Below the pieces are notes generated by a model. The model was not told the DNA's origin. It made no database searches and saw nothing but the letters and a program-made list of their open reading frames with translations. From an uncultured Verrucomicrobiae bacterium (GTDB lineage Bacteria; Verrucomicrobiota; Verrucomicrobiia; Palsa-1439), in contig CAVQMY010000045.1 of assembly GCA_963713705.1 (NCBI GenBank), positions 585-64,584 of the forward strand: 64,000 nucleotides of DNA. The letters are read 5' to 3'. The translations under genes and the position numbers were made by a program. Shown piece by piece: positions 1 to 64,000 of the stretch; positions within the stretch are counted from its first letter, which is position 1; every line of letters begins with the position of its first letter.

Positions 1-883
1 CCCGATCCCACGTGTGGGCCGCGTACGCGATCGCGCCAAACACCCGCTGCTTTTGCTGGGTCTGTGCGTGCTGTGTCGCCGCTTGGGCGATCAGCGATTG
101 CGCCAACGCCAAGAGCCGGTCGTTCTTCGCCAGCCCCACGATGTAATGGACGTCGTCCCGGTCGCACCACCGCAGCAGCCGCCAGCGACAGAACCCGCTG
201 TCGCCCCGCACCACGATCTTGACCGTCGGCCACGCCTGCCGCAGCCGTTTCACCAACAACGCCACAATCGCCCACGCGTGCCGGGCCACGTCGATGTTGC
301 TCGGCCGCAGATACGCCACCAACAACCGCTCCCCGCAGAACACGTACAGCGGCAGAAAACAATACTGTCCGTAGTAACCGTGGAAGAACGCGCCTTCCTG
401 TTTCCCGTGCAACGGATCGTCGGTGGCATCCAGGTCCAGCACCAACTCCGTCGGTGGTGTCGCGTGACTGGCGATGAACTGCTCGACCCACCACTGATGC
501 ACCTGCCAGGCGGCGTGCCGATCCGCACCGTTTTCCCAGCGGCACAACGTCGAGGCGCTGGCCAGATCGTCGTCCTGCTCAACCGCCGTCTGCAACGCCA
601 CGTCGGTGCGCAAGCGGTCGTGGTCATTGAGATCCTCGTAGCCCTGACACAACCCGTAGATGCGCTGGCGCAACAACGTCACCAATGGATGAATGACTTT
701 GGTCGTGTCGCGCGGATCGGGCAGGCGTTTGGCCAATGTGGCGGTCAGTTGCAGCCGCCGATCCACTTGGCGCAGCAGCACCAATCCGCCATCACTGGAA
801 ACATCGCCGCCGGTGAAGCTGGCTTGGACACGGCGGCGATTTGTGACTGGAAACTCAAACGAAGTCTGGGTACAAACTGTCAC
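1..883 (-). CDS. IS4-family DDE transposase, partial (C-terminal part lies beyond the window start); belongs to a truncated IS
   Basis: Minus-strand translation gives ...FTGGDVSSDGGLVLLRQVDRRLQLTATLAKRLPDPRD...GYEDLNDHDRLR...VRGDSGFCRWRLL, typical of IS4/ISH8-type transposases. No ATG is present; the apparent GTG start is at 881-883. The 304-aa ORF on the + strand (14..928) is its low-complexity antisense. Confidence 0.55.
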   Translation of the reverse strand, partial: MTVCTQTSFEFPVTNRRRVQASFTGGDVSSDGGLVLLRQVDRRLQLTATLAKRLPDPRDTTKVIHPLVTLLRQRIYGLCQGYEDLNDHDRLRTDVALQTAVEQDDDLASASTLCRWENGADRHAAWQVHQWWVEQFIASHATPPTELVLDLDATDDPLHGKQEGAFFHGYYGQYCFLPLYVFCGERLLVAYLRPSNIDVARHAWAIVALLVKRLRQAWPTVKIVVRGDSGFCRWRLLRWCDRDDVHYIVGLAKNDRLLALAQSLIAQAATQHAQTQQKQRVFGAIAYAAHTWDR

Positions 884-1082
884 GGCGAAACCTCCTTGGT
901 TGCAAGCCTTGAACAGCTTCGCTTATAGCGACTTCCAAGCGTTTCGCCACTTCTCTTTATGAAAAATCTGGGTTAGTCATCCGATTGAGGAAGCCGCCCC
1001 GCTTCTGCCGCCTCAGCCCCCACCATTCGACGCTGTTGCCAGGGAAAGAGAGATCACAAAATGAACGACAAAAATAGTGACC

Positions 1083-1331
1083 CAAATCATCCCGCTGGCT
1101 GCGAGCTCATCGAGGCCCAAATTGATCCCTTCATTGCCGGTCTGAAGGCAGCGGGTTGTCACCGTGATCGCACTTTGGTTGGGCCATGAGTCAATCCAAA
1201 CCACACAAATCTACCTCCATGCCGACATGGCGATGAAGGAAAAGGCTCTGGCTCGAGCGACGAAAAGCAAAGTGGCACCCAAACGTTACCGTCCAACCGA
1301 TAGGCTGCTCGCCTTCTTGGAGAGCCTTTGA
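1083..1331 (+). pseudogene. C-terminal fragment of a tyrosine recombinase/integrase (remnant)
   Basis: Short + strand frames encode ...ESIQTTQIYLHADMAMKEKALARATKSKVAPKRYRPTDRLLAFLESL*. This is the conserved C-terminal TTQIYxH catalytic-Tyr region of phage-type integrases. There is no upstream catalytic core and the frames are broken. Confidence 0.45.
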
Positions 1332-1450
1332 TTATGCCGCGCGTTCATACCCGACGGCGTTAGGAGTGGCTGTAATTTGCGGTTCCAGCTTGGTCACGCG
1401 GCATAATCCTTGAGGCGGCATAATCTCATTTATGCCGCGCGCGGCATAAA
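1331..1450. repeat. 120-bp palindromic MITE-like element with TTATGCCGCGCG terminal inverted repeats
   Basis: TTATGCCGCGCG is at 1332-1343. Reverse copies (CGCGGCATAA) sit at ~1398 and ~1415. A perfect 24-bp palindrome ATTTATGCCGCGCGCGGCATAAAT lies at 1427-1450. The element sits exactly where the IS66 tnpC reading frame loses homology. Confidence 0.5.
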
Positions 1451-2756
1451 TTAAGTTGTTGTCGATCTCCAAAGCCCCGTCATCCACGAACCGCGTCAAC
1501 GCGTCCCAGCGTTTCAACGCGTAGTCGATGGCTTGGCCGAGCAGACCTTGTGGCAAGATGCGTCCCCGCACCAACTCCATCGCCTGCCGCAGTCGCGCTA
1601 GGATGGGACGGCTCGGCCAAGTGCGGATGGCAGCCCGTAGTTGCGGGCCAGCCTTTTTCTCCCGCAACTCCTTCTCCACCGCGTACAGCAGCCCTATCTG
1701 CCGCACAAACCATGCGGCCAATTTGCTTTCAGTCAACGCCTCGTGGAAACCACGTCTCGCGTGCGCCCAGCAGCCAATCAACGTCAGGTCGTCGCGTTCC
1801 TTGGCCAGTGATTCATACGCGGAGAATCCATCTGTCTGGAGTTTCCCACGGAAGTTCTTCAGAAACTCCTTCGGCCCTTCCCGCGACCGGCTCACCCGCC
1901 ATTCAAACAGCACATCGCCGCCCGGCCGACTGTACGTCCACAGATACCCCTGCTGGCTTTTGCCTTTCACATCCGGATCCAAATATCGGATCGGAGTCTC
2001 ATCGGCTTGCAGGTAACTGCCCCGCAGCAAATCCTCCCGAATCGCCCGATACACCGGTTTGAGCAATTCGGCGGCTTGTTCCACCCATGAGCCCATCGTC
2101 TTGCGGCTCAGGTCTACCCCAAATTGCTGACGGAACATCTTCTCCTGCCGGTAGAGCGGCACATGGTACTCGTACTTGCTGACCAGAATCTGGGCCAGCA
2201 AGCCCGTCCCGACCATGCCTTGCTCAATCGGCTGCGGAGGCAACGGTGCGATGGCAAACTGTTCGGCCTTCACATAGCGCGGTCGGATGAAGACCCGCTT
2301 GATGATCTTGGCGGCCACCCAGTCCAGTTGGCTGGTGCGTTCCTCACTGATCTTCTTCCAACCCTCGGGCTGCGCTTGGACTTCCTCCGGCTCGATGACG
2401 ATCTCGTGGGTTTCCAGTTTGTCTTCCGCCAACATGCGCCGCACCGGATGAAGAGTGCCGTTGCGGGAAACGCCAACGGGCTTGGGCTCTGGCGTCGGCA
2501 ATGTGACGACATTGGCCAAGCCTTGCAGGAGCAATTCCAGTTGATGTCGGTCCAGCCCCTCGTTGCGCTGGCCGCCGAAGTAATGACGGATGTATTGGTC
2601 GAGTTTCTGGCGCAGGAGCCGGTTCTCCTGGTGCAGACGCGCATTCTCTTCGCGCAGGCGGGTGTTGTCGGCCTCCAACGCGGCGACACGGGCACTCAAC
2701 TCTTCCACTTTCTTGAGCAGTGCGGCATTGGTCACACTACTTTGACCGGAAAACAA
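1332..2756 (-). CDS. tnpC: IS66-family transposase TnpC, C-terminally disrupted
   Basis: N-terminal leucine zipper plus DDE core (…LTLIGCWAHARRGFHEAL…EIDNNL). The conserved continuation ENAIRP after EIDNNLI is missing. The frame reads through the palindromic element (1331-1450) into unrelated DNA. Confidence 0.8.
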   Translation of the reverse strand: MFSGQSSVTNAALLKKVEELSARVAALEADNTRLREENARLHQENRLLRQKLDQYIRHYFGGQRNEGLDRHQLELLLQGLANVVTLPTPEPKPVGVSRNGTLHPVRRMLAEDKLETHEIVIEPEEVQAQPEGWKKISEERTSQLDWVAAKIIKRVFIRPRYVKAEQFAIAPLPPQPIEQGMVGTGLLAQILVSKYEYHVPLYRQEKMFRQQFGVDLSRKTMGSWVEQAAELLKPVYRAIREDLLRGSYLQADETPIRYLDPDVKGKSQQGYLWTYSRPGGDVLFEWRVSRSREGPKEFLKNFRGKLQTDGFSAYESLAKERDDLTLIGCWAHARRGFHEALTESKLAAWFVRQIGLLYAVEKELREKKAGPQLRAAIRTWPSRPILARLRQAMELVRGRILPQGLLGQAIDYALKRWDALTRFVDDGALEIDNNLIYAARGINEIMPPQGLCRVTKLEPQITATPNAVGYERAA

Positions 2757-2786
2757 ACAGTCTGTTCAAACTCGTGAAAAGAAGTT

Positions 2787-3122
2787 TCACCGACGATACC
2801 AACCGGCTTTGGTATGCACTTCCAGTCCGTGAATCAGGGCGCTGAACTCTTCGCCGCGCAAACTGACCTGACCATGTTCACTCACGGGCCACGTAAATCG
2901 TCCTCGCTCCAGCCGCTTGGCGCAGACCCACAAACCGGATCCATCCCAGTAGAGCACCTTGAGTCGGTTGTGCCGCCGGTTGGTGAACACAAACAGATGG
3001 CCTGACAGGGGATTCTCTTTGAGTTGCTCGACGACCAGGCTGTACAGCCGGTTAAAACTGCCACGCAAATCGACGGGCACCGTGGCCACCAGCACCCGCG
3101 TGGTGCCGGACACACTCAGCAC
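2787..3122 (-). CDS. tnpB: IS66 accessory protein TnpB (Orf2)
   Basis: 111 aa with the characteristic LxRLxxVLYWDGSGLWVCAKRLERGRF motif of IS66 Orf2. It sits between tnpA and tnpC, as is typical for IS66. Confidence 0.8.
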   Translation of the reverse strand: MLSVSGTTRVLVATVPVDLRGSFNRLYSLVVEQLKENPLSGHLFVFTNRRHNRLKVLYWDGSGLWVCAKRLERGRFTWPVSEHGQVSLRGEEFSALIHGLEVHTKAGWYRR

Positions 3123-3433
3123 AACGCACGCAGGACTTTGGGCAAAGACCGGATCGCGGAACTATCGTTCAGCCGTACCGTCCAGCCCTTGGGACTGGTG
3201 ACCTCCACCGCCCACTTCGTAGTCGCGGTCGGCATGACCATTTCCTGAAAGCTTACTGCCGGTTTGCCGGTACGGCGCTCGTCCTGCAACCACTTGCTCA
3301 GCGTCGAGAAGCCGACCCCGTGACGGGCAGCAAACTCCTTTCGGGTCAGTTGGCTCTGCCGAAACCGGGCCAATAGTCGTCGGCGTTGTTGGGGAGTAAA
3401 CCGGTGCTGAGCCACATCTTTGGGTGAAATCAT
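3116..3433 (-). CDS. tnpA: IS66 Orf1 (TnpA, HTH)
   Basis: 105 aa (…RFTPQQRRRLLARFRQSQLTRKEFAARHGVGFSTLSKWLQ…), an IS3/IS66-type HTH transposase Orf1. It overlaps tnpB by 7 nt. Confidence 0.75.
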   Translation of the reverse strand: MISPKDVAQHRFTPQQRRRLLARFRQSQLTRKEFAARHGVGFSTLSKWLQDERRTGKPAVSFQEMVMPTATTKWAVEVTSPKGWTVRLNDSSAIRSLPKVLRALC

Positions 3434-3642
3434 GCCGCCATCGTGGCAGAATCCAGCCCGTCAGACTAGATGTGGACGCTCAGCCGCATACGCTGCGATG
3501 AACCAAGAAAGTTCCGGTCGTGACGAGCGCGGGAGTTGCGGAGCGGAACAAGCGTGGTCGAGGAGGGAGGCAGAGGCGAGACCGGTAGCGAGTGGAGTGC
3601 AGCAACGCCCGCGTTGGTCACGGCGGTTCTCCGAATTTCATG

Positions 3643-4512
3643 TTATAGCAGACTCACCAAGTGTTCACCGACAAATCGGTGGGCCTCCTCGTAGTTGTAG
3701 TCCAGTCCCGGGCGCAGCAGGTCTTCCGTATCGGCGAGGAAATCCGTGTTCTTCACCTTGGCGGCAAGATCGTCGCGGAACTGGCGCTGCGAGACCTGTT
3801 TGTTCTCCTCCTGGAGATACCGATGGAAAACAGTGACCATCTTGGCCGGGTCGGCTTTGCCAAAGGTCAGGCCGTACCACAGGTCGAACAGGTTGCGGCC
3901 CTTCGTGCGTTGATACTGTGCGCGCATTTTGGTGCCGAGCAATTCGTCCATCTGGTACGTGGTCAGATCGCACTGCCCCCGAAACCAGTCCGAGTCAACG
4001 GCAAAGCGAGATTTCTTCAGCTCCAGTACGTTGAATCGTTCGCGCGTGTTGATTTCGAGCTTCAGTCGCAACCGGGTGGTGGGAGGCGTTTCGGATTGAA
4101 ACCGCCACGTGAGCGTTCTGACTCCGCGCCCCAGAAGATTGGCAGTCTGACGAACGACAGTGGCCACGCCCCCGCGCCATTCCGGCAACGGCTCACCGAG
4201 AAAACCAAGAGCTTGGCGAACCGCGTCGATGATGCGGTCGAGTTGTCCATCGCCAACCTGTACCAGATCGATGTCTTCCGAGTACCGCGCGGCCGGCGCA
4301 AGGTGCAATTTGTGCAGTGCCGTGCCGCCTCGGAACGCGAGATTCTCGGCGACCAGCTTTTGCGAGAACAACTCCACCAAGGCGCGCGAAATGATTAAGT
4401 CCTGCTCCACTTGGTCAGCCGTTTTCCACGGGGCTTTCGTCCGCCAGTCGAGGATGTTGGCTTGTGGAATCACAGTTCGCCCTCGACTTCGGTGTTTACG
4501 ATTACGCTCCAC
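3643..4512 (-). CDS. abiEii: AbiEii/AbiGii-family nucleotidyltransferase toxin (type IV TA)
   Basis: 289 aa containing FRGGTALHKLHL…RYSEDIDL. This is the nucleotidyltransferase (DUF1814) signature of AbiEii toxins. It lies immediately downstream of the AbiEi-like gene with a 43-nt overlap. Confidence 0.75.
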   Translation of the reverse strand: MERNRKHRSRGRTVIPQANILDWRTKAPWKTADQVEQDLIISRALVELFSQKLVAENLAFRGGTALHKLHLAPAARYSEDIDLVQVGDGQLDRIIDAVRQALGFLGEPLPEWRGGVATVVRQTANLLGRGVRTLTWRFQSETPPTTRLRLKLEINTRERFNVLELKKSRFAVDSDWFRGQCDLTTYQMDELLGTKMRAQYQRTKGRNLFDLWYGLTFGKADPAKMVTVFHRYLQEENKQVSQRQFRDDLAAKVKNTDFLADTEDLLRPGLDYNYEEAHRFVGEHLVSLL

Positions 4513-5255
4513 TTCGGGTCGCGTGTAAATCCTTTGGCTGGGCGTGAGGGGTCAAGCACCACCGGCTTCGTCCTCTTTTGCTCCAACCACTCGTGGAGTG
4601 TTACAGTGACGGACTCAAACCCCGCCTTGTCCAACAGCCAGCCCAAACGCTGAACATGGGCAAGTTGCTCGCCTACTTGCGCGGCGGCGACCAGGGTGTC
4701 CGCCTCGATGCTCTCGCCCAGTTCCTGCAATACCGTCATGACTCTATTCAGCCTGCCGACACGCCGCTCGTAAGCCACCAAGTCCAACGCCGTCGCGGCC
4801 GGTGTCGAAATGAGAATGTCACCGGTGAAGGTCCGCTTCTTGACTTGAGGGGTTCCCACCACGTTTGCTTTCTTGAAAAACCGAATCCGCAGTCCGGCTG
4901 CCTCGACCTCGCGGGTCGCGCGAGCGGTGATGATCTGAAAAGCTTGTGGTCGCTGGTGCGCTGCGCCGTGCAGTTCTGCGGCGCTCAACAGTGCCACGTA
5001 GTACGGTTGCCCCAAGAATTTCATCAAGTCGTTAATAAACCAATCGGGCGGAAGAATGCCGCTTGACCGGTATTCCACCGGCACGATCACATAAAAGCCC
5101 CGTCGTACACCGACGATCTGCTTCTTCTCCGCGAGGCGGCAGGCTGAGACTTCGAACGAGTTCGCTTGCAGGCCGGTAGCCTTTAGGGCTTCAACCCGCG
5201 TGAGCGTATAGCGCCCAGAACCTTGCAGACGTTCCACGTACTCGGATAGCGTCAT
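4470..5255 (-). CDS. abiEi: AbiEi-family antitoxin / transcriptional regulator
   Basis: 261 aa. The N-terminal wHTH-like region and the size and arrangement match AbiEi_4 antitoxins encoded upstream of AbiEii. Confidence 0.65.
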   Translation of the reverse strand: MTLSEYVERLQGSGRYTLTRVEALKATGLQANSFEVSACRLAEKKQIVGVRRGFYVIVPVEYRSSGILPPDWFINDLMKFLGQPYYVALLSAAELHGAAHQRPQAFQIITARATREVEAAGLRIRFFKKANVVGTPQVKKRTFTGDILISTPAATALDLVAYERRVGRLNRVMTVLQELGESIEADTLVAAAQVGEQLAHVQRLGWLLDKAGFESVTVTLHEWLEQKRTKPVVLDPSRPAKGFTRDPKWSVIVNTEVEGEL

Positions 5256-5493
5256 CTCGCTTATTGCCTTATCGTTTGCGGAAGTTTACAGATTATGTAA
5301 ACTTCTGCAACTCAAATCAGTCTATCTTGCTGTCAACCTCATCTTCCGATTACGCAAATCGCGTTACGCAGTTTGCTTAGTCCGACAGCTTTCACTGGCC
5401 TCCTCCTCTTGTGCCTACTGCGCAGGGGGCAACTCCGCACGGTTTGCGCCCTCGACCACAGTGGGTTGCTCCGCTGCCATACCGGAAATCGCG

Positions 5494-7636
5494 CTAAGCC
5501 CAAGTTGCGAGGATTGATTCAAGATATTGTTGTACCGGGCCGCGCTGGAGAATCTCATGCGCGAACTGGTTTCTGTAACTTCTCAAGCAGCCGTAGCAAC
5601 TCGTGTTCGGGGCGCAACCACAGCCACCCTCAACCCGCTTGAGTGCAGCCTGTAGGCATGTCCGCAAAACCGCTTCCTGCTCCAGTCTGGCGACCAGTCC
5701 TGCTCCACCGGGAACGTTGTCATAAAGAATGATCGGCGGGACGGCGTGTTGTCCGCTATGAACTGTCGTGCTGAGATCAAGCGAAGGAACTTCGAGAACC
5801 TCGGCTGCGCCTTCTACGACTGCATACGCGAGCGATAACGCAAAGGCTACGATGCTCGTTCCATTTGGCGGTGCGGGATGAAACTGGAGTTGGAGAACAT
5901 CCGTCACGAACTCGTGACCAAGTGAAACTTGCTCCAGAGTTCCTGCGCACTGCTGGCCTTGTGGCGTTTTGTGTCGGTTCTGCCGCTTGCGGAATCCCGC
6001 ACCGCAGCCGCCGCAGAGGTAGAATCCCTCGCCGCCCCGGCCCTCGCAGATAACAACCATTAGGCCCGGTGACGCCTTGATGACTGTCGCTAATGGAGAG
6101 GCAGCCGGGCATCGGGATGACGCCGGGCTCAATGGCCAACGAGCGAGCAAAATAGGGGCGAGTTGAAAACACTTTTGCGGGTCGCGACTTTGGATCTTTT
6201 GGTTTGTCCCTGTCCGTAACGAATCCGAACGCAGGGATGACGTACTTGTGCGGAAGCAGCCGGTCACCGCAAGGCATCGTCGGCTTTGGCTCACCTTCAC
6301 TCCATTGAAGAAAGACGTTGTGGGTCGAGCACCGCGCGTAAGACTTCCTCGGCCATTCCCGCTCAGCAACCTTCTTCAGGCCGTACGATGTCCATTCCTT
6401 CTTGTTGGCGACTAACTTACTTGTCGGCGCAAACTCCGAGATGGCGATGGCAAGGTCTCGTTGCAGAGAAACTTCGTACGCATCGTGGCCGGATTGCTGG
6501 GTACGTTGGGTGTCTAGCTCGACGACATCTACGGGGAATCCGTACTTGGGAATGACCGCCTTGCGTGAAAGAAACGAAAGCACCGTCTCCTTGGCGATCG
6601 TTTCGGCTCTTCTCTGAGCCCATGCGGCGGTCTTGTAATCGGCGGGACGGCTGTTGCGGGCACTTTCCTCGATGCCAATAACCGTTTTGAAGTCGCTTGA
6701 CACCTCCGCTTCCGCCAAGGCGAAGCGCGTATTCTCGCCGGCGATCTTGTCAACCCATCGCCCGTCGGTCAACGCTTCCATCTCGGACGGCAGAATCTGG
6801 GAAATCCTCTGTTCGATGCGCTCCCGGTTACTGATGAGGAAAGTTCGGAAGTCGCGTAGGGCAGATGGCGAACTCAAGTCCGTGAACAGGCTTTGAACCT
6901 CTGGGAATCTCTCCTTGAACTGACGGAAGAAAAGCGAGAGCGCAACTGCAGCGACATGGCGGGTGATGATCCGCTCGTTCCGCAACGCCAATACCGGCGG
7001 CTGGACTTTGCCGGTCAACATGCGTAGCGGTTCGGCAAAGTGGTAGAGGTCGTGCGGGCCGCGTTTGCAGTACGTGATGGCAAACCCGGGGCGACCGCTT
7101 CTCCGACCGGAGCGCCCGACACGCTGGGCGTAGTTGAAGGCTTCGGGAGGAACATTGCGGAGGAAGATGGTGTCCAGGTCGCCGAGATCAACGCCAAGTT
7201 CAAACGTCGTGGAGCAACTGAGAACGTGGATTTTGCCGTCGCGGAAATCGCGTTGAAACTCGCGCGCCTTCTCTTTGTCGAGTTGGGCTGTGTGTTCTTC
7301 CACACGTAACGAACCCGGTAGCTCCGATTCATACAGAAGCCGATAATGGTTGGCCTCAAGTTCAGACCGGCGTGTTTGGTTGAGAACGCCAGGACAACGC
7401 TGTCTCGGGCAGTGGCCTTGGACTGAAACTGCTTGGATGCGACCACAGGTGTCGCAGCGATACATGGCGTCGGCATGTGGCGTACGAATGCCGCAATCCG
7501 TTGTTCGGCCAACGCAGGCCCATCTCGGTGGCGAGCGTTGACGCCATGCGACCGACGCGAGCCCAGCGGGAGACTTTTCCCGTGCGCCCCCGATAGGGAG
7601 CGAGCCACGCTTGCAGATTCGGCTGAATCGGCACAA
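5494..7636 (-). pseudogene. YprA/MrfA/DrmA-like DEAD/DEAH helicase with C-terminal DUF1998 (MZB) domain; 5'-truncated and frameshifted
   Basis: The 5777..7636 frame carries helicase motifs IV-VI (…VLSCSTTFELGVDLGDLDTIF…QRVGRSGRRSGRPG…) and the start of DUF1998 (…PKYGFPVDVVELD…). The 5494..6369 frame continues DUF1998 (…LGHEFVTDVLQLQF…ILYDNVPGGAGL…CGCAPNTSCYGCLRSY). The RecA1/Walker-A N-domain is absent. A frame switch lies near 6000. Confidence 0.6.
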
Positions 7637-8561
7637 GGCGACGTTGGGCGGTTTTGGCCTTCCTTGCCTTCACTTCCACGAAGCCTTGAGCAAAGCGAAT
7701 ATCTTCCCATTCCAAACGAAGAATTTCGGCGTGGCGCAGTCCAGTAAACGCCCCGATGGCCAGGAAGGGCACCACCTCCACATCGGCTTTGCCGAGCAGC
7801 TTGGCGAAGTCGCCGGGCCGGAACACTTCGATCTCGCCCCCGACCGTCTTCGCGCGGGGCAGGCCATCGGCTTCCGTAGAACGATCCCGGGGCAAATACC
7901 CGCTTTGTTTGGCGAACCGCCACAGGGTCACTGTGACGTTGCGATAATTGTTCCGCGACCGCGGGGACACGGTGAGTGAACGCAGCCATTCTTCGATTTG
8001 CGGTCGCGTTACGTTGATGATCGGCCCGGACAATGCCGCCGTGATATGCGGGAGCCGGGTGCTCAAGTCTTTGAGGTAGGACTCACTGGTGCCGTCACGG
8101 CGTTTGGCCTCCAGCATTTCCTGAGCGACTTCCGCGACCGTTTTTTGTGGCACATCCGGCAGATTGTGACGGCAGTAGAACTCAATCGCCTCGTTGAGGG
8201 AGGCCCCCCGGAGCTTTTCCCGGCCCGCGATGTATTCGTGGATTGCCGAACTGAGCGGGATACCAAAAGGCTCCAATGCCTTCACTGAATAAAGGTATCC
8301 CTCCAGGTCCTTGCCGGTGAGTGCCTTGGCGGTTGCCTGTTGATTGTGAACGGCGCCCGCGATCTCTGCCGCCCTGTCGTGCGCCGCCTCCTTCTGGCGA
8401 AACGCTTCGGTTCGTCGCTTGCCGGCAATGGCGTAGGTGACGAACCACCGTCCGTCGCGGCCAGCGTAACATTTAACGCTGACACCGCCGACAGTGACCT
8501 GAAACGATCGGGCTTCCGAACCGAGCTTCTTCGACTTGATCTTGGCCTTCATGATGGCCAA
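7362..8561 (-). CDS. int: Tyrosine-type site-specific integrase next to a tRNA, probably C-terminally truncated
   Basis: 399 aa. Box I is …FTGLRHAEILRLEWEDI… and box II is …GLRHSYAT…. The conserved distal LGHxxxxTTxxYxH tyrosine segment cannot be found in any frame after LRHSYAT at ~7478. The gene lies directly 3' of tRNA-Gly. Confidence 0.7.
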   Translation of the reverse strand: MAIMKAKIKSKKLGSEARSFQVTVGGVSVKCYAGRDGRWFVTYAIAGKRRTEAFRQKEAAHDRAAEIAGAVHNQQATAKALTGKDLEGYLYSVKALEPFGIPLSSAIHEYIAGREKLRGASLNEAIEFYCRHNLPDVPQKTVAEVAQEMLEAKRRDGTSESYLKDLSTRLPHITAALSGPIINVTRPQIEEWLRSLTVSPRSRNNYRNVTVTLWRFAKQSGYLPRDRSTEADGLPRAKTVGGEIEVFRPGDFAKLLGKADVEVVPFLAIGAFTGLRHAEILRLEWEDIRFAQGFVEVKARKAKTAQRRLVPIQPNLQAWLAPYRGRTGKVSRWARVGRMASTLATEMGLRWPNNGLRHSYATCRRHVSLRHLWSHPSSFSPRPLPETALSWRSQPNTPV

Positions 8562-8615
8562 ATCTGCTACAAACTGCTACAGATTTCAAGTCTTTTCTAT
8601 ATTTAGGCCAAAAAG

Positions 8616-8689
8616 TGGAGCGGGCGATGGGAATCGAACCCACCTCGCCGGCTTGGGAAGCCGGTGCATTACCACTATGCTACGCCCGC
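8616..8689 (-). tRNA. tRNA-Gly (anticodon CCC)
   Basis: Minus-strand sequence GCGGGCGTAGCATAGTGGTAATGCACCGGCTTCCCAAGCCGGCGAGGTGGGTTCGATTCCCATCGCCCGCTCCA. It has a 7-bp acceptor stem, a CTTCCCAAG anticodon loop, a GGTTCGATTCC T-arm and an encoded CCA. Confidence 0.85.
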
Positions 8690-8917
8690 TTTTCGCAAGA
8701 ACTCGTGGCCTGGTCCCGACTTCAGGAACCGCTCACGTTTACGGGCTCCATCATAGTCAGCGCACTGCTCCGTGTAAAGGAGGTTCCACGGGCCTTGAGA
8801 GCGCGTCGCCCGACTCTGACCTCGATTGTGTTCCTGCAGTCGCCGAGACAGGTCACGAGTGATGCCGACGTAGTGTTGGCCGGATGACTGGCTGCGAAGT
8901 ACGTAAACGGTGACCAT
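8675..8917 (-). CDS. Small GIY-YIG nuclease-family protein
   Basis: 80 aa (…VYVLRSQSSGQHYVGITRDLSRRLQEHNRGQ…), a GIY-YIG motif. Its 3' end overlaps the tRNA-Gly 5' end by ~15 nt. Confidence 0.6.
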   Translation of the reverse strand: MVTVYVLRSQSSGQHYVGITRDLSRRLQEHNRGQSRATRSQGPWNLLYTEQCADYDGARKRERFLKSGPGHEFLRKAGVA

Positions 8918-8983
8918 TGCCGCCTCGCCGGGCCCGAAGGTTCCGCGCCCAAATCAAGCCAAAGTTGGTAAACCCGCTGCGGT

Positions 8984-9310
8984 TTGCTATGGTACGGACG
9001 TATGGCACCACCGATCGAGACGGGGCAACCGGGCGTCATTGTCATCGGGGAAACCGAAGTGAAGGACGAACTGTCTTCGCCATGGAACGTGATCGTCCAC
9101 AACGATCCGATCAACCTGATGAGCTACGTGACGATGGTGTTCATGCGCGTGTTCGGTTATCCGCGTCCGCGGGCGGAGACGTTGATGATGGAGGTGCATA
9201 ACAAGGGCCGCTCGCTGGTGTGGTCGGGCGAACGCGAGCGGGCCGAACATTACGTCCACCAACTCCACAGCTATCAACTGTTGGCCACCATGGAGAAATC
9301 CGCGGCATGA
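8984..9310 (+). CDS. clpS: ATP-dependent Clp protease adaptor ClpS
   Basis: …WNVIVHNDPINLMSYVTMVFMRVFGYPRPRAETLMMEVHNKGRSLVWSGERERAEHYVHQL…, the conserved ClpS core. Confidence 0.85.
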   Translation: MLWYGRMAPPIETGQPGVIVIGETEVKDELSSPWNVIVHNDPINLMSYVTMVFMRVFGYPRPRAETLMMEVHNKGRSLVWSGERERAEHYVHQLHSYQLLATMEKSAA

Positions 9311-9825
9311 TCGACCTGCGCGTCCAGCCGCTCGATGAAAAGCGGATCTTGATCAGCGGCATTCCTGCCGTTCTGGCGGCCATGCTGCGTGAGCTGCCCG
9401 AGATTCTCGAACTCCGTGATTCGCCCGATGCGCGGGCCCGGCTCTATCCCAATCCGACCACGGGAAACAACAAGATCAACCAGGAATGGCACCAAATGGC
9501 CGGGCCGGAACTGCGCCATCTGTTCGTTTCCGCCGGTGAAACCGTGACGCGGGACCTGACCGCGTTGACGACGGACAAGGAAAACGGCGATACCTGGCAG
9601 GTGGCGTTTCCCATCGAGCACGTAGCCGCATGGATCAACGCCCTCAACCAGGCGCGGTTGATCCTTGGGCAAGTCCACAAGATCAACGAAGCGGAAATGA
9701 ATCGAACGGATTTCGACCCACAAAGTGCAAAGCACATGGCGGCATTGCGGATTCACCTGCTCGGCTACCTTCTATACCTGTTCGTCGAACTGGACAACCC
9801 CCATGAGCCTGAAGACCATATTTGA
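9307..9825 (+). CDS. Hypothetical protein encoded downstream of clpS
   Basis: The ATG at 9307 overlaps the clpS stop (ATGA). 172 aa (MIDLRVQPLDEKRILISG…). No recognisable motif. Confidence 0.45.
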   Translation: MIDLRVQPLDEKRILISGIPAVLAAMLRELPEILELRDSPDARARLYPNPTTGNNKINQEWHQMAGPELRHLFVSAGETVTRDLTALTTDKENGDTWQVAFPIEHVAAWINALNQARLILGQVHKINEAEMNRTDFDPQSAKHMAALRIHLLGYLLYLFVELDNPHEPEDHI

Positions 9826-10024
9826 AGGCCAGGCGATCAAGTCCGAGATGGTTGTGCTGATCCTGGAGAAGTGGGGGCTTCATCCCGCCCTGGAAGAGAA
9901 AGCCGCCACGCCGAACCTCGACGACCTCGCCCGCGACACCCGCGTCGTCATCCCCGAAGGCGAATACGAGCAGGCCAAGGAAATCCTCTTCGGGGAAAGT
10001 GAAATTGAACGCGCCGGGTTTTGA
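9803..10024 (+). CDS. Small DUF2007-like protein
   Basis: 73 aa (MSLKTIFEGQAIKSEMVVLILEKWGLHP…VVIPEGEYEQAKEILFG). Its size and pattern resemble DUF2007 'putative signal-transducing' domains. Confidence 0.4.
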   Translation: MSLKTIFEGQAIKSEMVVLILEKWGLHPALEEKAATPNLDDLARDTRVVIPEGEYEQAKEILFGESEIERAGF

Positions 10025-10079
10025 ACGCGAACTGATTCTACCGAGGGATCCTGGTTCCTAGAGCAAGTGACAGCTTCTG

Positions 10080-10099
10080 ACACGACCCAAGGGTCGTGT
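10080..10099. terminator. Perfect hairpin ACACGACCC-AA-GGGTCGTGT between convergent genes (possible bidirectional terminator, no U-tract)
   Basis: 9-bp stem and 2-nt loop, lying between the 3' ends of the 9803..10024 gene (+) and the 10099..10762 gene (-). Confidence 0.25.
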
Positions 10100-10762
10100 T
10101 AACGCCTGCGGCGGCGGAGCAGAAGAAGTCCGGCAAGTCCTGCGACCGCCAACATTATCGTGCTCGGCTCGGGAACCTCCGAGACCTGCGTGTAGGTCTG
10201 GTCGATGTCCGAAATGTACGACGCACCGCCCGGTATAATCGCTTCCGTTTGCACGTCTTTGGAGATGTCCAGAAGCTCCTGGGGCGGGTTAATTGCCATA
10301 CTTGTTGACGAGTTCGAGAAGTTGCCTGGGGTGACGACATCAACGCCCATCGTCGAATAGTATGTGTCGTTGGTGAATACCTGCTCAACGACTGAGGCAA
10401 ACCCCGTGCCCACTATGTTTCCATCAAACGACAAATTGGCCTGTGAAATCAGATTCAATGAGTTCGTCACGAATACCTGATACATGAGGTACACGTCCAT
10501 CTCGTTGTCACCCAGATTATTAATCGGACCGATGAACGAAATGCCATAGTTGCCGGTTAGTTGGATTCCCTCCACGTAGAGATTAGCGGCGTTATAGCCG
10601 GTGACGGAGAAATCTGTGAAAGCCTTGTCGCCAACGATTATGGTCTCGCCACTATTTGTTAGTGTGGCCAAGCTTTGGCTTGGCACTATAACCGTCTGCG
10701 CCTGGGCGACAGGCCCGTAGGCGACGGTAAGAGCTACCGCCGCGCAAATGATGAAAAGACAT
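10099..10762 (-). CDS. PEP-CTERM-anchored secreted protein, N-terminal frameshift
   Basis: The C-terminus VPEPSTIMLAVAGLAGLLLLRRRRR is the PEP-CTERM sorting motif. An ATG at 10760-10762 gives MSFHH, but the signal peptide …FIICAAVALTVAYGPVAQA is in the +1 frame after the homopolymer CTTTTC. Confidence 0.65.
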
Positions 10763-11222
10763 CGCCCTGCAGAAAAAATGGGAAGCCTTTCGGTGGTGAG
10801 CCTGCCCTTGAAAAGTAGTTGACTCCATGATACACGCCCCTAGCGATTTTTACCGTTTATTTTACTCGCCATTCATCGACGCAGGCTTACGGGACCCAGC
10901 TCGATACTCCACATCGCCACTAGTTACAATTGGTATCAGACCACCCCGTTCTTTGCAAGTAAAATCCGGCCAGAATCATCATTTACGCATTAGCCGACCG
11001 GCCCCTTGTAAATCCTGGCTTTCAGGGTATGTATCTGCGGCTATTCTGGTCATTTTCAGCGCGGTTCTATCAAGCCTCCCCCATGGCCGCCGCCGCAGTG
11101 CGGTGACCATACGCGTTGCTGGGCAAGTGGGCACATGCAATGAGGGCACGGGATCCGACAAAAAACCAAAATGCGCCCGTTACATCAGCCGTATGAATTC
11201 TTACATTGTAGAGGGTGTCAGA

Positions 11223-14200
11223 CTATGGCGCCTGGGAGGTGTCGCCACCGCAGGATGCATAGGGACTGAGATCCACCGGCGTCAGACTATAGCCCCCGCC
11301 GAGCGTGGCCATCGCCGAGTTGATTTGACTTAGACAAGGGGTGATGAACCAGCCTGATCCAGCTCCACCATACGAATAAATCGTGAGAAGCACCAATTGA
11401 CCGTTGAGGATTATAAATCCCGGCTGGCCACTGTCTCCGGAAACCTTGGCCTGGTAAAACAGGCTGCGGGTAGGATCGGTAGGCGCCGCCAACGAAATAC
11501 CTGCCGTCACCGACGCGATGTCTGATTCCAAGGCGCTCTCGTACTGGTTGAGACACAGCGCCGGAATGGTGTTTGTCGGAATGGGGTTTAACAAGTTCGG
11601 GAAATAGTTCGTGTAACTGGATGGCAAAACCTTGGCGAAAGTGATCAAATTGGTCGGGACATCGGAATCCAACACCCCGATCTGAATATCCGTGAGATTG
11701 ATCTGCACTGAATTGGAAAGCACGCGACTGACAACTGTATTATCATTGGCAACGAACCACAGCACGGTGCCGTTGGGAGGGTAGAAGTGGTTGGCAAACA
11801 CCACGTGACGCGGACTGATCAGCGTGCCGCCCATCCGCGCGTCTGCCTCGTAGGAGTTGTAAACCGCAATGCAGGTGAGGTCGAGCCCGGATGCCCAACA
11901 GCTCGTATTCCTGACGTAGTTGGTTGTCGCGGGGTCCATACTCGCGTAGATCGACACATTCGTCGCCCACCAGTTCGGGCAGGTATTGGTAGTGAGTGCC
12001 GCGGCCGCCAAGTTGGTTTCAACCGCAACCGTAGCTGCGGAACGGGCTGAACCCGGTTCGTAAAAGAACGGAGCCGTTCCCGGGATCACGCCTCCCAGCG
12101 CGTTGGTGTTGGCGTCCGCATACTGCACGTAGACTTTATCGGTAGGTTGGTTGCAGTTCTCCGGCAGGGTGTAGGTCACCGGCCCATTGGTCGTAGAAAA
12201 GACGGTTGACGGCGACATTGTCGGATTCAGGCTCACTCGCAGAAATGGACACAGCGCCGGACCGCCATTCGTGTCAACCATGCCGATGGCGACCGTACCG
12301 GTTCCTGAGAATGGATAACAGACGGTGCCATTGAACACCATCAGAGCGGGATTCGGGCCGGGCTGCAACCCGCTACCCGGCGGAACGAGCGGCCCATCGG
12401 AAATGCCATCCCCAAAGGAATCGGGGTTCAGAGGGTCCGTACCAAGGAGAAACTCCTCGAGGTTGTTCAATCCATCTCCATCGGGATCGTCCGTAGCGCG
12501 AGAGTAGTCCGACGCCAACCCTGTGGGATGCCCGAAGTAGCGTTCCCTCCACCAGTCGGGGATGCCGTCGCCATCGCTCTGCTCTGCCGACGGACTGACT
12601 GACTGGACGACGACCTGGTAGGACGTCGACTCGCTGCCGTCATCGGTTACCGCGCCGATGTCCTTGACCCATTGGATGCCGCCGTTGCCGGGGATGTTGG
12701 CCACGACGTTCTGTCCATACACCGCTAACGGGGTCAAAACGTTCCAACGCGTAATACACCCCACTGACAGACGTGAAATACACATCGATGTCGTCACCTA
12801 CCGTGACGGTGTCCGTAATGCGCTGCACGCTGTCGCTATCGGTCGGGTCGATCCCGTCGAGATACGCCTGGAGATTGTCGATACCGACGAGAACGGCGTC
12901 GGCTGTCGGGGCGGTTTGCGGGCAGGTAACGCAGCCGAAATGTTGAAGCTTCCAGCCGTCCGGCAGCCCGTCGCCAGTGCTGTCGAAAATGCCCACGGCA
13001 CTGATCACATGAACGTAATTTGTGGCCATGTTCGATGGCGCGGCGTTGTCACCGGCGAGCACGGTCAGCGTGTTGGTTCCGGGGACCAACCCCGTGACCA
13101 CGGCTCCCCAGGTGCTGTAGCCATTGGCGCCCGTGGCCGCAACGCCCTGAACTTCGACCCCCATAACGCCGATAGCACTGGCAGCCGTACCCGCAACCGT
13201 AACGGTCGAATTGGTGATCTCAGATTCGTCCGCAGGTGACGTGATGGCCAACATGGGCGCCGTGGTGCCTTCAACCAAAGAGCTGCTTACAGCCGCGCGA
13301 TAGACCCGGCTGGTCGCATTGGTAGCGGCACCTGTTTCGAGGTAGTTCGTGACAACATCCCCCTCATTGGGGGTTACGATGATCGGGCTGATGTTAAAAT
13401 AAACGCCCAGGAGGCTGCTGGCTGCCTGAAGCACATTCGTTCGACCCCCACCGGCCTGCCAACTGATCAGGACATCGCCTCCCTGCATCGTCAGACCAAG
13501 TATCCGCATTGCCGAAGCCGCGTTGGTCGGATCGGTGCCGGCCTCAAACTGCTGCAGGTTGGAGAATCCGGCACCGTCGGAGTCGGTGTTTGCGACGGTG
13601 GGGTTGAACGGGTCGAAGCCGTACCGCTGTTTCCACCCGTTCGGGATGCCGTCACCGACCGCGCTCAGGTTCGGGTCGAGCACGAGGCTGCCGACAATGA
13701 GCGTACCGCCGTTATGGATGAACAGACCGCAGGCATTCGTCATCACCAGTTTGTCGACTTGCAGCACGCCGCCGTTGAGGACCAACTGACCACTGCGCAC
13801 CTCCAGCACGGCGCCGCCGGTTGCGTTGGTGACAAACATGATGCCGCTGTCCAACTCAACGACGTTGTCGCAAGTGGCCCCGTTAAACCCCACGGAAAGA
13901 CCCGACGCCAAAACCGACCCGCCACCCACCACCAGCGAGTTGCCGGAGGCCTGGTCACCAACAGAAAGCGTATCGCTCTGCCAAACGCCGCTCTCGACCA
14001 CAAGCACGGTGTTGTTGCTGCTGACCGCGCAGCCCAGTTGGCTGAACCCGCTCGAGAGCAACCCGCCGTTCTGAATCAGCAACACGTCTGCAAAAGTATT
14101 CGAGCCAATGAGGTAGTTGCCCTCCCAGTTGCTGACGATGCCACTGATGACGTTGGTCTGGAAGTTGCCCGTGTATTGGGCGCTAACCACAGTGCAAAGG

Positions 14201-14379
14201 AGAAGGGATAATACAAGTCCAACCAGCGTGCGCCGGTGGAGACAAGCCCGACGGGTGGACGGAGGCAGGCGGCGAGCCCGCCAAGAACGCGCGACAATCA
14301 AGCGCTCATCCGAAACGGCCAATTCCAAACGAGAGAAATCATATAATGCTTGAGCTATTGCTACGTGCTCGCAATTCAC
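11223..14379 (-). CDS. Large secreted repeat protein (~1050 aa) with a C-terminal degenerate trypsin-like (S1) peptidase domain; frameshift near 12720
   Basis: Signal-peptide-like N-terminus (…TLVGLVLSLLLCTVVSAQ). Repeated GDGIPDxWK…YGFDPFNP motifs. The C-terminal domain has GGTLISPRHVVFANHF…GDSGQPGF (GDSGGP-like). Two ORFs (12640..14379 and 11223..12797) overlap in different frames and join at the homopolymers TTTTGACCCC. Confidence 0.6.
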
Positions 14380-14451
14380 ATTGCGCCCCCATCTAGAAAA
14401 CCTCTCGGACCAAACTGATCGAGCGACCCCGCAGAGGGAAACCGCGCTTGA

Positions 14452-15369
14452 TTACTTCTTGCGCCGCCTCAACGCCAGCAAGCCTACCAAGCCCATACCG
14501 ACCAGCGCAAAGGTGCCGGGTTCGGGAATTAGGGCGAGTGCTACGGTCAATCCATCCGTTCCCATCTGTGTCGGGCCGACTTCGGTCACGTTTCCGTTGT
14601 CAACGTCAACAGTGGCCAGATAGTTTGGACCGCTTCCGCCCGAACCTGCGTTCACCGACGCCCACAGAATGCCTGTGTTGTCATCATATTTCATCGCGTT
14701 AATGGCGTCGCCCGAGGTGTTGCCCAACCCGAAATAATTCAAGTTTTCAACCTGGGTACCGGCCCCGGTCGTCTGGCTGATAGTCCACAAAGCAAGATCA
14801 TCCGCCTTGTACAGGGTATCGAACGGAGAAAAGGCCAATCCGTCGCCCTGGGGGAAGTCGTCACCCACACTCCCGAGTTCAGTCGCTACGCCGGTTGTTA
14901 TATTGAAGGTGTAGATATTGCTTTGGTCGTATCCAAACAAGGTGCCATCGCTACGGAACGCAATGTCCTGAAAAGGCTGGGACGACAACAACCCGGTTGG
15001 GCCAACTGCGGTTCCATGCCCCGTCGACGGATTGATCGTTATCAGATCCTGTTGGCCCCCGGAGGTTGTGCCAATTCCATAGAGAAAGCCGTTCGCAGGG
15101 TCAAAATCAATCGCGCCAACCTGATCGAAACCAATCGACCCGATCGCCGTGGCCGCGCCCGTGTTCGGATTAATGCTGTAAAAAGTGGCAGGAGCACCCG
15201 AACCATGGTAGGCCGACCCATAAATGGTGGGGGATTGCGCCCGCACTTGGCTGAACGTAACCGTGGCGCAGATTGCCGCCAGTGTGCCCAGCTTTATCCA
15301 AGAACTCGTGTTTCTCGCCACCCTCACGCTCGTCGTACTCGCCCAATTTCTCATATTCTCCCTCGCCAT
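14452..15369 (-). CDS. PEP-CTERM-anchored beta-propeller-like secreted protein
   Basis: Signal peptide, Gly/Thr-rich repeats, and the C-terminus IPEPGTFALVGMGLVGLLALRRRKK. Confidence 0.75.
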   Translation of the reverse strand: MARENMRNWASTTSVRVARNTSSWIKLGTLAAICATVTFSQVRAQSPTIYGSAYHGSGAPATFYSINPNTGAATAIGSIGFDQVGAIDFDPANGFLYGIGTTSGGQQDLITINPSTGHGTAVGPTGLLSSQPFQDIAFRSDGTLFGYDQSNIYTFNITTGVATELGSVGDDFPQGDGLAFSPFDTLYKADDLALWTISQTTGAGTQVENLNYFGLGNTSGDAINAMKYDDNTGILWASVNAGSGGSGPNYLATVDVDNGNVTEVGPTQMGTDGLTVALALIPEPGTFALVGMGLVGLLALRRRKK

Positions 15370-15734
15370 CTTGCGAACCTGTTAACCATTCCATCCCCAA
15401 TCCAGTTCACCTCGCCGTGGAATAACCTGCTAGCGCAGTGTTTACTGGCTCTCCAAGCACGCGCACTCTCACAGACCTCTCGGCTGAAAGCAAGCAAAAA
15501 ACGAAACAACCCAAAGAAAGTTTCGTCAGCGTCGAAATACGCTGGAATCACTGCCAATCGCGTGCCAGAGGCAAGGCCAACGTTACGCTCGGCACTTCAA
15601 TAGAGATGCAAGCGGTAATAGCCTGCTGGCTGTCACAACAGTGATCTCGCGCGCGGTGTGCAATAACGAAAAACAGGCGACAAACGTACTCGTTTGCCAC
15701 CCGAAGCAATGTGCGGAACTCTCGGTCCCAGACG

Positions 15735-16673
15735 CTAGCACCGTGTGCGCCGGCGCGACCAAAGCCCCAAGCCGAAGAGGCAGGAGATGCCAACGAGAGC
15801 GAAGCTGGAAGGCTCCGGCAACAAAAAAACATCCGCCGTTATTGTCCCTGAATTAATCGTCAGGTTGTTTCCGCCCGCGAAAACGCCCCCGTCAATCGTG
15901 CCCGAGCCAATAATATCCATGCTCCCATCTGGCGCGATAAACGTACCGAAGAGTGTTCCGGCCCCCACCACGCTCAAGACGTTGGAAGACAGGAGGCCGG
16001 ACGTGTTCAGCAAGTTAAACAGGACATGGTCCGTTTGCACGCCGCTCAATGCGATCGTGGCGGCGTTCGTAAAGGCGACGAAGTTTGCCACATTGATAAT
16101 GAAAAAGTCATCCGCAGTGCCCTGTAGCGTCAAAATGCGGCTGTTCCCGTTCATGCTAATCGACCCCACGCTAATGACGTTAATGAAGTTAGTGTCGCTG
16201 TTACCGCTGTTACCTGAAATGGTGGTCTTAGTAGTAATGGCGCCGTAGGATGCGGTTACGGGCAGGGCCGCGTCAGTGGCAGAAACGTTGGCCACGGTCG
16301 TGGACACGGTGCCCATGTTTTGAACCGCCGTGCCACCGAATTTCGCGCTGTATGAGTTGTTGTAGGTCGCAGTGGGGTCGACCCGGTAGGTTCCATTGAT
16401 GTTGAACTCGGTACTGAAATTCTGGATCCCACTGGAGCCAAGCCCAACGTCCCCAGTAATCGTCGTAACCGGAGTGCCACCAACCGTCAGAGTAACCCCG
16501 CTACCGGCATAAACCGCAAAATTCGTGACCGAATCCAGACCAAACTGACCGTAGCTTTTCAATGGCAAGGCGAGCATCGAGATGAATGCACACAGGCCAA
16601 GCGTGCGTAAGATCGAAGTGAAAACCCGCGACCTCCAAATTCCCCGCTGTTTGTTTCTCGCCATCTTAACCAC
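15735..16673 (-). CDS. PEP-CTERM-anchored secreted protein
   Basis: Signal peptide and the C-terminus LLPEPSSFALVGISCLFGLGLWSRRRTRC. Confidence 0.75.
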   Translation of the reverse strand: MVKMARNKQRGIWRSRVFTSILRTLGLCAFISMLALPLKSYGQFGLDSVTNFAVYAGSGVTLTVGGTPVTTITGDVGLGSSGIQNFSTEFNINGTYRVDPTATYNNSYSAKFGGTAVQNMGTVSTTVANVSATDAALPVTASYGAITTKTTISGNSGNSDTNFINVISVGSISMNGNSRILTLQGTADDFFIINVANFVAFTNAATIALSGVQTDHVLFNLLNTSGLLSSNVLSVVGAGTLFGTFIAPDGSMDIIGSGTIDGGVFAGGNNLTINSGTITADVFLLPEPSSFALVGISCLFGLGLWSRRRTRC

Positions 16674-17157
16674 CTTCCATGAGCCCGCCCCGACTCATTT
16701 TTCCCATGCCAGCGTATTCGCCATCACTGGATAAAACGAATCCTAAAGCAGCGTCCGGTTCCATTGCAAGCTTTTTTTCATGTCGCTCGCACTTTTTTTA
16801 GTGCTGCGTCAAATCCCAGGCGGGTGAGCGCTCGTGAAGCCGCCTGCTGGTTCACGCTGCGCTCCACCCTGCCCGCCATGCCGTTGACCCTTTCACTGTC
16901 GCTCCGTTCCGCAAGTAGCTGCACCAGAACAGCCCGTGAGTCATACGCTTTCGATTTTCCCAACGTATCCGTGCTTTTGGGGGATGCGGTCGCCCGTACA
17001 AGCCGTCCGCAGGCGAACAGCCTTCCCTAGCTTGGAACATTTGAGAGCGCACCGGCCTGCGGTCCGTGCAATAGCCTGCTTGTCAATAGGATGCATCTGT
17101 CAACGACCACAAGTTAACGGCATTGACCTTATCTGCAAGAACAAAGTCAATTGAGGA

Positions 17158-18066
17158 TCAGGCCATCTCGAAGTGGCTCATCAGCTTGAATCGGTCGTAC
17201 CGCTCTTTGATTTCCGGCTGGGTGAGCGACTGGAGTCGGGTGAGACTGAAATCTTCCACGCAATACGAGGCAATCACGCTGCCGTAAACGACGGCGTTAC
17301 GCAGCGAGTTGTGGTCGACGCGGTCCATCCGCGCGAGATACCCCGTAAACGCGCCGGCAAAACAGTCGCCCGCGCCGGTGGGATCGCGGATATCCTCGAG
17401 CGGATAGGCGGGTGCGCTGAAGAACAGGTCGTTCGCGAGCAACAGGCAACCGTGTTCGCCCTTCTTGATGACCACGAATTGGGGGCCCTGTTTCAGAATG
17501 AGCCGGCCCGCCTTGATGAGGTTGGTCTGTTTCGTAAACTCGCGGGCCTCGCTTTCATTGAGCACGAGGCAATCGATCTTGTGCAATAACTCGACGAGCG
17601 CGTCGCGTTGCGTTTCGATCCACAGGTCCATCGTATCGGCCACGACGAACTTCGGCCCGGCGACCTGCGCCAACACATGCATCTGGAGTTGCGGCGAGAT
17701 GTTGGCGAGGAACACGTAGGGCGTGCCCTTGTACGCGTCGGGCAGTTTCGGCTGGAAGGTTTCAAAAACATTCAGGCAGACCGACAACGTCCGCCGCTTG
17801 TTGAGGTCCCATTCGTATTCGCCACTCCAACGAAATGTCCGGCCTTCCGCCACCTGCAAGCCGTCGAGATTGATGCCGTGCTGGCGGTACAACTCGATGT
17901 ACTTCTGGGGAAAGTCGGTGCCGACGATGGCGACCATATTGACCGGCACAAAAAAGCTCGCCGCCACCGAGGCGTAGCTTGCCGAACCACCCAGCAAATC
18001 GTGGTGTTCCGCGACCGGCGTCTTCACGCTGTCCAGCGCCACGGAACCTGTGATGAGAATGCTCAT
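17158..18066 (-). CDS. PfkB/ribokinase-family carbohydrate kinase
   Basis: 302 aa with the C-terminal DPTGAGDCFAGAF motif and an N-terminal GxGxxG-type sugar-binding region. Confidence 0.8.
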   Translation of the reverse strand: MSILITGSVALDSVKTPVAEHHDLLGGSASYASVAASFFVPVNMVAIVGTDFPQKYIELYRQHGINLDGLQVAEGRTFRWSGEYEWDLNKRRTLSVCLNVFETFQPKLPDAYKGTPYVFLANISPQLQMHVLAQVAGPKFVVADTMDLWIETQRDALVELLHKIDCLVLNESEAREFTKQTNLIKAGRLILKQGPQFVVIKKGEHGCLLLANDLFFSAPAYPLEDIRDPTGAGDCFAGAFTGYLARMDRVDHNSLRNAVVYGSVIASYCVEDFSLTRLQSLTQPEIKERYDRFKLMSHFEMA

Positions 18067-18219
18067 GTGCGTTCAATCCCTCGTCGGGGCGATTTGTAAT
18101 CGCGATTGACCGCGAATGCAATCGGCATCTCCGGCCACCGACTGCATTGACAAGGGGCACGGAGGAGCATAATTTTAAAAGCATTGTAATTCTTCGTCAA
18201 GCGATGGCAAGGACTTGAA

Positions 18220-19767
18220 GTGAGAAGCTCTTTGAGAAGGACCCTGCTACAAAGCGCGACACTTGCAGTTGGACTGGCGCTTCTGATCTTCATCGGCTGC
18301 GAAGTCGCTGCCTTCCTGAATCACTACGGAGAATGCCCCATACGTCTTGTCACAGGCTTTGAAGGTTCACCCACTGCGAAGGTGAAGAGGATTTCCAATA
18401 CCCACTGGCTGATCGATCTGAACGATAAAACGTGGAAGAGGCCGCATTTTTTCCTGTTTCGGATCGAAGGTGCAACCGGACAGAGTATGACCTTCGAAAT
18501 CCCCAGGGCTCCAATTAAATGGGCGACGCTCAATCCGGTCTATTCTTACGCGCCCAACCTTGATGACCTGAGCACATTTTCGGTTGTGCCTGTCGCTTCA
18601 GAGAAACGCCGCCAAGCTCCCAACGGTGCGGAATTGCCAGATACCAGCGGACAAGGGTGGCAGTTCATCCACGACACCGAGTGGCAGTCGCAGACCGAAA
18701 GCAAATGGCAGTTGCTGATTCAAGGCAAGTGGCGATCTTTGATGAAAGGCACGACAGAAATCCGCCAGAGGTTTTTGTTCCGACAGAAGTTTACCGGAGA
18801 TGCCTACGTTTGCATGCGTTACCCATACACGCCGAGTTACAATCAGCGATACTTGGACAGCTTGGTCGGCCGACCCGCTGTCCAAGTCATCACGGTCGGC
18901 ACTTCCACGGAGGGCCGCCCCCTGCAGGTGGTCAAGATCAGCGAGGGCGGGGAGTCGGAGGAGAAGCTTAAACCATGCGTCTTGATTTATGCTCGAGAGC
19001 ACGCTGACGAACAGGATTCCAGTTGGGTCGCCCAAGGCGCGATCGAATACCTACTCTCGGACGCATTCAAACCGTCGGAACTTCGGAAACGGTTCACGTT
19101 TCTGGTGATTCCCGTACTCGACCCCGACGGGGCCGCGATGGGCGTGTACGAGCACATAACGGACAGCTTTCTTCCTAGGCACGAGACACCCGAATCGTTG
19201 GCCTACTGCGCGTTCTTCAAGCGATGGGCGGACGGAGGCAATCCGCTGCAATTGGTGCTGGATCTCCACAACGTGGAAAGCCAGGAAGGAGAGCATGTGG
19301 AGCTCATCATGTTCAAGTCTGATCAAGAACATGCAAACTACAGGCGGGACTTTTTCGATCAGTTTCTGCAGCTACTGGCAGTCGAGAAAGGATTTACCAC
19401 AACCATGATTAGGTCTGGGGTGCTGATACCATTACGCTTGGAGAGCTGGCTTCATGAGTATTACGGGAGTCTCGATGTGCTGCTTGAACTGGACGCGCAA
19501 GCACCGAGCCGGCATCTAACCATAGCGGACTTGCACGTGATCGGTCAGTCGTTAGTGTTGGCGTCGGCTGACTACCTGTTTTCACAGGAGGCCGCTCCAT
19601 TAATGGCAAGCGTGGACGCTACCCAACGCGTCCGTTCGGAGCGCTGGCGGAAATACGGACCAAAACTGGAACCGTGCGGGCCTTTGGAAGCTGAGTCGAG
19701 ATGCAAGATGTGGGCCGAACTGGACGCCGACATCGCGCAGTGGAAGGCGTTACAGAAAGGGCGTTGA
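18220..19767 (+). CDS. Secreted M14-like (zinc carboxypeptidase-fold) family protein, putative
   Basis: 515 aa with a signal/TM N-terminus. …LIYAREHADEQDSSW… resembles the HxxE Zn-binding motif of M14 peptidases. The assignment is tentative. Confidence 0.4.
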   Translation: MRSSLRRTLLQSATLAVGLALLIFIGCEVAAFLNHYGECPIRLVTGFEGSPTAKVKRISNTHWLIDLNDKTWKRPHFFLFRIEGATGQSMTFEIPRAPIKWATLNPVYSYAPNLDDLSTFSVVPVASEKRRQAPNGAELPDTSGQGWQFIHDTEWQSQTESKWQLLIQGKWRSLMKGTTEIRQRFLFRQKFTGDAYVCMRYPYTPSYNQRYLDSLVGRPAVQVITVGTSTEGRPLQVVKISEGGESEEKLKPCVLIYAREHADEQDSSWVAQGAIEYLLSDAFKPSELRKRFTFLVIPVLDPDGAAMGVYEHITDSFLPRHETPESLAYCAFFKRWADGGNPLQLVLDLHNVESQEGEHVELIMFKSDQEHANYRRDFFDQFLQLLAVEKGFTTTMIRSGVLIPLRLESWLHEYYGSLDVLLELDAQAPSRHLTIADLHVIGQSLVLASADYLFSQEAAPLMASVDATQRVRSERWRKYGPKLEPCGPLEAESRCKMWAELDADIAQWKALQKGR

Positions 19768-19804
19768 TCTGACCCTAAAGCGCGCGTTGCTTCTGCTTAA
19801 CTTT

Positions 19805-20419
19805 CTACTGTTGCTCCAGCTTCTTAATCGCCTTCAGTGCCATTTTGGCAACTTCTGGACGATCATCCAACAGAGGTTTTAAGTACGGGATCATGTCTTT
19901 ACTGCCTATTCCCCCAAGGGTATCCGCAGCCCACATCCGCACCAGCCAGACGGGATCTGATAGAAGGCTGACGACGTGAGGTAGCAAGATGGCCCTGGCC
20001 GGATCCGAAGACAGTATGCCCCCTGCGGCTATCACAGCCTTCCAACGCGCGTAATAATGGGGGCTTTGCATGTGAGTGACCAGAAATGTAACGTCGTTTG
20101 GGCTTAGATAGGCGTCCGCGTTTTCACCTTGCTCCTGTCGCGCTTCGAGGGCCGCGAGGTTTCTCGCCAGCTCATCATCAAAGGTCTCGCGCTCGCGCGT
20201 CGTCTTCCACAGCGCATCGTCCTTCTCATCGGCTTCCGGGATGGTTCCGGGGAGAGCACCGGGCGTATTCTGTTGCGTGACAGGACTTACATTCGTCTGT
20301 TCGGTACCTGCGGCTGCCACCCGCACTGCTGATGGAACAAGCCGCTGGCGATTCATCCACAGTCCCGCAGACACGAGAATCAGCAAAAGCACGCCTGCCG
20401 ATAAAGCGCACCTCTTCAT
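19805..20419 (-). CDS. HEAT-repeat protein with N-terminal signal/TM
   Basis: 204 aa. The C-terminal repeats (…LLSDPVWLVRMWAADTLGGIGSKDMIPYLKPLLDD…) are HEAT/PBS-lyase-like. Confidence 0.55.
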   Translation of the reverse strand: MKRCALSAGVLLLILVSAGLWMNRQRLVPSAVRVAAAGTEQTNVSPVTQQNTPGALPGTIPEADEKDDALWKTTRERETFDDELARNLAALEARQEQGENADAYLSPNDVTFLVTHMQSPHYYARWKAVIAAGGILSSDPARAILLPHVVSLLSDPVWLVRMWAADTLGGIGSKDMIPYLKPLLDDRPEVAKMALKAIKKLEQQ

Positions 20420-20526
20420 CTACCCCTGCCTCTCGGTGCACAATCTCGGTCGCTCGGTAGCCATAGCCTCAACCCACCCAACGGACTCCACAACATGCCC
20501 ACCCTTGACGCAGCCCTAACAGCAAA

Positions 20527-20829
20527 TCAACTGCAACTCGTTTTGCAACCCGCTCTTGCCGCGGGTGCAAGCCCGGTACCATCGCAGCACGACGCGCAGT
20601 CTTCCGGGCTCTTCGTGCTACCCGAGCAACACGAGCCTGCCGAGCTTGCTCCGCCACATCCTTGGCAGCCGCTACCGCCGCAGCAACTGGTACACGGCGG
20701 GTTGTTCGCGTTTACCATACGCACGCAGAAAACGAGCGCCACCACGAGAAAGGCCGCAACACACGCCACCTTGACAGCGCGCTTCACAAAGGTTCGTTGT
20801 TGAGAATCCATCATGCGACTAACCTCCAC
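20527..20829 (-). CDS. Small membrane-anchored cysteine-rich protein
   Basis: 100 aa. A TM helix (VACVAAFLVVALVFCV) is followed by ~20 Cys arranged as CC/CxxC pairs (…CTSCCGGSGCQGCGG…CCSG…CASCCDG…). Confidence 0.35.
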   Translation of the reverse strand: MEVSRMMDSQQRTFVKRAVKVACVAAFLVVALVFCVRMVNANNPPCTSCCGGSGCQGCGGASSAGSCCSGSTKSPEDCASCCDGTGLAPAARAGCKTSCS

Positions 20830-21108
20830 TCTATATGTTTGGTTTCGTACCGCGTACGTGGCGGGCAGTTCACCTGCAACAACATCTCACGGTTAGTACA
20901 AAGCGTCCAAGATTGTCAATCGTAAAATGTAGGGGGTCCGAGCCAAGGTAATAGCCACACCAACCCCTGTTGATTTGTGCTATGTCTTTTGGCCCACAGT
21001 CATCCAGCCAACGGCCGTTCAAGATTGGACTCGCCCTAGCAGGAGCGATCATTGATTGTCAGGTGCGCACGCCGATGCAGGAACACGGCGCACCCGCCCT
21101 TGCTTCGG

Positions 21109-21808
21109 TTAGTCGCCCTGAAACCACGTGTTCTTCCACGCGGGAATCGCCACCTGTTGCACAATCTTCGAATACGAGATCCATTCCACATGGTAATCTC
21201 CAAAAAGCGCATTCATCCCACCCGAGTGTCGATCCTGTATGGGTGCCAGCTTCTTCGTCAGACCGCCCCGCGTCACGGTGTAGCCACTGCCATCGGTGTC
21301 AATCATTAAGAGAAATTCGGACGGCTTAGGCACTGCCTTTAGGTTAAACCAGTACGATCCATCCGCTTCAGGCTGTAATGGTTGATAGATTCCACTCACC
21401 AATACGTTCGGGCGGCTGACGGAATACGAAAAGATTCGGGTGTTATTGATTTGGTCCTGAGTCATCCTAGCTGAGACGGCCGGGCAGAGCCTCATCTGCC
21501 GGAACTGCTGAACCTTCCCCTTGCCGAGATAAGCAACGTACGGGTTCGTAGCACTCATGCTGCCAACTTGATATCTGAAGGATTGCCAATGCTTCAGATC
21601 AAAAAGATACCCGTTGTGATCCTGGGCGTACATCTCAAAGCAGAGCCCCCACTGTCTCTCGTTATTGATGCACGCGACATCCCGAGCTTCTCGACCGGGC
21701 CTTGGTCAGTGCGGGCAACAGCAGTCCCAGCAAGATCCCAATGATCCCGATCACGACCAGCAACTCGATAAGGGTGAACGCCCTGCTTCTGTATCCGACG
21801 ACCTTCAT
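21109..21808 (-). CDS. DUF1559 'H-X9-DG' prepilin-type N-terminal cleavage/methylation protein (type II secretion pseudopilin-like), frameshifted
   Basis: The N-terminus [34 protein letters not shown] is a class III signal. The C-terminus carries [14 protein letters not shown] (the H-X9-DG motif). The N-terminal part stops at a TAA and the body (…[27 protein letters not shown]…) continues in another frame. The break is near 21655-21665. Confidence 0.65.
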
Positions 21809-21982
21809 TTACCGCTTAGCCTCGGCCAGCGTTCAAGTTAGGCTACGATTCCCGGGCCGTGTTGTCTGCCGTCTCTCGCTACGAGAGTAAACAGCTTATT
21901 TATTCCCCCACGAGCTTATGCCGTCGGTAGTATCCTGTCAAGGCGTTCTCGGCCATTTCTTGGCCATTTCTCGGCCATTTAC

Positions 21983-23251
21983 CAGGGCGATTGCATTTAG
22001 AAGTTGAGCAGGGAGGCGAGGTACTGGTGGTCCCAGCCGGCGGCCTTTTGTTTGGCGCGGATGCCCAGTTTGACTCGCTGGTCGCGGCGCAGTTGGTTCA
22101 GGCATAAGGCCCGCAGCGTGGCCAGGTTCTGCGCCGCGTTCTGCTGGCGCACGGCGCAGCGGTCTTCGCCCATCTGCACGTCCAGCACCCAGTGCAGGCA
22201 ATTCTCGATCTCCCAGTGGCCGCGCACCGCCGCCGCAAACCGCTCGACCTGCGCCGGCAGGCTGCCGAGATAGTAGCGCCGCTGCGTCGTCGATTTCCCC
22301 TGCACCTCCCGCACTGCTTCGACCATCCCGACGCTGCGTAAGGCTTCCCACTGGGGCCTGTCGGCCAGCCAAGCGATCGCTTCGGTAATCCAATAGCGAC
22401 GGGTCTCGATGCGCCCGTGATCCTTCTCCAGGGTCTGGGTGAATTGATGGGCGAGGCCAGCAAAACCGCGCGCGTGGGCGTCGTCCAGAAACGCTTGGAC
22501 TTCGGCGTGCAGCGTGCCCTGATTGCCTTTCAGTGCCAGCACGTAGTCGGCATCGGCCTCGTGAATCTCTTTGGCCACGGTCTTTTGGCAGCCCATCGCG
22601 TCCACCGTCACCACACAGCCGGCCAATTCCAGCGCCCGGAGCAGCGGGGGCAGTGCGGTGATCTCGTTGCTGTGGTCGTCCACCTTCAGTTGCCCCAGCA
22701 CCAAGCGATTCCGGGCCGCCCAGACGTTGACCAGGTGGATCGGCCCGTGCCCGCGCGCCCGACTGTGCCGCAGCGTCTTGCCATCCAACGCCACCAATTC
22801 GCCGACGACGACCTGGCGCAGGCTTTGCGTCCACGCCAGGAAACAGTCCCGAAACTTCGCCGGATCAATGAGCCCGAACACACGGTTGAAGGTGTCGTGC
22901 GAGGGAATGCCGTGCGGCAACGCCAGCCAGCTTTTGAACCACTCGGCCTTGCACCGACCGCACTGGGCGATTTCGGTGAAGCCCTCCGCACCGCAGAGCA
23001 TGGCGCAGACGGCGATCATCAGGATATCCAGCAACTCGTGGCGCTTGGCCGGGCCGACGCGCGGGTCGGGTCGTGGAGCGAAGTGGTCTTTCAAATTGCG
23101 GAACGAGGATCGTTGGTTTTGCATCCCCATCTTCCACCACAAATCCCCGGAAACCGGAAGCAAAAACTTGTCGTCGCAAACCGGCTCCACCGGCCCACTT
23201 ACAAAGAATTCCTTTCGCACCCCCCTGAAGAATCAAAATGCAATCGCCCTG
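21983..23251 (-). mobile_element. ISAs1-family insertion sequence, copy 1 (1269 bp)
   Basis: Terminal inverted repeats CAGGGCGATTGCATTT. A 10-bp direct repeat GGCCATTTAC flanks it at 21973-21982 and 23252-23261. Near-identical to copy 2. Confidence 0.85.
21997..23220 (-). CDS. ISAs1-family (H-repeat-associated) DDE transposase
   Basis: 407 aa: DDE_Tnp_1_assoc N-terminus (…DPRVGPAKRHELLDILMIAVCAMLCGAEGFTEI…) plus DDE core (…VTVDAMGCQ…YYLGSLPAQ…HWEIENCLHWVLDV…). Confidence 0.85.
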   Translation of the reverse strand: MRKEFFVSGPVEPVCDDKFLLPVSGDLWWKMGMQNQRSSFRNLKDHFAPRPDPRVGPAKRHELLDILMIAVCAMLCGAEGFTEIAQCGRCKAEWFKSWLALPHGIPSHDTFNRVFGLIDPAKFRDCFLAWTQSLRQVVVGELVALDGKTLRHSRARGHGPIHLVNVWAARNRLVLGQLKVDDHSNEITALPPLLRALELAGCVVTVDAMGCQKTVAKEIHEADADYVLALKGNQGTLHAEVQAFLDDAHARGFAGLAHQFTQTLEKDHGRIETRRYWITEAIAWLADRPQWEALRSVGMVEAVREVQGKSTTQRRYYLGSLPAQVERFAAAVRGHWEIENCLHWVLDVQMGEDRCAVRQQNAAQNLATLRALCLNQLRRDQRVKLGIRAKQKAAGWDHQYLASLLNF

Positions 23252-23335
23252 GGCCATTTACAATATGGCTGCCGGACGCTTCATTCCCCCAAAGGTTGAA
23301 GCCTCACGAATACTCTGTGGCGCGAAGGTTGTGCC

Positions 23336-23998
23336 CTACGGTTTAACGTCGCTGGAGTGGGGTATAAGCCGCCTCTTGAATTCCGCGGATGCTTCGGTGG
23401 CATCCGATGCCCTCAGGATCGCCGAAACTACCGCCACCCGCGTTGCGCCGGCCTCCAGGACCTGGCTGATGTTGTCCAACGTGATCCCGCCGATGGCAAA
23501 AAAGGGAACTTTTACCTGGGCCGCGACCTGGCGGACCAGGTCGGTCCCGACAGACCTGGCTGCGGGTTTGGTGGCCGTTGGGAAAACAGGGCCGACCCCG
23601 ATATAGCTGGCGCCGTCGCGTTCTGCCGTCAGGGCCTGTTCGATGGAGTGGGTGCTGATGCCGACAATGCGCATGTTGGCGAGGCGATCGGCGCGTTGTT
23701 CGCGCGGGATCGCCGCCCAATCCTCCTGACCCAGGTGCACGCCGTCCGCGCCCGTTTCGAACGCGGCCTCGATATCGTCATCGATGATAACGGGCACATG
23801 GCAAGGAAACGCGGCGGAAACCACGCGGAGTCCGATATCGACCCGCTCGGCATGCGTGCGTTCCTTCGCCCGCACCTGCAAAATGTCCACGCCGCCCGCA
23901 ACCAAATCTCGCGCTATCTCGCCGGGGTCGAGGTCCTCGACGTACATCGTGTCGATAAACCCGTACAACCGGCACCGGGCAAGTCGGGCCGTGGACAT
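23336..23998 (-). CDS. thiE: Thiamine-phosphate synthase
   Basis: …DILQVRAKE…VIIDDDIEAAFETGADGVHLGQED…GVGPVFPTATK…FAIGGI…, the conserved ThiE motifs. The start could alternatively be upstream at 24061. Confidence 0.8.
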   Translation of the reverse strand: MSTARLARCRLYGFIDTMYVEDLDPGEIARDLVAGGVDILQVRAKERTHAERVDIGLRVVSAAFPCHVPVIIDDDIEAAFETGADGVHLGQEDWAAIPREQRADRLANMRIVGISTHSIEQALTAERDGASYIGVGPVFPTATKPAARSVGTDLVRQVAAQVKVPFFAIGGITLDNISQVLEAGATRVAVVSAILRASDATEASAEFKRRLIPHSSDVKP

Positions 23999-25059
23999 CA
24001 ACCGAAAAAGACCTTTGCGACGTCGTAGAGTTTCTCTGGCACACAGCGGTTGCGCACGCACAGCTTCGTCGTGCCGGTCTTTTTGTCCGCGACCTCGACG
24101 ATGACCGAGTCGAGGGGAATGCCAATGACGTCAGGGCCGCGCAATGCAACCATTCTTCCAAACTCGCCGTTCATCGCGAGTTCGACGGCTTTCACGCCGT
24201 ACCGCGTCGCGAGCACGCGGTCGTAGGCGCTGGGAGTGCCGCCGCGCTGGATGTGGCCGAGCACCACCACACGGCTTTCGATCCCGGTGATCTTCTCAAT
24301 TTCTTTGCAGAGTACTTCGCCAATGCCGCCCAGACGCACGTGGCCGAACGCATCGAGTTCCTTGCTCGATGTAATCTCCGCGCCCTCGAGTTTGAAACCT
24401 TCGGCGACGGCGACAATGGAAAAGCTCTTCCCGCCCGCCTGACGGCGCTTGATGATTTTGCAGATCTCGGCCAGCGAGATGGGGAATTCGGGCAGCAACA
24501 CCAGGTCCGCGCCACCGGCCATACCGGCTTCGAGCGCAATCCAACCCGCCTGGCGTCCCATCAATTCCACCACCAGCACGCGGCTGTGCGATTCCGCCGT
24601 GCTATGCAGGCGGTCGATGGCCTCCGCGGCGATGTTGATCGCCGTGTCGAAACCGAACGTCTGGTCGGTGCCGTCGATATCGTTGTCAATGGTCTTCGGG
24701 ACGCCGATCACCGGCACGCCGCGTTTGTGAAGGCGGGAGGCGACACCCAAGGTATCATCGCCGCCAATGGCGATGAGCGCCGCCAGGTCCATGCTCTTGA
24801 TGTGTTTCACGAGCGTATCCATCTGCTCGTCGGTCGGATTGGTCCGCGACGTACCGAGGATGGTGCCCCCCAAATGCAGGATGCCCGATACGCGCTCGCG
24901 CGTGAGCGGGAAGTAGTCTCCTTTGAGGACGCCAGCCCAGCCATTGCGGAAACCCAACACCTCGTAACCTTCGAGCAATCCTTTGCGTGTTACCGCCCGA
25001 ATTACCGCGTTCAATCCGGGGCAGTCGCCGCCGCCGGTCAGGGTTGCAATCTTCTTCAT
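23998..25059 (-). CDS. pfkA: 6-phosphofructokinase
   Basis: MKKIATLTGGGDCPGLNAVIRAV…GGDDTLGVASRL…, canonical PFK motifs. 353 aa. Confidence 0.85.
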   Translation of the reverse strand: MKKIATLTGGGDCPGLNAVIRAVTRKGLLEGYEVLGFRNGWAGVLKGDYFPLTRERVSGILHLGGTILGTSRTNPTDEQMDTLVKHIKSMDLAALIAIGGDDTLGVASRLHKRGVPVIGVPKTIDNDIDGTDQTFGFDTAINIAAEAIDRLHSTAESHSRVLVVELMGRQAGWIALEAGMAGGADLVLLPEFPISLAEICKIIKRRQAGGKSFSIVAVAEGFKLEGAEITSSKELDAFGHVRLGGIGEVLCKEIEKITGIESRVVVLGHIQRGGTPSAYDRVLATRYGVKAVELAMNGEFGRMVALRGPDVIGIPLDSVIVEVADKKTGTTKLCVRNRCVPEKLYDVAKVFFG

Positions 25060-25083
25060 CTTGTTACAGTTAAACTCCCTCGA

Positions 25084-26490
<1,407 letters not shown>

Positions 26491-26534
26491 GGCGACCTGT
26501 GTTTCCAGGGCTGAAGCTGTGCCGCGGCGTCGGC

Positions 26535-27037
26535 CTATTTGACGCGCACCGCAAACAACTTCTGGCCAAATTCCACGGGCTTGGCGTTTTCCGCAAGAAC
26601 TTCGGTGATGGTCCCTTTGACTTCGGCCTTGATCTCGTTCATCACCTTCATCGCCTCGATAATGCAGACGACGGTTTCGGGATCGACCTCCTGGCCGACC
26701 TCAACGTACGTCGGCGCGTCGGCGCCGGGGCTCGGTAAAAAGTGCCCACCATTGGGGATACAATGTGCTTGGCATCCGTCGCAACAGGTGCCGACGCGGG
26801 CGCTGCGGCAGCCGGGGCGGGTCCGGGCGCGGTAACCGGAGCCGCGGCGGGCGGCGGTGGCGCCGCCGGCGGGAGGGTCACCGTCTGCTGGAATCCTTCG
26901 GGGCCGCGCTTGATGCGGATTTTCAACCCATCCTGTTCCATAGAGAATTCGGAAAGGTCGTTGTCCTTCATCATTCCAATAATCGCCTTGATTTGCTCCA
27001 GTTCCATAGATTCTGGCTCAGTCCTTTTGAAGTTCAA
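26535..27037 (-). CDS. accB: Biotin carboxyl carrier protein (AccB), frameshifted near 26745
   Basis: N-terminal domain plus Pro/Ala linker in one frame. The biotinyl domain …[37 protein letters not shown]… (AMKM motif) is in the adjacent frame. The break is in CGAGCCCCGGCG. Confidence 0.7.
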
Positions 27038-27124
27038 AGGGGCGTCCTTCCATCAACTCGCCATCCGTCTGCCAAACTCGCGCTTCGGCACGCCACAGGT
27101 TTTGCTACCACCAAGGGGCAGCTA

Positions 27125-28924
27125 TCACTTGGAGGTTCGCGCTTCCTTGGCGGGGTCGGACTCTAGCAAAGTGCCGGTCGATTGTCTAACGCTTTCCTTG
27201 GCCGTGGCCAGAGCCTGACTGTAGCGGGGATTTGTCGGGTTCAGCTCGACGGCTCTCTGGAGAAGTCGAAGGACTTCTGTATCAACACCATGCGCGGTAA
27301 TCCTCGCTCTCGCCAGTTGCCACCAACCTGACGCCCGGTACGGGTCGCCCGCAATGGCACGGCGATACGCCGCGAATGCTTCCTCGATGTCGCCAGCTCG
27401 GAGAGCCGTCTCCCCCAAACACGACTGAAGGCGCGAATTCCAAGGCGCCAAACGCACCGCCTGCCTGTTTTCGTCGAGAGCCGCCAACGGATTGATGCCC
27501 TCTATTTGACGGGCTTGCTTGGCCATGAAAGCCGCCGCCAGTGCCCGACATTCCATCCAGAGTACGGCGGCCACCAAGACCACACATACTCCTGCCATCA
27601 GCCAATTCTGCCGTTGACGCGGCGCCACGGTGTCGGTCTTGGGCAATTCCTTCAAACCCTGCAACGTGCCAAGCAGAACAAACGCCGGCAGCGCGACTCC
27701 CGGCACATAGAGCTCGAAATCAACCAGTCCGTGGACCGTCCAGCCCACCAACGCACCGCAAATGGCGGCGGCCGCAACATCGCCCACCCGTTCCCGCGAC
27801 AGCCGAAATGAGTCCCGCACGGCGACGACCCACAACACGGCAAACGCAAGAAACGCGAAGATGCCCGAATCCGACCACATCTGCAGGAAATTGTTGTGGA
27901 CGGCTGCGGCTTCCTCGGTCAACGCCGTCTTGTACATCGGATAAATCGAACCGAACGTGCCCGGCCCCGTGCCGATCCAGGGATGATCCTTGATAATGCG
28001 GATGGCTCCACGCCAATAATCCGTTCGCGCTTCCAGGCTCCCTGTCCCAAAATGCAACAAACCACCATGACGGGCGAGCGCAGCCACCACACCCAGTGCC
28101 AGGACAAGCACGGCAATCGCTTTCGCTGCACCCCATCTGCCTTTCGGGACCAGACACCACAAAACCGCCAGAGTCATACATCCGAAGGCCGCCAACCCGC
28201 CCCGTGAACCCGTGAGCAGCAGACAAAACAGCATTTCGCCCGCGGCAAACACCAACGCGATCCATTTCACCCGCACGTCCCAACCGCGTGCGCGGACCCA
28301 AATCCACGCCAGCACCGGGGCGAAGACCACGACCAGAAATCCCGCCAGCGCGTTGGGATACACGAACGGGCCGAATACACGGTTGCTGGTCATGCGCGCC
28401 AGGAAGTCCCGTGGCGCGGTGGATGCATCCACGTGAGTTGACGCGTAGGCGCGGGTCTCTTCCAAGCCGCCGAAATGCTGTTGCATCGCCAGAATGCAGA
28501 CGAACAGTGTCGCCAGGGCCAGCCCGCCGAATATCCGGCCCGTGGCCGCGCCGTTGCGCGCATACCAGGCGCCAACATAAAACAGCAAGACCCCGGCCGC
28601 GAAGAGCATGACCGTATCGATCGTCTCCTGGGGACAGATCGTCCAGGGCGCGGCCAGCAGCTGGGTCAACAGGAAGAACAGGGGCAGCACGAACAGCAAA
28701 TCCACGCGAGCCAGCATTCGATCCCGGTCGAGCACGAGCCAGATGAAGCCGGCGAAGATGAAGATGATCGCGAACTCATTGGGCCATGTGAAATAGAGCC
28801 ATTCGACAACGCCGGTCGGCGGCATGACAGACCATTGCACCATGGCGGGCGCGCCGAATTTCAGCGGCGCGAGAAACGCCACGGCCGCCAGGCCCAACAC
28901 AAACCGGTTCGCAAGCCCCTTCAT
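27125..28924 (-). CDS. O-antigen ligase (Wzy_C)-family polytopic membrane protein with C-terminal TPR repeats
   Basis: 599 aa with ~10 TM helices and a periplasmic loop typical of O-antigen ligase/polymerase-like proteins. The C-terminal ~150 aa are TPR-like. Confidence 0.6.
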   Translation of the reverse strand: MKGLANRFVLGLAAVAFLAPLKFGAPAMVQWSVMPPTGVVEWLYFTWPNEFAIIFIFAGFIWLVLDRDRMLARVDLLFVLPLFFLLTQLLAAPWTICPQETIDTVMLFAAGVLLFYVGAWYARNGAATGRIFGGLALATLFVCILAMQQHFGGLEETRAYASTHVDASTAPRDFLARMTSNRVFGPFVYPNALAGFLVVVFAPVLAWIWVRARGWDVRVKWIALVFAAGEMLFCLLLTGSRGGLAAFGCMTLAVLWCLVPKGRWGAAKAIAVLVLALGVVAALARHGGLLHFGTGSLEARTDYWRGAIRIIKDHPWIGTGPGTFGSIYPMYKTALTEEAAAVHNNFLQMWSDSGIFAFLAFAVLWVVAVRDSFRLSRERVGDVAAAAICGALVGWTVHGLVDFELYVPGVALPAFVLLGTLQGLKELPKTDTVAPRQRQNWLMAGVCVVLVAAVLWMECRALAAAFMAKQARQIEGINPLAALDENRQAVRLAPWNSRLQSCLGETALRAGDIEEAFAAYRRAIAGDPYRASGWWQLARARITAHGVDTEVLRLLQRAVELNPTNPRYSQALATAKESVRQSTGTLLESDPAKEARTSK

Positions 28925-28947
28925 TCAATCCGTCATCTGCCGTCGGA

Positions 28948-29979
28948 TCACCGCGCCACCGTTGTCGCGTTCGGTGTCAGCTTGAGCAGTCCCACCTCGA
29001 ACGCCAGTGTCTCCGAAATATTGCGCGAAAGCGCGTCACGGATTCGTTCGATGGCCTCGAGGTTACGGCAGGCCTGTGGACTCGTCAATCCGTCCGCGAT
29101 TCGCCGCGTGGTCGGCGCCTGGTCGGGGTGGGCCAACAATTGGTCGTCGGCTCCCTCGGCGCACAGCAGCAGGTCGCCGAACCAGCTGTATATTTCTTCC
29201 AACACCTGCTCCCGGGCGGCCCGGTATTCGCCCTCGATCCGCGCTTCCATTTGTTCTTCGAGCCGCTCGCGCACCCGGGGTTCCAATTCCTCGTACCGAT
29301 CGAGGTCGAGTTCCGCTTCCACGCGGGCGCGCGTCTCGTTGCGAATTTCCTGAAGGAGGGCGGTCAATTCCGACAACAATCGGTAACTGTGGGAAATTCG
29401 TTCCTCGGCGGTGGCGGAAAATTTTACCAGCAACGGCAGTAATTTTGCGTGATAGGAAGACGTGACACCCGCCGCGATCGGGCCGAAGGATATTCTCAGA
29501 CACCGCGACAGAATGGTCGGCAACAGACGCTGCGGGTCGGCGGTCAGCAGAAGGATCACCGTCTGGGCGGGCGGTTCTTCGAGCGTCTTGAGAAACGCGT
29601 TGCCCGCTTCCTCGCCCATGCAGTCGGCGTCCACCACGATCCCGACTTTCACCCCCCCCATCGACGACCGCAGGTTCACCGATTTCATAAACTCGCGCAT
29701 CTGGTCGATCTGGATGCGCCGGCTTTTCGACTCCGGCCGCACCCAGTACACATCCGGATGCACCCCTTCGTCGACGCGTCGACAGGAATCGCATTGGTCG
29801 CAGCTATCGTGGTCTTTTTCCGAACAGTTCAACGCCTTCGCCAGCGTCCGCGCCATGCTTTCCTTGCCGCTTCCGCGCGGTCCAGCAAACAAATAGGCGT
29901 GCGCCAGCCGTCCGCGCTCCAGACTGTGACGCAGTTGCGCGGCGATCTCCTTCTGTTCCTGGAAATCGCTAAAGGACAT
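28948..29979 (-). CDS. holB: DNA polymerase III subunit delta'
   Basis: …AYLFAGPRGSGKESMARTLAKALNC…CDQCDSCRRV… (AAA+ Walker A plus Zn-module) and …TVILLLTADPQRLLPTILSRC…. Confidence 0.8.
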   Translation of the reverse strand: MSFSDFQEQKEIAAQLRHSLERGRLAHAYLFAGPRGSGKESMARTLAKALNCSEKDHDSCDQCDSCRRVDEGVHPDVYWVRPESKSRRIQIDQMREFMKSVNLRSSMGGVKVGIVVDADCMGEEAGNAFLKTLEEPPAQTVILLLTADPQRLLPTILSRCLRISFGPIAAGVTSSYHAKLLPLLVKFSATAEERISHSYRLLSELTALLQEIRNETRARVEAELDLDRYEELEPRVRERLEEQMEARIEGEYRAAREQVLEEIYSWFGDLLLCAEGADDQLLAHPDQAPTTRRIADGLTSPQACRNLEAIERIRDALSRNISETLAFEVGLLKLTPNATTVAR

Positions 29980-30595
29980 CCTTCACCAAACTCCAGATTT
30001 GCGTCGCGATTCCCTCGATGGTCTGGCTGCCATCGATCACTTTCACGCGACGGTTTTCGCGTTTGGCCAGATCCAGATATCCCTGCCGCACGCGGTCGTA
30101 AAACTCCAGCGCCTGGTTTTCCATCCGGTCAAACAACTCGCGGCCGCGGACCCGTTCCAGACCGATCCGCGGGTCGAGATCGATCACCAGCGTCAGGTCG
30201 GGCAGATGAGCGCCCGCGGCAAAGCGGTTGATGGTGGCCACGGACTGTAGATCGATCTTTCGGCCGACGCCCTGGTACACGGCGGTCGAATCGAGAAACC
30301 GGTCGCAGATGACGATGGTTCCGGTGTTCAACGCCGGCTGGATCACCTGCCGAACGAGTTGGGCGCGGCTGGCGCAGAAAAGCAGCAGCTCGGTCTCGGG
30401 AACCATGGCCGCAGATTGCTTGCTGTACTGGAGGATGTGACGGATTTGTTCGCCCACTTCTGTACCACCCGGTTCGCGGGCGATCAACACCTGATAACCC
30501 TCTTGCCGCAAGCGGGTTACCAACCGGTCGATGTGCGTGGACTTTCCGCTGCCTTCCCCGCCCTCAAAAGTAATGAATTTGCCTTTTTTAGCCAT
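29969..30595 (-). CDS. tmk: Thymidylate kinase
   Basis: MAKKGKFITFEGGEGSGKST… P-loop and …LIAREPGGT…. 208 aa. Confidence 0.85.
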   Translation of the reverse strand: MAKKGKFITFEGGEGSGKSTHIDRLVTRLRQEGYQVLIAREPGGTEVGEQIRHILQYSKQSAAMVPETELLLFCASRAQLVRQVIQPALNTGTIVICDRFLDSTAVYQGVGRKIDLQSVATINRFAAGAHLPDLTLVIDLDPRIGLERVRGRELFDRMENQALEFYDRVRQGYLDLAKRENRRVKVIDGSQTIEGIATQIWSLVKDVL

Positions 30596-30702
30596 TTTTC
30601 CGAAAGATTTTCACGGATGATAGTGCCACGTCACGCGGCGGTCAAGATTTGGCACCGAGCCTGCTGTTTTTGAAGTAGATACTCGTATCATCATTTATTT
30701 GG

Positions 30703-31206
30703 GTGGGAAACAAGAGATTGGGAGGATTCGCAGATGCCACTGACAGCCGAAAACATCGGGCAAACGGACGCGGTCAAGACGGCTGGCCAAGATGCCGTTC
30801 CGGCCCGCCGAGTTCCGTCATCCGCGTGCTGGCCATTGACGACAACGAGGAGTTCCGCAATCTCATCACCGAATTGCTGCGGCCCCTCGGATTCGACGTT
30901 GAGGCCGTCGCCAGTCCCGTAAAGGCCCTGGAAAAGTTCACCCAGCAGAAGGACAGGTTTCAGCTCGTGTTGCTCGACTACTACATGCCCCAGCTTGACG
31001 GCGCCAAGACGTTCGAGTGGTTAAAGAAGCTCAATCCGTCCGTGAAAGTCATCATTGTGTCCGGCGCGGAAGAACTGCGGCTCCGCCAGATCCTCGCTCA
31101 ACACCCGATCGATGGCTATATCCGCAAGCCGTTCCGCGTCCAGGAAGCCCTTCACATTATCCACCATGTGATGGCCAAATCCAGCGGCCGATCTACCGCT
31201 CCCTAG
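30703..31206 (+). CDS. Single-domain response regulator (CheY-like receiver); N-terminus uncertain
   Basis: …IRVLAIDDNEEFRNLITELLRPLGFDVEA…LVLLDYYMPQLDG…VIIVSGAEE…IRKPF…, a receiver domain with no output domain. An alternative ATG in another frame at 30734 suggests a possible frame error at the 5' end. Confidence 0.6.
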   Translation: MGNKRLGGFADATDSRKHRANGRGQDGWPRCRSGPPSSVIRVLAIDDNEEFRNLITELLRPLGFDVEAVASPVKALEKFTQQKDRFQLVLLDYYMPQLDGAKTFEWLKKLNPSVKVIIVSGAEELRLRQILAQHPIDGYIRKPFRVQEALHIIHHVMAKSSGRSTAP

Positions 31207-31293
31207 TGTGCTGTCCCTAACGCTTCGTTACAATGAATCGCTTCATTTTGACCAGATGGACATTGGAAAGGCATTTCAGTGACACCACACTAG
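31203..31293. repeat. 91-bp element, left copy of a perfect inverted-repeat pair
   Basis: CTAGTGTGCTGTCCCTAACGCTTCGTTACAATGAATCGCTTCATTTTGACCAGATGGACATTGGAAAGGCATTTCAGTGACACCACACTAG. The unit has its own terminal inverted repeats CTAGTGTGnTGTC/GACAnCACACTAG. It overlaps the response-regulator stop codon (TAG at 31204-31206). Confidence 0.8.
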
Positions 31294-31353
31294 CGCGATT
31301 GACCGTCTCATTTCGCCGGGGCAGGCCACCGCGTCACCCCTCTTTGCCTCGCA

Positions 31354-31992
31354 TCACAAACTGCGCCGACGCCTGAGGAACGCGACAAGCGATACGCCGC
31401 CGAGCGCGGCCAGCAGAAACGTCGATGGCTCGGGAATGAACTCGAATGTGAAATTGTCCGTGACAAAGTCCTCCCCTCCACCAGAAAACCCTGCGCTTTG
31501 TCCGCCAAAAGAGTTGAAGTAAAGCCGGTCGACATCCAGATAATTAAAAGTGAACAAAGTTGGATTCGTCGCACTGGCAACGACGGTCTGATCGTAGAGC
31601 AGGTTTGTTCCGTCAAACCCTTGAACTTCGACATTCAAGTTGCTGTTCCAAGCGCCAGTCAGGTAAACGCTCAGGAAGTTGAAATTCGTCGACGAATCAA
31701 TCTCGGCGGGTGTGCCACCGGCATTAACGGCCACGTTGGAAGGTGACACCATGCCATAATAAATGCCGCTCAACCCCCCTCCGAGTACCGGGGGAAGGTT
31801 AGTCTCAAGAATCGCGTTCACAACTCCAAAATTACTCCAAACCAGTCCTTGATAGCCGTTTGGAATGTATTCTCCACTACCCGTTACATGGAGATCGTCG
31901 AAAGTGATGACGCTCTGCCCCTTGGTCGAAGCTGTTGAGAGGGCGAGCAATGTGAAACATATGAGAGACTGGAGGAACAACCTCGACTTCAT
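31354..31992 (-). CDS. PEP-CTERM-anchored secreted protein
   Basis: Signal peptide MKSRLFLQSLICFTLLALSTA… and the C-terminus FIPEPSTFLLAALGGVSLVAFLRRRRSL. The longer ORF reaching 32208 is probably read-through. Confidence 0.7.
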   Translation of the reverse strand: MKSRLFLQSLICFTLLALSTASTKGQSVITFDDLHVTGSGEYIPNGYQGLVWSNFGVVNAILETNLPPVLGGGLSGIYYGMVSPSNVAVNAGGTPAEIDSSTNFNFLSVYLTGAWNSNLNVEVQGFDGTNLLYDQTVVASATNPTLFTFNYLDVDRLYFNSFGGQSAGFSGGGEDFVTDNFTFEFIPEPSTFLLAALGGVSLVAFLRRRRSL

Positions 31993-32117
31993 AACAAGCG
32001 TCCTTATCTTTTCTCCACCGGAATCATAGCAGTAAACGGCGGTGGAATCCAGAGAATTCGGGGCAACCGTAGCTGGTGAAGCGCCTGCCCTAAAGCGGAG
32101 TGGGTATGTGTTCGTTG

Positions 32118-33929
32118 TCATTGGATTTTGCCGACGAGTGAAAAACACTGGGCGGTGGGACAGGGAGCATTCATGATGTTTATGACACTGATCTCGGAGC
32201 AGTCCCACGCCATTCCAGTGTTGGTGGCGTTCCCGTTCGGATCAGTGGCGGTATCAGGATCGGCGAATTTGATAAGGCACGCTCCACTGGCGCTGTAGCT
32301 GTACACACCGCCATTGGTGACCGGGCCAACGGCGATGCCCGCGTAGTTGGTGGCCAACACAGTCACATTCGAACTGTTGAATGTCGCATTGTACGACCCT
32401 CCCGCAGCGTTAAAGTTATCCGTATTGAAGTACAGATACAGGGTGCCGTTGCATTGGGCCGTAACAACGCTGCTTCCCCCGCCGGTTCCCAACTGGACGG
32501 TGCGCTGGCAACGGGTGCAGAACTGCAGCGGGCCTGCGGGGGTGTACTGGCTGATTTGGTTCGTCGCTCCCCCGTTGGTCACGTTGCCGATGGAGCCGTA
32601 GGAATTGTCGCCCCAGCCCCAATACTGGTTCGTGCCTTGATTGACCGTCATCGCCATGGCGTGCACGCCTCCAAAATAGGCATTCGTAGTGAAGACATTG
32701 CCTAAACCATCATCGGATCGGGGGGCGCTGACCCAGACGACGTTGGTGATGCCGGCCACCAACATCGGGTGGTTGGCGGAAGCGACCGCGCTGGTGTTGG
32801 TGCCCAGTTCCCCAAATGTGTTGTCCCCCCATGCGTAGACCTGGCCGTTGCTGGTCACGGCCAGCGTGAACCCGACGCCACCAGCGATCGCCACGACGTT
32901 GGACAGATTGGCCACCACTGTCGGCGCCGGGTCGTAGCCGCCAGTGGTACCATTCCCGAGTTCTCCAAGCCCGTTATCGCCCCAGGTCCACACCCGCTTG
33001 TCCGCGGTCAGGGCGATGGAGTGACCACCCCCGCCTACGCCCGCGTAGTTGTCGCCAGCCGCAATCGCAATCACGCTGGAGATGCCGGCGACCAGCGTAG
33101 GAAGATTCGTGGATGCATCTCGACCCGGCGTTGGAGTTGCACCGATCTCACCAACCTCGTTTCCGCCCCAGCCCCAGACGAAACCATTTGTATCCACAGC
33201 CAGGCTAAAACCGTTCCCAGCCGCTATGGCGACGATGAAAGTGCCTGTCGGAATCCGTGACTGAACCGGAGAATTGGTCGAAAGCGCGCCACCAAGATAC
33301 CCGGCCCCCAATTGCCCATTTCCAGTGCCGTCGGTGCCGTTCTGGTTGCTGCCCCAAGCCCAGACCGACCCGTTAGCGCACAACGCCAGCGTGTGCTGGT
33401 ACCCGGCGGCGACACTGACCACGTTAGTAAAGCCAAGGGGACCGCTGACCGGGAAAGGCACAGGGTACATTGAGCCAGAATAGGCCTGTTCGGACTCATT
33501 TCCGAGTTGTCCTTGGTCGTTTTCGCCGAATGTCCACACCGTCCCCGTGGCATCAACCACCACCGTATAGTCGTCCCCACCAGCGGCGACCACTGCCGCG
33601 TTGGTGATGGTTTGAACTCCACATGACGTGGCGTTCGCCACGTCGCTCGGGTACGGTAGATACGGCTCCACGTAGCTACCGTCTGCCCGCTGCATGTTAC
33701 TGTCCAAACCGTCACCCAAATCTCCGTCACTGTCGCCCCAAGCCCAAAGAGTACCATCCTGTCTCAATGCCACGCTGCTTTCTCCTCCTGCGGCAATCGG
33801 GCTGCCGAGCAGGCGCTGGACGCGATAAAATCGTTGTGTGACGGTGCTCCCATCGTTGTTGGTGGTGGCGGTGTCCGTCCACGAGGTTACACTGGCATTG
33901 GTAGCGCCCCAAACGTAGGCTTTGGGCAT
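32118..33929 (-). CDS. RCC1-repeat (seven-bladed beta-propeller) protein
   Basis: 603 aa. More than six repeats of the …G.V.AWG.N..GQLG… type (WGWGGNEVGEIG, WTWGDNGLGELGNG, YAWGDNTFGELGTN). No signal peptide in frame. Confidence 0.75.
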   Translation of the reverse strand: MPKAYVWGATNASVTSWTDTATTNNDGSTVTQRFYRVQRLLGSPIAAGGESSVALRQDGTLWAWGDSDGDLGDGLDSNMQRADGSYVEPYLPYPSDVANATSCGVQTITNAAVVAAGGDDYTVVVDATGTVWTFGENDQGQLGNESEQAYSGSMYPVPFPVSGPLGFTNVVSVAAGYQHTLALCANGSVWAWGSNQNGTDGTGNGQLGAGYLGGALSTNSPVQSRIPTGTFIVAIAAGNGFSLAVDTNGFVWGWGGNEVGEIGATPTPGRDASTNLPTLVAGISSVIAIAAGDNYAGVGGGGHSIALTADKRVWTWGDNGLGELGNGTTGGYDPAPTVVANLSNVVAIAGGVGFTLAVTSNGQVYAWGDNTFGELGTNTSAVASANHPMLVAGITNVVWVSAPRSDDGLGNVFTTNAYFGGVHAMAMTVNQGTNQYWGWGDNSYGSIGNVTNGGATNQISQYTPAGPLQFCTRCQRTVQLGTGGGSSVVTAQCNGTLYLYFNTDNFNAAGGSYNATFNSSNVTVLATNYAGIAVGPVTNGGVYSYSASGACLIKFADPDTATDPNGNATNTGMAWDCSEISVINIMNAPCPTAQCFSLVGKIQ

Positions 33930-34032
33930 CCACTGGGTGTTGGTGCTGAGCGAGTTGGCGGAGAAGACCAGATAGCGGAAGAACGGTGATTATATACTTG
34001 CTTTAAGTTGTTACCCATGGTAGGTTCCTTGC

Positions 34033-34419
34033 ATGAAAACACCCGTTGAGTTCCCTGAGACTTTGAAGGATGCGATTGGCTATTTCTCTGACGCTGATCG
34101 CTGCGTTGAATTTATGAAGGCCGTGCAATGGCCTGACGGCAAGGTGATATGCCCTCACTGCAAGGCGGAGAGCGTGTCCTACATGCCCAAGGTGCGGCGA
34201 TGGTACTGCCGTGGGTGTGACGGTCAATTCTCGGTCAAGGCTGGCACGATATTCGAGGAGTCGCCCCTTGGGTTTGACAAGTGGTTGCCTGCCGTGTGGA
34301 TGATACTCAACGCCAAGAATGGGATTAGCTCGTGTGAGTTGTCCCGCGCTCTTGGTGTCACGCAAAAGACCGCGTGGTTCATGCTGCACCGGATACGTGA
34401 AGCTGATCGGGCAGGGTGA
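34033..34419 (+). pseudogene. IS1595-family (ISXO2-like) transposase, N-terminal fragment only
   Basis: 128 aa: zinc-ribbon plus …KWLPAVWMILNAKNGISSCELSRALGVTQKTAWFMLHRIREA…, the ISXO2-like N-terminal domain. The catalytic DDE part is absent. Confidence 0.65.
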
Positions 34420-34639
34420 CACGAGGCCAGAGCTTCCGACGCCAAGGCCGTGGGAAACGCAAGAAACGAAAAAGCGAGCAATGAGGCGGAAGCCGTTCGG
34501 TGGGTTGGGTTGGAATCCATTACCGGCATGAGGCACTATGGCCTTCATAGAAAAAGCCAAAGAAGTTCTGACAGAAAAAGCGTTGTCACTATGGACAGGA
34601 GTAGTAGCAGCACTGCTGCTATTCGTAGGAAAAGTGATT

Positions 34640-34730
34640 CTAGTGTGGTGTCACTGAAATGCCTTTCCAATGTCCATCTGGTCAAAATGAAGCGATTCAT
34701 TGTAACGAAGCGTTAGGGACAGCACACTAG
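34640..34730. repeat. 91-bp element, right copy (exact reverse complement of 31203-31293)
   Basis: 100% identical inverted copy. It supplies the last 5 codons (LVCCP) and the stop of the 34713..35246 gene. Confidence 0.8.
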
Positions 34731-35246
34731 ACGCAGCGCTTCCCACGCTCTCTTCCCCAACGTTCCAGAAATTATTGCTCCCCCTATTAGGAATATCCAT
34801 TCTAGCCAATGTGGGACTGATCGCATCTGTTTGGCTTTTGAGCCGTCGCCCGAAATTGTTTCCCCGTTTTGGTATCCTGTGGGACTCAAAACATCAAGCC
34901 CACTGTCCGGGATGCGATAGGCCGTTATCAAATTATTCACAGCGGTCGTATGGCGGTACATGGGGCTGGTGGTGCCATCACTGTAAACAGGAAGCGTTTC
35001 TTCGAGATGATAAAGGAAATCGCCTAACTCTTGATGAAGCTCGAAAGCAACTGTAGGCAGTGCTGATAGCCCCACTGCGAGAACCAAAACGAAGCCGATA
35101 TTGACAAAACCTTTCGCCTTTCGTTCTCTCGCCCGCTTGCGGGCCTCCTTGTCCTCACGTTCGCGGCGCAATACCTCGGTTTTCGGAACCGAAACTATCT
35201 TCCGTATCCCGGCCAAGAATTTCTCTCTCTCCGAATGTTCGTTCAT
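34713..35246 (-). CDS. Small membrane protein (two predicted TM helices), downstream partner of the HEPN-motif gene
   Basis: 177 aa. Charged N-terminus (REREDKEARKRARERKAK), then TM1 (GFVNIGFVLVLAVGLSALPTV), a soluble middle and TM2 (WIFLIGGAIISGTL). Its start overlaps the stop of the upstream gene (ATGA), which suggests translational coupling. Confidence 0.5.
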   Translation of the reverse strand: MNEHSEREKFLAGIRKIVSVPKTEVLRREREDKEARKRARERKAKGFVNIGFVLVLAVGLSALPTVAFELHQELGDFLYHLEETLPVYSDGTTSPMYRHTTAVNNLITAYRIPDSGLDVLSPTGYQNGETISGDGSKAKQMRSVPHWLEWIFLIGGAIISGTLGKRAWEALRLVCCP

Positions 35247-36205
35247 TTCTTAGGCTCCATTACACGATTGGACAGCGACACCATGAATTTCTTAACCGAA
35301 TTGAAAACCACATCGGCCTCATCCGCACCATAACTTCGCCGAGAATGCATGATCTCGTTTCGGTCTACGTTTTTGAACTTCTGCAAGTCGTCTAGGAGAC
35401 CATGATAAAATCGAAAGTTCTCTGTTCGGCAAGGTCCCTTCTTCGCATTTTCCAAGGAGACGATTTTCTTTTTCAATTCCTTCAGCACTTCGTCCCACAT
35501 CGCATATTCAACCGGAGTTGTAACAGGTTTTCCCGCGTCGCTGATCACACGCTTGCAATGCGGGCATTTCTGCTCTCTTTTCTGCTTTGTGATTTTCACT
35601 TTGAGATGCTTCGCCAAGGCCCGCATTCCAAATTCGGCAACACGCATCAAATGAAAGACCGCAGCGGTGGGAAGATCGGCGGCAAGGCAGTTCCCCGCAT
35701 TCTCGATGTCGTCTCGGGCGGATTTGAAGTTCTCGTAAACCGATTCTCCGAAAAGCCTGTTGTTCTCGAAATACGCATGTTGTGATTCGGGGATGTAAAC
35801 AAATTTGCGGGCTTCCATTTCGTTGTAAATAGCAATTCGCGCGCGCTCCAGAAACGACTTGATGGTTTCGTTGCTCTTTGGCTTGTATCCGGTTGCGGGG
35901 TCTTTCAGGGGCCAGCTTAGATCAATTACCAGCCTTTCTAGCTGGTCTCTTCCATCCGTGTTGCCCATGAACGCCAAGGCGTTATTCAGGGCACGAAGGG
36001 AAATCTCGATCTCCGAGGCATCTTCCTTGCAAATCTCTTCTGAGCCGGGCTTTTGATTTAGAATGCGAATCCAACGGGATAGATCGTCCATGCCCTGCAC
36101 AACATGATGTGCCCAAAATCGAATCATGGACAATAAGCTTAACAATCGGCCCGGACACAGTACAGGCTCTTGGATGGTGGCTTCAGTTTGATCAGTGACG
36201 CGCAT
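35243..36205 (-). CDS. HEPN-motif (Rx4HxR) protein, putative RNase of an Abi/toxin-like module
   Basis: 320 aa. The C-terminal region …FKNVDRNEIMHSRRSYG… matches the HEPN Rx4-6H consensus with a trailing R. There is a mid-protein CPHCKR Zn-knuckle-like motif. The ISAs1 copy sits 68 bp upstream. Confidence 0.45.
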   Translation of the reverse strand: MRVTDQTEATIQEPVLCPGRLLSLLSMIRFWAHHVVQGMDDLSRWIRILNQKPGSEEICKEDASEIEISLRALNNALAFMGNTDGRDQLERLVIDLSWPLKDPATGYKPKSNETIKSFLERARIAIYNEMEARKFVYIPESQHAYFENNRLFGESVYENFKSARDDIENAGNCLAADLPTAAVFHLMRVAEFGMRALAKHLKVKITKQKREQKCPHCKRVISDAGKPVTTPVEYAMWDEVLKELKKKIVSLENAKKGPCRTENFRFYHGLLDDLQKFKNVDRNEIMHSRRSYGADEADVVFNSVKKFMVSLSNRVMEPKK

Positions 36206-36272
36206 TCATCGCATGCACACCAAAAGCAAGATGTTCCTCGCGTCATTTGCTTCATTGCAGGACTCTAATCCG

Positions 36273-37541
36273 CAGGGCGATTGCATTTTGATTCTTAAGG
36301 GGGGTGCGAAAGGAATTCTTTGTAAGTGGGCCGGTGGAGCCGGTTTGCGACGACAAGTTTTTGCTTCCGGTTTCCGGGGATTTGTGGTGGAAGATGGGGA
36401 TGCAAAACCAACGATCCTCGTTCCGCAATTTGAAAGACCACTTCGCTCCACTACCCGACCCGCGCGTCGGCCCGGCCAAGCGCCACGAGTTGCTGGATAT
36501 CCTGATGATCGCCGTCTGCGCCATGCTCTGCGGTGCGGAGGGCTTCACCGAAATCGCCCAGTGCGGTCGGTGCAAGGCCGAGTGGTTCAAAAGCTGGCTG
36601 GCGTTGCCGCACGGCATTCCCTCGCACGACACCTTCAACCGCGTGTTCGGGCTCATTGATCCGGCGAAGTTTCGGGACTGTTTCCTGGCGTGGACGCAAA
36701 GCCTGCGCCAGGTCGTCGTCGGCGAATTGGTGGCGTTGGATGGCAAGACGCTGCGGCACAGTCGGGCGCGCGGGCACGGGCCGATCCACCTGGTCAACGT
36801 CTGGGCGGCCCGGAATCGCTTGGTGCTGGGGCAACTGAAGGTAGACGACCACAGCAACGAGATCACCGCACTGCCCCCGCTGCTCCGGGCGCTGGAATTG
36901 GCCGGCTGTGTGGTGACGGTGGACGCGATGGGCTGCCAAAAGACCGTGGCCAAAGAGATTCACGAGGCCGATGCCGACTACGTGCTGGCACTGAAAGGCA
37001 ATCAGGGCACGCTGCACGCCGAAGTCCAAGCGTTTCTGGACGACGCCCACGCGCGCGGTTTTGCTGGCCTCGCCCATCAATTCACCCAGACCCTGGAGAA
37101 GGATCACGGGCGCATCGAGACCCGTCGCTATTGGATTACCGAAGCGATCGCTTGGCTGGCCGACAGGCCCCAGTGGGAAGCCTTACGCAGCGTCGGGATG
37201 GTCGAAGCAGTGCGGGAGGTGCAGGGGAAATCGACGACGCAGCGGCGCTACTATCTCAGCAGCCTGCCGGCGCAGGTCGAGCGGTTTGCGGCGGCGGTGC
37301 GCGGCCACTGGGAGATCGAGAATTGCCTGCACTGGGTGCTGGACGTGCAGATGGGCGAAGACCGCTGCGCCGTGCGCCAGCAGAACGCGGCGCAGAACCT
37401 GGCCACGCTGCGGGCCTTATGCCTGAACCAACTGCGCCGCGACCAGCGAGTCAAACTCGGCATCCGCGCCAAACAAAAGGCCGCCGGCTGGGACCACCAG
37501 TACCTCGCCTCCCTGCTCAACTTCTAAATGCAATCGCCCTG
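36273..37541 (+). mobile_element. ISAs1-family insertion sequence, copy 2 (1269 bp)
   Basis: Same inverted repeats CAGGGCGATTGCATTT. A 10-bp direct repeat CTCTAATCCG flanks it at 36263-36272 and 37542-37551. It differs from copy 1 at only a few positions. Confidence 0.85.
36304..37527 (+). CDS. ISAs1-family DDE transposase (copy 2)
   Basis: 407 aa, ~99% identical to 21997..23220 (differences include P->L and G->S). Confidence 0.85.
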   Translation: MRKEFFVSGPVEPVCDDKFLLPVSGDLWWKMGMQNQRSSFRNLKDHFAPLPDPRVGPAKRHELLDILMIAVCAMLCGAEGFTEIAQCGRCKAEWFKSWLALPHGIPSHDTFNRVFGLIDPAKFRDCFLAWTQSLRQVVVGELVALDGKTLRHSRARGHGPIHLVNVWAARNRLVLGQLKVDDHSNEITALPPLLRALELAGCVVTVDAMGCQKTVAKEIHEADADYVLALKGNQGTLHAEVQAFLDDAHARGFAGLAHQFTQTLEKDHGRIETRRYWITEAIAWLADRPQWEALRSVGMVEAVREVQGKSTTQRRYYLSSLPAQVERFAAAVRGHWEIENCLHWVLDVQMGEDRCAVRQQNAAQNLATLRALCLNQLRRDQRVKLGIRAKQKAAGWDHQYLASLLNF

Positions 37542-38394
37542 CTCTAATCCGGCTCGCAACTTTACGCAAGTATATAATCCCCGGAAGAACTGGCAGGACT
37601 GCCAGGTGATCGTGGTAGACCCGCTCGCGTTCCGTACGAACGTTTGTCACGTAGAACGCCTGAAGCAGGTTTGTCAGGGTACAGGGATCGCTTCCACCGC
37701 CACCGTCATCATCCATAGCCATAAACCCGCGACTCATGCTGGCGGCGCTGGCGGTTGCCGCTTCTGCCGCCGCACATTGGGCCTCAAGATTATTCCAGTA
37801 GGTATCCCGAGAGCCAACGTCCATCAGCCACGCATGCGTGATCACCTGCGGCACGGAGAATTGCGTATAGCCTTCCTCCACCAGCGTCTCCCAATTCGTA
37901 TAGTTGATTCCGAAGAGAACGCACGAAGGATACAGGTTGGCTTCGTAGACCTGCCACGAGGGAAACCAGTCTGGCACGGTGAATTCGGTCAGGGTTTCAT
38001 CCGACCACGGCTGCAACACCGTCACGGTATTCGACTGCGGCCAGAGCGTGACCCAAAGGGGCCAAGCGTTCACGCTCTCCAGGGAGGTCGGAGCGGAATT
38101 CGTGATCCCGGCCAGTCCCGTTGGCAGATTGGCTGTATTCGCCCACACGATGGTCATCGGCTGGAACTGCACCGGGAAGAACGTCCCGGGCGCCCAGACC
38201 CACGAGCCAATCGGGTAGTTGTAGCCCTCCAGATACAGACCGACAAGGTCGGTGGTATTGGTCAACAGCAATTCCGACTCAGGTTGAGCCGAGGGATTCT
38301 CTTCCAATTGCGGAATGTCCGCCCGCACAGCAGTTAACGGGCACAGCAAGGCGGTAAGTGCTAGGCAAACGACCGGCGATGTCCGCTTCTCCAT
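37417..38394 (-). CDS. Secreted hypothetical protein whose 3' end was altered by the ISAs1 insertion
   Basis: Signal peptide MEKRTSPVVCLALTALLCPLTAVRA. The frame runs into the IS at 37541. With the IS and one direct-repeat copy removed, the protein would end …ASRIRVLQ* three codons later. Confidence 0.55.
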   Translation of the reverse strand: MEKRTSPVVCLALTALLCPLTAVRADIPQLEENPSAQPESELLLTNTTDLVGLYLEGYNYPIGSWVWAPGTFFPVQFQPMTIVWANTANLPTGLAGITNSAPTSLESVNAWPLWVTLWPQSNTVTVLQPWSDETLTEFTVPDWFPSWQVYEANLYPSCVLFGINYTNWETLVEEGYTQFSVPQVITHAWLMDVGSRDTYWNNLEAQCAAAEAATASAASMSRGFMAMDDDGGGGSDPCTLTNLLQAFYVTNVRTERERVYHDHLAVLPVLPGIIYLRKVASRIRAGRLHLEVEQGGEVLVVPAGGLLFGADAEFDSLVAAQLVQA

Positions 38395-38531
38395 ACCCTC
38401 TCCACAGCCCTTCCACAGCGACCATCGCCAGCGTACGGTGGCAGATTGTGCGGTGAACGCGAAATGAAGTCAAGCGCAAACACGAGTGAAATACAAGGAT
38501 TACCCTTGTGGAATGACCCGGCGTTTCTTGG

Positions 38532-38768
38532 TTGTGTATCAGTCGCGTGCGGTCAATTCCAAAACAATACAAGGTCATCGGCGAAACCATCCGCAAGCGT
38601 CGGAGGAAGGCCCGTCTCACCCAGGAAAAACTCGCCGAACTCGCCGATCTGCACCCGAATTATCTCGGCGAGATCGAACGCGCGGAGACAATGATCTCCC
38701 TTTGGGCGTTGATACGCATTGCCGCAGCGCTGAAAATTCGTGTCCGCGATCTCGTGGCGGACATTTAG
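38532..38768 (+). CDS. XRE-family (Cro/C1-type HTH) transcriptional regulator
   Basis: …IGETIRKRRRKARLTQEKLAELADLHPNYLGEIERAETMISLWALIRIAAALKIRVRDL…, an HTH_3 pattern. The exact start is uncertain. Confidence 0.65.
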   Translation: MCISRVRSIPKQYKVIGETIRKRRRKARLTQEKLAELADLHPNYLGEIERAETMISLWALIRIAAALKIRVRDLVADI

Positions 38769-39323
38769 CCCCCCGATTGCTGCGTCTGCTGTTCCGGTCT
38801 TCCCAACCGTGAAACCACTTCCACACTGGCCTGACTCTGCGTGGTTGTCCCTGACAACTGTGCCCAAGAGATCTCGTATTCTTGTTCGCGCGGCGGGATC
38901 TGAGATTGAATATCAACGATCTTCGCGTCCGGCAAAGTCAGTGCCTCCCTGCTCCTGGGTAACTCGTTGCTGGTACGAATCGACCCCGGCTTGAAGCTGC
39001 GACCGCGCGGGTTGCCTGATTGCGCGCCGTCGGGCGGTTGGACCAAAACCGAGAGCGGTTCTTTGGTGACCGCGGATCGGAATTTTGTCCCCAAGAATGG
39101 GCAGCGGCAACACGGTCTTGACCACGCCCATGGTGAGTTATAGCAGCCAATAGGGGATACTGGCGCTACGGGCTTGTGTCAGTTTTCCGCGCTGCCGCTG
39201 CAAATATCATCGGCCAACTGGAAATGGCTTCCGGGACCAGCGTACGGTAGTTCGGAAATCAGTTAAGAACCCATCCCAAAACCCCTCTGGCAATGATATA
39301 ATGGGGATGCCAAGGAGGCATCT

Positions 39324-39785
39324 ATGGGGAAAAGCAGATCGCACGAGCGTTGGCTCGTGTCTGACCAATTGTGGAGTAAGGTCGAGCCACTCCTGCCCAA
39401 GCCGCGGCGACACGCGCGGGGGCGTGGCGGGCGACCGCGGGTCGCCGACCGCCACGCGATGAACGGAATTCTGTTCGTGTTGCGCACTGGTTGCCAGTGG
39501 AACGCGCTTAACGCGACGGGCATCTGCAGCAGTTCCACCGCCCATCGGCGTTTTCAACAATGGGTGCGCGCCGGGGTGTTTGCGAAACTTTGGGAACAGG
39601 GGTTGACGGAATACGACGAACTCAAAGGCATTGACTGGCGCTGGCAGGCGATGGATGGAGCGATGAGCAAAGCTCCGTTGGGCGGGGAAAAAAATCGGCC
39701 CCAACCCCACGGATCGAGCCAAGGACGGGGTGAAGCGCAGCTTGTTGACGGAGGGTCAAGGCGTGCCGATCGGACTGGCCATTGA
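39324..39785 (+). CDS. IS5-family transposase OrfA (DUF4096-type N-terminal part)
   Basis: 153 aa (…LFVLRTGCQWNALNATGICSSSTAHRRFQQWVRAGVF…). It ends just after the A7 slippery run at ~39697. Confidence 0.75.
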   Translation: MGKSRSHERWLVSDQLWSKVEPLLPKPRRHARGRGGRPRVADRHAMNGILFVLRTGCQWNALNATGICSSSTAHRRFQQWVRAGVFAKLWEQGLTEYDELKGIDWRWQAMDGAMSKAPLGGEKNRPQPHGSSQGRGEAQLVDGGSRRADRTGH

Positions 39786-40158
39786 CGGGGCCAACCGCAA
39801 CGACTTCAAGCTGGTGAGAGAAACGCTGGAAAGCATTCCGGTGGAGCGACCAGGCGTTGGGAGCGGCCAGTCGCAAGGATTGTGTCTGGACAAAGGATAC
39901 GATTACGACGAAGTACGGGAACTGGCGCAGGAGTTTGGCTACACGGTTCACATCCGCAGTCGCGGTGAGGAAGCCCAGGCGCTCAAACGCAACGCTCGAT
40001 TCAAAGCGCGCCGTTGGGTGGTCGAGCGGACCCACAGTTGGCTGAATCGGTTTCGCCGCATTCTGATTCGGTGGGAGAAGAAAGCGGACAATTACTTGGG
40101 GCTACTTCACTTTGCTTGCGCGATCATCACCTATCGCCGCGCCGAGGTTCTGGGATAG
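39730..40158 (+). CDS. IS5-family transposase OrfB (DDE C-terminal part)
   Basis: …LLTEGQGVPIGLAIDGANRNDFKLV…DKGYDYDEVRELAQEFGYTVHI…WVVERTHSWLNRFRRL…. The +1 frame is continuous with OrfA across GGGGAAAAAAATCGG. Confidence 0.75.
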   Translation: MKRSLLTEGQGVPIGLAIDGANRNDFKLVRETLESIPVERPGVGSGQSQGLCLDKGYDYDEVRELAQEFGYTVHIRSRGEEAQALKRNARFKARRWVVERTHSWLNRFRRILIRWEKKADNYLGLLHFACAIITYRRAEVLG

Positions 40159-40191
40159 GCACTAAGTAAGGAGTGTGTAAAATTTTGCGCG

Positions 40192-41913
40192 TTATCGCGG
40201 GAGGACGACGGTGAAGAGCGCGCCGCCGCCGGGCGCGTCGGCGTAGGTGACACGGCCATCATGAGCTTCCGCCAGGGCCTTCACCAGCACCAAACCCAGC
40301 CCCAGGCCCGCCGGCGAGTCGTCGCGGTTGCCGCGGGCGAACGGACGGAAGAGTTTCTCCCGCACGTCCGTCGAGATGCCCGGTCCATGGTCACGCACGG
40401 ACAACGTCACCGAATGATCGGCCGGGGAAAGCGCGACATCAATCTCCCGGTTACCGGCGGTCCGTGAGTATTTTTCGGCGTTATCCACCAGGTTCTGGAT
40501 GATTTCGGCGATGGCATCGCGGTCGAAGCGCACTTCCGGAAACTGGTCCGGGACGGAAAGTTCGACGCGAGCCCCGGCGGCTTCCAGCGCGGGGCGCTGG
40601 CGTTCGACGCACTCGCGCACGATGGTCGCCAGATCGCCGGGCACGGGACGAACGTTGAGCGCACCGCGTTCGAGGCGCGAGAAGCCGAGGACGTTGGAGA
40701 CAACGCGACCGAGCCGCGCGGCTTCTTCCGCGACGCGATTCGCGTAGTCCCGGGTGCGAGTCGGGTCGCCCAGGCCATCGGCGAGCATCTCGCTGTACAT
40801 GCGCAGACCGGCGAGCGGAGTGCGGAGCTCGTGCGCGGCTGAGGCCGCGAATTGGGAACGCTGGCGGGCGAGCCGTTCGGTGTTCCAAACCAAGGCCACG
40901 ACGCACAGGCCGGCCACGCTCGCCGCGCCGGCGCCGGCCCAAAAGAGCTGGAGGAAACTGACCCAGTTATGACGGGCCTGCGCGTCGGCGGCGGCGAATT
41001 CTTTGGCGGCGCTGACGACGATATACCAGCCAGTGCTTTCCACGGGCGCGGCGGCCACATACGAGCCCGCGGTGGCGTTGGGCGTGAAGCGGGCGGGCAA
41101 CACGGCATTCTTGAGAGTGTCCGCAAGCGCTTCGTTGGAGATGACAAACCCCTGCACCAAGACACCCACGGGCGTGGCGACATTACGCAACGCGACCAGG
41201 CTCATCCCGTTGGAAGTCTGCAAAGAACACCACTGGAAATCGCCGATGCCGATGGAGACCCTTTGTTGACCGTCACTTAAGCGAAAGTCACCGGCAAATG
41301 TGGAGGTCGAATTGGTTCCGGATTTGATATCCGAGTAAATCCTGGCCGCCAGCGCATTTTGGATCCAGGCATCGGCCTCCATGACTTCGACGTGCTGTTG
41401 CGGCAGCCCTTTTTGAAGGTGCGCGACACAAGCCGAACCATGCGCGGCGGCCTGCAAATCGCCCTGGATCGCGCGCTGCGCCGCGACTTTCGCAAGGATT
41501 ACGGCATCCAGATCCGCTTCGGGCAGCGTGGGCAGGGAGACTCGTCCGTCGGGGTCGATTTGAAAGTACGCGCGGATGAGCGGGTCGGTCGGTCCCTGTG
41601 CCAGCGGCGAGGGGGTGACGGAGGGTCCTTCGGATGCCCCTCGGGGATCGTGATAGAGCGATTGATATTGATAAAAGGGACGGCTGGACTCGGATTCCAG
41701 AAGCATTTGGAATCGATCCTGAAGACGCTGCGCCAGTTGATGGGCCGTGTCGCTGGCGGACTGCCGCAGAGGCGATTCGTTTTGATCGATAGTGCGCTGC
41801 ACTTCGCGCGATCCAACCATGTACCATGCGCCGCAGGGGACAACCAGCGCCGCGCTCGTCAAGACGAGCGCCAGGGTGGTGCGACTGCGCCAGAATTTCA
41901 TGGTCGGCCCCAC
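40192..41913 (-). CDS. Sensor histidine kinase (HisKA + HATPase_c), membrane-anchored
   Basis: 573 aa. N-terminal TM segment and periplasmic domain. An H-box (…FAASAAHELRTPLAGL…) and N/G boxes in the C-terminus. It overlaps the upstream response-regulator gene by 16 nt. Confidence 0.8.
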   Translation of the reverse strand: MGPTMKFWRSRTTLALVLTSAALVVPCGAWYMVGSREVQRTIDQNESPLRQSASDTAHQLAQRLQDRFQMLLESESSRPFYQYQSLYHDPRGASEGPSVTPSPLAQGPTDPLIRAYFQIDPDGRVSLPTLPEADLDAVILAKVAAQRAIQGDLQAAAHGSACVAHLQKGLPQQHVEVMEADAWIQNALAARIYSDIKSGTNSTSTFAGDFRLSDGQQRVSIGIGDFQWCSLQTSNGMSLVALRNVATPVGVLVQGFVISNEALADTLKNAVLPARFTPNATAGSYVAAAPVESTGWYIVVSAAKEFAAADAQARHNWVSFLQLFWAGAGAASVAGLCVVALVWNTERLARQRSQFAASAAHELRTPLAGLRMYSEMLADGLGDPTRTRDYANRVAEEAARLGRVVSNVLGFSRLERGALNVRPVPGDLATIVRECVERQRPALEAAGARVELSVPDQFPEVRFDRDAIAEIIQNLVDNAEKYSRTAGNREIDVALSPADHSVTLSVRDHGPGISTDVREKLFRPFARGNRDDSPAGLGLGLVLVKALAEAHDGRVTYADAPGGGALFTVVLPR

Positions 41914-42578
41914 GAATAGCCGGCGCCCTTGACGGAAACGATGATCGCCGGTTCCGCGTGATCGCGCTCGATCTTCTGGCGGAGATGGGCAATGGTCACG
42001 TCAACCGTGCGGGTTTCCATGTCCGCGTTCGCTCCCCAGATCTGTTCGAGCAATTCGCTGCGGGAGACCACCCGCGCCCGGTGTCGATGGAGCCAGCGCA
42101 CGATGCCCACTTCGCGGGGCGACAGCGGGATGATTTTGTGATTGCGGCGCGCCTCGCAATGCCCAAGGTCGAAGCGGCAGCCGTCGATCTCGATGATCTC
42201 CGGCTCGGCGGGCGCGGACCGGGCGCGGCGGGCGAGAGCGGCAATTCGGGCGAGGAGCTCGCGGGCCCCGAACGGCTTGGTGACGTAATCGTCCGCGCCG
42301 ACTTTCAGGCCGCGCACTTTGTCTTCCTCGGAGCCCCTGGCGGTCAACATGAGGATGGGCAGGTCCGGCCGGGCTTTGCGAAGCCGGTGACAGACTTCGA
42401 CGCCATCGAGTTTCGGGAGCATCACGTCGAGCACGACAAGATCGAGTTCGGGATCCATGCCGCGCTTCGTGGCGGTGAGGCCGTCGGCCACTGCGTCGAC
42501 GGTATAGCCTGCGCCGTTGAGCAAGTCCACCAACCCGTCCCGTAGCAGGGGGTCATCTTCGACGACAAGGATTTTCAT
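41898..42578 (-). CDS. OmpR-family response regulator
   Basis: MKILVVEDDPLLRDGL…DLVVLDVMLPKLDG… (receiver) and a C-terminal winged helix (…LSPREVGIVRWL…TVDVTIAHLRQKIE…). Confidence 0.85.
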   Translation of the reverse strand: MKILVVEDDPLLRDGLVDLLNGAGYTVDAVADGLTATKRGMDPELDLVVLDVMLPKLDGVEVCHRLRKARPDLPILMLTARGSEEDKVRGLKVGADDYVTKPFGARELLARIAALARRARSAPAEPEIIEIDGCRFDLGHCEARRNHKIIPLSPREVGIVRWLHRHRARVVSRSELLEQIWGANADMETRTVDVTIAHLRQKIERDHAEPAIIVSVKGAGYSWGRP

Positions 42579-42676
42579 GGCGTTCCCAATGTCAGTGTAA
42601 TCCGCCGTATCGATGGGGGAAAGTAAAAGGTGTGTAAAAAAACTTGTTGTGCGCGTATTGTGGCACAAGGTTTCCT

Positions 42677-43217
42677 ATGATGAAAAAGACGATTCGCAAC
42701 GCGATTTTGGAAATCGCGCAGGGTGACATCACCGCGTTGGCGGTGGATGCGATCGTCAACGCCGCGAATGAATACCTTAAACACGGTGGTGGCGTGGCCG
42801 CGGCCATTTCACGCAAGGGCGGGCCGACGATCCAGCGGGAATCCGATGTACTAATTTCGATGCGCGGGCCACTCAAGACAGGTGAGGCGGTCATCACAGG
42901 TGGCGGCATGGCGGAAGTTTGTGATTCACACCGTCGGCCCAGTCTGGAGCCGGCATGATCCGACGGAAGCGGACCGGCTGTTGTGCCAAGCGGTGAGGAG
43001 CAGCCTGACACTGGCTGAGGCGAAGGGACTGAAATCCATCGCGTTTCCGGCCATCAGCACGGGCATCTACGGGTTCCCCATCGAGCGCGCCGCGCCGTTG
43101 ATGCTCAAGGAAGCGAAACGCCACCTCGAAGGCGAAACTGGCATGGCGCGCGTGTTGCTTTGTCTGTACGACGACGCGAGCTATCAGGTTTTCGAATCAG
43201 CCTTTGCCAGTCTCTGA
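42677..43217 (+). CDS. Macro-domain (ADP-ribose-binding / O-acetyl-ADP-ribose deacetylase-like) protein, frameshifted near 42900
   Basis: Frame 1: [44 protein letters not shown]…AVITGGG. Frame 2: …[11 protein letters not shown]…[17 protein letters not shown]…. Together these make a canonical macro domain. Confidence 0.7.
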
Positions 43218-43297
43218 GCTGATTGTCGCACCGCGAAGTCGAGCAGACCCGGAGGCAGGCGGCCCAGCCAGATGCCGAGTCGGGCGGAATCGGTCAG
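43078..43297. repeat. ~220-bp segment (macro-gene 3' end plus SDR-like 3' remnant), direct repeat of 46259-46479
   Basis: Roughly 80% nucleotide identity. On the minus strand it encodes [37 protein letters not shown], a paralogous remnant of the C-terminus of the SDR gene at 46363..47178. Confidence 0.65.
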
Positions 43298-43309
43298 TTA
43301 TAGGCTGTG

Positions 43310-43942
43310 TTAGATCAACCCGCGTTTTCGAGCGATGTCGGCGGCTTGGGTGCGGTTTTGAGCCTGGAGCTTGCCGAGGATGTTCGAGACGTGATTCTTC
43401 ACCGTGCCTTCGGCGATGTGCAGTTTGTCAGCGATCTCCTTGTTGGCGATTCCCTGGGCCAACATCACCAACACCTCGCGTTCGCGGTCGGAGAGCGGCT
43501 CGATCAATCCATCGGTGGGATGCAGCGTGGCACGGAGCGCACGCGACGCGATCTCCGGTTGGATGAACACTTCACCAGACTGCACGGCTTGGATGGTTTC
43601 GACCAGCTTCCGCGCCGGCAGGTCTTTGAGGAGATACCCGACCGCCCCGGCTCGCACGCCCGCAAAGACGTAGTCATCGCGGTCGAACGTGGTCAGGATG
43701 ATAATTTTGGCTTCCGGCCAGGCTTGGCAGATGGCGGCGGTGGCCTCCACGCCGTTCTGCACCGGCATCTGAACGTCCATGAGAATGATGTCGGGGCGCA
43801 GTTCCAGGGCAAGTTTGACGGCGGTCGGGCCGTCACTCGCTTCGCCCACAACCCGAAAACCAGACTCCAGGTCCAGGATGGTCTTCAATCCCTGACGCAT
43901 GAGCGTCTGGTCTTCGGCCAGAAGAATCCGGATCGGTTTCAT
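43310..43942 (-). CDS. NarL/LuxR-family response regulator
   Basis: MKPIRILLAEDQTLMRQGLKTIL…IILMDVQMP… plus a C-terminal LuxR HTH (…REREVLVMLAQGIANKEIADKLHIAEGTVKNHVSNILGKL…). Confidence 0.85.
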   Translation of the reverse strand: MKPIRILLAEDQTLMRQGLKTILDLESGFRVVGEASDGPTAVKLALELRPDIILMDVQMPVQNGVEATAAICQAWPEAKIIILTTFDRDDYVFAGVRAGAVGYLLKDLPARKLVETIQAVQSGEVFIQPEIASRALRATLHPTDGLIEPLSDREREVLVMLAQGIANKEIADKLHIAEGTVKNHVSNILGKLQAQNRTQAADIARKRGLI

Positions 43943-45173
43943 TCAAGCGATCAAGTGCACGCGGGCCTCGATGAGGGCTCCCTTTGGCTCTGCCGTTGTC
44001 AGCAGGAGCGTCCCGCCGACGCCTTCCACGCGTTCCCGCAAACCGCGCAGGCCATAGTGACCGGGCTTGCTCTCGGCATCCGCCAGGCAATCCGACGCCA
44101 TCATCGGTGACGCGCAGAACAGCCAACTGGGGCTGCAGACTCAGGCTGACGGCAACATGTCGAGCTTGCGCATGTTTTTCCACGTTCGTCAATCCCTCCT
44201 GCGCGACATGCCAGAGAGCCTCGGCCACGGCAGGCGGCAACCCGTCCACGCCTGCGGCAACCTGGCGATCGATTTTCAGGCCGGTGCGACGGCCCGCATC
44301 GGCGCACAACGATTGCAGGGCCTGGGTCAGCGACTTGTCCCCCAAGCCGGGGGCGCGCAGGTTGGCCAGGGACCGTCGCAAGGCCTCCGTGCTGGCGCGG
44401 GACAAGGTTTTCATTTCCTCCAGCAGCGGCCCCGCACGGTCGAGATCCACAGGCAACAATCTCTGGACGGCTTCCAGTTGCACGGTCAACGTGACGAGCG
44501 TGTGGCCGAGGTTATCGTGGAGATCCCGGGCCAGGCGTTCGCGCTCGCGGAGTGTGGCGAGTTCGATTTCCCGGTCACGGGCCAGGACGAGTTCGCGTTT
44601 TGCCGCCTCGAGTTCGCGAATCAGCTCCGCCCGGCCTTTGCTGATGTCGTCAATCCGCTTGATGAACAAGCCCATCACCATCCAGGATGCGAACACGGCG
44701 ACGCGGAACACCCACTCGCCGACAGACCGGCTGGCGAGTTGCGCCCGGCCGAACGCGGCGACCTCGATGACTGGGAGCGCGAGGATCGAGGCTGGAACGG
44801 AAATGCTCGGCGCGAGGATGGCGCACATTTGCCCCACGTAGAGCCCGGCCAGCCAGGAGAAGTACGGGGCGATCAGCGACTCGGGAACGCAACAGGCCAG
44901 GCTGCCGACAAAGTAGATGTGCCACCATCGGGGTGAAGCATCCAGCGGGGTGAAAACCCACCGTTTCAGATAGAGACCCGCCTGGATGGTCGTTAGGATA
45001 ACCAGCAGCAGTTCGCGGCGATCGCAGTTCGGCCAACTATCGTAAAGGCTCTGACCCAGAAAGTAGGCGAGCAGTCCCAGCGTCATAATATGAAGCGCGA
45101 TGTGTGGCCCCGCCAGAAGTCGTTTCACCTCGGGCGTCGAGGTGTTCGAATTTGGATTCATTGGTTGAATCAT
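43943..45173 (-). CDS. NarX/LiaS-type sensor histidine kinase (HisKA_3), frameshifted near 44080-44100
   Basis: Multi-TM N-terminus. HisKA_3 H-box (…ERERLARDLHDNLGHTLVTLTVQLEAV…). The ATP-lid C-terminus …KPGHYGLRGLRERVEGVGGTLLLTTAEPKGALIEARVHLIA* is in a different frame and ends at 43943, directly abutting the response-regulator ATG. Confidence 0.75.
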
Positions 45174-45216
45174 AACTGAAAATGACCTTCCTTGAAGTTA
45201 GTTTCTTTGATGGCAA

Positions 45217-46062
45217 TTACCGGGAAGATGCCAACTTGTTCTGCAGCGTCTCATTCTGTGGAAACAAAGCCGCGCCGCGCTGCCACATTTGTAGGGCATT
45301 GTCGGGGTAGCCCGCCTTTTGATATTGCTCGCCCAGCAACACGTAGGACTGGGCATATTCCGGTTGCGGCGCCCGAGTCTCTTGTTGATCGATCAGGGTG
45401 GAGAAGTTCTCCATGATCTCTTGTGACTTGTTCAAATCGGCCGGCCAGTGCGTCAGGGCGGAGGCTTTCGAGAAGCGCGCGTCCCAGTTGTCGGGGTCGA
45501 CTGTCAATGCCTGGTCAAACGTCTGGTCGGCTTCCATGGCGAGGATGCTTTGCTGGCGAATGTCCTGAGTTGTCCCCAGCTTCTGGAGATAGGCCTGACC
45601 CAGCGCGGCGGAATACTCGGCAACCGACGGGTCATCCTTGACGGCTTGTTGCAGCTGGGCAATCGCTTGATCCAACTGGCCGGTATCGCGGAGCTGTTTC
45701 CACGCCGCCTGCTTCTGCGCGTAGCTCGCTTGTGGTGAGACGAGCGTTTGCAGCGGTTGACTGAAGGTCGAAACGATGGATGGCTTGGCCACCGACGCGG
45801 CCGGGGCGCTCGTGAGGGAAGACGCTATCGCCGGTTCGCCGGTTCGTTCCGTCGCGCGGTGATCTTCCCCCGCCGACTCCGGCGCGCTCACACTCGCTGA
45901 CGAAGTTTCCGGAGGCGGGTTCACACTCGGTGCCGGACCTTCCGCAGATGGAGCTCTTGTATTGGCGGGAAGCGGAGGCGGATTAGTTTGCCGTTTGACC
46001 ACCACCAAGGCGGCGATTGCCACCAAGCCGATGCCGACCAATACCCATGTCCGTTTGCTCAT
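45217..46062 (-). CDS. Membrane-anchored TPR-like protein
   Basis: N-terminal TM (MSKRTWVLVGIGLVAIAALVVV), a Pro/Ser-rich linker, and C-terminal TPR-like helices (…AEYSAALGQAYLQKLG…YVLLGEQYQKAGYPDNALQMWQRG…). Confidence 0.55.
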   Translation of the reverse strand: MSKRTWVLVGIGLVAIAALVVVKRQTNPPPLPANTRAPSAEGPAPSVNPPPETSSASVSAPESAGEDHRATERTGEPAIASSLTSAPAASVAKPSIVSTFSQPLQTLVSPQASYAQKQAAWKQLRDTGQLDQAIAQLQQAVKDDPSVAEYSAALGQAYLQKLGTTQDIRQQSILAMEADQTFDQALTVDPDNWDARFSKASALTHWPADLNKSQEIMENFSTLIDQQETRAPQPEYAQSYVLLGEQYQKAGYPDNALQMWQRGAALFPQNETLQNKLASSR

Positions 46063-46258
46063 ATTCTTCCTTCCTCTGATTTTTAGTTTTTCCTGTTTCG
46101 TTGCTGGTCGCCAGCCCTGTAGCTGGTTCCCAGCAAACGTGCCCACTCTAGAGTTTTGAGGTCGGACCCAATAGACCCCAATGGCCTGATTTGGATAGGT
46201 CGAAAGTCACGGCCAAAACTGTTGCGCGGCCGCAGGCATTCGATCAAAGAAACCAATC

Positions 46259-46479
46259 CACATCGAGCGCGCCGCGCCGTTGATGCTCAAGGAAGAGAAA
46301 CGCCACCTCGAACGGGAAGCGGGACTGGAGCGCGTGCTGTTTTGTCTCTACGACGACGCGAGCTATCGGGTTTTTGAATCGGCCTTCGCCAGTCTCTGAG
46401 CTGATTGTCGGACGGCGAAATCGAGCAGCGGGGGGCAAAGGCGGCGGAGCCAGATGGCGAGGCGCGCGGAGCTGGTCAG
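46259..46479. repeat. Direct repeat of 43078-43297 (degenerate macro-gene 3' end plus SDR 3' end)
   Basis: The + strand retains a decayed macro C-terminus (…[45 protein letters not shown]). The minus strand is the intact SDR C-terminus. Confidence 0.65.
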
Positions 46480-47178
46480 CACGACCTGGCGTTTGTGGCG
46501 GGCGCAACCTTTCAAGATCGCGCGCGCGACCTGTGCGGGATGTTGTCCCGCGAACGGACTCTGGCGCACGGGACCCCCGTAACTGTACATGTGGTCGAAG
46601 AACGGCGTGTCCGTGTAGGCCGGCAGGACGGAGATGACCTCGATTCCTGTCCCGTGCAATTCGATCCGCAGCGCATCGGTCAAGGCCAACAGGGCGAACT
46701 TGCTGGCGCAGTAGGCGCTGTTGCGCGCCGCCACGACCATACTCAACACGCTGCCGACATTGACAATCTGTCCCGCGCGCTGCTGGCGCATCTGGGGCAA
46801 CACCGCCTGAATGCAGCGGATCGGTCCGTAGAGATTCACGTCCATGAGCGACCGCACATCGTCGAGCGGCGTGTCGGCGAACGTGGCGCGCATCCCGACG
46901 CCGGCATTGTTCACGAGGATATCCACGCGACCAAACTTCGCCACCGTTGTCGCCACGAGCCGCTGCACGTCCTCGTCCTTCGTGACGTCGGTGGGGACGA
47001 CCAGGAACCGGTCGCGCCACTCGGGATGCGCGTTGACGACCTCGCGCAATTTGGTTTCGTTTCGGGCGGCGAGGACGACGCGGGCGCCTTCCCGGGCAAA
47101 CGCGAGCGCGGTTTCCAACCCGATGCCGCTGGAGGCGCCGGTGACGATGACGACCTTGCCTGGAAAGCGCGCGCGCAT
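46363..47178 (-). CDS. Short-chain dehydrogenase/reductase (SDR) family oxidoreductase
   Basis: …KVVIVTGASSGIGLETALAFAREGARVVLAARN… (TGxxxGxG), …NNAG…, and a YxxxK active site (…SAYCASKFALLALTDAL…). Confidence 0.85.
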   Translation of the reverse strand: MRARFPGKVVIVTGASSGIGLETALAFAREGARVVLAARNETKLREVVNAHPEWRDRFLVVPTDVTKDEDVQRLVATTVAKFGRVDILVNNAGVGMRATFADTPLDDVRSLMDVNLYGPIRCIQAVLPQMRQQRAGQIVNVGSVLSMVVAARNSAYCASKFALLALTDALRIELHGTGIEVISVLPAYTDTPFFDHMYSYGGPVRQSPFAGQHPAQVARAILKGCARHKRQVVLTSSARLAIWLRRLCPPLLDFAVRQSAQRLAKADSKTR

Positions 47179-47254
47179 AATGAAATCGATTTCTCTTCTC
47201 GGTTGAGCCAAACCATGGTACATGGGCAACGGTTGGATTGGCAATGCTTGAGCC

Positions 47255-47645
47255 ATGAACGACGATCCTGTCACCTCCCCGAAGTACGTGCTCGCCATTG
47301 ACGACGAACCCGAGATTCTGGAGATTATTCAACAATGTCTGGAAGGCGACGGGTTGCCCGTGCTTACCGCCCTGGGAGCCAAGAACGGACTGGAAACGTA
47401 CGAGAATCGCTCGCGGGAGATCGGGTTGGTCCTACTCGACTACGTCATGCCCGGAGATGACGGGGGACCTGGTGCTCGAGTGTCTCCAACGAATCAATCC
47501 CGATGTACGCGTGATTCTGCTGACGGGGTGCGACGATCAGGTCGCCCGCGGGTTGTTTGAGAAAGGCTTGTGCGGATACATCCAGAAGCCGTTCTACATT
47601 GACGATCTGGTGCAACGCGTCCGCGATGAATTGTCGCTGGCATGA
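47255..47645 (+). CDS. Single-domain response regulator (CheY-like), frameshifted near 47455
   Basis: Frame 1: …KYVLAIDDEPEILEIIQQCL…IGLVLLDYVMPG. Frame 2: …DLVLECLQRINPDVRVILLTGCDD…GYIQKPFYIDDLVQRV…. The break is in CCCGGAGATGACGGGGGACC. Confidence 0.65.
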
Positions 47646-48241
47646 TCGGCGAGGGCGAACGGAAACACAAAATTCTTGGAAAGACGACGAGAGCCGGCGT
47701 AGATTGCGGCATGAGCAAAGGCGAACAGTCCGAGAATCTGGTTGAGGTTCATCAAGCACACGACGAATGGGAAGGGAGCATCATCGTCGGGTACCTGCGC
47801 GACAACGGGGTGGAAGCCACCCTGCGACAACCACCGTCGATGGCGCCCCTCGATGCGGCCGAGTCCCTGAGCGGCGCGGACAAAGGCAATGGCATCTACG
47901 TCCTGGAACATGAAGCCGACCACGCGCGCAACCTACTGAAAGAGTTTCTGAACACGGTGACGGACGAACAGGTTCTGGAGGAGGAGGCCGGCCAGAAACT
48001 GAAGGTCGATAAGGAGACCATCGGGCGATTGCGCACCGCGTTACGGGAAGAACGCCAGACGTTTGCGTTCCTCGGGTGGACCGGAGTAGCATTCCTCGGC
48101 GCGGCGGCGCTGCTCTGGGCGATCTGGCCGGGCTGGCTGAAGATCGGGCCGCCACCAGCGGAGCTTCGGTGGGTGGTCGTGATCCTGCTGGCACTGGCGG
48201 CGGTGTTTGCCGGGAATTGGGCGAGCCGGCCATCGAAATGA
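47642..48241 (+). CDS. DUF2007-like domain protein with C-terminal TM segment
   Basis: Its ATG overlaps the CheY-like stop (ATGA). …LVEVHQAHDEWEGSIIVGYLRDNGVEATL…GIYVLEHEADHARNLLKEF… followed by a hydrophobic C-terminus. Confidence 0.5.
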   Translation: MIGEGERKHKILGKTTRAGVDCGMSKGEQSENLVEVHQAHDEWEGSIIVGYLRDNGVEATLRQPPSMAPLDAAESLSGADKGNGIYVLEHEADHARNLLKEFLNTVTDEQVLEEEAGQKLKVDKETIGRLRTALREERQTFAFLGWTGVAFLGAAALLWAIWPGWLKIGPPPAELRWVVVILLALAAVFAGNWASRPSK

Positions 48242-48465
48242 AGCTGGCGTGCAACATCGACCAGCGCGGGCGCCGGGCGCGGCTGATCAGCGGCGCGATT
48301 GTCGTTTTATGCGGCGGGGCGTTGATTGTGATGGGGCTGATTACTGGATCGAGAACGCTGCTGGTGGCCGGTATCTTTCTGGATGTCGCGGGCTCGTTCA
48401 TGATTTTTGAAGGGGCCCGTGGCTGGTGCGCTCTCCGCGCCATCGGCATCAAGACACCGATGTAG
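48238..48465 (+). CDS. DUF2892 (YgaP-like) small inner-membrane protein
   Basis: 75 aa MKLACNIDQRGRRARLISGAIVVLCGGALIVMGL…ARGWCALRAIGIKTPM. The ATG overlaps the upstream stop. Confidence 0.55.
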   Translation: MKLACNIDQRGRRARLISGAIVVLCGGALIVMGLITGSRTLLVAGIFLDVAGSFMIFEGARGWCALRAIGIKTPM

Positions 48466-48487
48466 CGCGGCGGGGCCAACTCGACCG

Positions 48488-50719
48488 TCACAGCGGCTGG
48501 CATTCGAACGAAATGGAAAGCCCGGCTGACGCCGACCCGGCGGGAACGTCGATCACGAAATCGTCCGCGTAGAATTTTCCCGGCACCCAGCGTTGGACAG
48601 GCCAGACGCACTGGCCCAGTGGTTGGAATTGTGATCCGAACTGGGTGTCGCGGTTCCGGGCTTGTGGCTGAACGTGGCAGCGGACGGCGAGGTCCACATC
48701 CACAGGGGTTGCGACGGAACTGAACATGGTGATGCGGATTTGGTCGTGGGGGCTGGCACCATCCGAAGACAGCAGGGTTGCGGTGTACCCCTCGAAGGTC
48801 ACTCCTTTCCCGAGTTCCGCTGGTTGATGGACGGCTTCGGGCGGCAGGGCATCGCGCTCGACGAGTGTGCGCGCGTCGACGGGTTCGCCGTGCCGCGAGT
48901 ACAGAAGAACGCCGTCCTGCACATCCACGAGGTGCAAGTGCGGAAGAGATTCGGCCTGTCGCTGGATGTCACGGAGGTTCTTGAGCCAGTTGAGGGTGGT
49001 GGTGGTCCTCCACGAATCACGCATATCCAGGAGGACGCAATCGATTTGCGGCGGCAGGGGCGGAATCACGTACAGGTATTTCTGCGTGATGAAATGGGCC
49101 GCGACGCGCTGGGTGGCGAACAAGGAACCCTGTCGGTCAATGCGCTGGGCGATCCGCTGCACGATTTGCGGACGGTCGGGCGGGGCTGGCAGTGCCACCA
49201 TGGCCGGTTTACTCCAGAAGACGTTGCCAAAAAACACGGACAGCAAGATTCCCGTGACGGTCGCCCCGGAAAGGACGGCCCGTTGTCGGGCTGGGGTGGC
49301 GCGGGACAACGCCGATGCCAGCGCCCAGAACACCACGGGGAGCAGCGCCAGTTGATACCAGTAGCGGATGCTTTTGAGGGTGGGATTCAGGCAATCGAAG
49401 AGAAACACCAACGACCCGACGAGGAGCACCGAGGGTTTCTTCAAGGGCACGAATAGCAGCGGCGCCAGCAGGAGCGCGGCAAAATAGAAGGACGACGCCG
49501 AGAACAGATTACCCCAAAACTGGCGGGGATTGTTCCAGGGCGAAAGCAGGATTTCTTTCTTGGTTTCGCCGATGGGTGCGAAGTGGCTTTGCGCCATATA
49601 TGGCTGATGACCCATTGCGGGAATGACGACAGACGCCATGATGAGAAAATATGCGAAGGCGACTGTTGCGATCACGATGCCCAGTTTGCGACGGTTGCCA
49701 AACAGGGCCAGGTAGAGGCCGAACGTTCCGATCGGAATGGCCGCTTCCTCCTTGAGGAGAATGGCCCACACGGCAAACAGGAGAGCCCAGCCGGGGCGGT
49801 CTTTGAGCCAGAATGTCAGGGCAAGAAAGTACAGCGGCAGGCAGAGGTTGCCGCAGTGGAACCCGTAGGAGCCGCTGTAGATGAGCTGTGACGCCGGCGG
49901 AAAGACGACCCAGACTGCGACCAGCAGGAGCGCTGATGTCTTGTCCTGAAGAAGTTTCTGGCCGATCCAAAAGATCGGCAATGCGCAGGCCATGACGGCC
50001 AGAACCTGGAGCAGGATCGTTGCTTTCAAGCCCGGCCACAGAAACCAGAGTGGGACGAATGGCAGGAATCCCGGCTGAAAATGGTCGTAGAAGAGCGGTC
50101 GGTCGGGATTAACCCGCAGGAACAACTCGCGCGGGTTGTAGAGCGTGTTGAACATTGTGCGGGCGTAATCCCCGCAATCGGCGTAGCCGAGTTGGAAATT
50201 GTTGAAGTAACGGATCTGCTGGATGAGGTAGTAGACCGACAACCCGATGGCGGCGGAGACGACCGCCATCGGTAAGAGGCTTGCGGGCTCGAAGTCGTAG
50301 CTGAACCCGGCGAATTGGAAATGCCAACTTCGTCCCGGGCTCGACACCGGACGGCCGCGCAACCAGAGCGCGATCGTCCAACCACACGCGGTGCAGAAGA
50401 GGATCGGGTCGAGGCAATGCGGGCGTAGTCCGAGTAGTCGTTTTGCCAGGATGAAGCAGGCGGCGGCTGTCGCCACGAGGCCGGCGTTGAACCACCGTCG
50501 GCATTTGTCCGGTCGCCGAGCGGATGAAATGAGCATGAGAACGGTCGCGGCCGTGACGGCCAGCATGCAGACGATTTCCAAGGTGCCGGGCAGAGCGGGC
50601 AACGCCCAATAAGCTTCTGGAGAATAATTGGTTCCGAGTAGGGCCCAAAAGGCGCCAAGGCAGAGCGTGGCGATGACCGCCAACGCCAGAAACCTGGTAT
50701 GCCGGGACGCGGAGGGCAT
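48488..50719 (-). CDS. Large polytopic membrane protein (DUF2079-like; possible GT-C-type glycosyltransferase) with a C-terminal soluble domain
   Basis: 743 aa with more than 12 predicted TM helices in the first ~500 aa and a soluble C-terminal ~230 aa. The DUF2079 assignment is from memory of the family pattern and was not verified. Confidence 0.4.
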   Translation of the reverse strand: MPSASRHTRFLALAVIATLCLGAFWALLGTNYSPEAYWALPALPGTLEIVCMLAVTAATVLMLISSARRPDKCRRWFNAGLVATAAACFILAKRLLGLRPHCLDPILFCTACGWTIALWLRGRPVSSPGRSWHFQFAGFSYDFEPASLLPMAVVSAAIGLSVYYLIQQIRYFNNFQLGYADCGDYARTMFNTLYNPRELFLRVNPDRPLFYDHFQPGFLPFVPLWFLWPGLKATILLQVLAVMACALPIFWIGQKLLQDKTSALLLVAVWVVFPPASQLIYSGSYGFHCGNLCLPLYFLALTFWLKDRPGWALLFAVWAILLKEEAAIPIGTFGLYLALFGNRRKLGIVIATVAFAYFLIMASVVIPAMGHQPYMAQSHFAPIGETKKEILLSPWNNPRQFWGNLFSASSFYFAALLLAPLLFVPLKKPSVLLVGSLVFLFDCLNPTLKSIRYWYQLALLPVVFWALASALSRATPARQRAVLSGATVTGILLSVFFGNVFWSKPAMVALPAPPDRPQIVQRIAQRIDRQGSLFATQRVAAHFITQKYLYVIPPLPPQIDCVLLDMRDSWRTTTTLNWLKNLRDIQRQAESLPHLHLVDVQDGVLLYSRHGEPVDARTLVERDALPPEAVHQPAELGKGVTFEGYTATLLSSDGASPHDQIRITMFSSVATPVDVDLAVRCHVQPQARNRDTQFGSQFQPLGQCVWPVQRWVPGKFYADDFVIDVPAGSASAGLSISFECQPL

Positions 50720-50868
50720 GGCATCTCTTTAGGAAAACCGATGGGCGGTCGTCACGGGGTTCATGGTACCGCCCGGTTCAGGCCCGGCTCAAGGCGGAAA
50801 GCAAAGAAACGGCGGGATACCAACAGCCGCAACCGAGACGGTCGCGCTACCGGAGGCGCGGTCGACGG

Positions 50869-51819
50869 TCAGACCTTGTCGCGGAAGTAGTCGATGGTTT
50901 GGCGGAGGCCATCTTCGAGTTTCACTTTGGGTTCCCAGCGGAGGAGTTTCTTGGCGCGGGAGATATCGGGACGGCGCTGTTTGGGGTCGTCCTCGGGCAA
51001 CGGTTCGTAGACGATCTTACTTTTGCTGCCGGTGAGGTTGATGATGAGTTTGGCGAAATCGAGGATGGTGAACTCGGTCGGGTTGCCGATGTTGACGGGT
51101 TCGTGGAAATCGGATTGGGAGAGTCGGAAGATGCCGTCGATGAGATCGCTGCAGTAGCAAAAGCTGCGGGTTTGTTGGCCTTCGCCGAAGACGGTGAGGG
51201 GTTCGCCGCGGAGGGCCTGGCCGATGAAGGCGGGGACGACACGGCCGTCCTTGAGTCGCATGCGCGGGCCGTAGGTATTGAAGATGCGGACGATGTGGGT
51301 ATCGACCTTGTGGTAGCGATGGTAGGCCATGGTCATGGCTTCGGCGAAGCGTTTGGCTTCGTCGTAGACGCCGCGGGGGCCGATGGGGTTGACGTTGCCC
51401 CAGTAGGATTCGGTCTGGGGATGTTCGAGCGGGTCGCCGTAGCATTCGGAGGTGGAGGCGAGGAAGAATTTGGCCTTTTTGGCGAGGGCGAGGCCGAGGG
51501 CATTGTGGGTGCCGAGGGAACCGACCTTGAGGGTTTGGATCGGGAGCTGGAGATAGTCGATCGGGCTGGCGGGTGAGGCGAAATGGAAGACGTAGTCGAC
51601 GGGGCCGGCGAGGTAGATGAATTGGGTGACGTTGTGGTGGATGAACGCGAAGTGTTTGTTGCCGGCGAGATGGGCGATGTTGTCGGTATTGCCCGTGACG
51701 AGGTTGTCGATGGCGATGACGCGATGGCCTTCGGCGAGGAGACGGTCGACGAGATGGGAGCCGAGGAAGCCGGCGCCGCCGGTAACGACGGTAACGGGAG
51801 CGGGAGTGGTGGCAGTCAT
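50869..51819 (-). CDS. uxs: UDP-glucuronate decarboxylase (UDP-xylose synthase), NAD-dependent epimerase/dehydratase family
   Basis: [40 protein letters not shown]…SECYGDP…YDEAKR… with high similarity to UXS/ArnA-type enzymes. The ORF extends upstream to 51936, but MTATT is the likely start. Confidence 0.85.
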
Positions 51820-52243
51820 GCGTCTGAGTGATTCGCAGAATTTGCGGCGCGGGGCAACAAAAAAGAGAAGACAGGGGCGAAAGGCAGGAGACAGAATCCA
51901 GAATTCAGGAGTCAGAAGGCGGAAATTGCGCACCACCCCGAAGGCGTTCGGGGTAAACTCCGTGCACGAAGAAGACAGATTTTCTCACGCAGAACTCGCA
52001 GAGAGCGCGGAGGATGAAATCTCTGTGTGGCATCGTTGATCCGCCGTCGTCAAGACTATGGCGGACAGGGAGGGACGATGCAACACGAGGGTGCTCCGTT
52101 CGGAGGCGGTTTCGGAGGGGGGGGTGGCGAGCCACAGATTCACACAGATGGGCGCGGATGTTCACCACGAAGTCGCGAAGGACGCGAAGGCGAGACAAGG
52201 GTGTGGAACGGCTGAGGATGGACCTACTTCGCCGAGTCGGCTA

Positions 52244-53146
52244 CGAAGGCTAAGTGCCTATCCCAGAACCTCGGCGCGGCGATAGGTGATGATCGCGCAA
52301 GCAAAGTGAAGTAGCCCCAAGTAATTGTCCGCTTTCTTCTCCCACCGAATCAGAATGCGGCGAAACCGATTCAGCCAACTGTGGGTCCGCTCGACCACCC
52401 AACGGCGCGCTTTGAATCGAGCGTTGCGTTTGAGCGCCTGGGCTTCCTCACCGCGACTGCGGATGTGAACCGTGTAGCCAAACTCCTGCGCCAGTTCCCG
52501 TACTTCGTCGTAATCGTATCCTTTGTCCAGACACAATCCTTGCGACTGGCCGCTCCCAACGCCTGGTCGCTCCACCGGAATGCTTTCCAGCGTTTCTCTC
52601 ACCAGCTTGAAGTCGTTGCGGTTGGCCCCGTCAATGGCCAGTCCGATCGGCACGCCTTGACCCTCCGTCAACAAGCTGCGCTTCACCCCGTCCTTGGCTC
52701 GATCCGTGGGGTTGGGGCCGATTTTTTTCCCCGCCCAACGGAGCTTTGCTCATCGCTCCATCCATCGCCTGCCAGCGCCAGTCAATGCCTTTGAGTTCGT
52801 CGTATTCCGTCAACCCCTGTTCCCAAAGTTTCGCAAACACCCCGGCGCGCACCCATTGTTGAAAACGCCGATGGGCGGTGGAACTGCTGCAGATGCCCGT
52901 CGCGTTAAGCGCGTTCCACTGGCAACCAGTGCGCAACACGAACAGAATTCCGTTCATCGCGTGGCGGTCGGCGACCCGCGGTCGCCCGCCACGCCCCCGC
53001 GCGTGTCGCCGCGGCTTGGGCAGGAGTGGCTCGACCTTACTCCACAATTGGTCAGACACGAGCCAACGCTCGTGCGATCTGCTTTTCCCCATAGATGCCT
53101 CCTTGGCATCCCCATTATATCATTGCCAGAGGGGTTTTGGGATGGG
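52244..53146 (-). mobile_element. IS5-family (IS1031/IS427-group) insertion sequence, copy B
   Basis: Inverted copy of 39264-40166 with flanking TAA duplication. orfB is 52258..52686 and orfA is 52631..53092. Confidence 0.75.
52258..53092 (-). CDS. IS5-family transposase OrfA/OrfB (copy B; two overlapping frames joined at an A7 run)
   Basis: Protein sequences identical to 39324..39785 and 39730..40158. Confidence 0.75.
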
Positions 53147-54144
53147 TTCTAAACTGTTCACTGGCGGATTCCTATCCCCATCGTGTCCCGCGCCAAGTCG
53201 CGCAGCGGCGGGCAAGCATGGGTTGACAGTATTCACTCCCGTTCATACTGGTTGCGGCGCCCGCACGCACTCGGCGCGCGTTTGCGCCAGCACCAAGTCC
53301 GTGGAGCGTCTCATCGGCCAGTGCCGCTTTCGGCTCCGGCTGACTCGGCTTCTGACGCTACACGGGCGGGTTAGCGGCGGTGTGGACGGCGGCGCAAGCT
53401 GAAGCCGTGCGGCTACAAGGCGGCGGGTGCGGTGGGTGGATGGGGGAAAAGCGAAAAGGGATGAGGGATACCTGGACCCTTCGACTTCGCTCCCTTCGAC
53501 AGGCTCAGGGCAGGCAGGGCAGGCTCTCGGCATCCCGCCCCGCCTGAGGCGGGCGGGCTTCGTCGGTTTCATCGTATTGCGATTGACTTTGTATCTCATT
53601 GGGATATACTGTGGGGCTGACGTTGGAACGTTCTTTGACAATGAGGGGGGGGGCACCACAACCGGTGGGGGTGGTCGAGAGGCTGTCGAAAAAGTAAAAA
53701 ATACAAACGAACCCAAGTTTGACCAAGCCGGCGTGGAAATTTCCAAAAACAAAGCCAAAAACGAACCCAAGTTGAGGCCACAAGCGGAGGGAAGACGGCC
53801 AGTAGCCAGGTAACGGGGTAGCCGAGTAGCCAATAGCCAAGTGGCCGAGCCACAGACGCACACAGATGGGCCGCGTGACGCTCGTGCGAGCGAACGCGGG
53901 CTTCGCCGCGAGGGACCGCGCGTGGGGTGCGTGGTGCGATGGGTGTTGGGACGGGGGTGTACAGGGGGGTGGGTCTCGATTGCACTCGTTCGCTCCCGCT
54001 CAGCTAGGCGGCTCGGTTGACTCCGCTCACGCCCGTTCGCGTCGCCCTTCGGGTGCCGAAAAGGCACGGCCTGTTTGCGACCGGGGATACGACGTGGTCG
54101 CGTCTCACCTTCGGTTCGGCTCCGCGGCTACCCTCGCCGCTCGG

Positions 54145-55563
54145 CTATTTGGCGCCGAGGCCGGTGAGGACGATGGGGACGGTGCGGGCGAGGATTTTGA
54201 AGTCGAGCCAGAGGGACCAGTTGTCGATGTATTGGAGGTCGAGTTTCATCCACTGGTCGAAGGCGATGCGGTTGCGGCCGCTGATCTGCCAGATGCAGGT
54301 GAGGCCGGGTTTCATGGAGAGGCGGCGGCGATGCCAGGGGTCGTAGTGGTCGACTTCGGTGGGGATGGGCGGGCGCGGGCCGACGAGGCTCATGTCGCCG
54401 GCGAGGACGTTCCAGAGCTGGGGGAGTTCGTCGATGCTGGACTTGCGGAGGAAGCGGCCGAAGGGGGTGATGCGGGGGTCTTCCTCCATTTTGAAGGCTG
54501 GGCCGCGCATTTCGTTGAAGACTTCGAGTTCGGCCTGGAGCATCTCGGCGTTGGTGATCATGGAGCGGAACTTGTACATGGTGAAGAGGCGTCCGTGGCG
54601 GCCGCTGCGTTTCTGCTTGAAGAGGACGGGGCCGGGCGAGGTGAGTTTGAGGATGATGGCGACGGGCAGCATGACGAGCGGGCCGAGGATGAGCAGGCCG
54701 AGGGTCGAGCCGATGATGTCGATGAGGCGCTTGCAGACGAGTTGCCAGGAAATCTCGGGGGTGGTGCGGAAGATGAGCAGGGGTTTGCCGTAGAAATCGT
54801 CGACGGTGGCGCGGGCGATGGAGGTCTTGACGAAATCCGCCACGAGCCAGGCTTCGACGCCTTCGACTTCGCAGGCGAGGATGGCTTTCTCGATTTCGCC
54901 GAAGGCGGTTTGGCTGACGTTGAAGACCACGCAGCCAACGGGGTAGCGGTGCAACATGGCGGGGAGTTCCGAAACCAGGTTGGTGTTGGAATCCAGCTTG
55001 GCGGCGACACGGAGGCTCCATTCCGGGTGTTCGTCGAGCAGCCTGGCAAACTCCGCGTTGCGTTCCTCCGAACCGACGAGGATGATCTCGGTAACTTCCT
55101 TTCCATTGCGAGCGCGATGGCGCAGGAACGCCTGAAAGAACTGGTTTTTTACAAACAACGCGACGATGCTGAAGAGGGAGAAGATCACCACGACGCCGCG
55201 GCTGAGCATGGGCAGATGGAAGAAGTACATTGCGGCCATGACCGCCAGCGTGCAGACGAGGCTGCTCTTCACGAGAATCCACGCTGTATTGCGAAGCTGC
55301 TGGCTGTGGGAGCGGCTGTAAAAGCCGTTAACGTCCAGAAGAAATGGAAACACCGGGAGCACGATCAAGTACAACCATTTGTAGTAGCGAAACGGCGCGA
55401 TCATTCCGTACTGGATCGTGTACCCGAGGATGTGGTGCGGAAACGGGAATGAAAAGGCGAGTTGCTCGCGCAACGCGTGGGCGAACCAAAAGACGATGGC
55501 GATCAGCAGCCCGTCAACGATCTGGCTGACTTGAATGATGAATTCTCTTCGTCTATTTGACAT
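54145..55563 (-). CDS. Exopolysaccharide polyprenyl-phosphate glycosyl-1-phosphate transferase (bacterial sugar transferase, WbaP/EpsL-type)
   Basis: 472 aa. N-terminal TM helices and the conserved C-terminal domain …SPGPVLFKQKRSGRHGRLFTMYKFRSM…MSLVGPRP…. The 528-aa + strand ORF (53866..55452) is its antisense. Confidence 0.85.
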   Translation of the reverse strand: MSNRRREFIIQVSQIVDGLLIAIVFWFAHALREQLAFSFPFPHHILGYTIQYGMIAPFRYYKWLYLIVLPVFPFLLDVNGFYSRSHSQQLRNTAWILVKSSLVCTLAVMAAMYFFHLPMLSRGVVVIFSLFSIVALFVKNQFFQAFLRHRARNGKEVTEIILVGSEERNAEFARLLDEHPEWSLRVAAKLDSNTNLVSELPAMLHRYPVGCVVFNVSQTAFGEIEKAILACEVEGVEAWLVADFVKTSIARATVDDFYGKPLLIFRTTPEISWQLVCKRLIDIIGSTLGLLILGPLVMLPVAIILKLTSPGPVLFKQKRSGRHGRLFTMYKFRSMITNAEMLQAELEVFNEMRGPAFKMEEDPRITPFGRFLRKSSIDELPQLWNVLAGDMSLVGPRPPIPTEVDHYDPWHRRRLSMKPGLTCIWQISGRNRIAFDQWMKLDLQYIDNWSLWLDFKILARTVPIVLTGLGAK

Positions 55564-55629
55564 TGGAACACTCCGACGTCCCTGGCGCGCCGTCCGTCAA
55601 CACACCTGCCGTCGGTTCCGCCACCGTGG

Positions 55630-56457
55630 CTATTTCACGACCAGGGACGGGTAGATGTCCTGAATGAATCTGGCGATCACCTTCATGGCATCGTCTTGCG
55701 ACTTGATGGGTGCGCCACCTTCCGCATCGCCACGGACGGGCAGGTGAATCAGGATGTATGCCCAGCGGTGGTTTGTATTGTAAAAAATCCGGTCTTTGGC
55801 GGTCCAGTAGATGCGCTGCCAGTGGTACGGCGTCATTCGATCCTTACCTACAAACCAATAGGCAAACACCGACTGCGCTTCCGTCGTCCGGCCATCCGCC
55901 AGCCGAACCGGGCAAGAGGCGTTCATACGCATCACATTCAACACGCCGCCCGGCGCTGTTGCCACGGGGATGGGTTCCGTGTACTCGCTCTGGATTTTCC
56001 AACCCTGACCGGGCAGGCAGAGCTCGGGCCGGTGGATACTGGTCACGTCGCGTCCTGCCAGTACAATCGAGCAAAACAGCTCGGTGCCGTCCTTGTTCTT
56101 AAAGAGCCGCCGCGAACCTTCCGTATCCTTCGGCAGAAGGCGTTGTTCGTCCTCGCTCAATCCCGTCTTCTCCCCGCCCGCCCAATCGCCGGCTCGATCG
56201 ACCAGATACGGAGTCCCATCGGGATACAATTTCACACCCGGCTCGGAGACTTTCGCCACGTCAGAGTTCGTGGCGGTCAGCAACACCCCGACCGCCAGGA
56301 TCACGACCACGATCAAGATTTGCTTCGTGCTCGGACCTCGTCGTTGCGGCACGACGGGTTGTCCTTTCGGTTGTATGCCCACTGGCGGCGTTGTTGTCGC
56401 GGATGATTCATTCATGCAACTTCTCCCGTCATGCTGCAGGCGGAAGCCTGTCGTCAT
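55630..56457 (-). CDS. epsI: EpsI-family exosortase-associated protein
   Basis: 275 aa. N-terminal TM plus the motif …HRPELCLPGQGW…, characteristic of EpsI. It lies immediately downstream of, and overlaps, the exosortase gene. Confidence 0.65.
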   Translation of the reverse strand: MTTGFRLQHDGRSCMNESSATTTPPVGIQPKGQPVVPQRRGPSTKQILIVVVILAVGVLLTATNSDVAKVSEPGVKLYPDGTPYLVDRAGDWAGGEKTGLSEDEQRLLPKDTEGSRRLFKNKDGTELFCSIVLAGRDVTSIHRPELCLPGQGWKIQSEYTEPIPVATAPGGVLNVMRMNASCPVRLADGRTTEAQSVFAYWFVGKDRMTPYHWQRIYWTAKDRIFYNTNHRWAYILIHLPVRGDAEGGAPIKSQDDAMKVIARFIQDIYPSLVVK

Positions 56458-57622
56458 CCAACCCTTTGTCCGGTGGTGGCGGCGGTGGTTTCAGCCAGTT
56501 TTGGAACAGGCGGCGAAATGGAAAATTCAACAGCAGTCCGATGAGCACCATCACCGCGAGAGCTACTGGAAAGAGGATGAATCCCGACCACTCGTGGTAA
56601 ACCTCCGTGGCCGTTCTCTGACCGTATACTTGCGCCACCAGCGCGATCGAGATCACCCGCGCCAGATTGCCAAGCACGGCCAACGGCATGGCGCAAAGAA
56701 ACAAAAGCCAACGCTTCCAATGCGCCCGTTGCGTCACATAGGCGTAGGCGGCGGTAACAGTCGTCAGCGCCATCAGGGAGCGGATCCCACTGCATGGATC
56801 GGCCACGTCAAAACTGAAGACGGGGGAGATGATGCCGGATCCGCGTTGCACCGCTTCGATACCCATCCCATTCAGGGCCATCGTGGAAACCTTGGCGACG
56901 AACATCCGCAATGGAAAACCGACCGCGTTGTCCAGAAAGTTCAATGGCACCATCAGGAAGAGAAACGTGATTGGGAAAAACACCCAACGAAACACATCGC
57001 GACCGCGAAAACTCAATGCCAAGCCGTACAACAACACGATCCCCGAGATGACAACCACGCGAGGCTGGACAGCTTTCACTCCCAGATAATAAATCGCCAT
57101 CGCCACCGCCACGATCACTGGTCCCGCCGTCGTGGGCGGCTCGTCCTGTCCCACCAGATGGCCCCGCAAGGCCCACACCTGCCACGCTATCGTCAACGGC
57201 AACAGCATCAGCGACCAGAAGTAGGCCTGATCCTCCCAATCTTTGTTAATGGAACCGCCGACAATCCAGATCATCAATACCGCGCCGGCCCCCCCCATGG
57301 CCTGCCAATACGGTCCCCAATCTTCGTTTCCGTGGCTATGCTCCGACAGGTTCCACCACAGCAGAGCCGAAGCAATCAATGGGATCAGCGGGCCATGCGA
57401 GTAATTCGAGATCCGGTTCCAATGCACGACCAACCACTGCCAGCACGTCAGGTCATGCTCGACCGGTTGCCCCCAATATGCATAGACCACCAGCCCCGCC
57501 AGAACAAAGCACAACGCACCCTTCCGCCAATCGATTGGCAAAGGGGGAACCTCGACGGTGGCACTGGCTGTACCGTTACCCATGCGGCTTCCTACTGTAA
57601 TTTGCGCGCCGCCCAAAGTCAA
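56429..57622 (-). CDS. xrt: Exosortase (EpsH/XrtA-like)
   Basis: 397-aa polytopic membrane protein with the conserved exosortase motifs …DPCSGIRS… (catalytic Cys), …LGNLARV… (Asn/Arg) and a Pro-rich tail. The window encodes six PEP-CTERM substrates. Confidence 0.8.
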   Translation of the reverse strand: MTLGGAQITVGSRMGNGTASATVEVPPLPIDWRKGALCFVLAGLVVYAYWGQPVEHDLTCWQWLVVHWNRISNYSHGPLIPLIASALLWWNLSEHSHGNEDWGPYWQAMGGAGAVLMIWIVGGSINKDWEDQAYFWSLMLLPLTIAWQVWALRGHLVGQDEPPTTAGPVIVAVAMAIYYLGVKAVQPRVVVISGIVLLYGLALSFRGRDVFRWVFFPITFLFLMVPLNFLDNAVGFPLRMFVAKVSTMALNGMGIEAVQRGSGIISPVFSFDVADPCSGIRSLMALTTVTAAYAYVTQRAHWKRWLLFLCAMPLAVLGNLARVISIALVAQVYGQRTATEVYHEWSGFILFPVALAVMVLIGLLLNFPFRRLFQNWLKPPPPPPDKGLDDDRLPPAA

Positions 57623-58050
57623 ACGCGCCGACGGCCTCCGACCTCCTGCTCGCTAGCCCACCAGCCAAACCGCCTCCACCGCGCCAGCGCCCATTCATCT
57701 GCTACCAAAAATTACCCCTTATTTACCCCCACTTATACCCTCTCACAAGGCACAAAAATGTCAATAAAAACCATGCTGCCAGCACCCCGCCGCCCATCCA
57801 CCAATCAGCGCGCCTACCCGCCCCTCCCCCTCGCATTCTCCCCTCAAAGCCATCCCCCACCACCGCATCAAAAACTCGCTCCTCCGCCTCCACGTCGACG
57901 ACGACCGCCCATGCCATGCCGAGTGGGTTTCAGCCGCGTCAAAACCACCACAACGCTTCCCTCCGTGGCACTCAACCCCATCCCCATCCTCTCCACCCAT
58001 ACCCGCGTCGAAACCGACCGCAGCGACACGCCGACGGCTCAAGGCCGCGA

Positions 58051-59058
58051 TCAGCGGCCCCCGAATTCGGCGGCTTGCGCAAAGTCCTTCTCCGCTCCCG
58101 CCCGATCACCCAGGGCCTTCTTGACACCGCCACGGCCAATGTAGGCCATCGCGTCATGCGGATTGAGTTCAATGGCCTTCGTGAAATCGGCCATGGCACC
58201 CTCCAGATTACCCTTCATCCTCTCGACATTGGCACGGCTCACATACGCGGCCGGGTATTCCGGGTTGAGCTCAATCGCTTTCGACAAATCCGCGCCCGCG
58301 CCATCCAAATCCCCCTTGACCTTCCTGGCATTGCCACGGTCCATGTACGCCTCGCCCAGTGTCGGGTTCAATTGAATGGCTTTCGTGTCGTCAGCGATCA
58401 CTCCATCCCAATCCCGCTTGGCTATCTCGCCTTTGCCCCGCCCGGCGTACGCCATCGCATCCTTGGGATCGAGTTCAATCGCCTTTGAGAAATCGAACAT
58501 GGCGCTATCCCAATCGTACTTGTCTGCGTCAACAGTCCCCCGGTCAACGTACGCGTGGGCCAGTTTCGGGTCGATCTCAATGGCTTTCGTGAAATCCGCC
58601 ATCGCCCCATCCAGATCGCCCTTGGCTTTCCTGGCATTGCCACGATTGTCGTAGGCGACCGCGAGCTTCGGCTCGAGTTCAATCGCTTTCGTGAAGTCCG
58701 CAATCGCGCCGTCCCACTTGCCCCCGTCCATCCTCGCGCCGCCACGGTTGTTGTAGGCACCGGCCGCCCTGGGATCGAACTCAATGGCTTTCGTAAAATC
58801 GGCCATCGCGCCCTTCAGATCGCCTTTCATCCACTTCACACTGCCCCGGCCATCGTAGGCGGCCGCGTCTCGTGGATTGACTTGGATGGCTTTCGTGAAA
58901 TCCGCCATCGCCCCGTCCCAATTGTCCTTGGCGATCTCCCTCTTGCCGCGGTCGACTAAATCCGTGGCGGACTGGTGGCCGACTGTCGAACACGACTGGC
59001 TCAACGCACACAGCAGAGCGCACAACATCAGTTGGATTGGACGGGACTTGGCTGACAT
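58051..59058 (-). CDS. TPR-repeat lipoprotein (PrsT-like, PEP-CTERM system associated?)
   Basis: Lipoprotein signal (…LMLCALLCALSQSC). About eight tandem 34-aa repeats, each with A(M/I)ADFTKAIE(L/I)…P…A…Y..RG. It lies adjacent to the exosortase. Confidence 0.65.
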   Translation of the reverse strand: MSAKSRPIQLMLCALLCALSQSCSTVGHQSATDLVDRGKREIAKDNWDGAMADFTKAIQVNPRDAAAYDGRGSVKWMKGDLKGAMADFTKAIEFDPRAAGAYNNRGGARMDGGKWDGAIADFTKAIELEPKLAVAYDNRGNARKAKGDLDGAMADFTKAIEIDPKLAHAYVDRGTVDADKYDWDSAMFDFSKAIELDPKDAMAYAGRGKGEIAKRDWDGVIADDTKAIQLNPTLGEAYMDRGNARKVKGDLDGAGADLSKAIELNPEYPAAYVSRANVERMKGNLEGAMADFTKAIELNPHDAMAYIGRGGVKKALGDRAGAEKDFAQAAEFGGR

Positions 59059-59762
59059 AAAATTCCTTTCGCTGGTCGGATCAATTTCACACACAGTCTA
59101 TTCAGCCCACCACCGCATGCCAAGTGCGAAAATCGCCGCCTCCGGCCCCATTACCCTCCCGTAGCCGCAAGCCGAGTCGGACGAGACGCGACCTCGCCGT
59201 GCTTGGGTCGCAACTTTAGCCTGCGTCCCCGCCGTACCCGCATGGCTTGCCTGTCCCACGCCATCCCGCCCCCACCACCGGGGAGCGCACGCGCCCCGCG
59301 TGCCGCCTGACACGCCCCCGCGTCAGACAAAAGAGGAACCCCGTCCGCCTGCCCTGAATACGCTCCACAATTGTCATAACTGCCCCGTATTCACCCCGAC
59401 ATCCTTTGTCGGGGCTCATCCCCGCCCGGCGCTCCGTCTTGTCGCTTGCCCCTTTCCGAATGGGAGGGCCAACCTCCCGGTGAGCCGCACCCCCGCCCGC
59501 CGCCGCCCACTGTAGCGTCCGAAGCCGAGTCAGCGAGACGCGCCGAGTGTGTGCCGGCGCAAACGCGACCTCGCCGTCCTTCCCCCGTCGCGCACACACG
59601 ACCTGCCATATTCCCGACCGGGATACGTGGATCGGCTGGAATGATAAATCGCGCACCAGAAACTTGGTGTACACCATGGACGCTTACGTATTGGGTGCCC
59701 TGCCTCCCTACAATCATCTTTTGGGCGGTAAGCTTATTTCGTATGTCATCACGTCGAGGGAG

Positions 59763-61197
59763 GTCAGGGAAATTTACGAAAGGAAATCACAGCCATCCCA
59801 TAGGGTTTTGAAAAAAGCTGGAATGTCTCGTGTAGCCCTGCCACACGGCAGGGATGAAAAAGCACAACAAGAACATTCCAGCCGCCGCAAAATTGAACCT
59901 CCTGCGGCAGATTTGCAACTTCATTCCTGACTTCCTGGTACCCAAGCTGGCGCGGGCTACCGGGGTCCAAGACAAAGCCCGCACCTTCAGCCCCTGGAGT
60001 CATCTGGTCGCCCTGATGTATGCCCAACTCACTCACAGCATCGGCCTCAACGATGTCTGCGACGCGCTGGGTTTGCACTCGGGGCCACTGTCCAGTCTGC
60101 GTGGGGCCACCCCGCCCAACCGCAATACTCTCTCCCACGCCAACAAGGTGCGCCCGGCACAAATGGCCGAGCAACTCTTCTGGTCGGTGTTGGAACATTT
60201 GGGCAACCAGTCTCCGGGCTTCGTCAGCGGTCGGGCGGGCCAGCGGTTTGCCCGGAAGTTCAAGCGCACGATTCATCTGGTGGATTCAACCACCATCCCC
60301 TTGATCGCCTCGTGCCTGGATTGGGCCAAGCATCGCCGACGCAAGGCCGCCGCCAAGTGTCATCTGCGATTGGACCTGCAAAGTTTCCTGCCGCTCTTTG
60401 CCATCGTGGACACCGCCCGGCACAACGACGCCAAACGGGCACGGGAACTGTGTGCGGGCGTCAAAGCGGGTGAAATCGTCATATTTGACAAGGCGTACGT
60501 GGACTTCGAGCATCTGGCCGACCTGTCCATGCGCGAGGTGTTTTGGGTCACCCGCGCCAAGGAGAACTTGAGTTTCCTGGTGGTGCGGTGTTTTCAGCAC
60601 GGTGCGGCGGGCAAAATCCTGCGCGATGACTTGATCCAACTACAAACGCCCACCACCTTGGCCGACTACCCGGTGGAGCTGCGGCGGATTATCGCGCTCG
60701 TCGAGGTGGACGGTCGGGAAGTGGAAATGGAATTCCTGACCAACAACCTGGAATGGAGCGCCACCAGCATTGTCGAGTTGTATCGCTGCCGTTGGCAGAT
60801 CGAAGTGTTCTTCAAGCAGATCAAGCAGACGTTGCAATTGGCCGATTTCCTCGGCACCAGCGCCAACGCCGTGCGCTGGCAGGTGTGGACCGCGCTGCTG
60901 GTCTATCTACTCCTGCGCTATCTGGCCTTTCTGGCGGATTGGAGCCACAGCTTCAGCCGCCTCTTCACCTTGATCCGCGCCGCCCTGTGGAAAAAATGGG
61001 ATGTGCTGAGTTTACTGCGCTGCTATGGGACAGCCAACGGTCACTTCCGCTACCTGGCCCAGCCAGAACAAGCCTATCTGCCGGGTTTGAGATAGATCTA
61101 TGGGACAGCCCAGCAAACGAACCCTAATTGTTGAACGCCGCGCCATGTGAATTAAACCCAAAAGTCTTAACGCGTCAGACCGGCCAACACCTCAAAT
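59763..61197 (+). mobile_element. IS4-family insertion sequence (approximate limits)
   Basis: A 413-aa IS4 transposase flanked by a 9-bp direct repeat GTCGAGGGA (59754-59762 and 61198-61206). The flanks are lower in GC than the IS. Confidence 0.55.
59854..61095 (+). CDS. IS4-family DDE transposase
   Basis: …IHLVDSTTIPL…FAIVDTARHNDAK…IVIFDKAYVDFEHL…LYRCRWQIEVFFKQIKQTLQL… (DDE plus YREK signature). Confidence 0.85.
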   Translation: MKKHNKNIPAAAKLNLLRQICNFIPDFLVPKLARATGVQDKARTFSPWSHLVALMYAQLTHSIGLNDVCDALGLHSGPLSSLRGATPPNRNTLSHANKVRPAQMAEQLFWSVLEHLGNQSPGFVSGRAGQRFARKFKRTIHLVDSTTIPLIASCLDWAKHRRRKAAAKCHLRLDLQSFLPLFAIVDTARHNDAKRARELCAGVKAGEIVIFDKAYVDFEHLADLSMREVFWVTRAKENLSFLVVRCFQHGAAGKILRDDLIQLQTPTTLADYPVELRRIIALVEVDGREVEMEFLTNNLEWSATSIVELYRCRWQIEVFFKQIKQTLQLADFLGTSANAVRWQVWTALLVYLLLRYLAFLADWSHSFSRLFTLIRAALWKKWDVLSLLRCYGTANGHFRYLAQPEQAYLPGLR

Positions 61198-61790
61198 GTC
61201 GAGGGAAATCATCCCATTTGCCTAAATTCCACACCTTGTGTGACGCGTGTGAAAGGAAATACAAGGGAAAGGTCACCAACATTTGCAAGCGCACGGCAAA
61301 CCGGCTTGCGTGCATCTTCACTACGAGCCTCTACGGCAAGAGCTCGCAATACAATCGAGTCAAATACAATGGTGATCTGGTTTACATCCCCATTGGTCGG
61401 ACGAAAGGCTACGGCACCTTGCATTTGACGGACGAAACGTTTGATGCAATGCGGGAGCTGCTGAAATCTCGAAACGTGCTGGTGACGAATAGATTTGGCG
61501 ACGGGCCGGTCTGGAGGATGCGAGTAATACGCACTGCAGCAGACATGTTGGGTTTTGACTCGGACTTCCTGCTTAGGCACTCGTTCCAGAGAGAAATATA
61601 CGCCGTGCCACTAGCCCGCAATTACCGGGAATTCCTACAGGGCGAAAACAAACATCTCAAGTACTCTAACTACTCCCTTAATGAGTTGATTATCCACTGG
61701 AAAGAGAGATGGCTGAATCAGCGGAAGAAGAATCCTGACGTAAAGAAAGACGTGATGCGCTTTCGCGCTGAGGATTTTAGAATCGAATAG
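61128..61790 (+). CDS. Hypothetical protein, low GC (~48%), likely horizontally acquired; possibly the 3' part of a gene split by the IS4 element
   Basis: 220 aa with no recognisable motif. A 37-aa low-GC fragment MDAYVLGALPPYNHLLGGKLISYVITSRE… at 59676 lies on the other side of the IS. Confidence 0.4.
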   Translation: MLNAAPCELNPKVLTRQTGQHLKCRGKSSHLPKFHTLCDACERKYKGKVTNICKRTANRLACIFTTSLYGKSSQYNRVKYNGDLVYIPIGRTKGYGTLHLTDETFDAMRELLKSRNVLVTNRFGDGPVWRMRVIRTAADMLGFDSDFLLRHSFQREIYAVPLARNYREFLQGENKHLKYSNYSLNELIIHWKERWLNQRKKNPDVKKDVMRFRAEDFRIE

Positions 61791-61948
61791 CCGGCGCCGA
61801 CGCCTTACAATCTACAGATCAGACTTCTTCGTAGACGGCCTCACCGCCTCCCCGTCCGCCGTCTTGCCCGATTTGGCCCCTCCGTCTTCCCCCGTGTTCT
61901 AAATTCCGTCCCCCTTCACTTGGCGTCCCCCAACCTCCGCCGCCATAC

Positions 61949-61972
61949 CATGATATATCGATAGACTTCATA
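61949..61972. promoter_or_regulatory. Conserved motif CATGATATATCGATAG(A/C)CT..ATA, copy 1
   Basis: One of four copies; see 62118, 62175 and 62555. Confidence 0.3.
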
Positions 61973-62117
61973 CCATGCCAGCCCCCGCCCGCCCCCCTCG
62001 CCTTCGTAGCTGGAGCGTCCCCGCGTCGCAGTTTACCCCGATTCCGAGTCGGCGGTTTACCCCGATTCTTTACCTCGAATCCTTTTCGGGGCGAGGTCGG
62101 GTTCGGGGCATGCCCAC

Positions 62118-62144
62118 CATGATATATCGATAGCCTTCATATCA
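62118..62144. promoter_or_regulatory. Conserved motif CATGATATATCGATAGCCTTCATATCA, copy 2
   Basis: Contains an internal imperfect inverted repeat TGATATAT…ATATCA. Confidence 0.3.
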
Positions 62145-62174
62145 CGAAAACGCCCCCTCCTTTACCATGCCCGC

Positions 62175-62200
62175 CATGATATATCGATAGCCTGTATATT
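62175..62200. promoter_or_regulatory. Conserved motif CATGATATATCGATAGCCTGTATATT, copy 3
   Basis: About 7 bp beyond the padR stop. Confidence 0.3.
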
Positions 62201-62206
62201 GGCCCG

Positions 62207-62557
62207 CTATCGCCGGCAGGATCTCATCACCAGTTCCATCGCCTGACAGAACTGATGCCATCTTCGTTCGCAGTTGTGCAGCGCCGCGCGCCCCTTGGGC
62301 GTGATCTGGTAATTCTTTCGCTCGCGCACCTTCCCAACCCTCACCCACCGCGCCCCCACCAAACCGCGCCCCTCCAACCGCCGCAATAATGGATACAGGC
62401 TCCCAAACGTAAACTGGAAATAATCGTGCGAGCACCGCGCCAACTCCTTGCGAATCTGATAACCATGGCACTCCTTCCCGGCCAGCACGGCCAACACCAG
62501 CGTCTCGGCGTTCCCATGCACCAACTCTCGATCGGGATGGCTTGGTTTCGTGTGCAT
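62207..62557 (-). CDS. padR: PadR-family transcriptional regulator
   Basis: 116 aa …ETLVLAVLAGKECHGYQIRKELARCSHDYFQFTFGSLYPLLRRLEGRGLV…, a PadR wHTH. Confidence 0.8.
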   Translation of the reverse strand: MHTKPSHPDRELVHGNAETLVLAVLAGKECHGYQIRKELARCSHDYFQFTFGSLYPLLRRLEGRGLVGARWVRVGKVRERKNYQITPKGRAALHNCERRWHQFCQAMELVMRSCRR

Positions 62558-62583
62558 GATATATCGAGAGCCTATATATCATG
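62555..62583. promoter_or_regulatory. Conserved motif CATGATATATCGAGAGCCTATATATCATG, copy 4, overlapping the padR start codon (candidate autoregulatory operator)
   Basis: The CAT at 62555-62557 is the reverse complement of the padR ATG. The motif extends into the padR/SBP divergent intergenic region. Confidence 0.35.
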
Positions 62584-62688
62584 AGGCCCTCGCCCTGTCT
62601 ATCCCCGCGCCCGGTTCCCCCAGCTTGCCCACCCGCCTTCGTGTCCGGGGCTTGCCCTGAGCGAAGTCGAAGGGCTACCATCCACGCC

Positions 62689-64000
62689 ATGAAACGACTG
62701 CTCGGGCCGGTCCTTCTCATAACGTTGGCGCTCACAGCATGCCAGCAGCGCTCCACCACACCCGAACCCGTCACCCTCACCTTCGCCCGCGGCGCCGATT
62801 CCCAGAAACTCGATCCCGCCGATGTCGACGACGGCGAATCGATGAAAGTCCTCGTCAACGTCTCCGAAGGCCTCGTCCGATTCAAACACGGCACCACCGA
62901 ACCCGAACCCTGTCTCGCCACTTCCTGGACGATCAGCCCCGATGGTCTCACCTACACCTTCAAACTTCGCCCCGGCGTAAAATTCCACGATGGCACGCCG
63001 CTCGATGCCCCGGCCGCCGCGTTCAGCTTTCTCCGTCAGATGGACAAATCGAATCCCGCCCATCTTCCCGACGCGACGTTCGCCTACTGGTCCGCCATGT
63101 TCAACATGATCACCGCCGTCGAGGTCGTCGACCCGATGACCCTCCGCCTGCGCCTGCGCGAATCCAACGCTCCCCTGCTGGCCAGCCTCTGCATACCAGC
63201 CGCGCATCTCATCAGCCCAAAATTCATCGGCCAACGTCATCCCGTCGGCACCGGCCCGTTCCGATTCGTCGAATGGGTCCCCAACGAACGCATCACCCTC
63301 GACGCGAATCCCGATTACTGGGACGGCAAACCGCAAATCGACCGCCTCATCTTCAAGGTCGTCCCCGATTCGTCCACCCGCCTGATCCAGCTCCAAACCG
63401 GCCAAATCCAGGCACTCGATGGCATCGACCCGAACAGCCTGCCCATCATCAAGGCCGACAAACACCTGACGCTCCTCACCGCGCCCGGCCTCAACGTCTG
63501 CTACCTCGCCTTCAATTGCCAAAAACCGCCGCTCACGGACAAGTATCTGCGCCGGTACATTCGCGATTCCATCAACAAGCCGGACCTTATCCGTGACGTT
63601 TATCGCGGCGCAGCGATCATCGCCACAAATCCCATGCCGCCGTTAATCGCGGGATACAACGACGTCATTCCCAAGGGCACCATAACTGAAGACAGCAGGC
63701 TCGTAGCATTTCCTTCACATCCCCTGCGCCTCGAAGTCATGACCAATCCGCGTCCCTATCTCCCTAATCCGCTCCGTGCCGCCGAAATGATCAAGGCCGA
63801 TCTGGAGAGGCGCCATATCCCCGTCGAAATCGTTCCGAACGAATGGGGCGCGCACCTGAGCCGCACCAGCCACGGCGATCACGAAATGGCGTTGATGGGT
63901 TGGGTCGGCGATAACGGCGATGCCGATAACTTCCTCTACGTGTTGCTCGACAAGGACACCGCCACGCTCGGCTCCGCGCTCAACATCTGTTTCTGGATGA
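62689..64000 (+). CDS. ABC transporter substrate-binding protein, family 5 (peptide/nickel/oligosaccharide type), 3' partial
   Basis: Lipoprotein signal MKRLLGPVLLITLALTAC. …GGTLTFARGADSQKLDPA…, the SBP_bac_5 pattern. The frame stays open to the window end. The ORF track reports only off-frame ORFs here. Confidence 0.75.
   Translation, partial: MKRLLGPVLLITLALTACQQRSTTPEPVTLTFARGADSQKLDPADVDDGESMKVLVNVSEGLVRFKHGTTEPEPCLATSWTISPDGLTYTFKLRPGVKFHDGTPLDAPAAAFSFLRQMDKSNPAHLPDATFAYWSAMFNMITAVEVVDPMTLRLRLRESNAPLLASLCIPAAHLISPKFIGQRHPVGTGPFRFVEWVPNERITLDANPDYWDGKPQIDRLIFKVVPDSSTRLIQLQTGQIQALDGIDPNSLPIIKADKHLTLLTAPGLNVCYLAFNCQKPPLTDKYLRRYIRDSINKPDLIRDVYRGAAIIATNPMPPLIAGYNDVIPKGTITEDSRLVAFPSHPLRLEVMTNPRPYLPNPLRAAEMIKADLERRHIPVEIVPNEWGAHLSRTSHGDHEMALMGWVGDNGDADNFLYVLLDKDTATLGSALNICFWM

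Follow-up and report, generated by a model that had tools for sequence, protein, structure and literature searches.

Two inverted 91-nt repeats in a Verrucomicrobiota genome probably arose by separate insertions of a recently active MITE of the IS630 type

Two 91-nt units lie in inverted orientation, 3346 nt apart, in the 64-kb window (the whole stretch of DNA that was analysed). They and the genes and transposons around them are arranged as follows:

21983-23251: ISAs1-type IS, copy 1, with the duplication ggccatttac
30703-31206, forward strand: CheY-type response regulator (PF00072)
31203-31293, forward strand: MITE copy 1, an 83-nt core with CTAG at each side
31354-31992, reverse strand: PEP-CTERM protein gene, 212 aa (PF07589, 24.1 bits)
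32118-33984, reverse strand: 3' portion of an RCC1-repeat gene (PF25390/PF00415)
33985-37582, no strand assigned: decayed IS1595-family transposon with passenger genes (terminal inverted repeats, 8-bp duplication)
34545-35246, reverse strand: gene for a membrane protein of ancestrally ~204 aa, interrupted by MITE copy 2 (from homologues and an empty site)
34640-34730, reverse strand: MITE copy 2, identical to copy 1 and inverted
36273-37541, forward strand: ISAs1-type IS, copy 2, 1269 nt (DDE_Tnp_1_assoc and DDE_Tnp_1), with the 10-bp duplication ctctaatccg

The IS1595-type transposon is bounded in the window by terminal inverted repeats at 33985-34008 and 37559-37582, which are 27 nt long in the relatives L019 and L021, and is flanked by an 8-bp duplication, GGAAGAAC, at 33977-33984 and 37583-37590. 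Transposase type, terminal repeats and duplication length all place it in the IS1595 family. Its transposase (34033-34528) is internally deleted, with aa 1-128 and 309-352 alone remaining; the zinc-ribbon fragment matches PF12760, and the intact relatives of the enzyme match NF033547 (on the L019 transposase) and PF12762. The transposon also holds the membrane-protein gene, a 320-aa gene (35243-36205), the second 91-nt unit and, nested within it, the second ISAs1-type IS. The window is generally IS-rich, and its other ISs keep intact target duplications. The 5' portion of the RCC1 gene, which carries the signal peptide, is found at 37591-38394, past the transposon and out of frame by one base, and a domain like that of protein P0005 aligns over the transposon-excision junction of this gene (tblastn E 4e-7). 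The PEP-CTERM, RCC1-repeat and IS1595 identities assigned to the enclosed reading frames in the original prediction thus hold by the domain matches given above, whereas the supposedly intact RCC1 protein is the 3' part of a transposon-split gene, and the "IS1595 remnant", correct as to family, is the deleted transposase of a 3.6-kb nested transposon that runs to 37582, beyond the right repeat. The PEP-CTERM gene is missing from syntenic relatives and is lineage-specific cargo of a variable stretch, outside any mobile unit.

The two 91-nt units are 100% complementary over their entire length, in agreement with the original prediction, and a search for the unit at up to 3 mismatches yields these 2 matches only in the 64-kb window, where shuffled sequences lead one to expect 0. 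The unit starts with CTAGTGTGCTGTC and ends with GACACCACACTAG; the 13-bp terminal inverted repeats reported earlier are present, although they match at 12 of 13 positions and are not perfect, and they extend imperfectly to 34 nt (71% match). The longest open frame in the unit is of at most 28 codons, leaving no coding capacity for a transposase, and the 83-nt core with its two CTAGs can equally be read as an 85-nt element with a duplicated TA. The predicted fold is a long hairpin (-23.5 and -28.6 kcal/mol, z = -1.9 and -3.2). An Rfam search of the unit gave no match, and no promoter or terminator consensus and no terminator-like T-run were found in either window copy. In Logan contig L018, which is the sole further assembly of this locus, the sequence breaks off 27 nt inside the unit.

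Comparison with relatives reveals how each copy sits in its surroundings. The response-regulator ORF (30703-31206) has its TAG stop in the left copy, as had been proposed, namely in the first CTAG, and since this stop lies in the target CTAG the protein is unaltered by the insertion. Orthologues of the response regulator are 85-95% alike and end in ...SAAP or ...STAP; relative to them the N-terminal leader of the window protein is frameshifted near 30790-30800. In the MITE-free relatives L027-L031 the left site is empty, with one CTAG followed by cgc..ctcatttcgc.gggc, and this is the sequence found after copy 1 in the window. Copy 2 occupies a CTAG (cgt CTA Gaa) within the membrane-protein gene. 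What remains upstream of it, 34713-35246 on the reverse strand, encodes a shortened 177-aa membrane protein whose tail, L-V-C-C-P-stop, is supplied by the unit, while 34545-34639 is the orphaned 3' end of the gene and codes for the last hydrophobic helix. Excision of copy 2 in silico restores the tail RLESL...LSELLWLFL-stop that is conserved in the homologues P0002 and P0003, and the right site is empty at the exact position in L019 (GCGATGCGT CTAG AATCAC). The contribution of LVCCP and a stop by the right copy was therefore correctly seen at the outset, but the 177-aa membrane protein is really a truncated protein of ~204 aa.

At both sites the target is duplicated, CTAG-83 nt-CTAG in the window as against a single CTAG in the relatives. 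A third copy, identical at 91 of 91 positions, lies between unrelated flanks on another contig (L026, 9971-10061), where it interrupts an ORF that encodes 252 aa ending in LVCCP-stop in its presence and 309 aa after its excision. A fourth is deduced from protein P0005, encoded on a different, 92-kb contig, which has a 25-aa C-terminal tail encoded by the unit. The copy count refers to these four documented sites, not to a whole-genome total; metagenome scans for the core of the unit and for one of its ends returned no match. CTAG is scarce (26 sites in the 64-kb window), and because it is both rare and carries TAG on both strands, the copies come to lie at or near gene ends. The unit is thus short and non-coding, has terminal inverted repeats, is seen as filled versus empty site, and occurs at multiple unrelated loci, all as in a bacterial MITE; the empty sites, the extra copies and the matching IS630 ends described below bear out the earlier description of the repeats as MITE-like.

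The affiliation of the unit is indicated by its ends. Its terminus, CTAG·TGTGCTGTCCC…, matches both ends of IS630-family ISs of ~1.16 kb that are likewise flanked by CTAG and bear CTAGTGTGCTGTCCC..AAATAAC at both ends; the first 13-15 nt of the unit are identical to the ends of four such elements, with up to 21 of 26 positions matching. These full-length ISs come from plasmids of Pseudomonadota, not from Verrucomicrobiota. The transposases of these ISs, with DDE_3 and HTH domains, are recognised by NF033545 transpos_IS630 at 275 bits (cut-off 100). In all four places inspected, a 30-nt consensus end matches plasmid records a little upstream of an IS630-family transposase gene. The same ends are shared by 17 MITE-like elements of 76-106 nt with unrelated interiors, distributed across phyla. 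The TA within 5'-CTAG-3' is the insertion target of IS630 (Tenzen & Ohtsubo 1990, 1991, as cited in PMC2170065), and every insertion site seen here is a CTAG, which fits IS630. No IS630-type transposase turned up by tblastn in the 64-kb window, and none in 20 kb of L026 or in the loci covered from the same organism. The 91-nt unit is therefore best read as a non-coding MITE of ~85 nt, consisting of little beyond two ~34-nt ends of an IS630-family IS.

Derivation from another family, for example from an IS5-type element with a 4-bp CTAG duplication, is improbable. Such an origin would accord with MITEPsy1, which is thought to be IS5-derived and duplicates CTAG or YTAA (PMC3189936), with the ends of the IS5-family IS in the window (39260-40166 and 52250-53156; …GTGCCTATCCCAGAAC), which loosely resemble those of the unit, and with the fact that TA and CTAG duplications are indistinguishable where every site is CTAG. 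However, the first 13-15 nt of the unit are those of elements whose transposases are IS630 by both NCBIfam and Pfam, a search with the 13-nt end at up to 1-2 mismatches found no site at the ends of the IS5-type element, and the ends of MITEPsy1 (GGAAGGTCTGAAAAAGCC) are unrelated to those of the unit.

It thus appears very probable that a recently active MITE of the IS630 type inserted twice, independently, to give the two window copies, and that the 3.35 kb between them have no functional identity of their own. A DDE transposase of the IS630/Tc1-mariner type, encoded elsewhere in the genome, would act in trans, binding the terminal repeats and excising the element, which would then be pasted into the TA of a CTAG with duplication of that TA. 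The perfect identity of the copies would reflect a recent burst of transposition rather than selection for recombination. Copy 1 would have struck the CTAG containing the response-regulator stop, with a neutral outcome for that protein; copy 2 would have struck the membrane-protein gene in an already decaying IS1595-type transposon, at the cost of the last transmembrane helix. With two independent insertions, the intervening 3.35 kb are an accidental slice, not a designed invertible or mobile cassette.

The original prediction had proposed a potential phase-variable cassette for two surface or secreted proteins. On this reading the 91-bp inverted copies would recombine, flip the 3.35-kb segment and switch PEP-CTERM and RCC1 expression. 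Perfect inverted homology of 91 bp, with the copies 3.3 kb apart, could serve as a RecA substrate; judging from the gene map, inversion would bring the PEP-CTERM gene downstream of the response regulator and co-oriented with it. Nevertheless a switch of this kind is very unlikely. Neither an invertase nor a site-specific recombinase domain was found in the ORFs from 18 to 55 kb of the window, so that a nearby dedicated recombinase is lacking there, and no promoter-like site was found at the borders of the segment; both copies are free of promoter-like and terminator-like sites. The two border ORFs terminate inside the identical unit, and inversion would therefore leave both products as they are. 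The RCC1 ORF in the segment is a fragment that lacks its 5' part, the right border falls within a gene carried as a passenger by a dead transposon, and the repeats owe their existence to transposition, as the copies elsewhere show. On both sides the assembly shows the ancestral orientation (L019; L027-L031), and the intact target duplications of other inverted IS pairs in the window argue against frequent IS-mediated inversion. A low-frequency homologous inversion across the 91 bp is physically possible. There is a slight chance that RecA-dependent events occasionally yield a subpopulation in which the PEP-CTERM gene and the RCC1 fragment follow the response regulator and point the same way; if so, the MITE copies would by accident have made the expression of a surface protein polymorphic. 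Inversion would be expected to yield junctions of the form ...ACCGCTCC-unit-AATCACTTTTCC..., ...ACCGCTCC-[unit]-AATCACTTTTCCTACG... and ...GGGAAGCGCTGCGT-[unit]-CGCGATTGACCGTC....

Selection of the unit at gene 3' ends as a structured RNA or a regulatory repeat, for instance a REP-like terminator or stabiliser, might be suspected from the long hairpin and from the two window copies, which both lie at ORF 3' ends and face the same way with respect to the ORF. This is most unlikely: the hairpin is merely the terminal inverted repeats, the unit has no Rfam match or terminator-like T-run, and two copies truncate genes rather than follow them; any effect of this kind would follow secondarily from insertion of the MITE and would not be an alternative origin. 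Arrival of both copies and the enclosed DNA as one composite transposon, the second possibility raised in the original prediction and suggested by two identical, inverted IS630-type ends that bracket cargo and by the experimental demonstration of IS630-associated composite transposons (according to the title of Tenzen & Ohtsubo 1991, cited in PMC2170065), is scarcely credible and is refuted for the origin of the arrangement by flanks that are contiguous in MITE-free relatives: a composite insertion would leave foreign DNA at both inner flanks, whereas the right copy has parts of one gene on its two sides, with the 3' end on the inner side, and the left copy has on its inner side the conserved stretch that comes after the response-regulator stop in those relatives, so that the copies came separately and the enclosed DNA did not come with them.

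Recognition of these repeats as MITE insertions has its main value as a correction, in that a switch-like inverted repeat around "surface protein" genes is resolved by filled and empty sites into two mobile-element insertions. It also puts on record, for Verrucomicrobiota, a recently active MITE of the IS630 type, with an end type, CTAG·TGTGnTGTCyC, that is common to MITE-like elements in several phyla. An element that targets CTAG lands at stop codons and re-tails proteins, here with LVCCP-stop in two cases and with the 25-aa tail in one. Nested insertions also account for three entries that annotation should treat as truncated products: the 177-aa "membrane protein", the 603-aa "RCC1 protein" and the 128-aa "transposase".

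Among known systems, RUP, a MITE of 107 bp that occurs in Streptococcus pneumoniae in ~108 copies and is ascribed to IS630-Spn1, resembles the unit in being a multi-copy, non-coding element of ~100 bp with IS630-like terminal repeats and a TA-containing target. RUP is often inside other mobile elements and inactivates them (PMC2229807), and here copy 2 is inside the IS1595-type transposon. RUP differs in sequence and host phylum, the target of the unit is strictly CTAG, and four documented sites stand against ~108, with the autonomous partner of the unit not found in the sampled DNA. IS630 of Shigella sonnei and its ~1.16-kb relatives on plasmids of Pandoraea, Ralstonia, Pseudomonas veronii and Methylibium share the termini and CTAG flanks of the unit, but IS630-family elements are autonomous, with a DDE_3 transposase of ~360 aa, whereas the unit keeps the two ends only. 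MITEPsy1 of Pseudomonas syringae pv. phaseolicola is likewise a short (100-nt) MITE at CTAG, with transposition shown experimentally (PMC3189936), but has unrelated terminal repeats, a 4-nt duplication and a putative parent, ISPsy2, of the IS5 family. The Stowaway MITEs of plants, mobilised by Tc1/mariner elements (Feschotte et al. 2005, as cited in PMC2170065), are similarly short, have terminal inverted repeats only, target TA and are mobilised in trans by transposases of the IS630/Tc1/mariner superfamily; they differ in being eukaryotic, unrelated in sequence and far higher in copy number.

The perfect inverted repeat of the original prediction is present: the left copy of the 91-nt unit (31203-31293) and the right copy (34640-34730), flanking CTAGs included, are 100% complementary with 3346 nt between them, and the window holds no other copy at up to 3 mismatches, none being expected by chance. 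Terminal inverted repeats of 13 bp are also present but match at 12 of 13 positions; the unit starts CTAGTGTGCTGTC and ends GACACCACACTAG, its terminal repeat reaches 34 nt imperfectly, and the hairpin into which it folds is merely these repeats. Rfam gave no match in the repeat-pair region, while Pfam supports the genes named there (response regulator, PEP-CTERM protein, RCC1-repeat protein, IS1595 zinc ribbon). The pair very probably arose when a recently active MITE of IS630 type inserted twice, independently, in a variable and IS-dense part of a Verrucomicrobiota chromosome.

When 87 nt are cut in silico from the right copy, so that of the unit a single CTAG is left, the membrane-protein ORF (34713-35246, - strand, 177 aa) stays in frame and gains a hydrophobic tail, ...ALRLESLFLRIAAVLLLLLSIVTTLFLSELLWLFL*, the exact C-terminal end of P0002 (57% identity) and P0003 (47%), the only full-length homologues among 5.8 billion proteins searched. 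The corresponding DNA of a relative, L019, reads GCGATGCGT-CTAG-AATCAC, and the window ...GCGT-CTAG-[83 nt]-CTAG-AATCAC. At the left site, orthologues of the CheY-type response regulator (RR; 85-95% identity, labelled Verrucomicrobiia/-ae by their sources), in the same synteny as in the window (pfk-accC-accB-Wzy_C-holB-tmk-RR), end at a single CTAG followed by cgc..ctcatttcgc.gggc, the sequence 3' of the left copy. Compared with these relatives, both copies are simple insertions into CTAG.

This target also accounts for the position of both copies over gene ends, as had been claimed: the TAG stop of the response regulator (30703-31206, + strand) lies within the first CTAG of the left unit, and the right copy encodes the LVCCP-stop of the membrane-protein ORF. 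CTAG reads TAG on both strands, so that an element targeting it lands on amber stops or creates early ones. The tetranucleotide is strongly under-represented in the window, with 26 sites against an expected 53 (second-order) to 235 (mononucleotide); four of the 26 flank the two copies as duplicated sites, and the MITE occupies 2 of ~24 original sites.

The unit is multi-copy and mobile. Its four open frames, concatenated, were searched against the protein collection for copies outside the window. A match, P0006, pointed to ENA contig L026, where a third copy (9971-10061, 91/91 identical, CTAG-flanked) lies in an unrelated neighbourhood and breaks an ORF, which runs to 252 aa with the C-terminus ...DWRDLVCCP* as it stands and to 309 aa once the unit is excised in silico. 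A second match, P0005, is a secreted-type protein on a different 92-kb NCBI/ENA contig whose final 25 residues are the +3 frame of the unit. GC content is equal in L026 and the window, and a 334-nt IS fragment occurs in both (98.8%); L026 therefore comes from the same genome or from one very close to it. The element is documented at at least four unrelated sites and its sequence has not diverged between them, a sign of recent activity; the remark that it is like a MITE is borne out by these identical copies at unrelated CTAG sites and by its IS630-type ends.

Several other mobile features surround the pair:

33985-37582 (L019, 1208-3886; relative L021, 684-3481): IS1595-family transposon with two passenger genes, 27-nt terminal inverted repeats and an 8-bp duplication
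35243-36205, - strand: 320-aa passenger protein of a large family with a HEPN-like motif
21983-23251 and 36273-37541, inverted: ISAs1-type IS, 1269 nt, 100% identical, DDE_Tnp_1_assoc and DDE_Tnp_1
39260-40166 and 52250-53156, inverted: IS5-family IS, 907 nt, 100% identical, DUF4096 and DDE_Tnp_1_2
59854-61095: IS4-type transposase gene, 413 aa, DUF4372 and DDE_Tnp_1

RecA-dependent exchange across 91 bp is possible in principle. The proposed phase-variable cassette is not upheld: no recombinase lies in the stretch from 18 to 55 kb, neither copy contains a promoter or terminator consensus, and an inversion would not alter the border proteins, since both terminate within the identical unit. In the window's two further perfect inverted IS pairs, every copy still has its matching target duplications, and IS-mediated inversions are therefore not evident here. 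The sole alternative assembly of the locus breaks within the unit, as expected even with just two copies. Moreover, the single CTAG at both sites in relatives implies that the flanks of each copy were ancestrally contiguous; the segment is thus assembled in its original orientation, and the 3.35 kb was not brought in as a composite mobile unit. The enclosed segment begins between genes and ends midway through a dead transposon; its only intact gene is that of the PEP-CTERM protein, beside a fragment of one gene, the orphaned tail of another and the remnant of a transposase.

The right MITE copy cuts short the membrane-protein gene of the IS1595-family transposon. In relatives the transposon measures 2.7-2.8 kb, and its 27-nt terminal repeats (TTsGGGGATTATATACTTGCGTTAAGT) enclose this gene, a second one upstream and an intact, convergent gene for an IS1595-type transposase. 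The window transposon has ends at 33985-34008 and 37559-37582 and a perfect 8-bp duplication, GGAAGAAC, on both sides; its transposase gene has lost ~560 nt, leaving residues 1-128 and ~309-352 in different frames. The window, L019 and L021 all have the ~205-aa membrane protein and the transposase, but the gene in the first passenger slot changes: it encodes a ~315-aa protein in L021 and the window, and a DUF3800 protein in L019. Against L019, the window's transposase N-terminus shows 92% identity, its membrane protein only 57%. The 320-aa passenger has no Pfam, NCBIfam or PADLOC match. Its very large family numbers 5,382 representative clusters (E<=1e-3); the residues invariant across it include R282 and H287, and N283 is nearly so, a HEPN-like R-N-x-x-x-H motif. 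Pfam HEPN matches 1 of 31 members weakly, and the confident predicted model (pLDDT 89) has no significant PDB match, only weak ones to HEPN proteins such as AbiA, Csx1 and Csm6. The transposon may carry in it a HEPN-type gene, as yet uncharacterised, for a toxin or for defence.

One ISAs1-type copy (36273-37541) is nested towards the far end of the transposon; its intact 10-bp duplication is ctctaatccg, that of the other (21983-23251) ggccatttac, and the pair brackets 13 kb including both MITE copies. The IS5-family pair brackets 12 kb, with two frames as in programmed frameshifting. The fragment recurring in L026 (284-931) comes from the 59854-61095 region, and many contigs encode the exact IS4-type protein, those of JGI metagenomes 3300074272 and 3300079084 among them. 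A repeat finder also reports, at 58125-58920, a tandem array of five partial copies (60-71%) with a period of 102/204 nt and, at 43075-43297 and 46257-46479, a pair of 223-nt direct repeats (84% identity).

The IS1595-type transposon split a larger secreted RCC1-repeat gene; across the excision junction the RCC1 frame is open and a P0005-like domain aligns. The 5' part with the signal peptide (37591-38394) is one base out of frame, and the response regulator has its N-terminus (MPLTAENIGQ..., 30734-30799) and its receiver domain in different frames. These apparent single-base frameshifts in two conserved genes (~37600-37660 and ~30790-30800) are either real pseudogenisation or long-read assembly indel errors. 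The stretch 31207-40191, between the conserved response regulator and a conserved HisKA kinase/OmpR regulator pair (histidine kinase at 40.2 kb), differs completely in the syntenic relatives L027 and L029-L031; PEP-CTERM and RCC1 genes are absent there, L029 having a PMT_2 glycosyltransferase and others and L027 two unknown genes. It behaves as a variable island and recipient of most IS insertions.

A family search with the 13-nt ends only as pattern recovered 17 MITE-like elements, 76-106 nt long and spread over at least five phyla (Pseudomonadota, Verrucomicrobiae, Acidobacteriota, Gemmatimonadota, Polyangiaceae), with common ends CTAG·TGTGnTGTCyCg..AA and unrelated interiors. One beta-proteobacterial MAG holds a 93-nt element in three copies, and the start of two Pseudomonas copies (L004, L016) resembles the right end of a P. 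veronii plasmid IS630-family element (L024). The 30-nt consensus end matched plasmid records directly upstream of annotated IS630-family transposase genes at all four places inspected. These plasmid elements, ~1.16 kb long, have CTAGTGTGCTGTCCC..AAATAAC at each end and flanking CTAG; their transposases have HTH and DDE_3 domains and reach 275 bits against the NCBIfam model transpos_IS630, whose cut-off is 100. The IS630 target is given as the TA of 5'-CTAG-3' (Tenzen & Ohtsubo, as cited in PMC2170065). No IS630-type transposase is encoded within the 64-kb window, so that mobilisation would have to occur in trans, by a transposase encoded outside it.

The value of the finding is mainly for annotation and mobile-element cataloguing. 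MITEPsy1, an IS5-type MITE, can duplicate CTAG (PMC3189936), but its ends are unrelated to those of the unit, nor does the IS5-type IS of the window have such ends, and IS5-type parentage is unlikely. Among described elements, the unit's closest analogue is the S. pneumoniae repeat RUP, which has been ascribed to IS630-Spn1 (PMC2229807).

What the first reader, a model, noticed from the sequence alone, without database searches (positions are those of the whole stretch)
34713..36205. Translationally coupled HEPN-motif protein plus two-TM membrane protein: candidate uncharacterised toxin/abortive-infection-like module
A 320-aa protein carries a canonical HEPN RNase motif near its C-terminus (…DRNEIMHSRR…, Rx4HxR) and a CPHC knuckle. 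Its stop overlaps the ATG (ATGA) of a 177-aa protein. That second protein has a highly charged N-terminus and two TM helices. The pair sits in a mobile-element hotspot. An ISAs1 copy lies 68 bp upstream. A 91-bp inverted repeat overlaps its 3' end. An IS1595 remnant is 300 bp away. This pairing is not a named system that I recognise. A HEPN nuclease with a membrane partner could act as an effector/sensor or a toxin/immunity pair.
Basis: partly seen in the sequence, partly recalled or inferred. Interest (0 to 1): 0.7.

Follow-up and report, generated by a model that had tools for sequence, protein, structure and literature searches.

The report
HEPN-like cargo inside decayed IS1595 transposon
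The proposed toxin/membrane-protein pair is really the cargo gene (a new HEPN-type putative RNase) and a small accessory-peptide gene of a broken IS1595-family "transporter" insertion sequence, one of a widespread clade of tiny transposons whose cargo slot holds defence- and toxin-type genes.

Summary
Both ORFs lie inside one IS1595-family element (33985-37582) with 26-nt terminal inverted repeats and a perfect 8-bp target duplication. The element has decayed: its transposase is internally deleted, an ISAs1 copy sits 58-66 nt upstream of the 320-aa gene, and a 91-nt MITE-like repeat has landed inside it.

The "177-aa two-TM partner" is not a dedicated partner. Only its first ~46 residues are conserved. 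That peptide accompanies the transposase in 51 of 67 sampled elements, whatever the cargo (DUF3800, methylase, PIN, RelA/SpoT, Mrr and others). The rest of the ORF evolves neutrally (dN/dS 0.99) as the shadow frame of an antisense Zn-ribbon gene (dN/dS 0.23).

The HEPN assignment and a defence/toxin-like role are supported. The toxin/immunity-pair reading is not.

The parts
33977..33984 (.). 8-bp target-site duplication (GGAAGAAC), transposase-side copy
   Evidence: Identical to 37583-37590
33985..34010 (.). Terminal inverted repeat of the IS1595-family element, transposase side (GGTGATTATATACTTGC...)
   Evidence: Inverted repeat I1, 89% complementary over 27 nt. The same termini bracket the homologous elements in L001 and L002 and in 38 of 41 other loci.
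34033..34419 (+). IS1595 transposase remnant, N-terminal 128 aa (Zn ribbon + HTH)
   Evidence: Pfam Zn_ribbon_IS1595 E=5.5e-8. 87% identical to residues 1-124 of the intact L001 transposase, dN/dS 0.11.
34391..34531 (+). IS1595 transposase remnant, C-terminal ~46 aa in another frame. Codons ~125-307 are deleted.
   Evidence: phmmer match to residues 308-353 of the L001 transposase
34538..34657 (+). 5' fragment of the TM + Zn-ribbon protein gene (MAFIEKAKEVLTEK...), cut off by the 91-nt insertion
   Evidence: 77% identical to the N-terminus of the intact 149-aa L001 homologue
34640..34730 (.). 91-nt MITE-like palindromic element (CTAGTGTG...CACACTAG) inserted into the Zn-ribbon gene. It supplies the stop codon of ORF-B.
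   Evidence: Absent from L001 at this position. A 100% identical inverted copy lies at 31203-31293. Reported as inverted repeat I2.
34730..35056 (+). 3' part of the TM + Zn-ribbon gene (CPGC...CHHC), antisense to ORF-B
   Evidence: 60% aa identity and dN/dS 0.23 against L001. Homologues exist as stand-alone genes in L085-L087 and as clusters P0126-P0129.
34713..35042 (-). Non-conserved read-through tail of ORF-B (aa 69-177, includes 'TM2')
   Evidence: dN/dS 0.99 for ORF-B aa 47-177, window against L001. Absent from 32 of 35 peptide ORFs. The same antisense phase is stop-free in stand-alone Zn-ribbon genes.
35043..35108 (-). ORF-B hydrophobic segment TM1 (aa 47-68), specific to a sublineage
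   Evidence: A single TM follows the peptide in the window, L001, L083, L088 and L090. It lies mostly outside the antisense gene, overlapping only its last 14 nt.
35109..35246 (-). Conserved small basic peptide (ORF-B aa 1-46: ...FLAGIRKIVSVPKTEVLRRERE + K/R tail), an accessory gene of the IS clade
   Evidence: dN/dS 0.13. Found in 35 of 83 HEPN-sampled loci and 51 of 67 transposase-sampled loci. No Pfam family. ATGA overlap with the upstream gene.
35243..36205 (-). HEPN-like cargo gene, 320 aa: N-terminal helical domain (~aa 24-131) plus C-terminal HEPN-like domain (~aa 150-315)
35345..35362 (-). RNEIMH = Rx4H HEPN signature (R282-H287)
   Evidence: R282 and H287 are invariant and N283 is >=90% conserved in 42 sequences. 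In the model the motif sits in the loop just before the last helix.
35555..35566 (-). CPHC (aa 214-217) in a lineage-specific beta-hairpin insert
   Evidence: Present only in the closest relatives P0003, P0006, P0008 and P0011. Most family members lack the insert.
36264..37550 (+). Secondary insertion of an ISAs1-family IS (36272-37542, transposase 36304-37527) with its 8-bp TSD TCTAATCC (36264-71 and 37543-50). It separates the cargo gene from the IS end.
   Evidence: Pfam DDE_Tnp_1_assoc and DDE_Tnp_1. 20-nt inverted repeats I4. TSD. A second copy lies at ~22000-23232.
37557..37582 (.). Terminal inverted repeat of the IS1595-family element, cargo side (...CAAGTATATAATCCCC)
37583..37590 (.). 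8-bp target-site duplication (GGAAGAAC), cargo-side copy

Best explanation
Window 33985-37582 is a decayed copy of an IS1595-family 'transporter IS', meaning an insertion sequence that carries passenger genes between its inverted repeats.

The intact form is seen in L001: TIR, cargo gene, small peptide gene, convergent DDE transposase, TIR. It is about 2.0-2.8 kb long and makes 8-bp target duplications.

In the window the cargo is a 320-aa protein of a large, unannotated HEPN-superfamily family. The '177-aa partner' is the clade's own ~46-aa basic accessory peptide. In this sublineage the peptide has gained a membrane anchor and, lacking a stop codon, reads on through the shadow frame of an antisense Zn-ribbon gene.

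The copy can no longer move by itself. About 180 transposase codons are deleted, ISAs1 has inserted upstream of the cargo gene, and a 91-nt MITE has inserted in the Zn-ribbon gene. The cargo gene is still intact and under purifying selection.

Shown here: the element boundaries, the architecture, the cargo exchange, the selection on each frame, and the HEPN fold and motif.

Inferred:
- The cargo protein is probably a metal-independent RNase using R282/N283/H287. It probably acts as a stress- or phage-triggered toxin (single-gene abortive infection or addiction function) that pays for the element's carriage, as the R-M, PIN, toxSAS and Mrr genes in the same slot of sibling elements would.
- The peptide probably serves the transposon (DNA or RNA binding through its Lys/Arg tail, or regulation of transposition or cargo expression) and not as a specific immunity protein.
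For: Element boundaries:
- The window has terminal inverted repeats and a perfect 8-bp TSD. L001 and L002 have the same termini with their own TSDs.
- 41 of 83 loci found through the HEPN-like protein have an IS1595 transposase within 2.5 kb, convergent with it. TIRs bracket both genes in 38 of those 41, and 13 TSDs were detected automatically.

Transposase-side sample:
- Of 80 loci, all 35 TIR-delimited elements are 1.84-4.5 kb.
- Their cargo is diverse: DUF3800 x5, N6_N4_Mtase x3, PIN x3, RelA_SpoT x2 (PADLOC PDC-S33, 5e-115), Mrr_cat x2, AAA_15/21, SocA_Panacea and HNH_2.
- The peptide is present in 51 of 67 loci, in either orientation.

Cargo swap: L001 (HEPN-like) and L083 (DUF3800) share the left TIR at 25/25 nt and 82% DNA identity from the ORF-B region to the right TIR, but not the cargo gene.

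Selection: dN/dS is 0.23 for the HEPN-like gene, 0.13 for the peptide, 0.99 for the ORF-B tail and 0.23 for the antisense Zn-ribbon gene.

HEPN assignment:
- Invariant R282 and H287.
- Pfam HEPN is the commonest match, hit by 11 of 42 members and collinear with profile positions 8-113 of 117.

Literature: transporter ISs are stated to be restricted to the IS1595 and IS66 families (TnCentral preprint 10.1101/2021.05.26.445724).
Against: - No activity data exist. Pfam HEPN matches stay below the curated cut-off (best 20.6 against 22 bits).
- Foldseek against the PDB and a profile search of PDB sequences found nothing significant.
- No PADLOC model matches.
- A lone HEPN toxin with no identified antitoxin needs some other means of control.
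- 39 of 82 family loci have no IS1595 transposase convergent within 4.5 kb downstream and no TIR core, so the family is not exclusively IS cargo.
- Co-variation between the HEPN-like protein and the transposase is only modest (Mantel r=0.28).
- The ORF-B frame is physically open for 177 codons. If the ATG is used, the long product would be made whether or not its tail is selected.
Confidence: 0.75

Rival explanations
1. One reading: a dedicated two-gene module. The HEPN nuclease is the toxin or effector, and the translationally coupled 177-aa two-TM protein is its immunity protein, sensor or membrane effector.
For: - ATGA overlap of the two ORFs.
- A short same-strand ORF with the peptide motif directly follows the HEPN-like gene in 20 of 44 transposase-linked loci.
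- The long form with a TM occurs in the window, L001 and L083.
- The frame is open more often than a synonymous-codon shuffle predicts.
- One plasmid-borne solo copy is followed by a 66-aa 2-TM ORF.
Against: - The tail has dN/dS 0.99 while the antisense gene has 0.23.
- The open frame is intrinsic to the antisense gene even where no peptide gene is attached.
- 32 of 35 peptide ORFs end after about 45-60 aa.
- The same peptide follows DUF3800 and many other cargoes, and in 29 of 51 cases it lies on the transposase strand.
- The L083 long form pairs with DUF3800, not HEPN.
- Small TM ORFs next to solo copies occur at the background rate, 2/36 against 5.9%.
Confidence: 0.08
2. The HEPN-like protein is not host-beneficial cargo but a transposon function. 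It could be an RNase that regulates the convergent transposase transcript, or an addiction toxin that penalises loss of the element.
For: - About 55-60% of sampled family members sit next to a transposase: IS1595 type in 47 of 83 loci and an IS1-like type in 5 more (Pfam support in 3 of the 4 scanned).
- The arrangement is strictly convergent with gaps of about 170-250 nt in compact 2.0-2.2 kb elements.
- HEPN and transposase distances co-vary significantly (r=0.28, 0 of 2000 permutations).
- There is precedent for TA genes integrated in the transposition module of Tn3-family transposons (PMC7157771).
Against: - The slot is freely exchanged for R-M, PIN, toxSAS, DUF3800 and other genes on closely related backbones.
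- Only about 6 of 80 transposase-sampled elements carry the HEPN-like gene.
- 39 of 82 family loci lack a convergent IS1595 transposase and show no IS1595 ends; most of these have no transposase nearby.
Confidence: 0.15
3. The protein has a HEPN-like helical bundle but is not a nuclease. It could be an RNA- or ligand-binding or scaffolding domain, as in non-catalytic HEPN proteins.
For: - Sequence matches to curated HEPN models are sub-threshold.
- Helical bundles attract many non-specific structural hits when the whole protein is used.
- The loop carrying the motif is the least confident part of the model, with pLDDT about 61.
Against: - Invariance of R282 and H287, near-invariance of N283, and a second conserved polar motif (G171-N172-C173) across 42 diverse members is the pattern of catalytic HEPN families.
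- The best structural neighbours include the active RNase toxins LsoA and RnlA, and Csm6.
Confidence: 0.12

Closest known systems
Transporter IS (tIS) of the IS1595 family; from memory of ISfinder, the ISNwi1 subgroup with passenger genes
   Same: - DDE_Tnp_IS1595 plus Zn_ribbon_IS1595 transposase, short terminal inverted repeats and 8-bp target duplications, with passenger genes between the IRs.
- The TnCentral preprint states that tIS are restricted to the IS1595 and IS66 families.
- The observed ends GG..ATTATATACTTGAC and the 1.8-4.5 kb sizes fit my recollection of ISfinder's ISNwi1 entries (ends GGnnatTAT, 1750-4750 bp with passengers). This is memory, not verified here.
   Different: - In the searchable literature I found no description of what these passengers are.
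- Here the slot is shown to hold a recurrent HEPN-like family, DUF3800 and assorted R-M/TA/defence-type genes, plus a conserved ~46-aa peptide gene in most elements.
- The window copy is a non-autonomous relic.
HEPN RNase toxins RnlA/LsoA (type II TA / anti-phage) and minimal HEPN proteins (AF0298, TT1696, HEPN-MNT toxins)
   Same: - An Rx4H motif sits just before the last helix.
   Different: - Sequence identity is below 20%, and there is no above-threshold profile match.
- There is no MNT, RnlB or Dmd-like partner.
- The N-terminal helical domain is distinct.
- The genomic home is an insertion sequence, not a TA operon.
Toxin-antitoxin passengers of Tn3-family transposons (Lima-Mendez et al. 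2020, PMC7157771)
   Same: Toxin-type genes, including HEPN, are embedded in a transposon next to the transposition genes.
   Different: - Those are complete two-gene TA pairs in large replicative Tn3 transposons.
- Here a single HEPN-like gene sits in a ~2-kb IS with a different transposase family, and no recognisable antitoxin is present.
Defence-gene cargo of Tn7-like transposons (Benler et al. 2021, recalled from memory, not checked here)
   Same: A variable cargo region of a transposon is populated by defence, R-M and TA genes.
   Different: Tn7-like elements are tens of kb long with multi-gene transposition machinery and site-specific targeting. These elements are 2-4.5 kb with one transposase and usually one to three cargo genes.

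Membership tests
HEPN superfamily | Conserved Rx4-6H motif at the start of the last core helix | tested here: met
   R282 and H287 are invariant and N283 is >=90% conserved in 42 homologues. The motif lies in the loop immediately before the last helix of the model.
HEPN superfamily | Four-helix up-and-down bundle superposable on solved HEPN domains | tested here: met
   [not shown]
HEPN superfamily | Match to a curated HEPN profile above its threshold | tested here: inconclusive
   PF05168 is the most frequent match (11 of 42 members) and is collinear with profile positions 8-113 of 117. The best score is 20.6 bits against a cut-off of 22, and the window protein itself gives no hit.
HEPN superfamily | Metal-independent endoribonuclease activity | not testable with these tools
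   Requires biochemistry.
IS1595 family insertion sequence / transporter IS | DDE transposase with an N-terminal IS1595 zinc ribbon | tested here: met
   The window remnant matches Zn_ribbon_IS1595 at 5.5e-8. Intact homologues in L001, L083 and L090 carry PF12760 and PF12762. D140, D217 and E251 are invariant in 14 transposases.
IS1595 family insertion sequence / transporter IS | Terminal inverted repeats and 8-bp direct target repeats | tested here: met
   Window TIRs at 33985-34010 and 37557-37582, TSD GGAAGAAC. L001 and L002 TSDs. 38 of 41 loci have TIRs and 13 have an automatically detected 8-bp TSD.
IS1595 family insertion sequence / transporter IS | Passenger genes located between the IRs (the tIS definition) | tested here: met
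   The HEPN-like gene lies inside the TIRs in the window, L001, L002 and 38 other loci. 35 transposase-sampled elements measure 1.84-4.5 kb and carry cargo.
IS1595 family, ISNwi1 subgroup | End consensus GGnnatTAT and a DDEK catalytic signature (as I recall from ISfinder) | tested here: inconclusive
   The observed ends (GGGGATTATATAC, GGCAATAATATAC) and the conserved D, D, E...K/R fit my recollection. ISfinder and the 2009 family paper could not be consulted.
HEPN-MNT type II/VII toxin-antitoxin | Adjacent minimal nucleotidyltransferase (MNT) antitoxin | tested here: not met
   No NTase domain in ORF-B, the antisense ORF or the neighbours. The compact elements contain only the cargo gene, the peptide gene and the transposase.
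Abi_2 / AbiD-AbiF or other named defence systems | Match to the family or system models | tested here: not met
   No Abi_2 or other Abi Pfam hit. No PADLOC hit at E<=0.01 for the window proteins or for three other family members.

The most novel reading that the evidence does not exclude
A widespread clade of minimal (about 2-4.5 kb) IS1595-family transposons acts as shuttles for single-gene or very small defence/toxin cassettes, which are exchanged precisely between the left inverted repeat and a conserved ~46-aa basic peptide gene. That peptide would be a previously unrecognised IS-encoded accessory protein. The HEPN-like family (more than 8,000 sequence clusters, no curated family) would be a new, largely IS-borne, stand-alone RNase effector for abortive infection or element addiction.
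Probability: 0.35. Interest if true: 0.7.

Novelty: new variant of a known kind. Interest (0 to 1): 0.5.

Why it matters
If this holds, some of the smallest transposons known routinely carry defence- or toxin-type genes. That gives a very cheap route for spreading such genes in soil and peat bacteria (Acidobacteriota, Verrucomicrobiota, Chloroflexota, Alphaproteobacteria).

It also does three practical things:
- It gives an unannotated protein family of more than 8,000 clusters a fold, a probable catalytic motif and a genomic context.
- It identifies a conserved small peptide that may be a new transposition accessory factor.
- It gives a concrete example of how antisense shadow ORFs inside mobile elements produce false 'membrane partner' calls. 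Both frames here have been deposited as genes by different pipelines.

Tried and rejected
- Direct Pfam, NCBIfam and PADLOC scans of both window proteins gave nothing significant.
- The exact-sequence look-up of the NCBI protein P0001 failed.
- The afdb50 fold library was unavailable.
- A synonymous-codon shuffle suggested that the ORF-B frame is kept open by selection. I rejected this after finding the same antisense phase stop-free in stand-alone Zn-ribbon genes.
- I tried to show that the IS interrupted a host gene by restoring the pre-insertion sequence. The restored tail looks non-coding, so I make no claim.
- I tested whether solo family members pair with small membrane proteins, prompted by a plasmid example. 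The rate equals background.
- Literature searches found no prior description of HEPN or defence cargo in IS1595 elements. The 2009 IS1595 family paper is not held, and ISfinder cannot be queried, so prior listing of such elements there cannot be excluded.
Full report
**Observation**

The two minus-strand ORFs are real: 35243..36205 (320 aa) and 34713..35246 (177 aa). They share an ATGA stop/start overlap. The sequence DRNEIMHSRR is encoded at 35345-35362. An ISAs1-family IS (Pfam DDE_Tnp_1_assoc and DDE_Tnp_1) occupies 36272-37542, with 20-nt inverted repeats and an 8-bp duplication TCTAATCC. It lies 58-66 nt upstream of the 320-aa ORF's ATG. IS1595 transposase fragments lie at 34033-34531. 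No Pfam, NCBIfam or PADLOC family matches either protein significantly.

**The real unit**

A 27-nt inverted repeat (33984-34010 and 37557-37583) encloses the transposase remnant, both ORFs and the ISAs1 copy. It is flanked by a perfect 8-bp direct repeat, GGAAGAAC. So the element spans 33985-37582 (3,598 bp). Without ISAs1 and its duplication it is 2,319 bp.

The two closest homologues of the 320-aa protein sit in the same structure. L001 (690..3475, TSD GAAAATTG) has an intact 353-aa IS1595 transposase. L002 has TSD ATTGATTT. The genes are therefore inside a mobile element, not next to several.

The window copy is a relic. Roughly codons 125-307 of the transposase are deleted. ISAs1 has inserted between the cargo-side end and the cargo gene. 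A 91-nt MITE-like repeat has inserted further in; an identical inverted copy lies at 31203-31293.

**How general is the association?**

The 320-aa protein has 249 homologues in the word-indexed search. An exhaustive profile search finds 8,196 cluster representatives, 3,950 of them at E<=1e-30. All are unnamed, and RefSeq plasmid copies are labelled 'hypothetical protein'.

In 83 loci from Acidobacteriota, Verrucomicrobiota, Chloroflexota, Nitrospirota, Planctomycetota and Alphaproteobacteria, 47 have an IS1595-type transposase in the fetched flanks (up to 6 kb). In 41 of those it is convergent and within 2.5 kb downstream. In 38 of the 41, inverted repeats with the core ..AATATACTTGAC.. bracket both genes. 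Exact 8-bp duplications were detected automatically in 13. The compact elements are only 2.04-2.2 kb.

Distances between the HEPN-like proteins and between the transposases co-vary significantly but modestly (Mantel r=0.28, 0 of 2000 permutations). Median identity is 27% for the HEPN-like protein against 52% for the transposase.

The other 39 loci show no IS1595 end motif: 0 of 39, against 19-28 of 43 for the transposase-linked loci under the same strict pattern. Five of the 39 carry a related ~320-350-aa transposase-like gene directly downstream; three of the four scanned hit Pfam's IS1 transposase model, one above the cut-off (L043, 31.6 bits).

**The second ORF**

A profile of its N-terminus finds a short ORF in 35 of the 83 loci, usually 45-60 aa. 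The consensus is ..F..F.....SVPK.E...RE followed by a Lys/Arg-rich tail. In most cases it lies directly after the HEPN-like gene. Only the window, L001 and L083/L084 continue into a long form.

In those loci the tail runs antisense to a TM + Zn-ribbon gene. The window copy of that gene is split by the 91-nt insertion. It is intact in L001 and L083, and it occurs as a stand-alone gene in L085-L087.

dN/dS between the window and L001:

| Region | dN/dS |
|---|---|
| HEPN-like gene | 0.23 |
| ORF-B residues 1-46 | 0.13 |
| ORF-B residues 47-177 | 0.99 |
| Antisense Zn-ribbon frame | 0.23 |

A synonymous-codon shuffle suggested the ORF-B frame is open more than expected. However, the same antisense phase is also stop-free across stand-alone Zn-ribbon genes that have no peptide gene opposite. 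The open frame is therefore a shadow-ORF property.

A single hydrophobic segment after the peptide (TM1) is shared by a small sublineage: the window, L001, L083, L088 and L090. It may be a genuine membrane anchor there. 'TM2' is not supported.

**Whose partner is the peptide?**

In L083/L084 and L088-L091 the same peptide gene and transposase follow a DUF3800 protein in place of the HEPN-like protein. L001 and L083 share the left inverted repeat (25/25 nt) and 82% DNA identity from the ORF-B region to the right end, but nothing across the cargo gene.

Sampling from the transposase side gave 80 loci out of at least 599 relatives.
- All 35 TIR-delimited elements are 1.84-4.5 kb.
- The peptide is present in 51 of 67 loci with enough flank: 29 on the transposase strand and 22 on the cargo strand.
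- The HEPN-like gene is present in about 6 of 80 and DUF3800 in about 10 of 80.

Forty-six other cargo ORFs include N6_N4 DNA methylases, Mrr and HNH nucleases, PIN domains, RelA/SpoT-like proteins (PADLOC candidate PDC-S33, E=5e-115), AAA_15/AAA_21 ATPases, a SocA/Panacea antitoxin, NA-iREase1 and several DUFs.

So the peptide belongs to the transposon backbone, and the gene upstream of it is an exchangeable cargo slot populated by conflict-system genes. Small membrane-protein neighbours of solo family members occur at the background rate: 2 of 36 against 5.9%. One plasmid example is an isolated case.

**Is it HEPN?**

R282 and H287 are invariant and N283 nearly so in 42 diverse members. A second motif, A-G171-N172-C173-L-A, lies at the end of the first core helix. 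AlphaFold models are confident: pLDDT 88 for the whole protein and 93.4 for residues 140-320.

Pfam's HEPN model is the most frequent match among family members (11 of 42). The matches are collinear with positions 8-113 of 117 but always sub-threshold, at most 20.6 against 22 bits.

I conclude that this is a new family of the HEPN superfamily. The CPHC (residues 214-217) lies in a beta-hairpin insert that most members lack.

The conserved N-terminal motif (..RL.SL..MI..) lies upstream of Met39, the start used in the NCBI record. This supports the 320-aa start.

**Mechanism (inferred)**

The cargo protein most likely acts as a metal-independent RNase that is kept inactive until triggered. It would give the host abortive-infection-type protection, or penalise loss of the element. 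This is the same logic as for the R-M, PIN and toxSAS genes found in the same slot.

Precedents are TA pairs embedded in Tn3-family transposons (PMC7157771) and, from memory, defence cargo of Tn7-like elements.

The peptide, with its Lys/Arg tail and its constant association with the transposase, more likely binds nucleic acid to assist or regulate transposition or cargo expression. A transposon-intrinsic role for the HEPN-like protein (rival 2) cannot be excluded.

**What is known**

Transporter ISs are a recognised category, said to be restricted to the IS1595 and IS66 families (TnCentral preprint). From memory, ISfinder lists an ISNwi1 subgroup with GGnnatTAT ends and passenger-carrying members of 1.75-4.75 kb, which fits these elements. 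I could not verify this.

The HEPN superfamily survey (PMC3710099) mentions no transposase-linked family. Full-text searches found no description of HEPN or defence cargo in IS1595 elements.

**Verdict**

- The sequence observations are mostly right.
- The HEPN call is right.
- The 'HEPN plus two-TM partner' system is not real as proposed.
- What is there is a decayed transporter IS whose cargo is a member of a large, uncharacterised, frequently IS-borne HEPN family.

Noticed in passing
window 34640-34730 and 31203-31293: A 91-nt palindromic MITE-like element (ends CTAGTGTG...CACACTAG, predicted hairpin -28.6 kcal/mol) is present in two 100% identical, oppositely oriented copies 3.4 kb apart. 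One copy interrupts the Zn-ribbon gene inside the IS1595 element. The target may be CTAG.
   Followed up: partly
window ~22000-23232 (- strand) and 36272-37542: A second, nearly identical ISAs1-family transposase copy lies in the same 64-kb window (phmmer E=1e-285). ISAs1 therefore appears recently active in this genome.
   Followed up: no
L083 1340-2149; L088 2885-3814; L090 1730-2485: DUF3800 proteins occupy the same cargo slot, translationally coupled or closely spaced to the same small peptide gene, on IS1595 backbones up to 86% identical in transposase to the HEPN-carrying L001. DUF3800 is the commonest cargo seen from the transposase side.
   Followed up: partly
L007 1564-2628, L016 7058-7903, L031 1752-2717, L036 6576-7067, L043 7375-8370: In five loci without IS1595, the HEPN-like gene is followed on the same strand by an IS1-type transposase (Pfam DDE_Tnp_IS1; only L043 is above the cut-off). 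This suggests the family also rides with a second, related IS family. The ends of these putative elements were not mapped.
   Followed up: partly
L092-L171 (e.g. L100 1182-1277 +, L130 4974-5057 -): The small basic peptide gene lies between the convergent transposase and cargo genes in either orientation: 29 on the transposase strand and 22 on the cargo strand. The reason for the flip is unexplained.
   Followed up: no
L085 629-1219, L086 1094-1651 and the window/L001/L083 homologues: One antisense phase of the TM + Zn-ribbon gene is free of stop codons over ~140 codons even in stand-alone copies. A simple synonymous-codon shuffle predicts 2.5-5.4 stops. The cause (codon-boundary TA avoidance or something else) was not determined.
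   Followed up: partly
L100 1216-2427 (-), L148 1798-2928 (-): RelA/SpoT-domain cargo proteins match the PADLOC candidate defence family PDC-S33 at E=5e-115 for L100. They sit as single-gene cargo in 2.3-2.4-kb IS1595 elements.
   Followed up: no
window 37417-38394 (- strand): A 325-aa ORF with an N-terminal signal-peptide-like segment runs into the IS end. Its last ~57 codons are encoded by the IS1595 inverted repeat and ISAs1 end sequences (e.g. ...PGIIYLRKV...), so its annotated C-terminus is probably an insertion artefact.
   Followed up: partly
window 35243-36205: The NCBI/ENA gene call (P0001, 282 aa) starts at Met39. A conserved motif upstream (RLLSLLSMIRFW, shared with distant homologues) and a Logan call of 320 aa (P0252) indicate that the longer start at 36205 is correct.
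   Followed up: yes
window 31354-33929 (- strand): The flanking host genes look like a PEP-CTERM-anchored protein (C-terminal ...IPEPSTFLLAALGGVSLVAFLRRRR) and a 603-aa protein with RCC1-like WGxNxxGQLG repeats. This fits a Verrucomicrobiota-type host. The assessment is by eye only.
   Followed up: no
L172 (Croceibacterium atlanticum plasmid NZ_CP011453.2) 3001-4171: A plasmid-borne solo copy of the HEPN-like gene sits next to repA/parB and is followed by a 66-aa ORF with two hydrophobic helices. This is an isolated case and not a family trend.
   Followed up: yes
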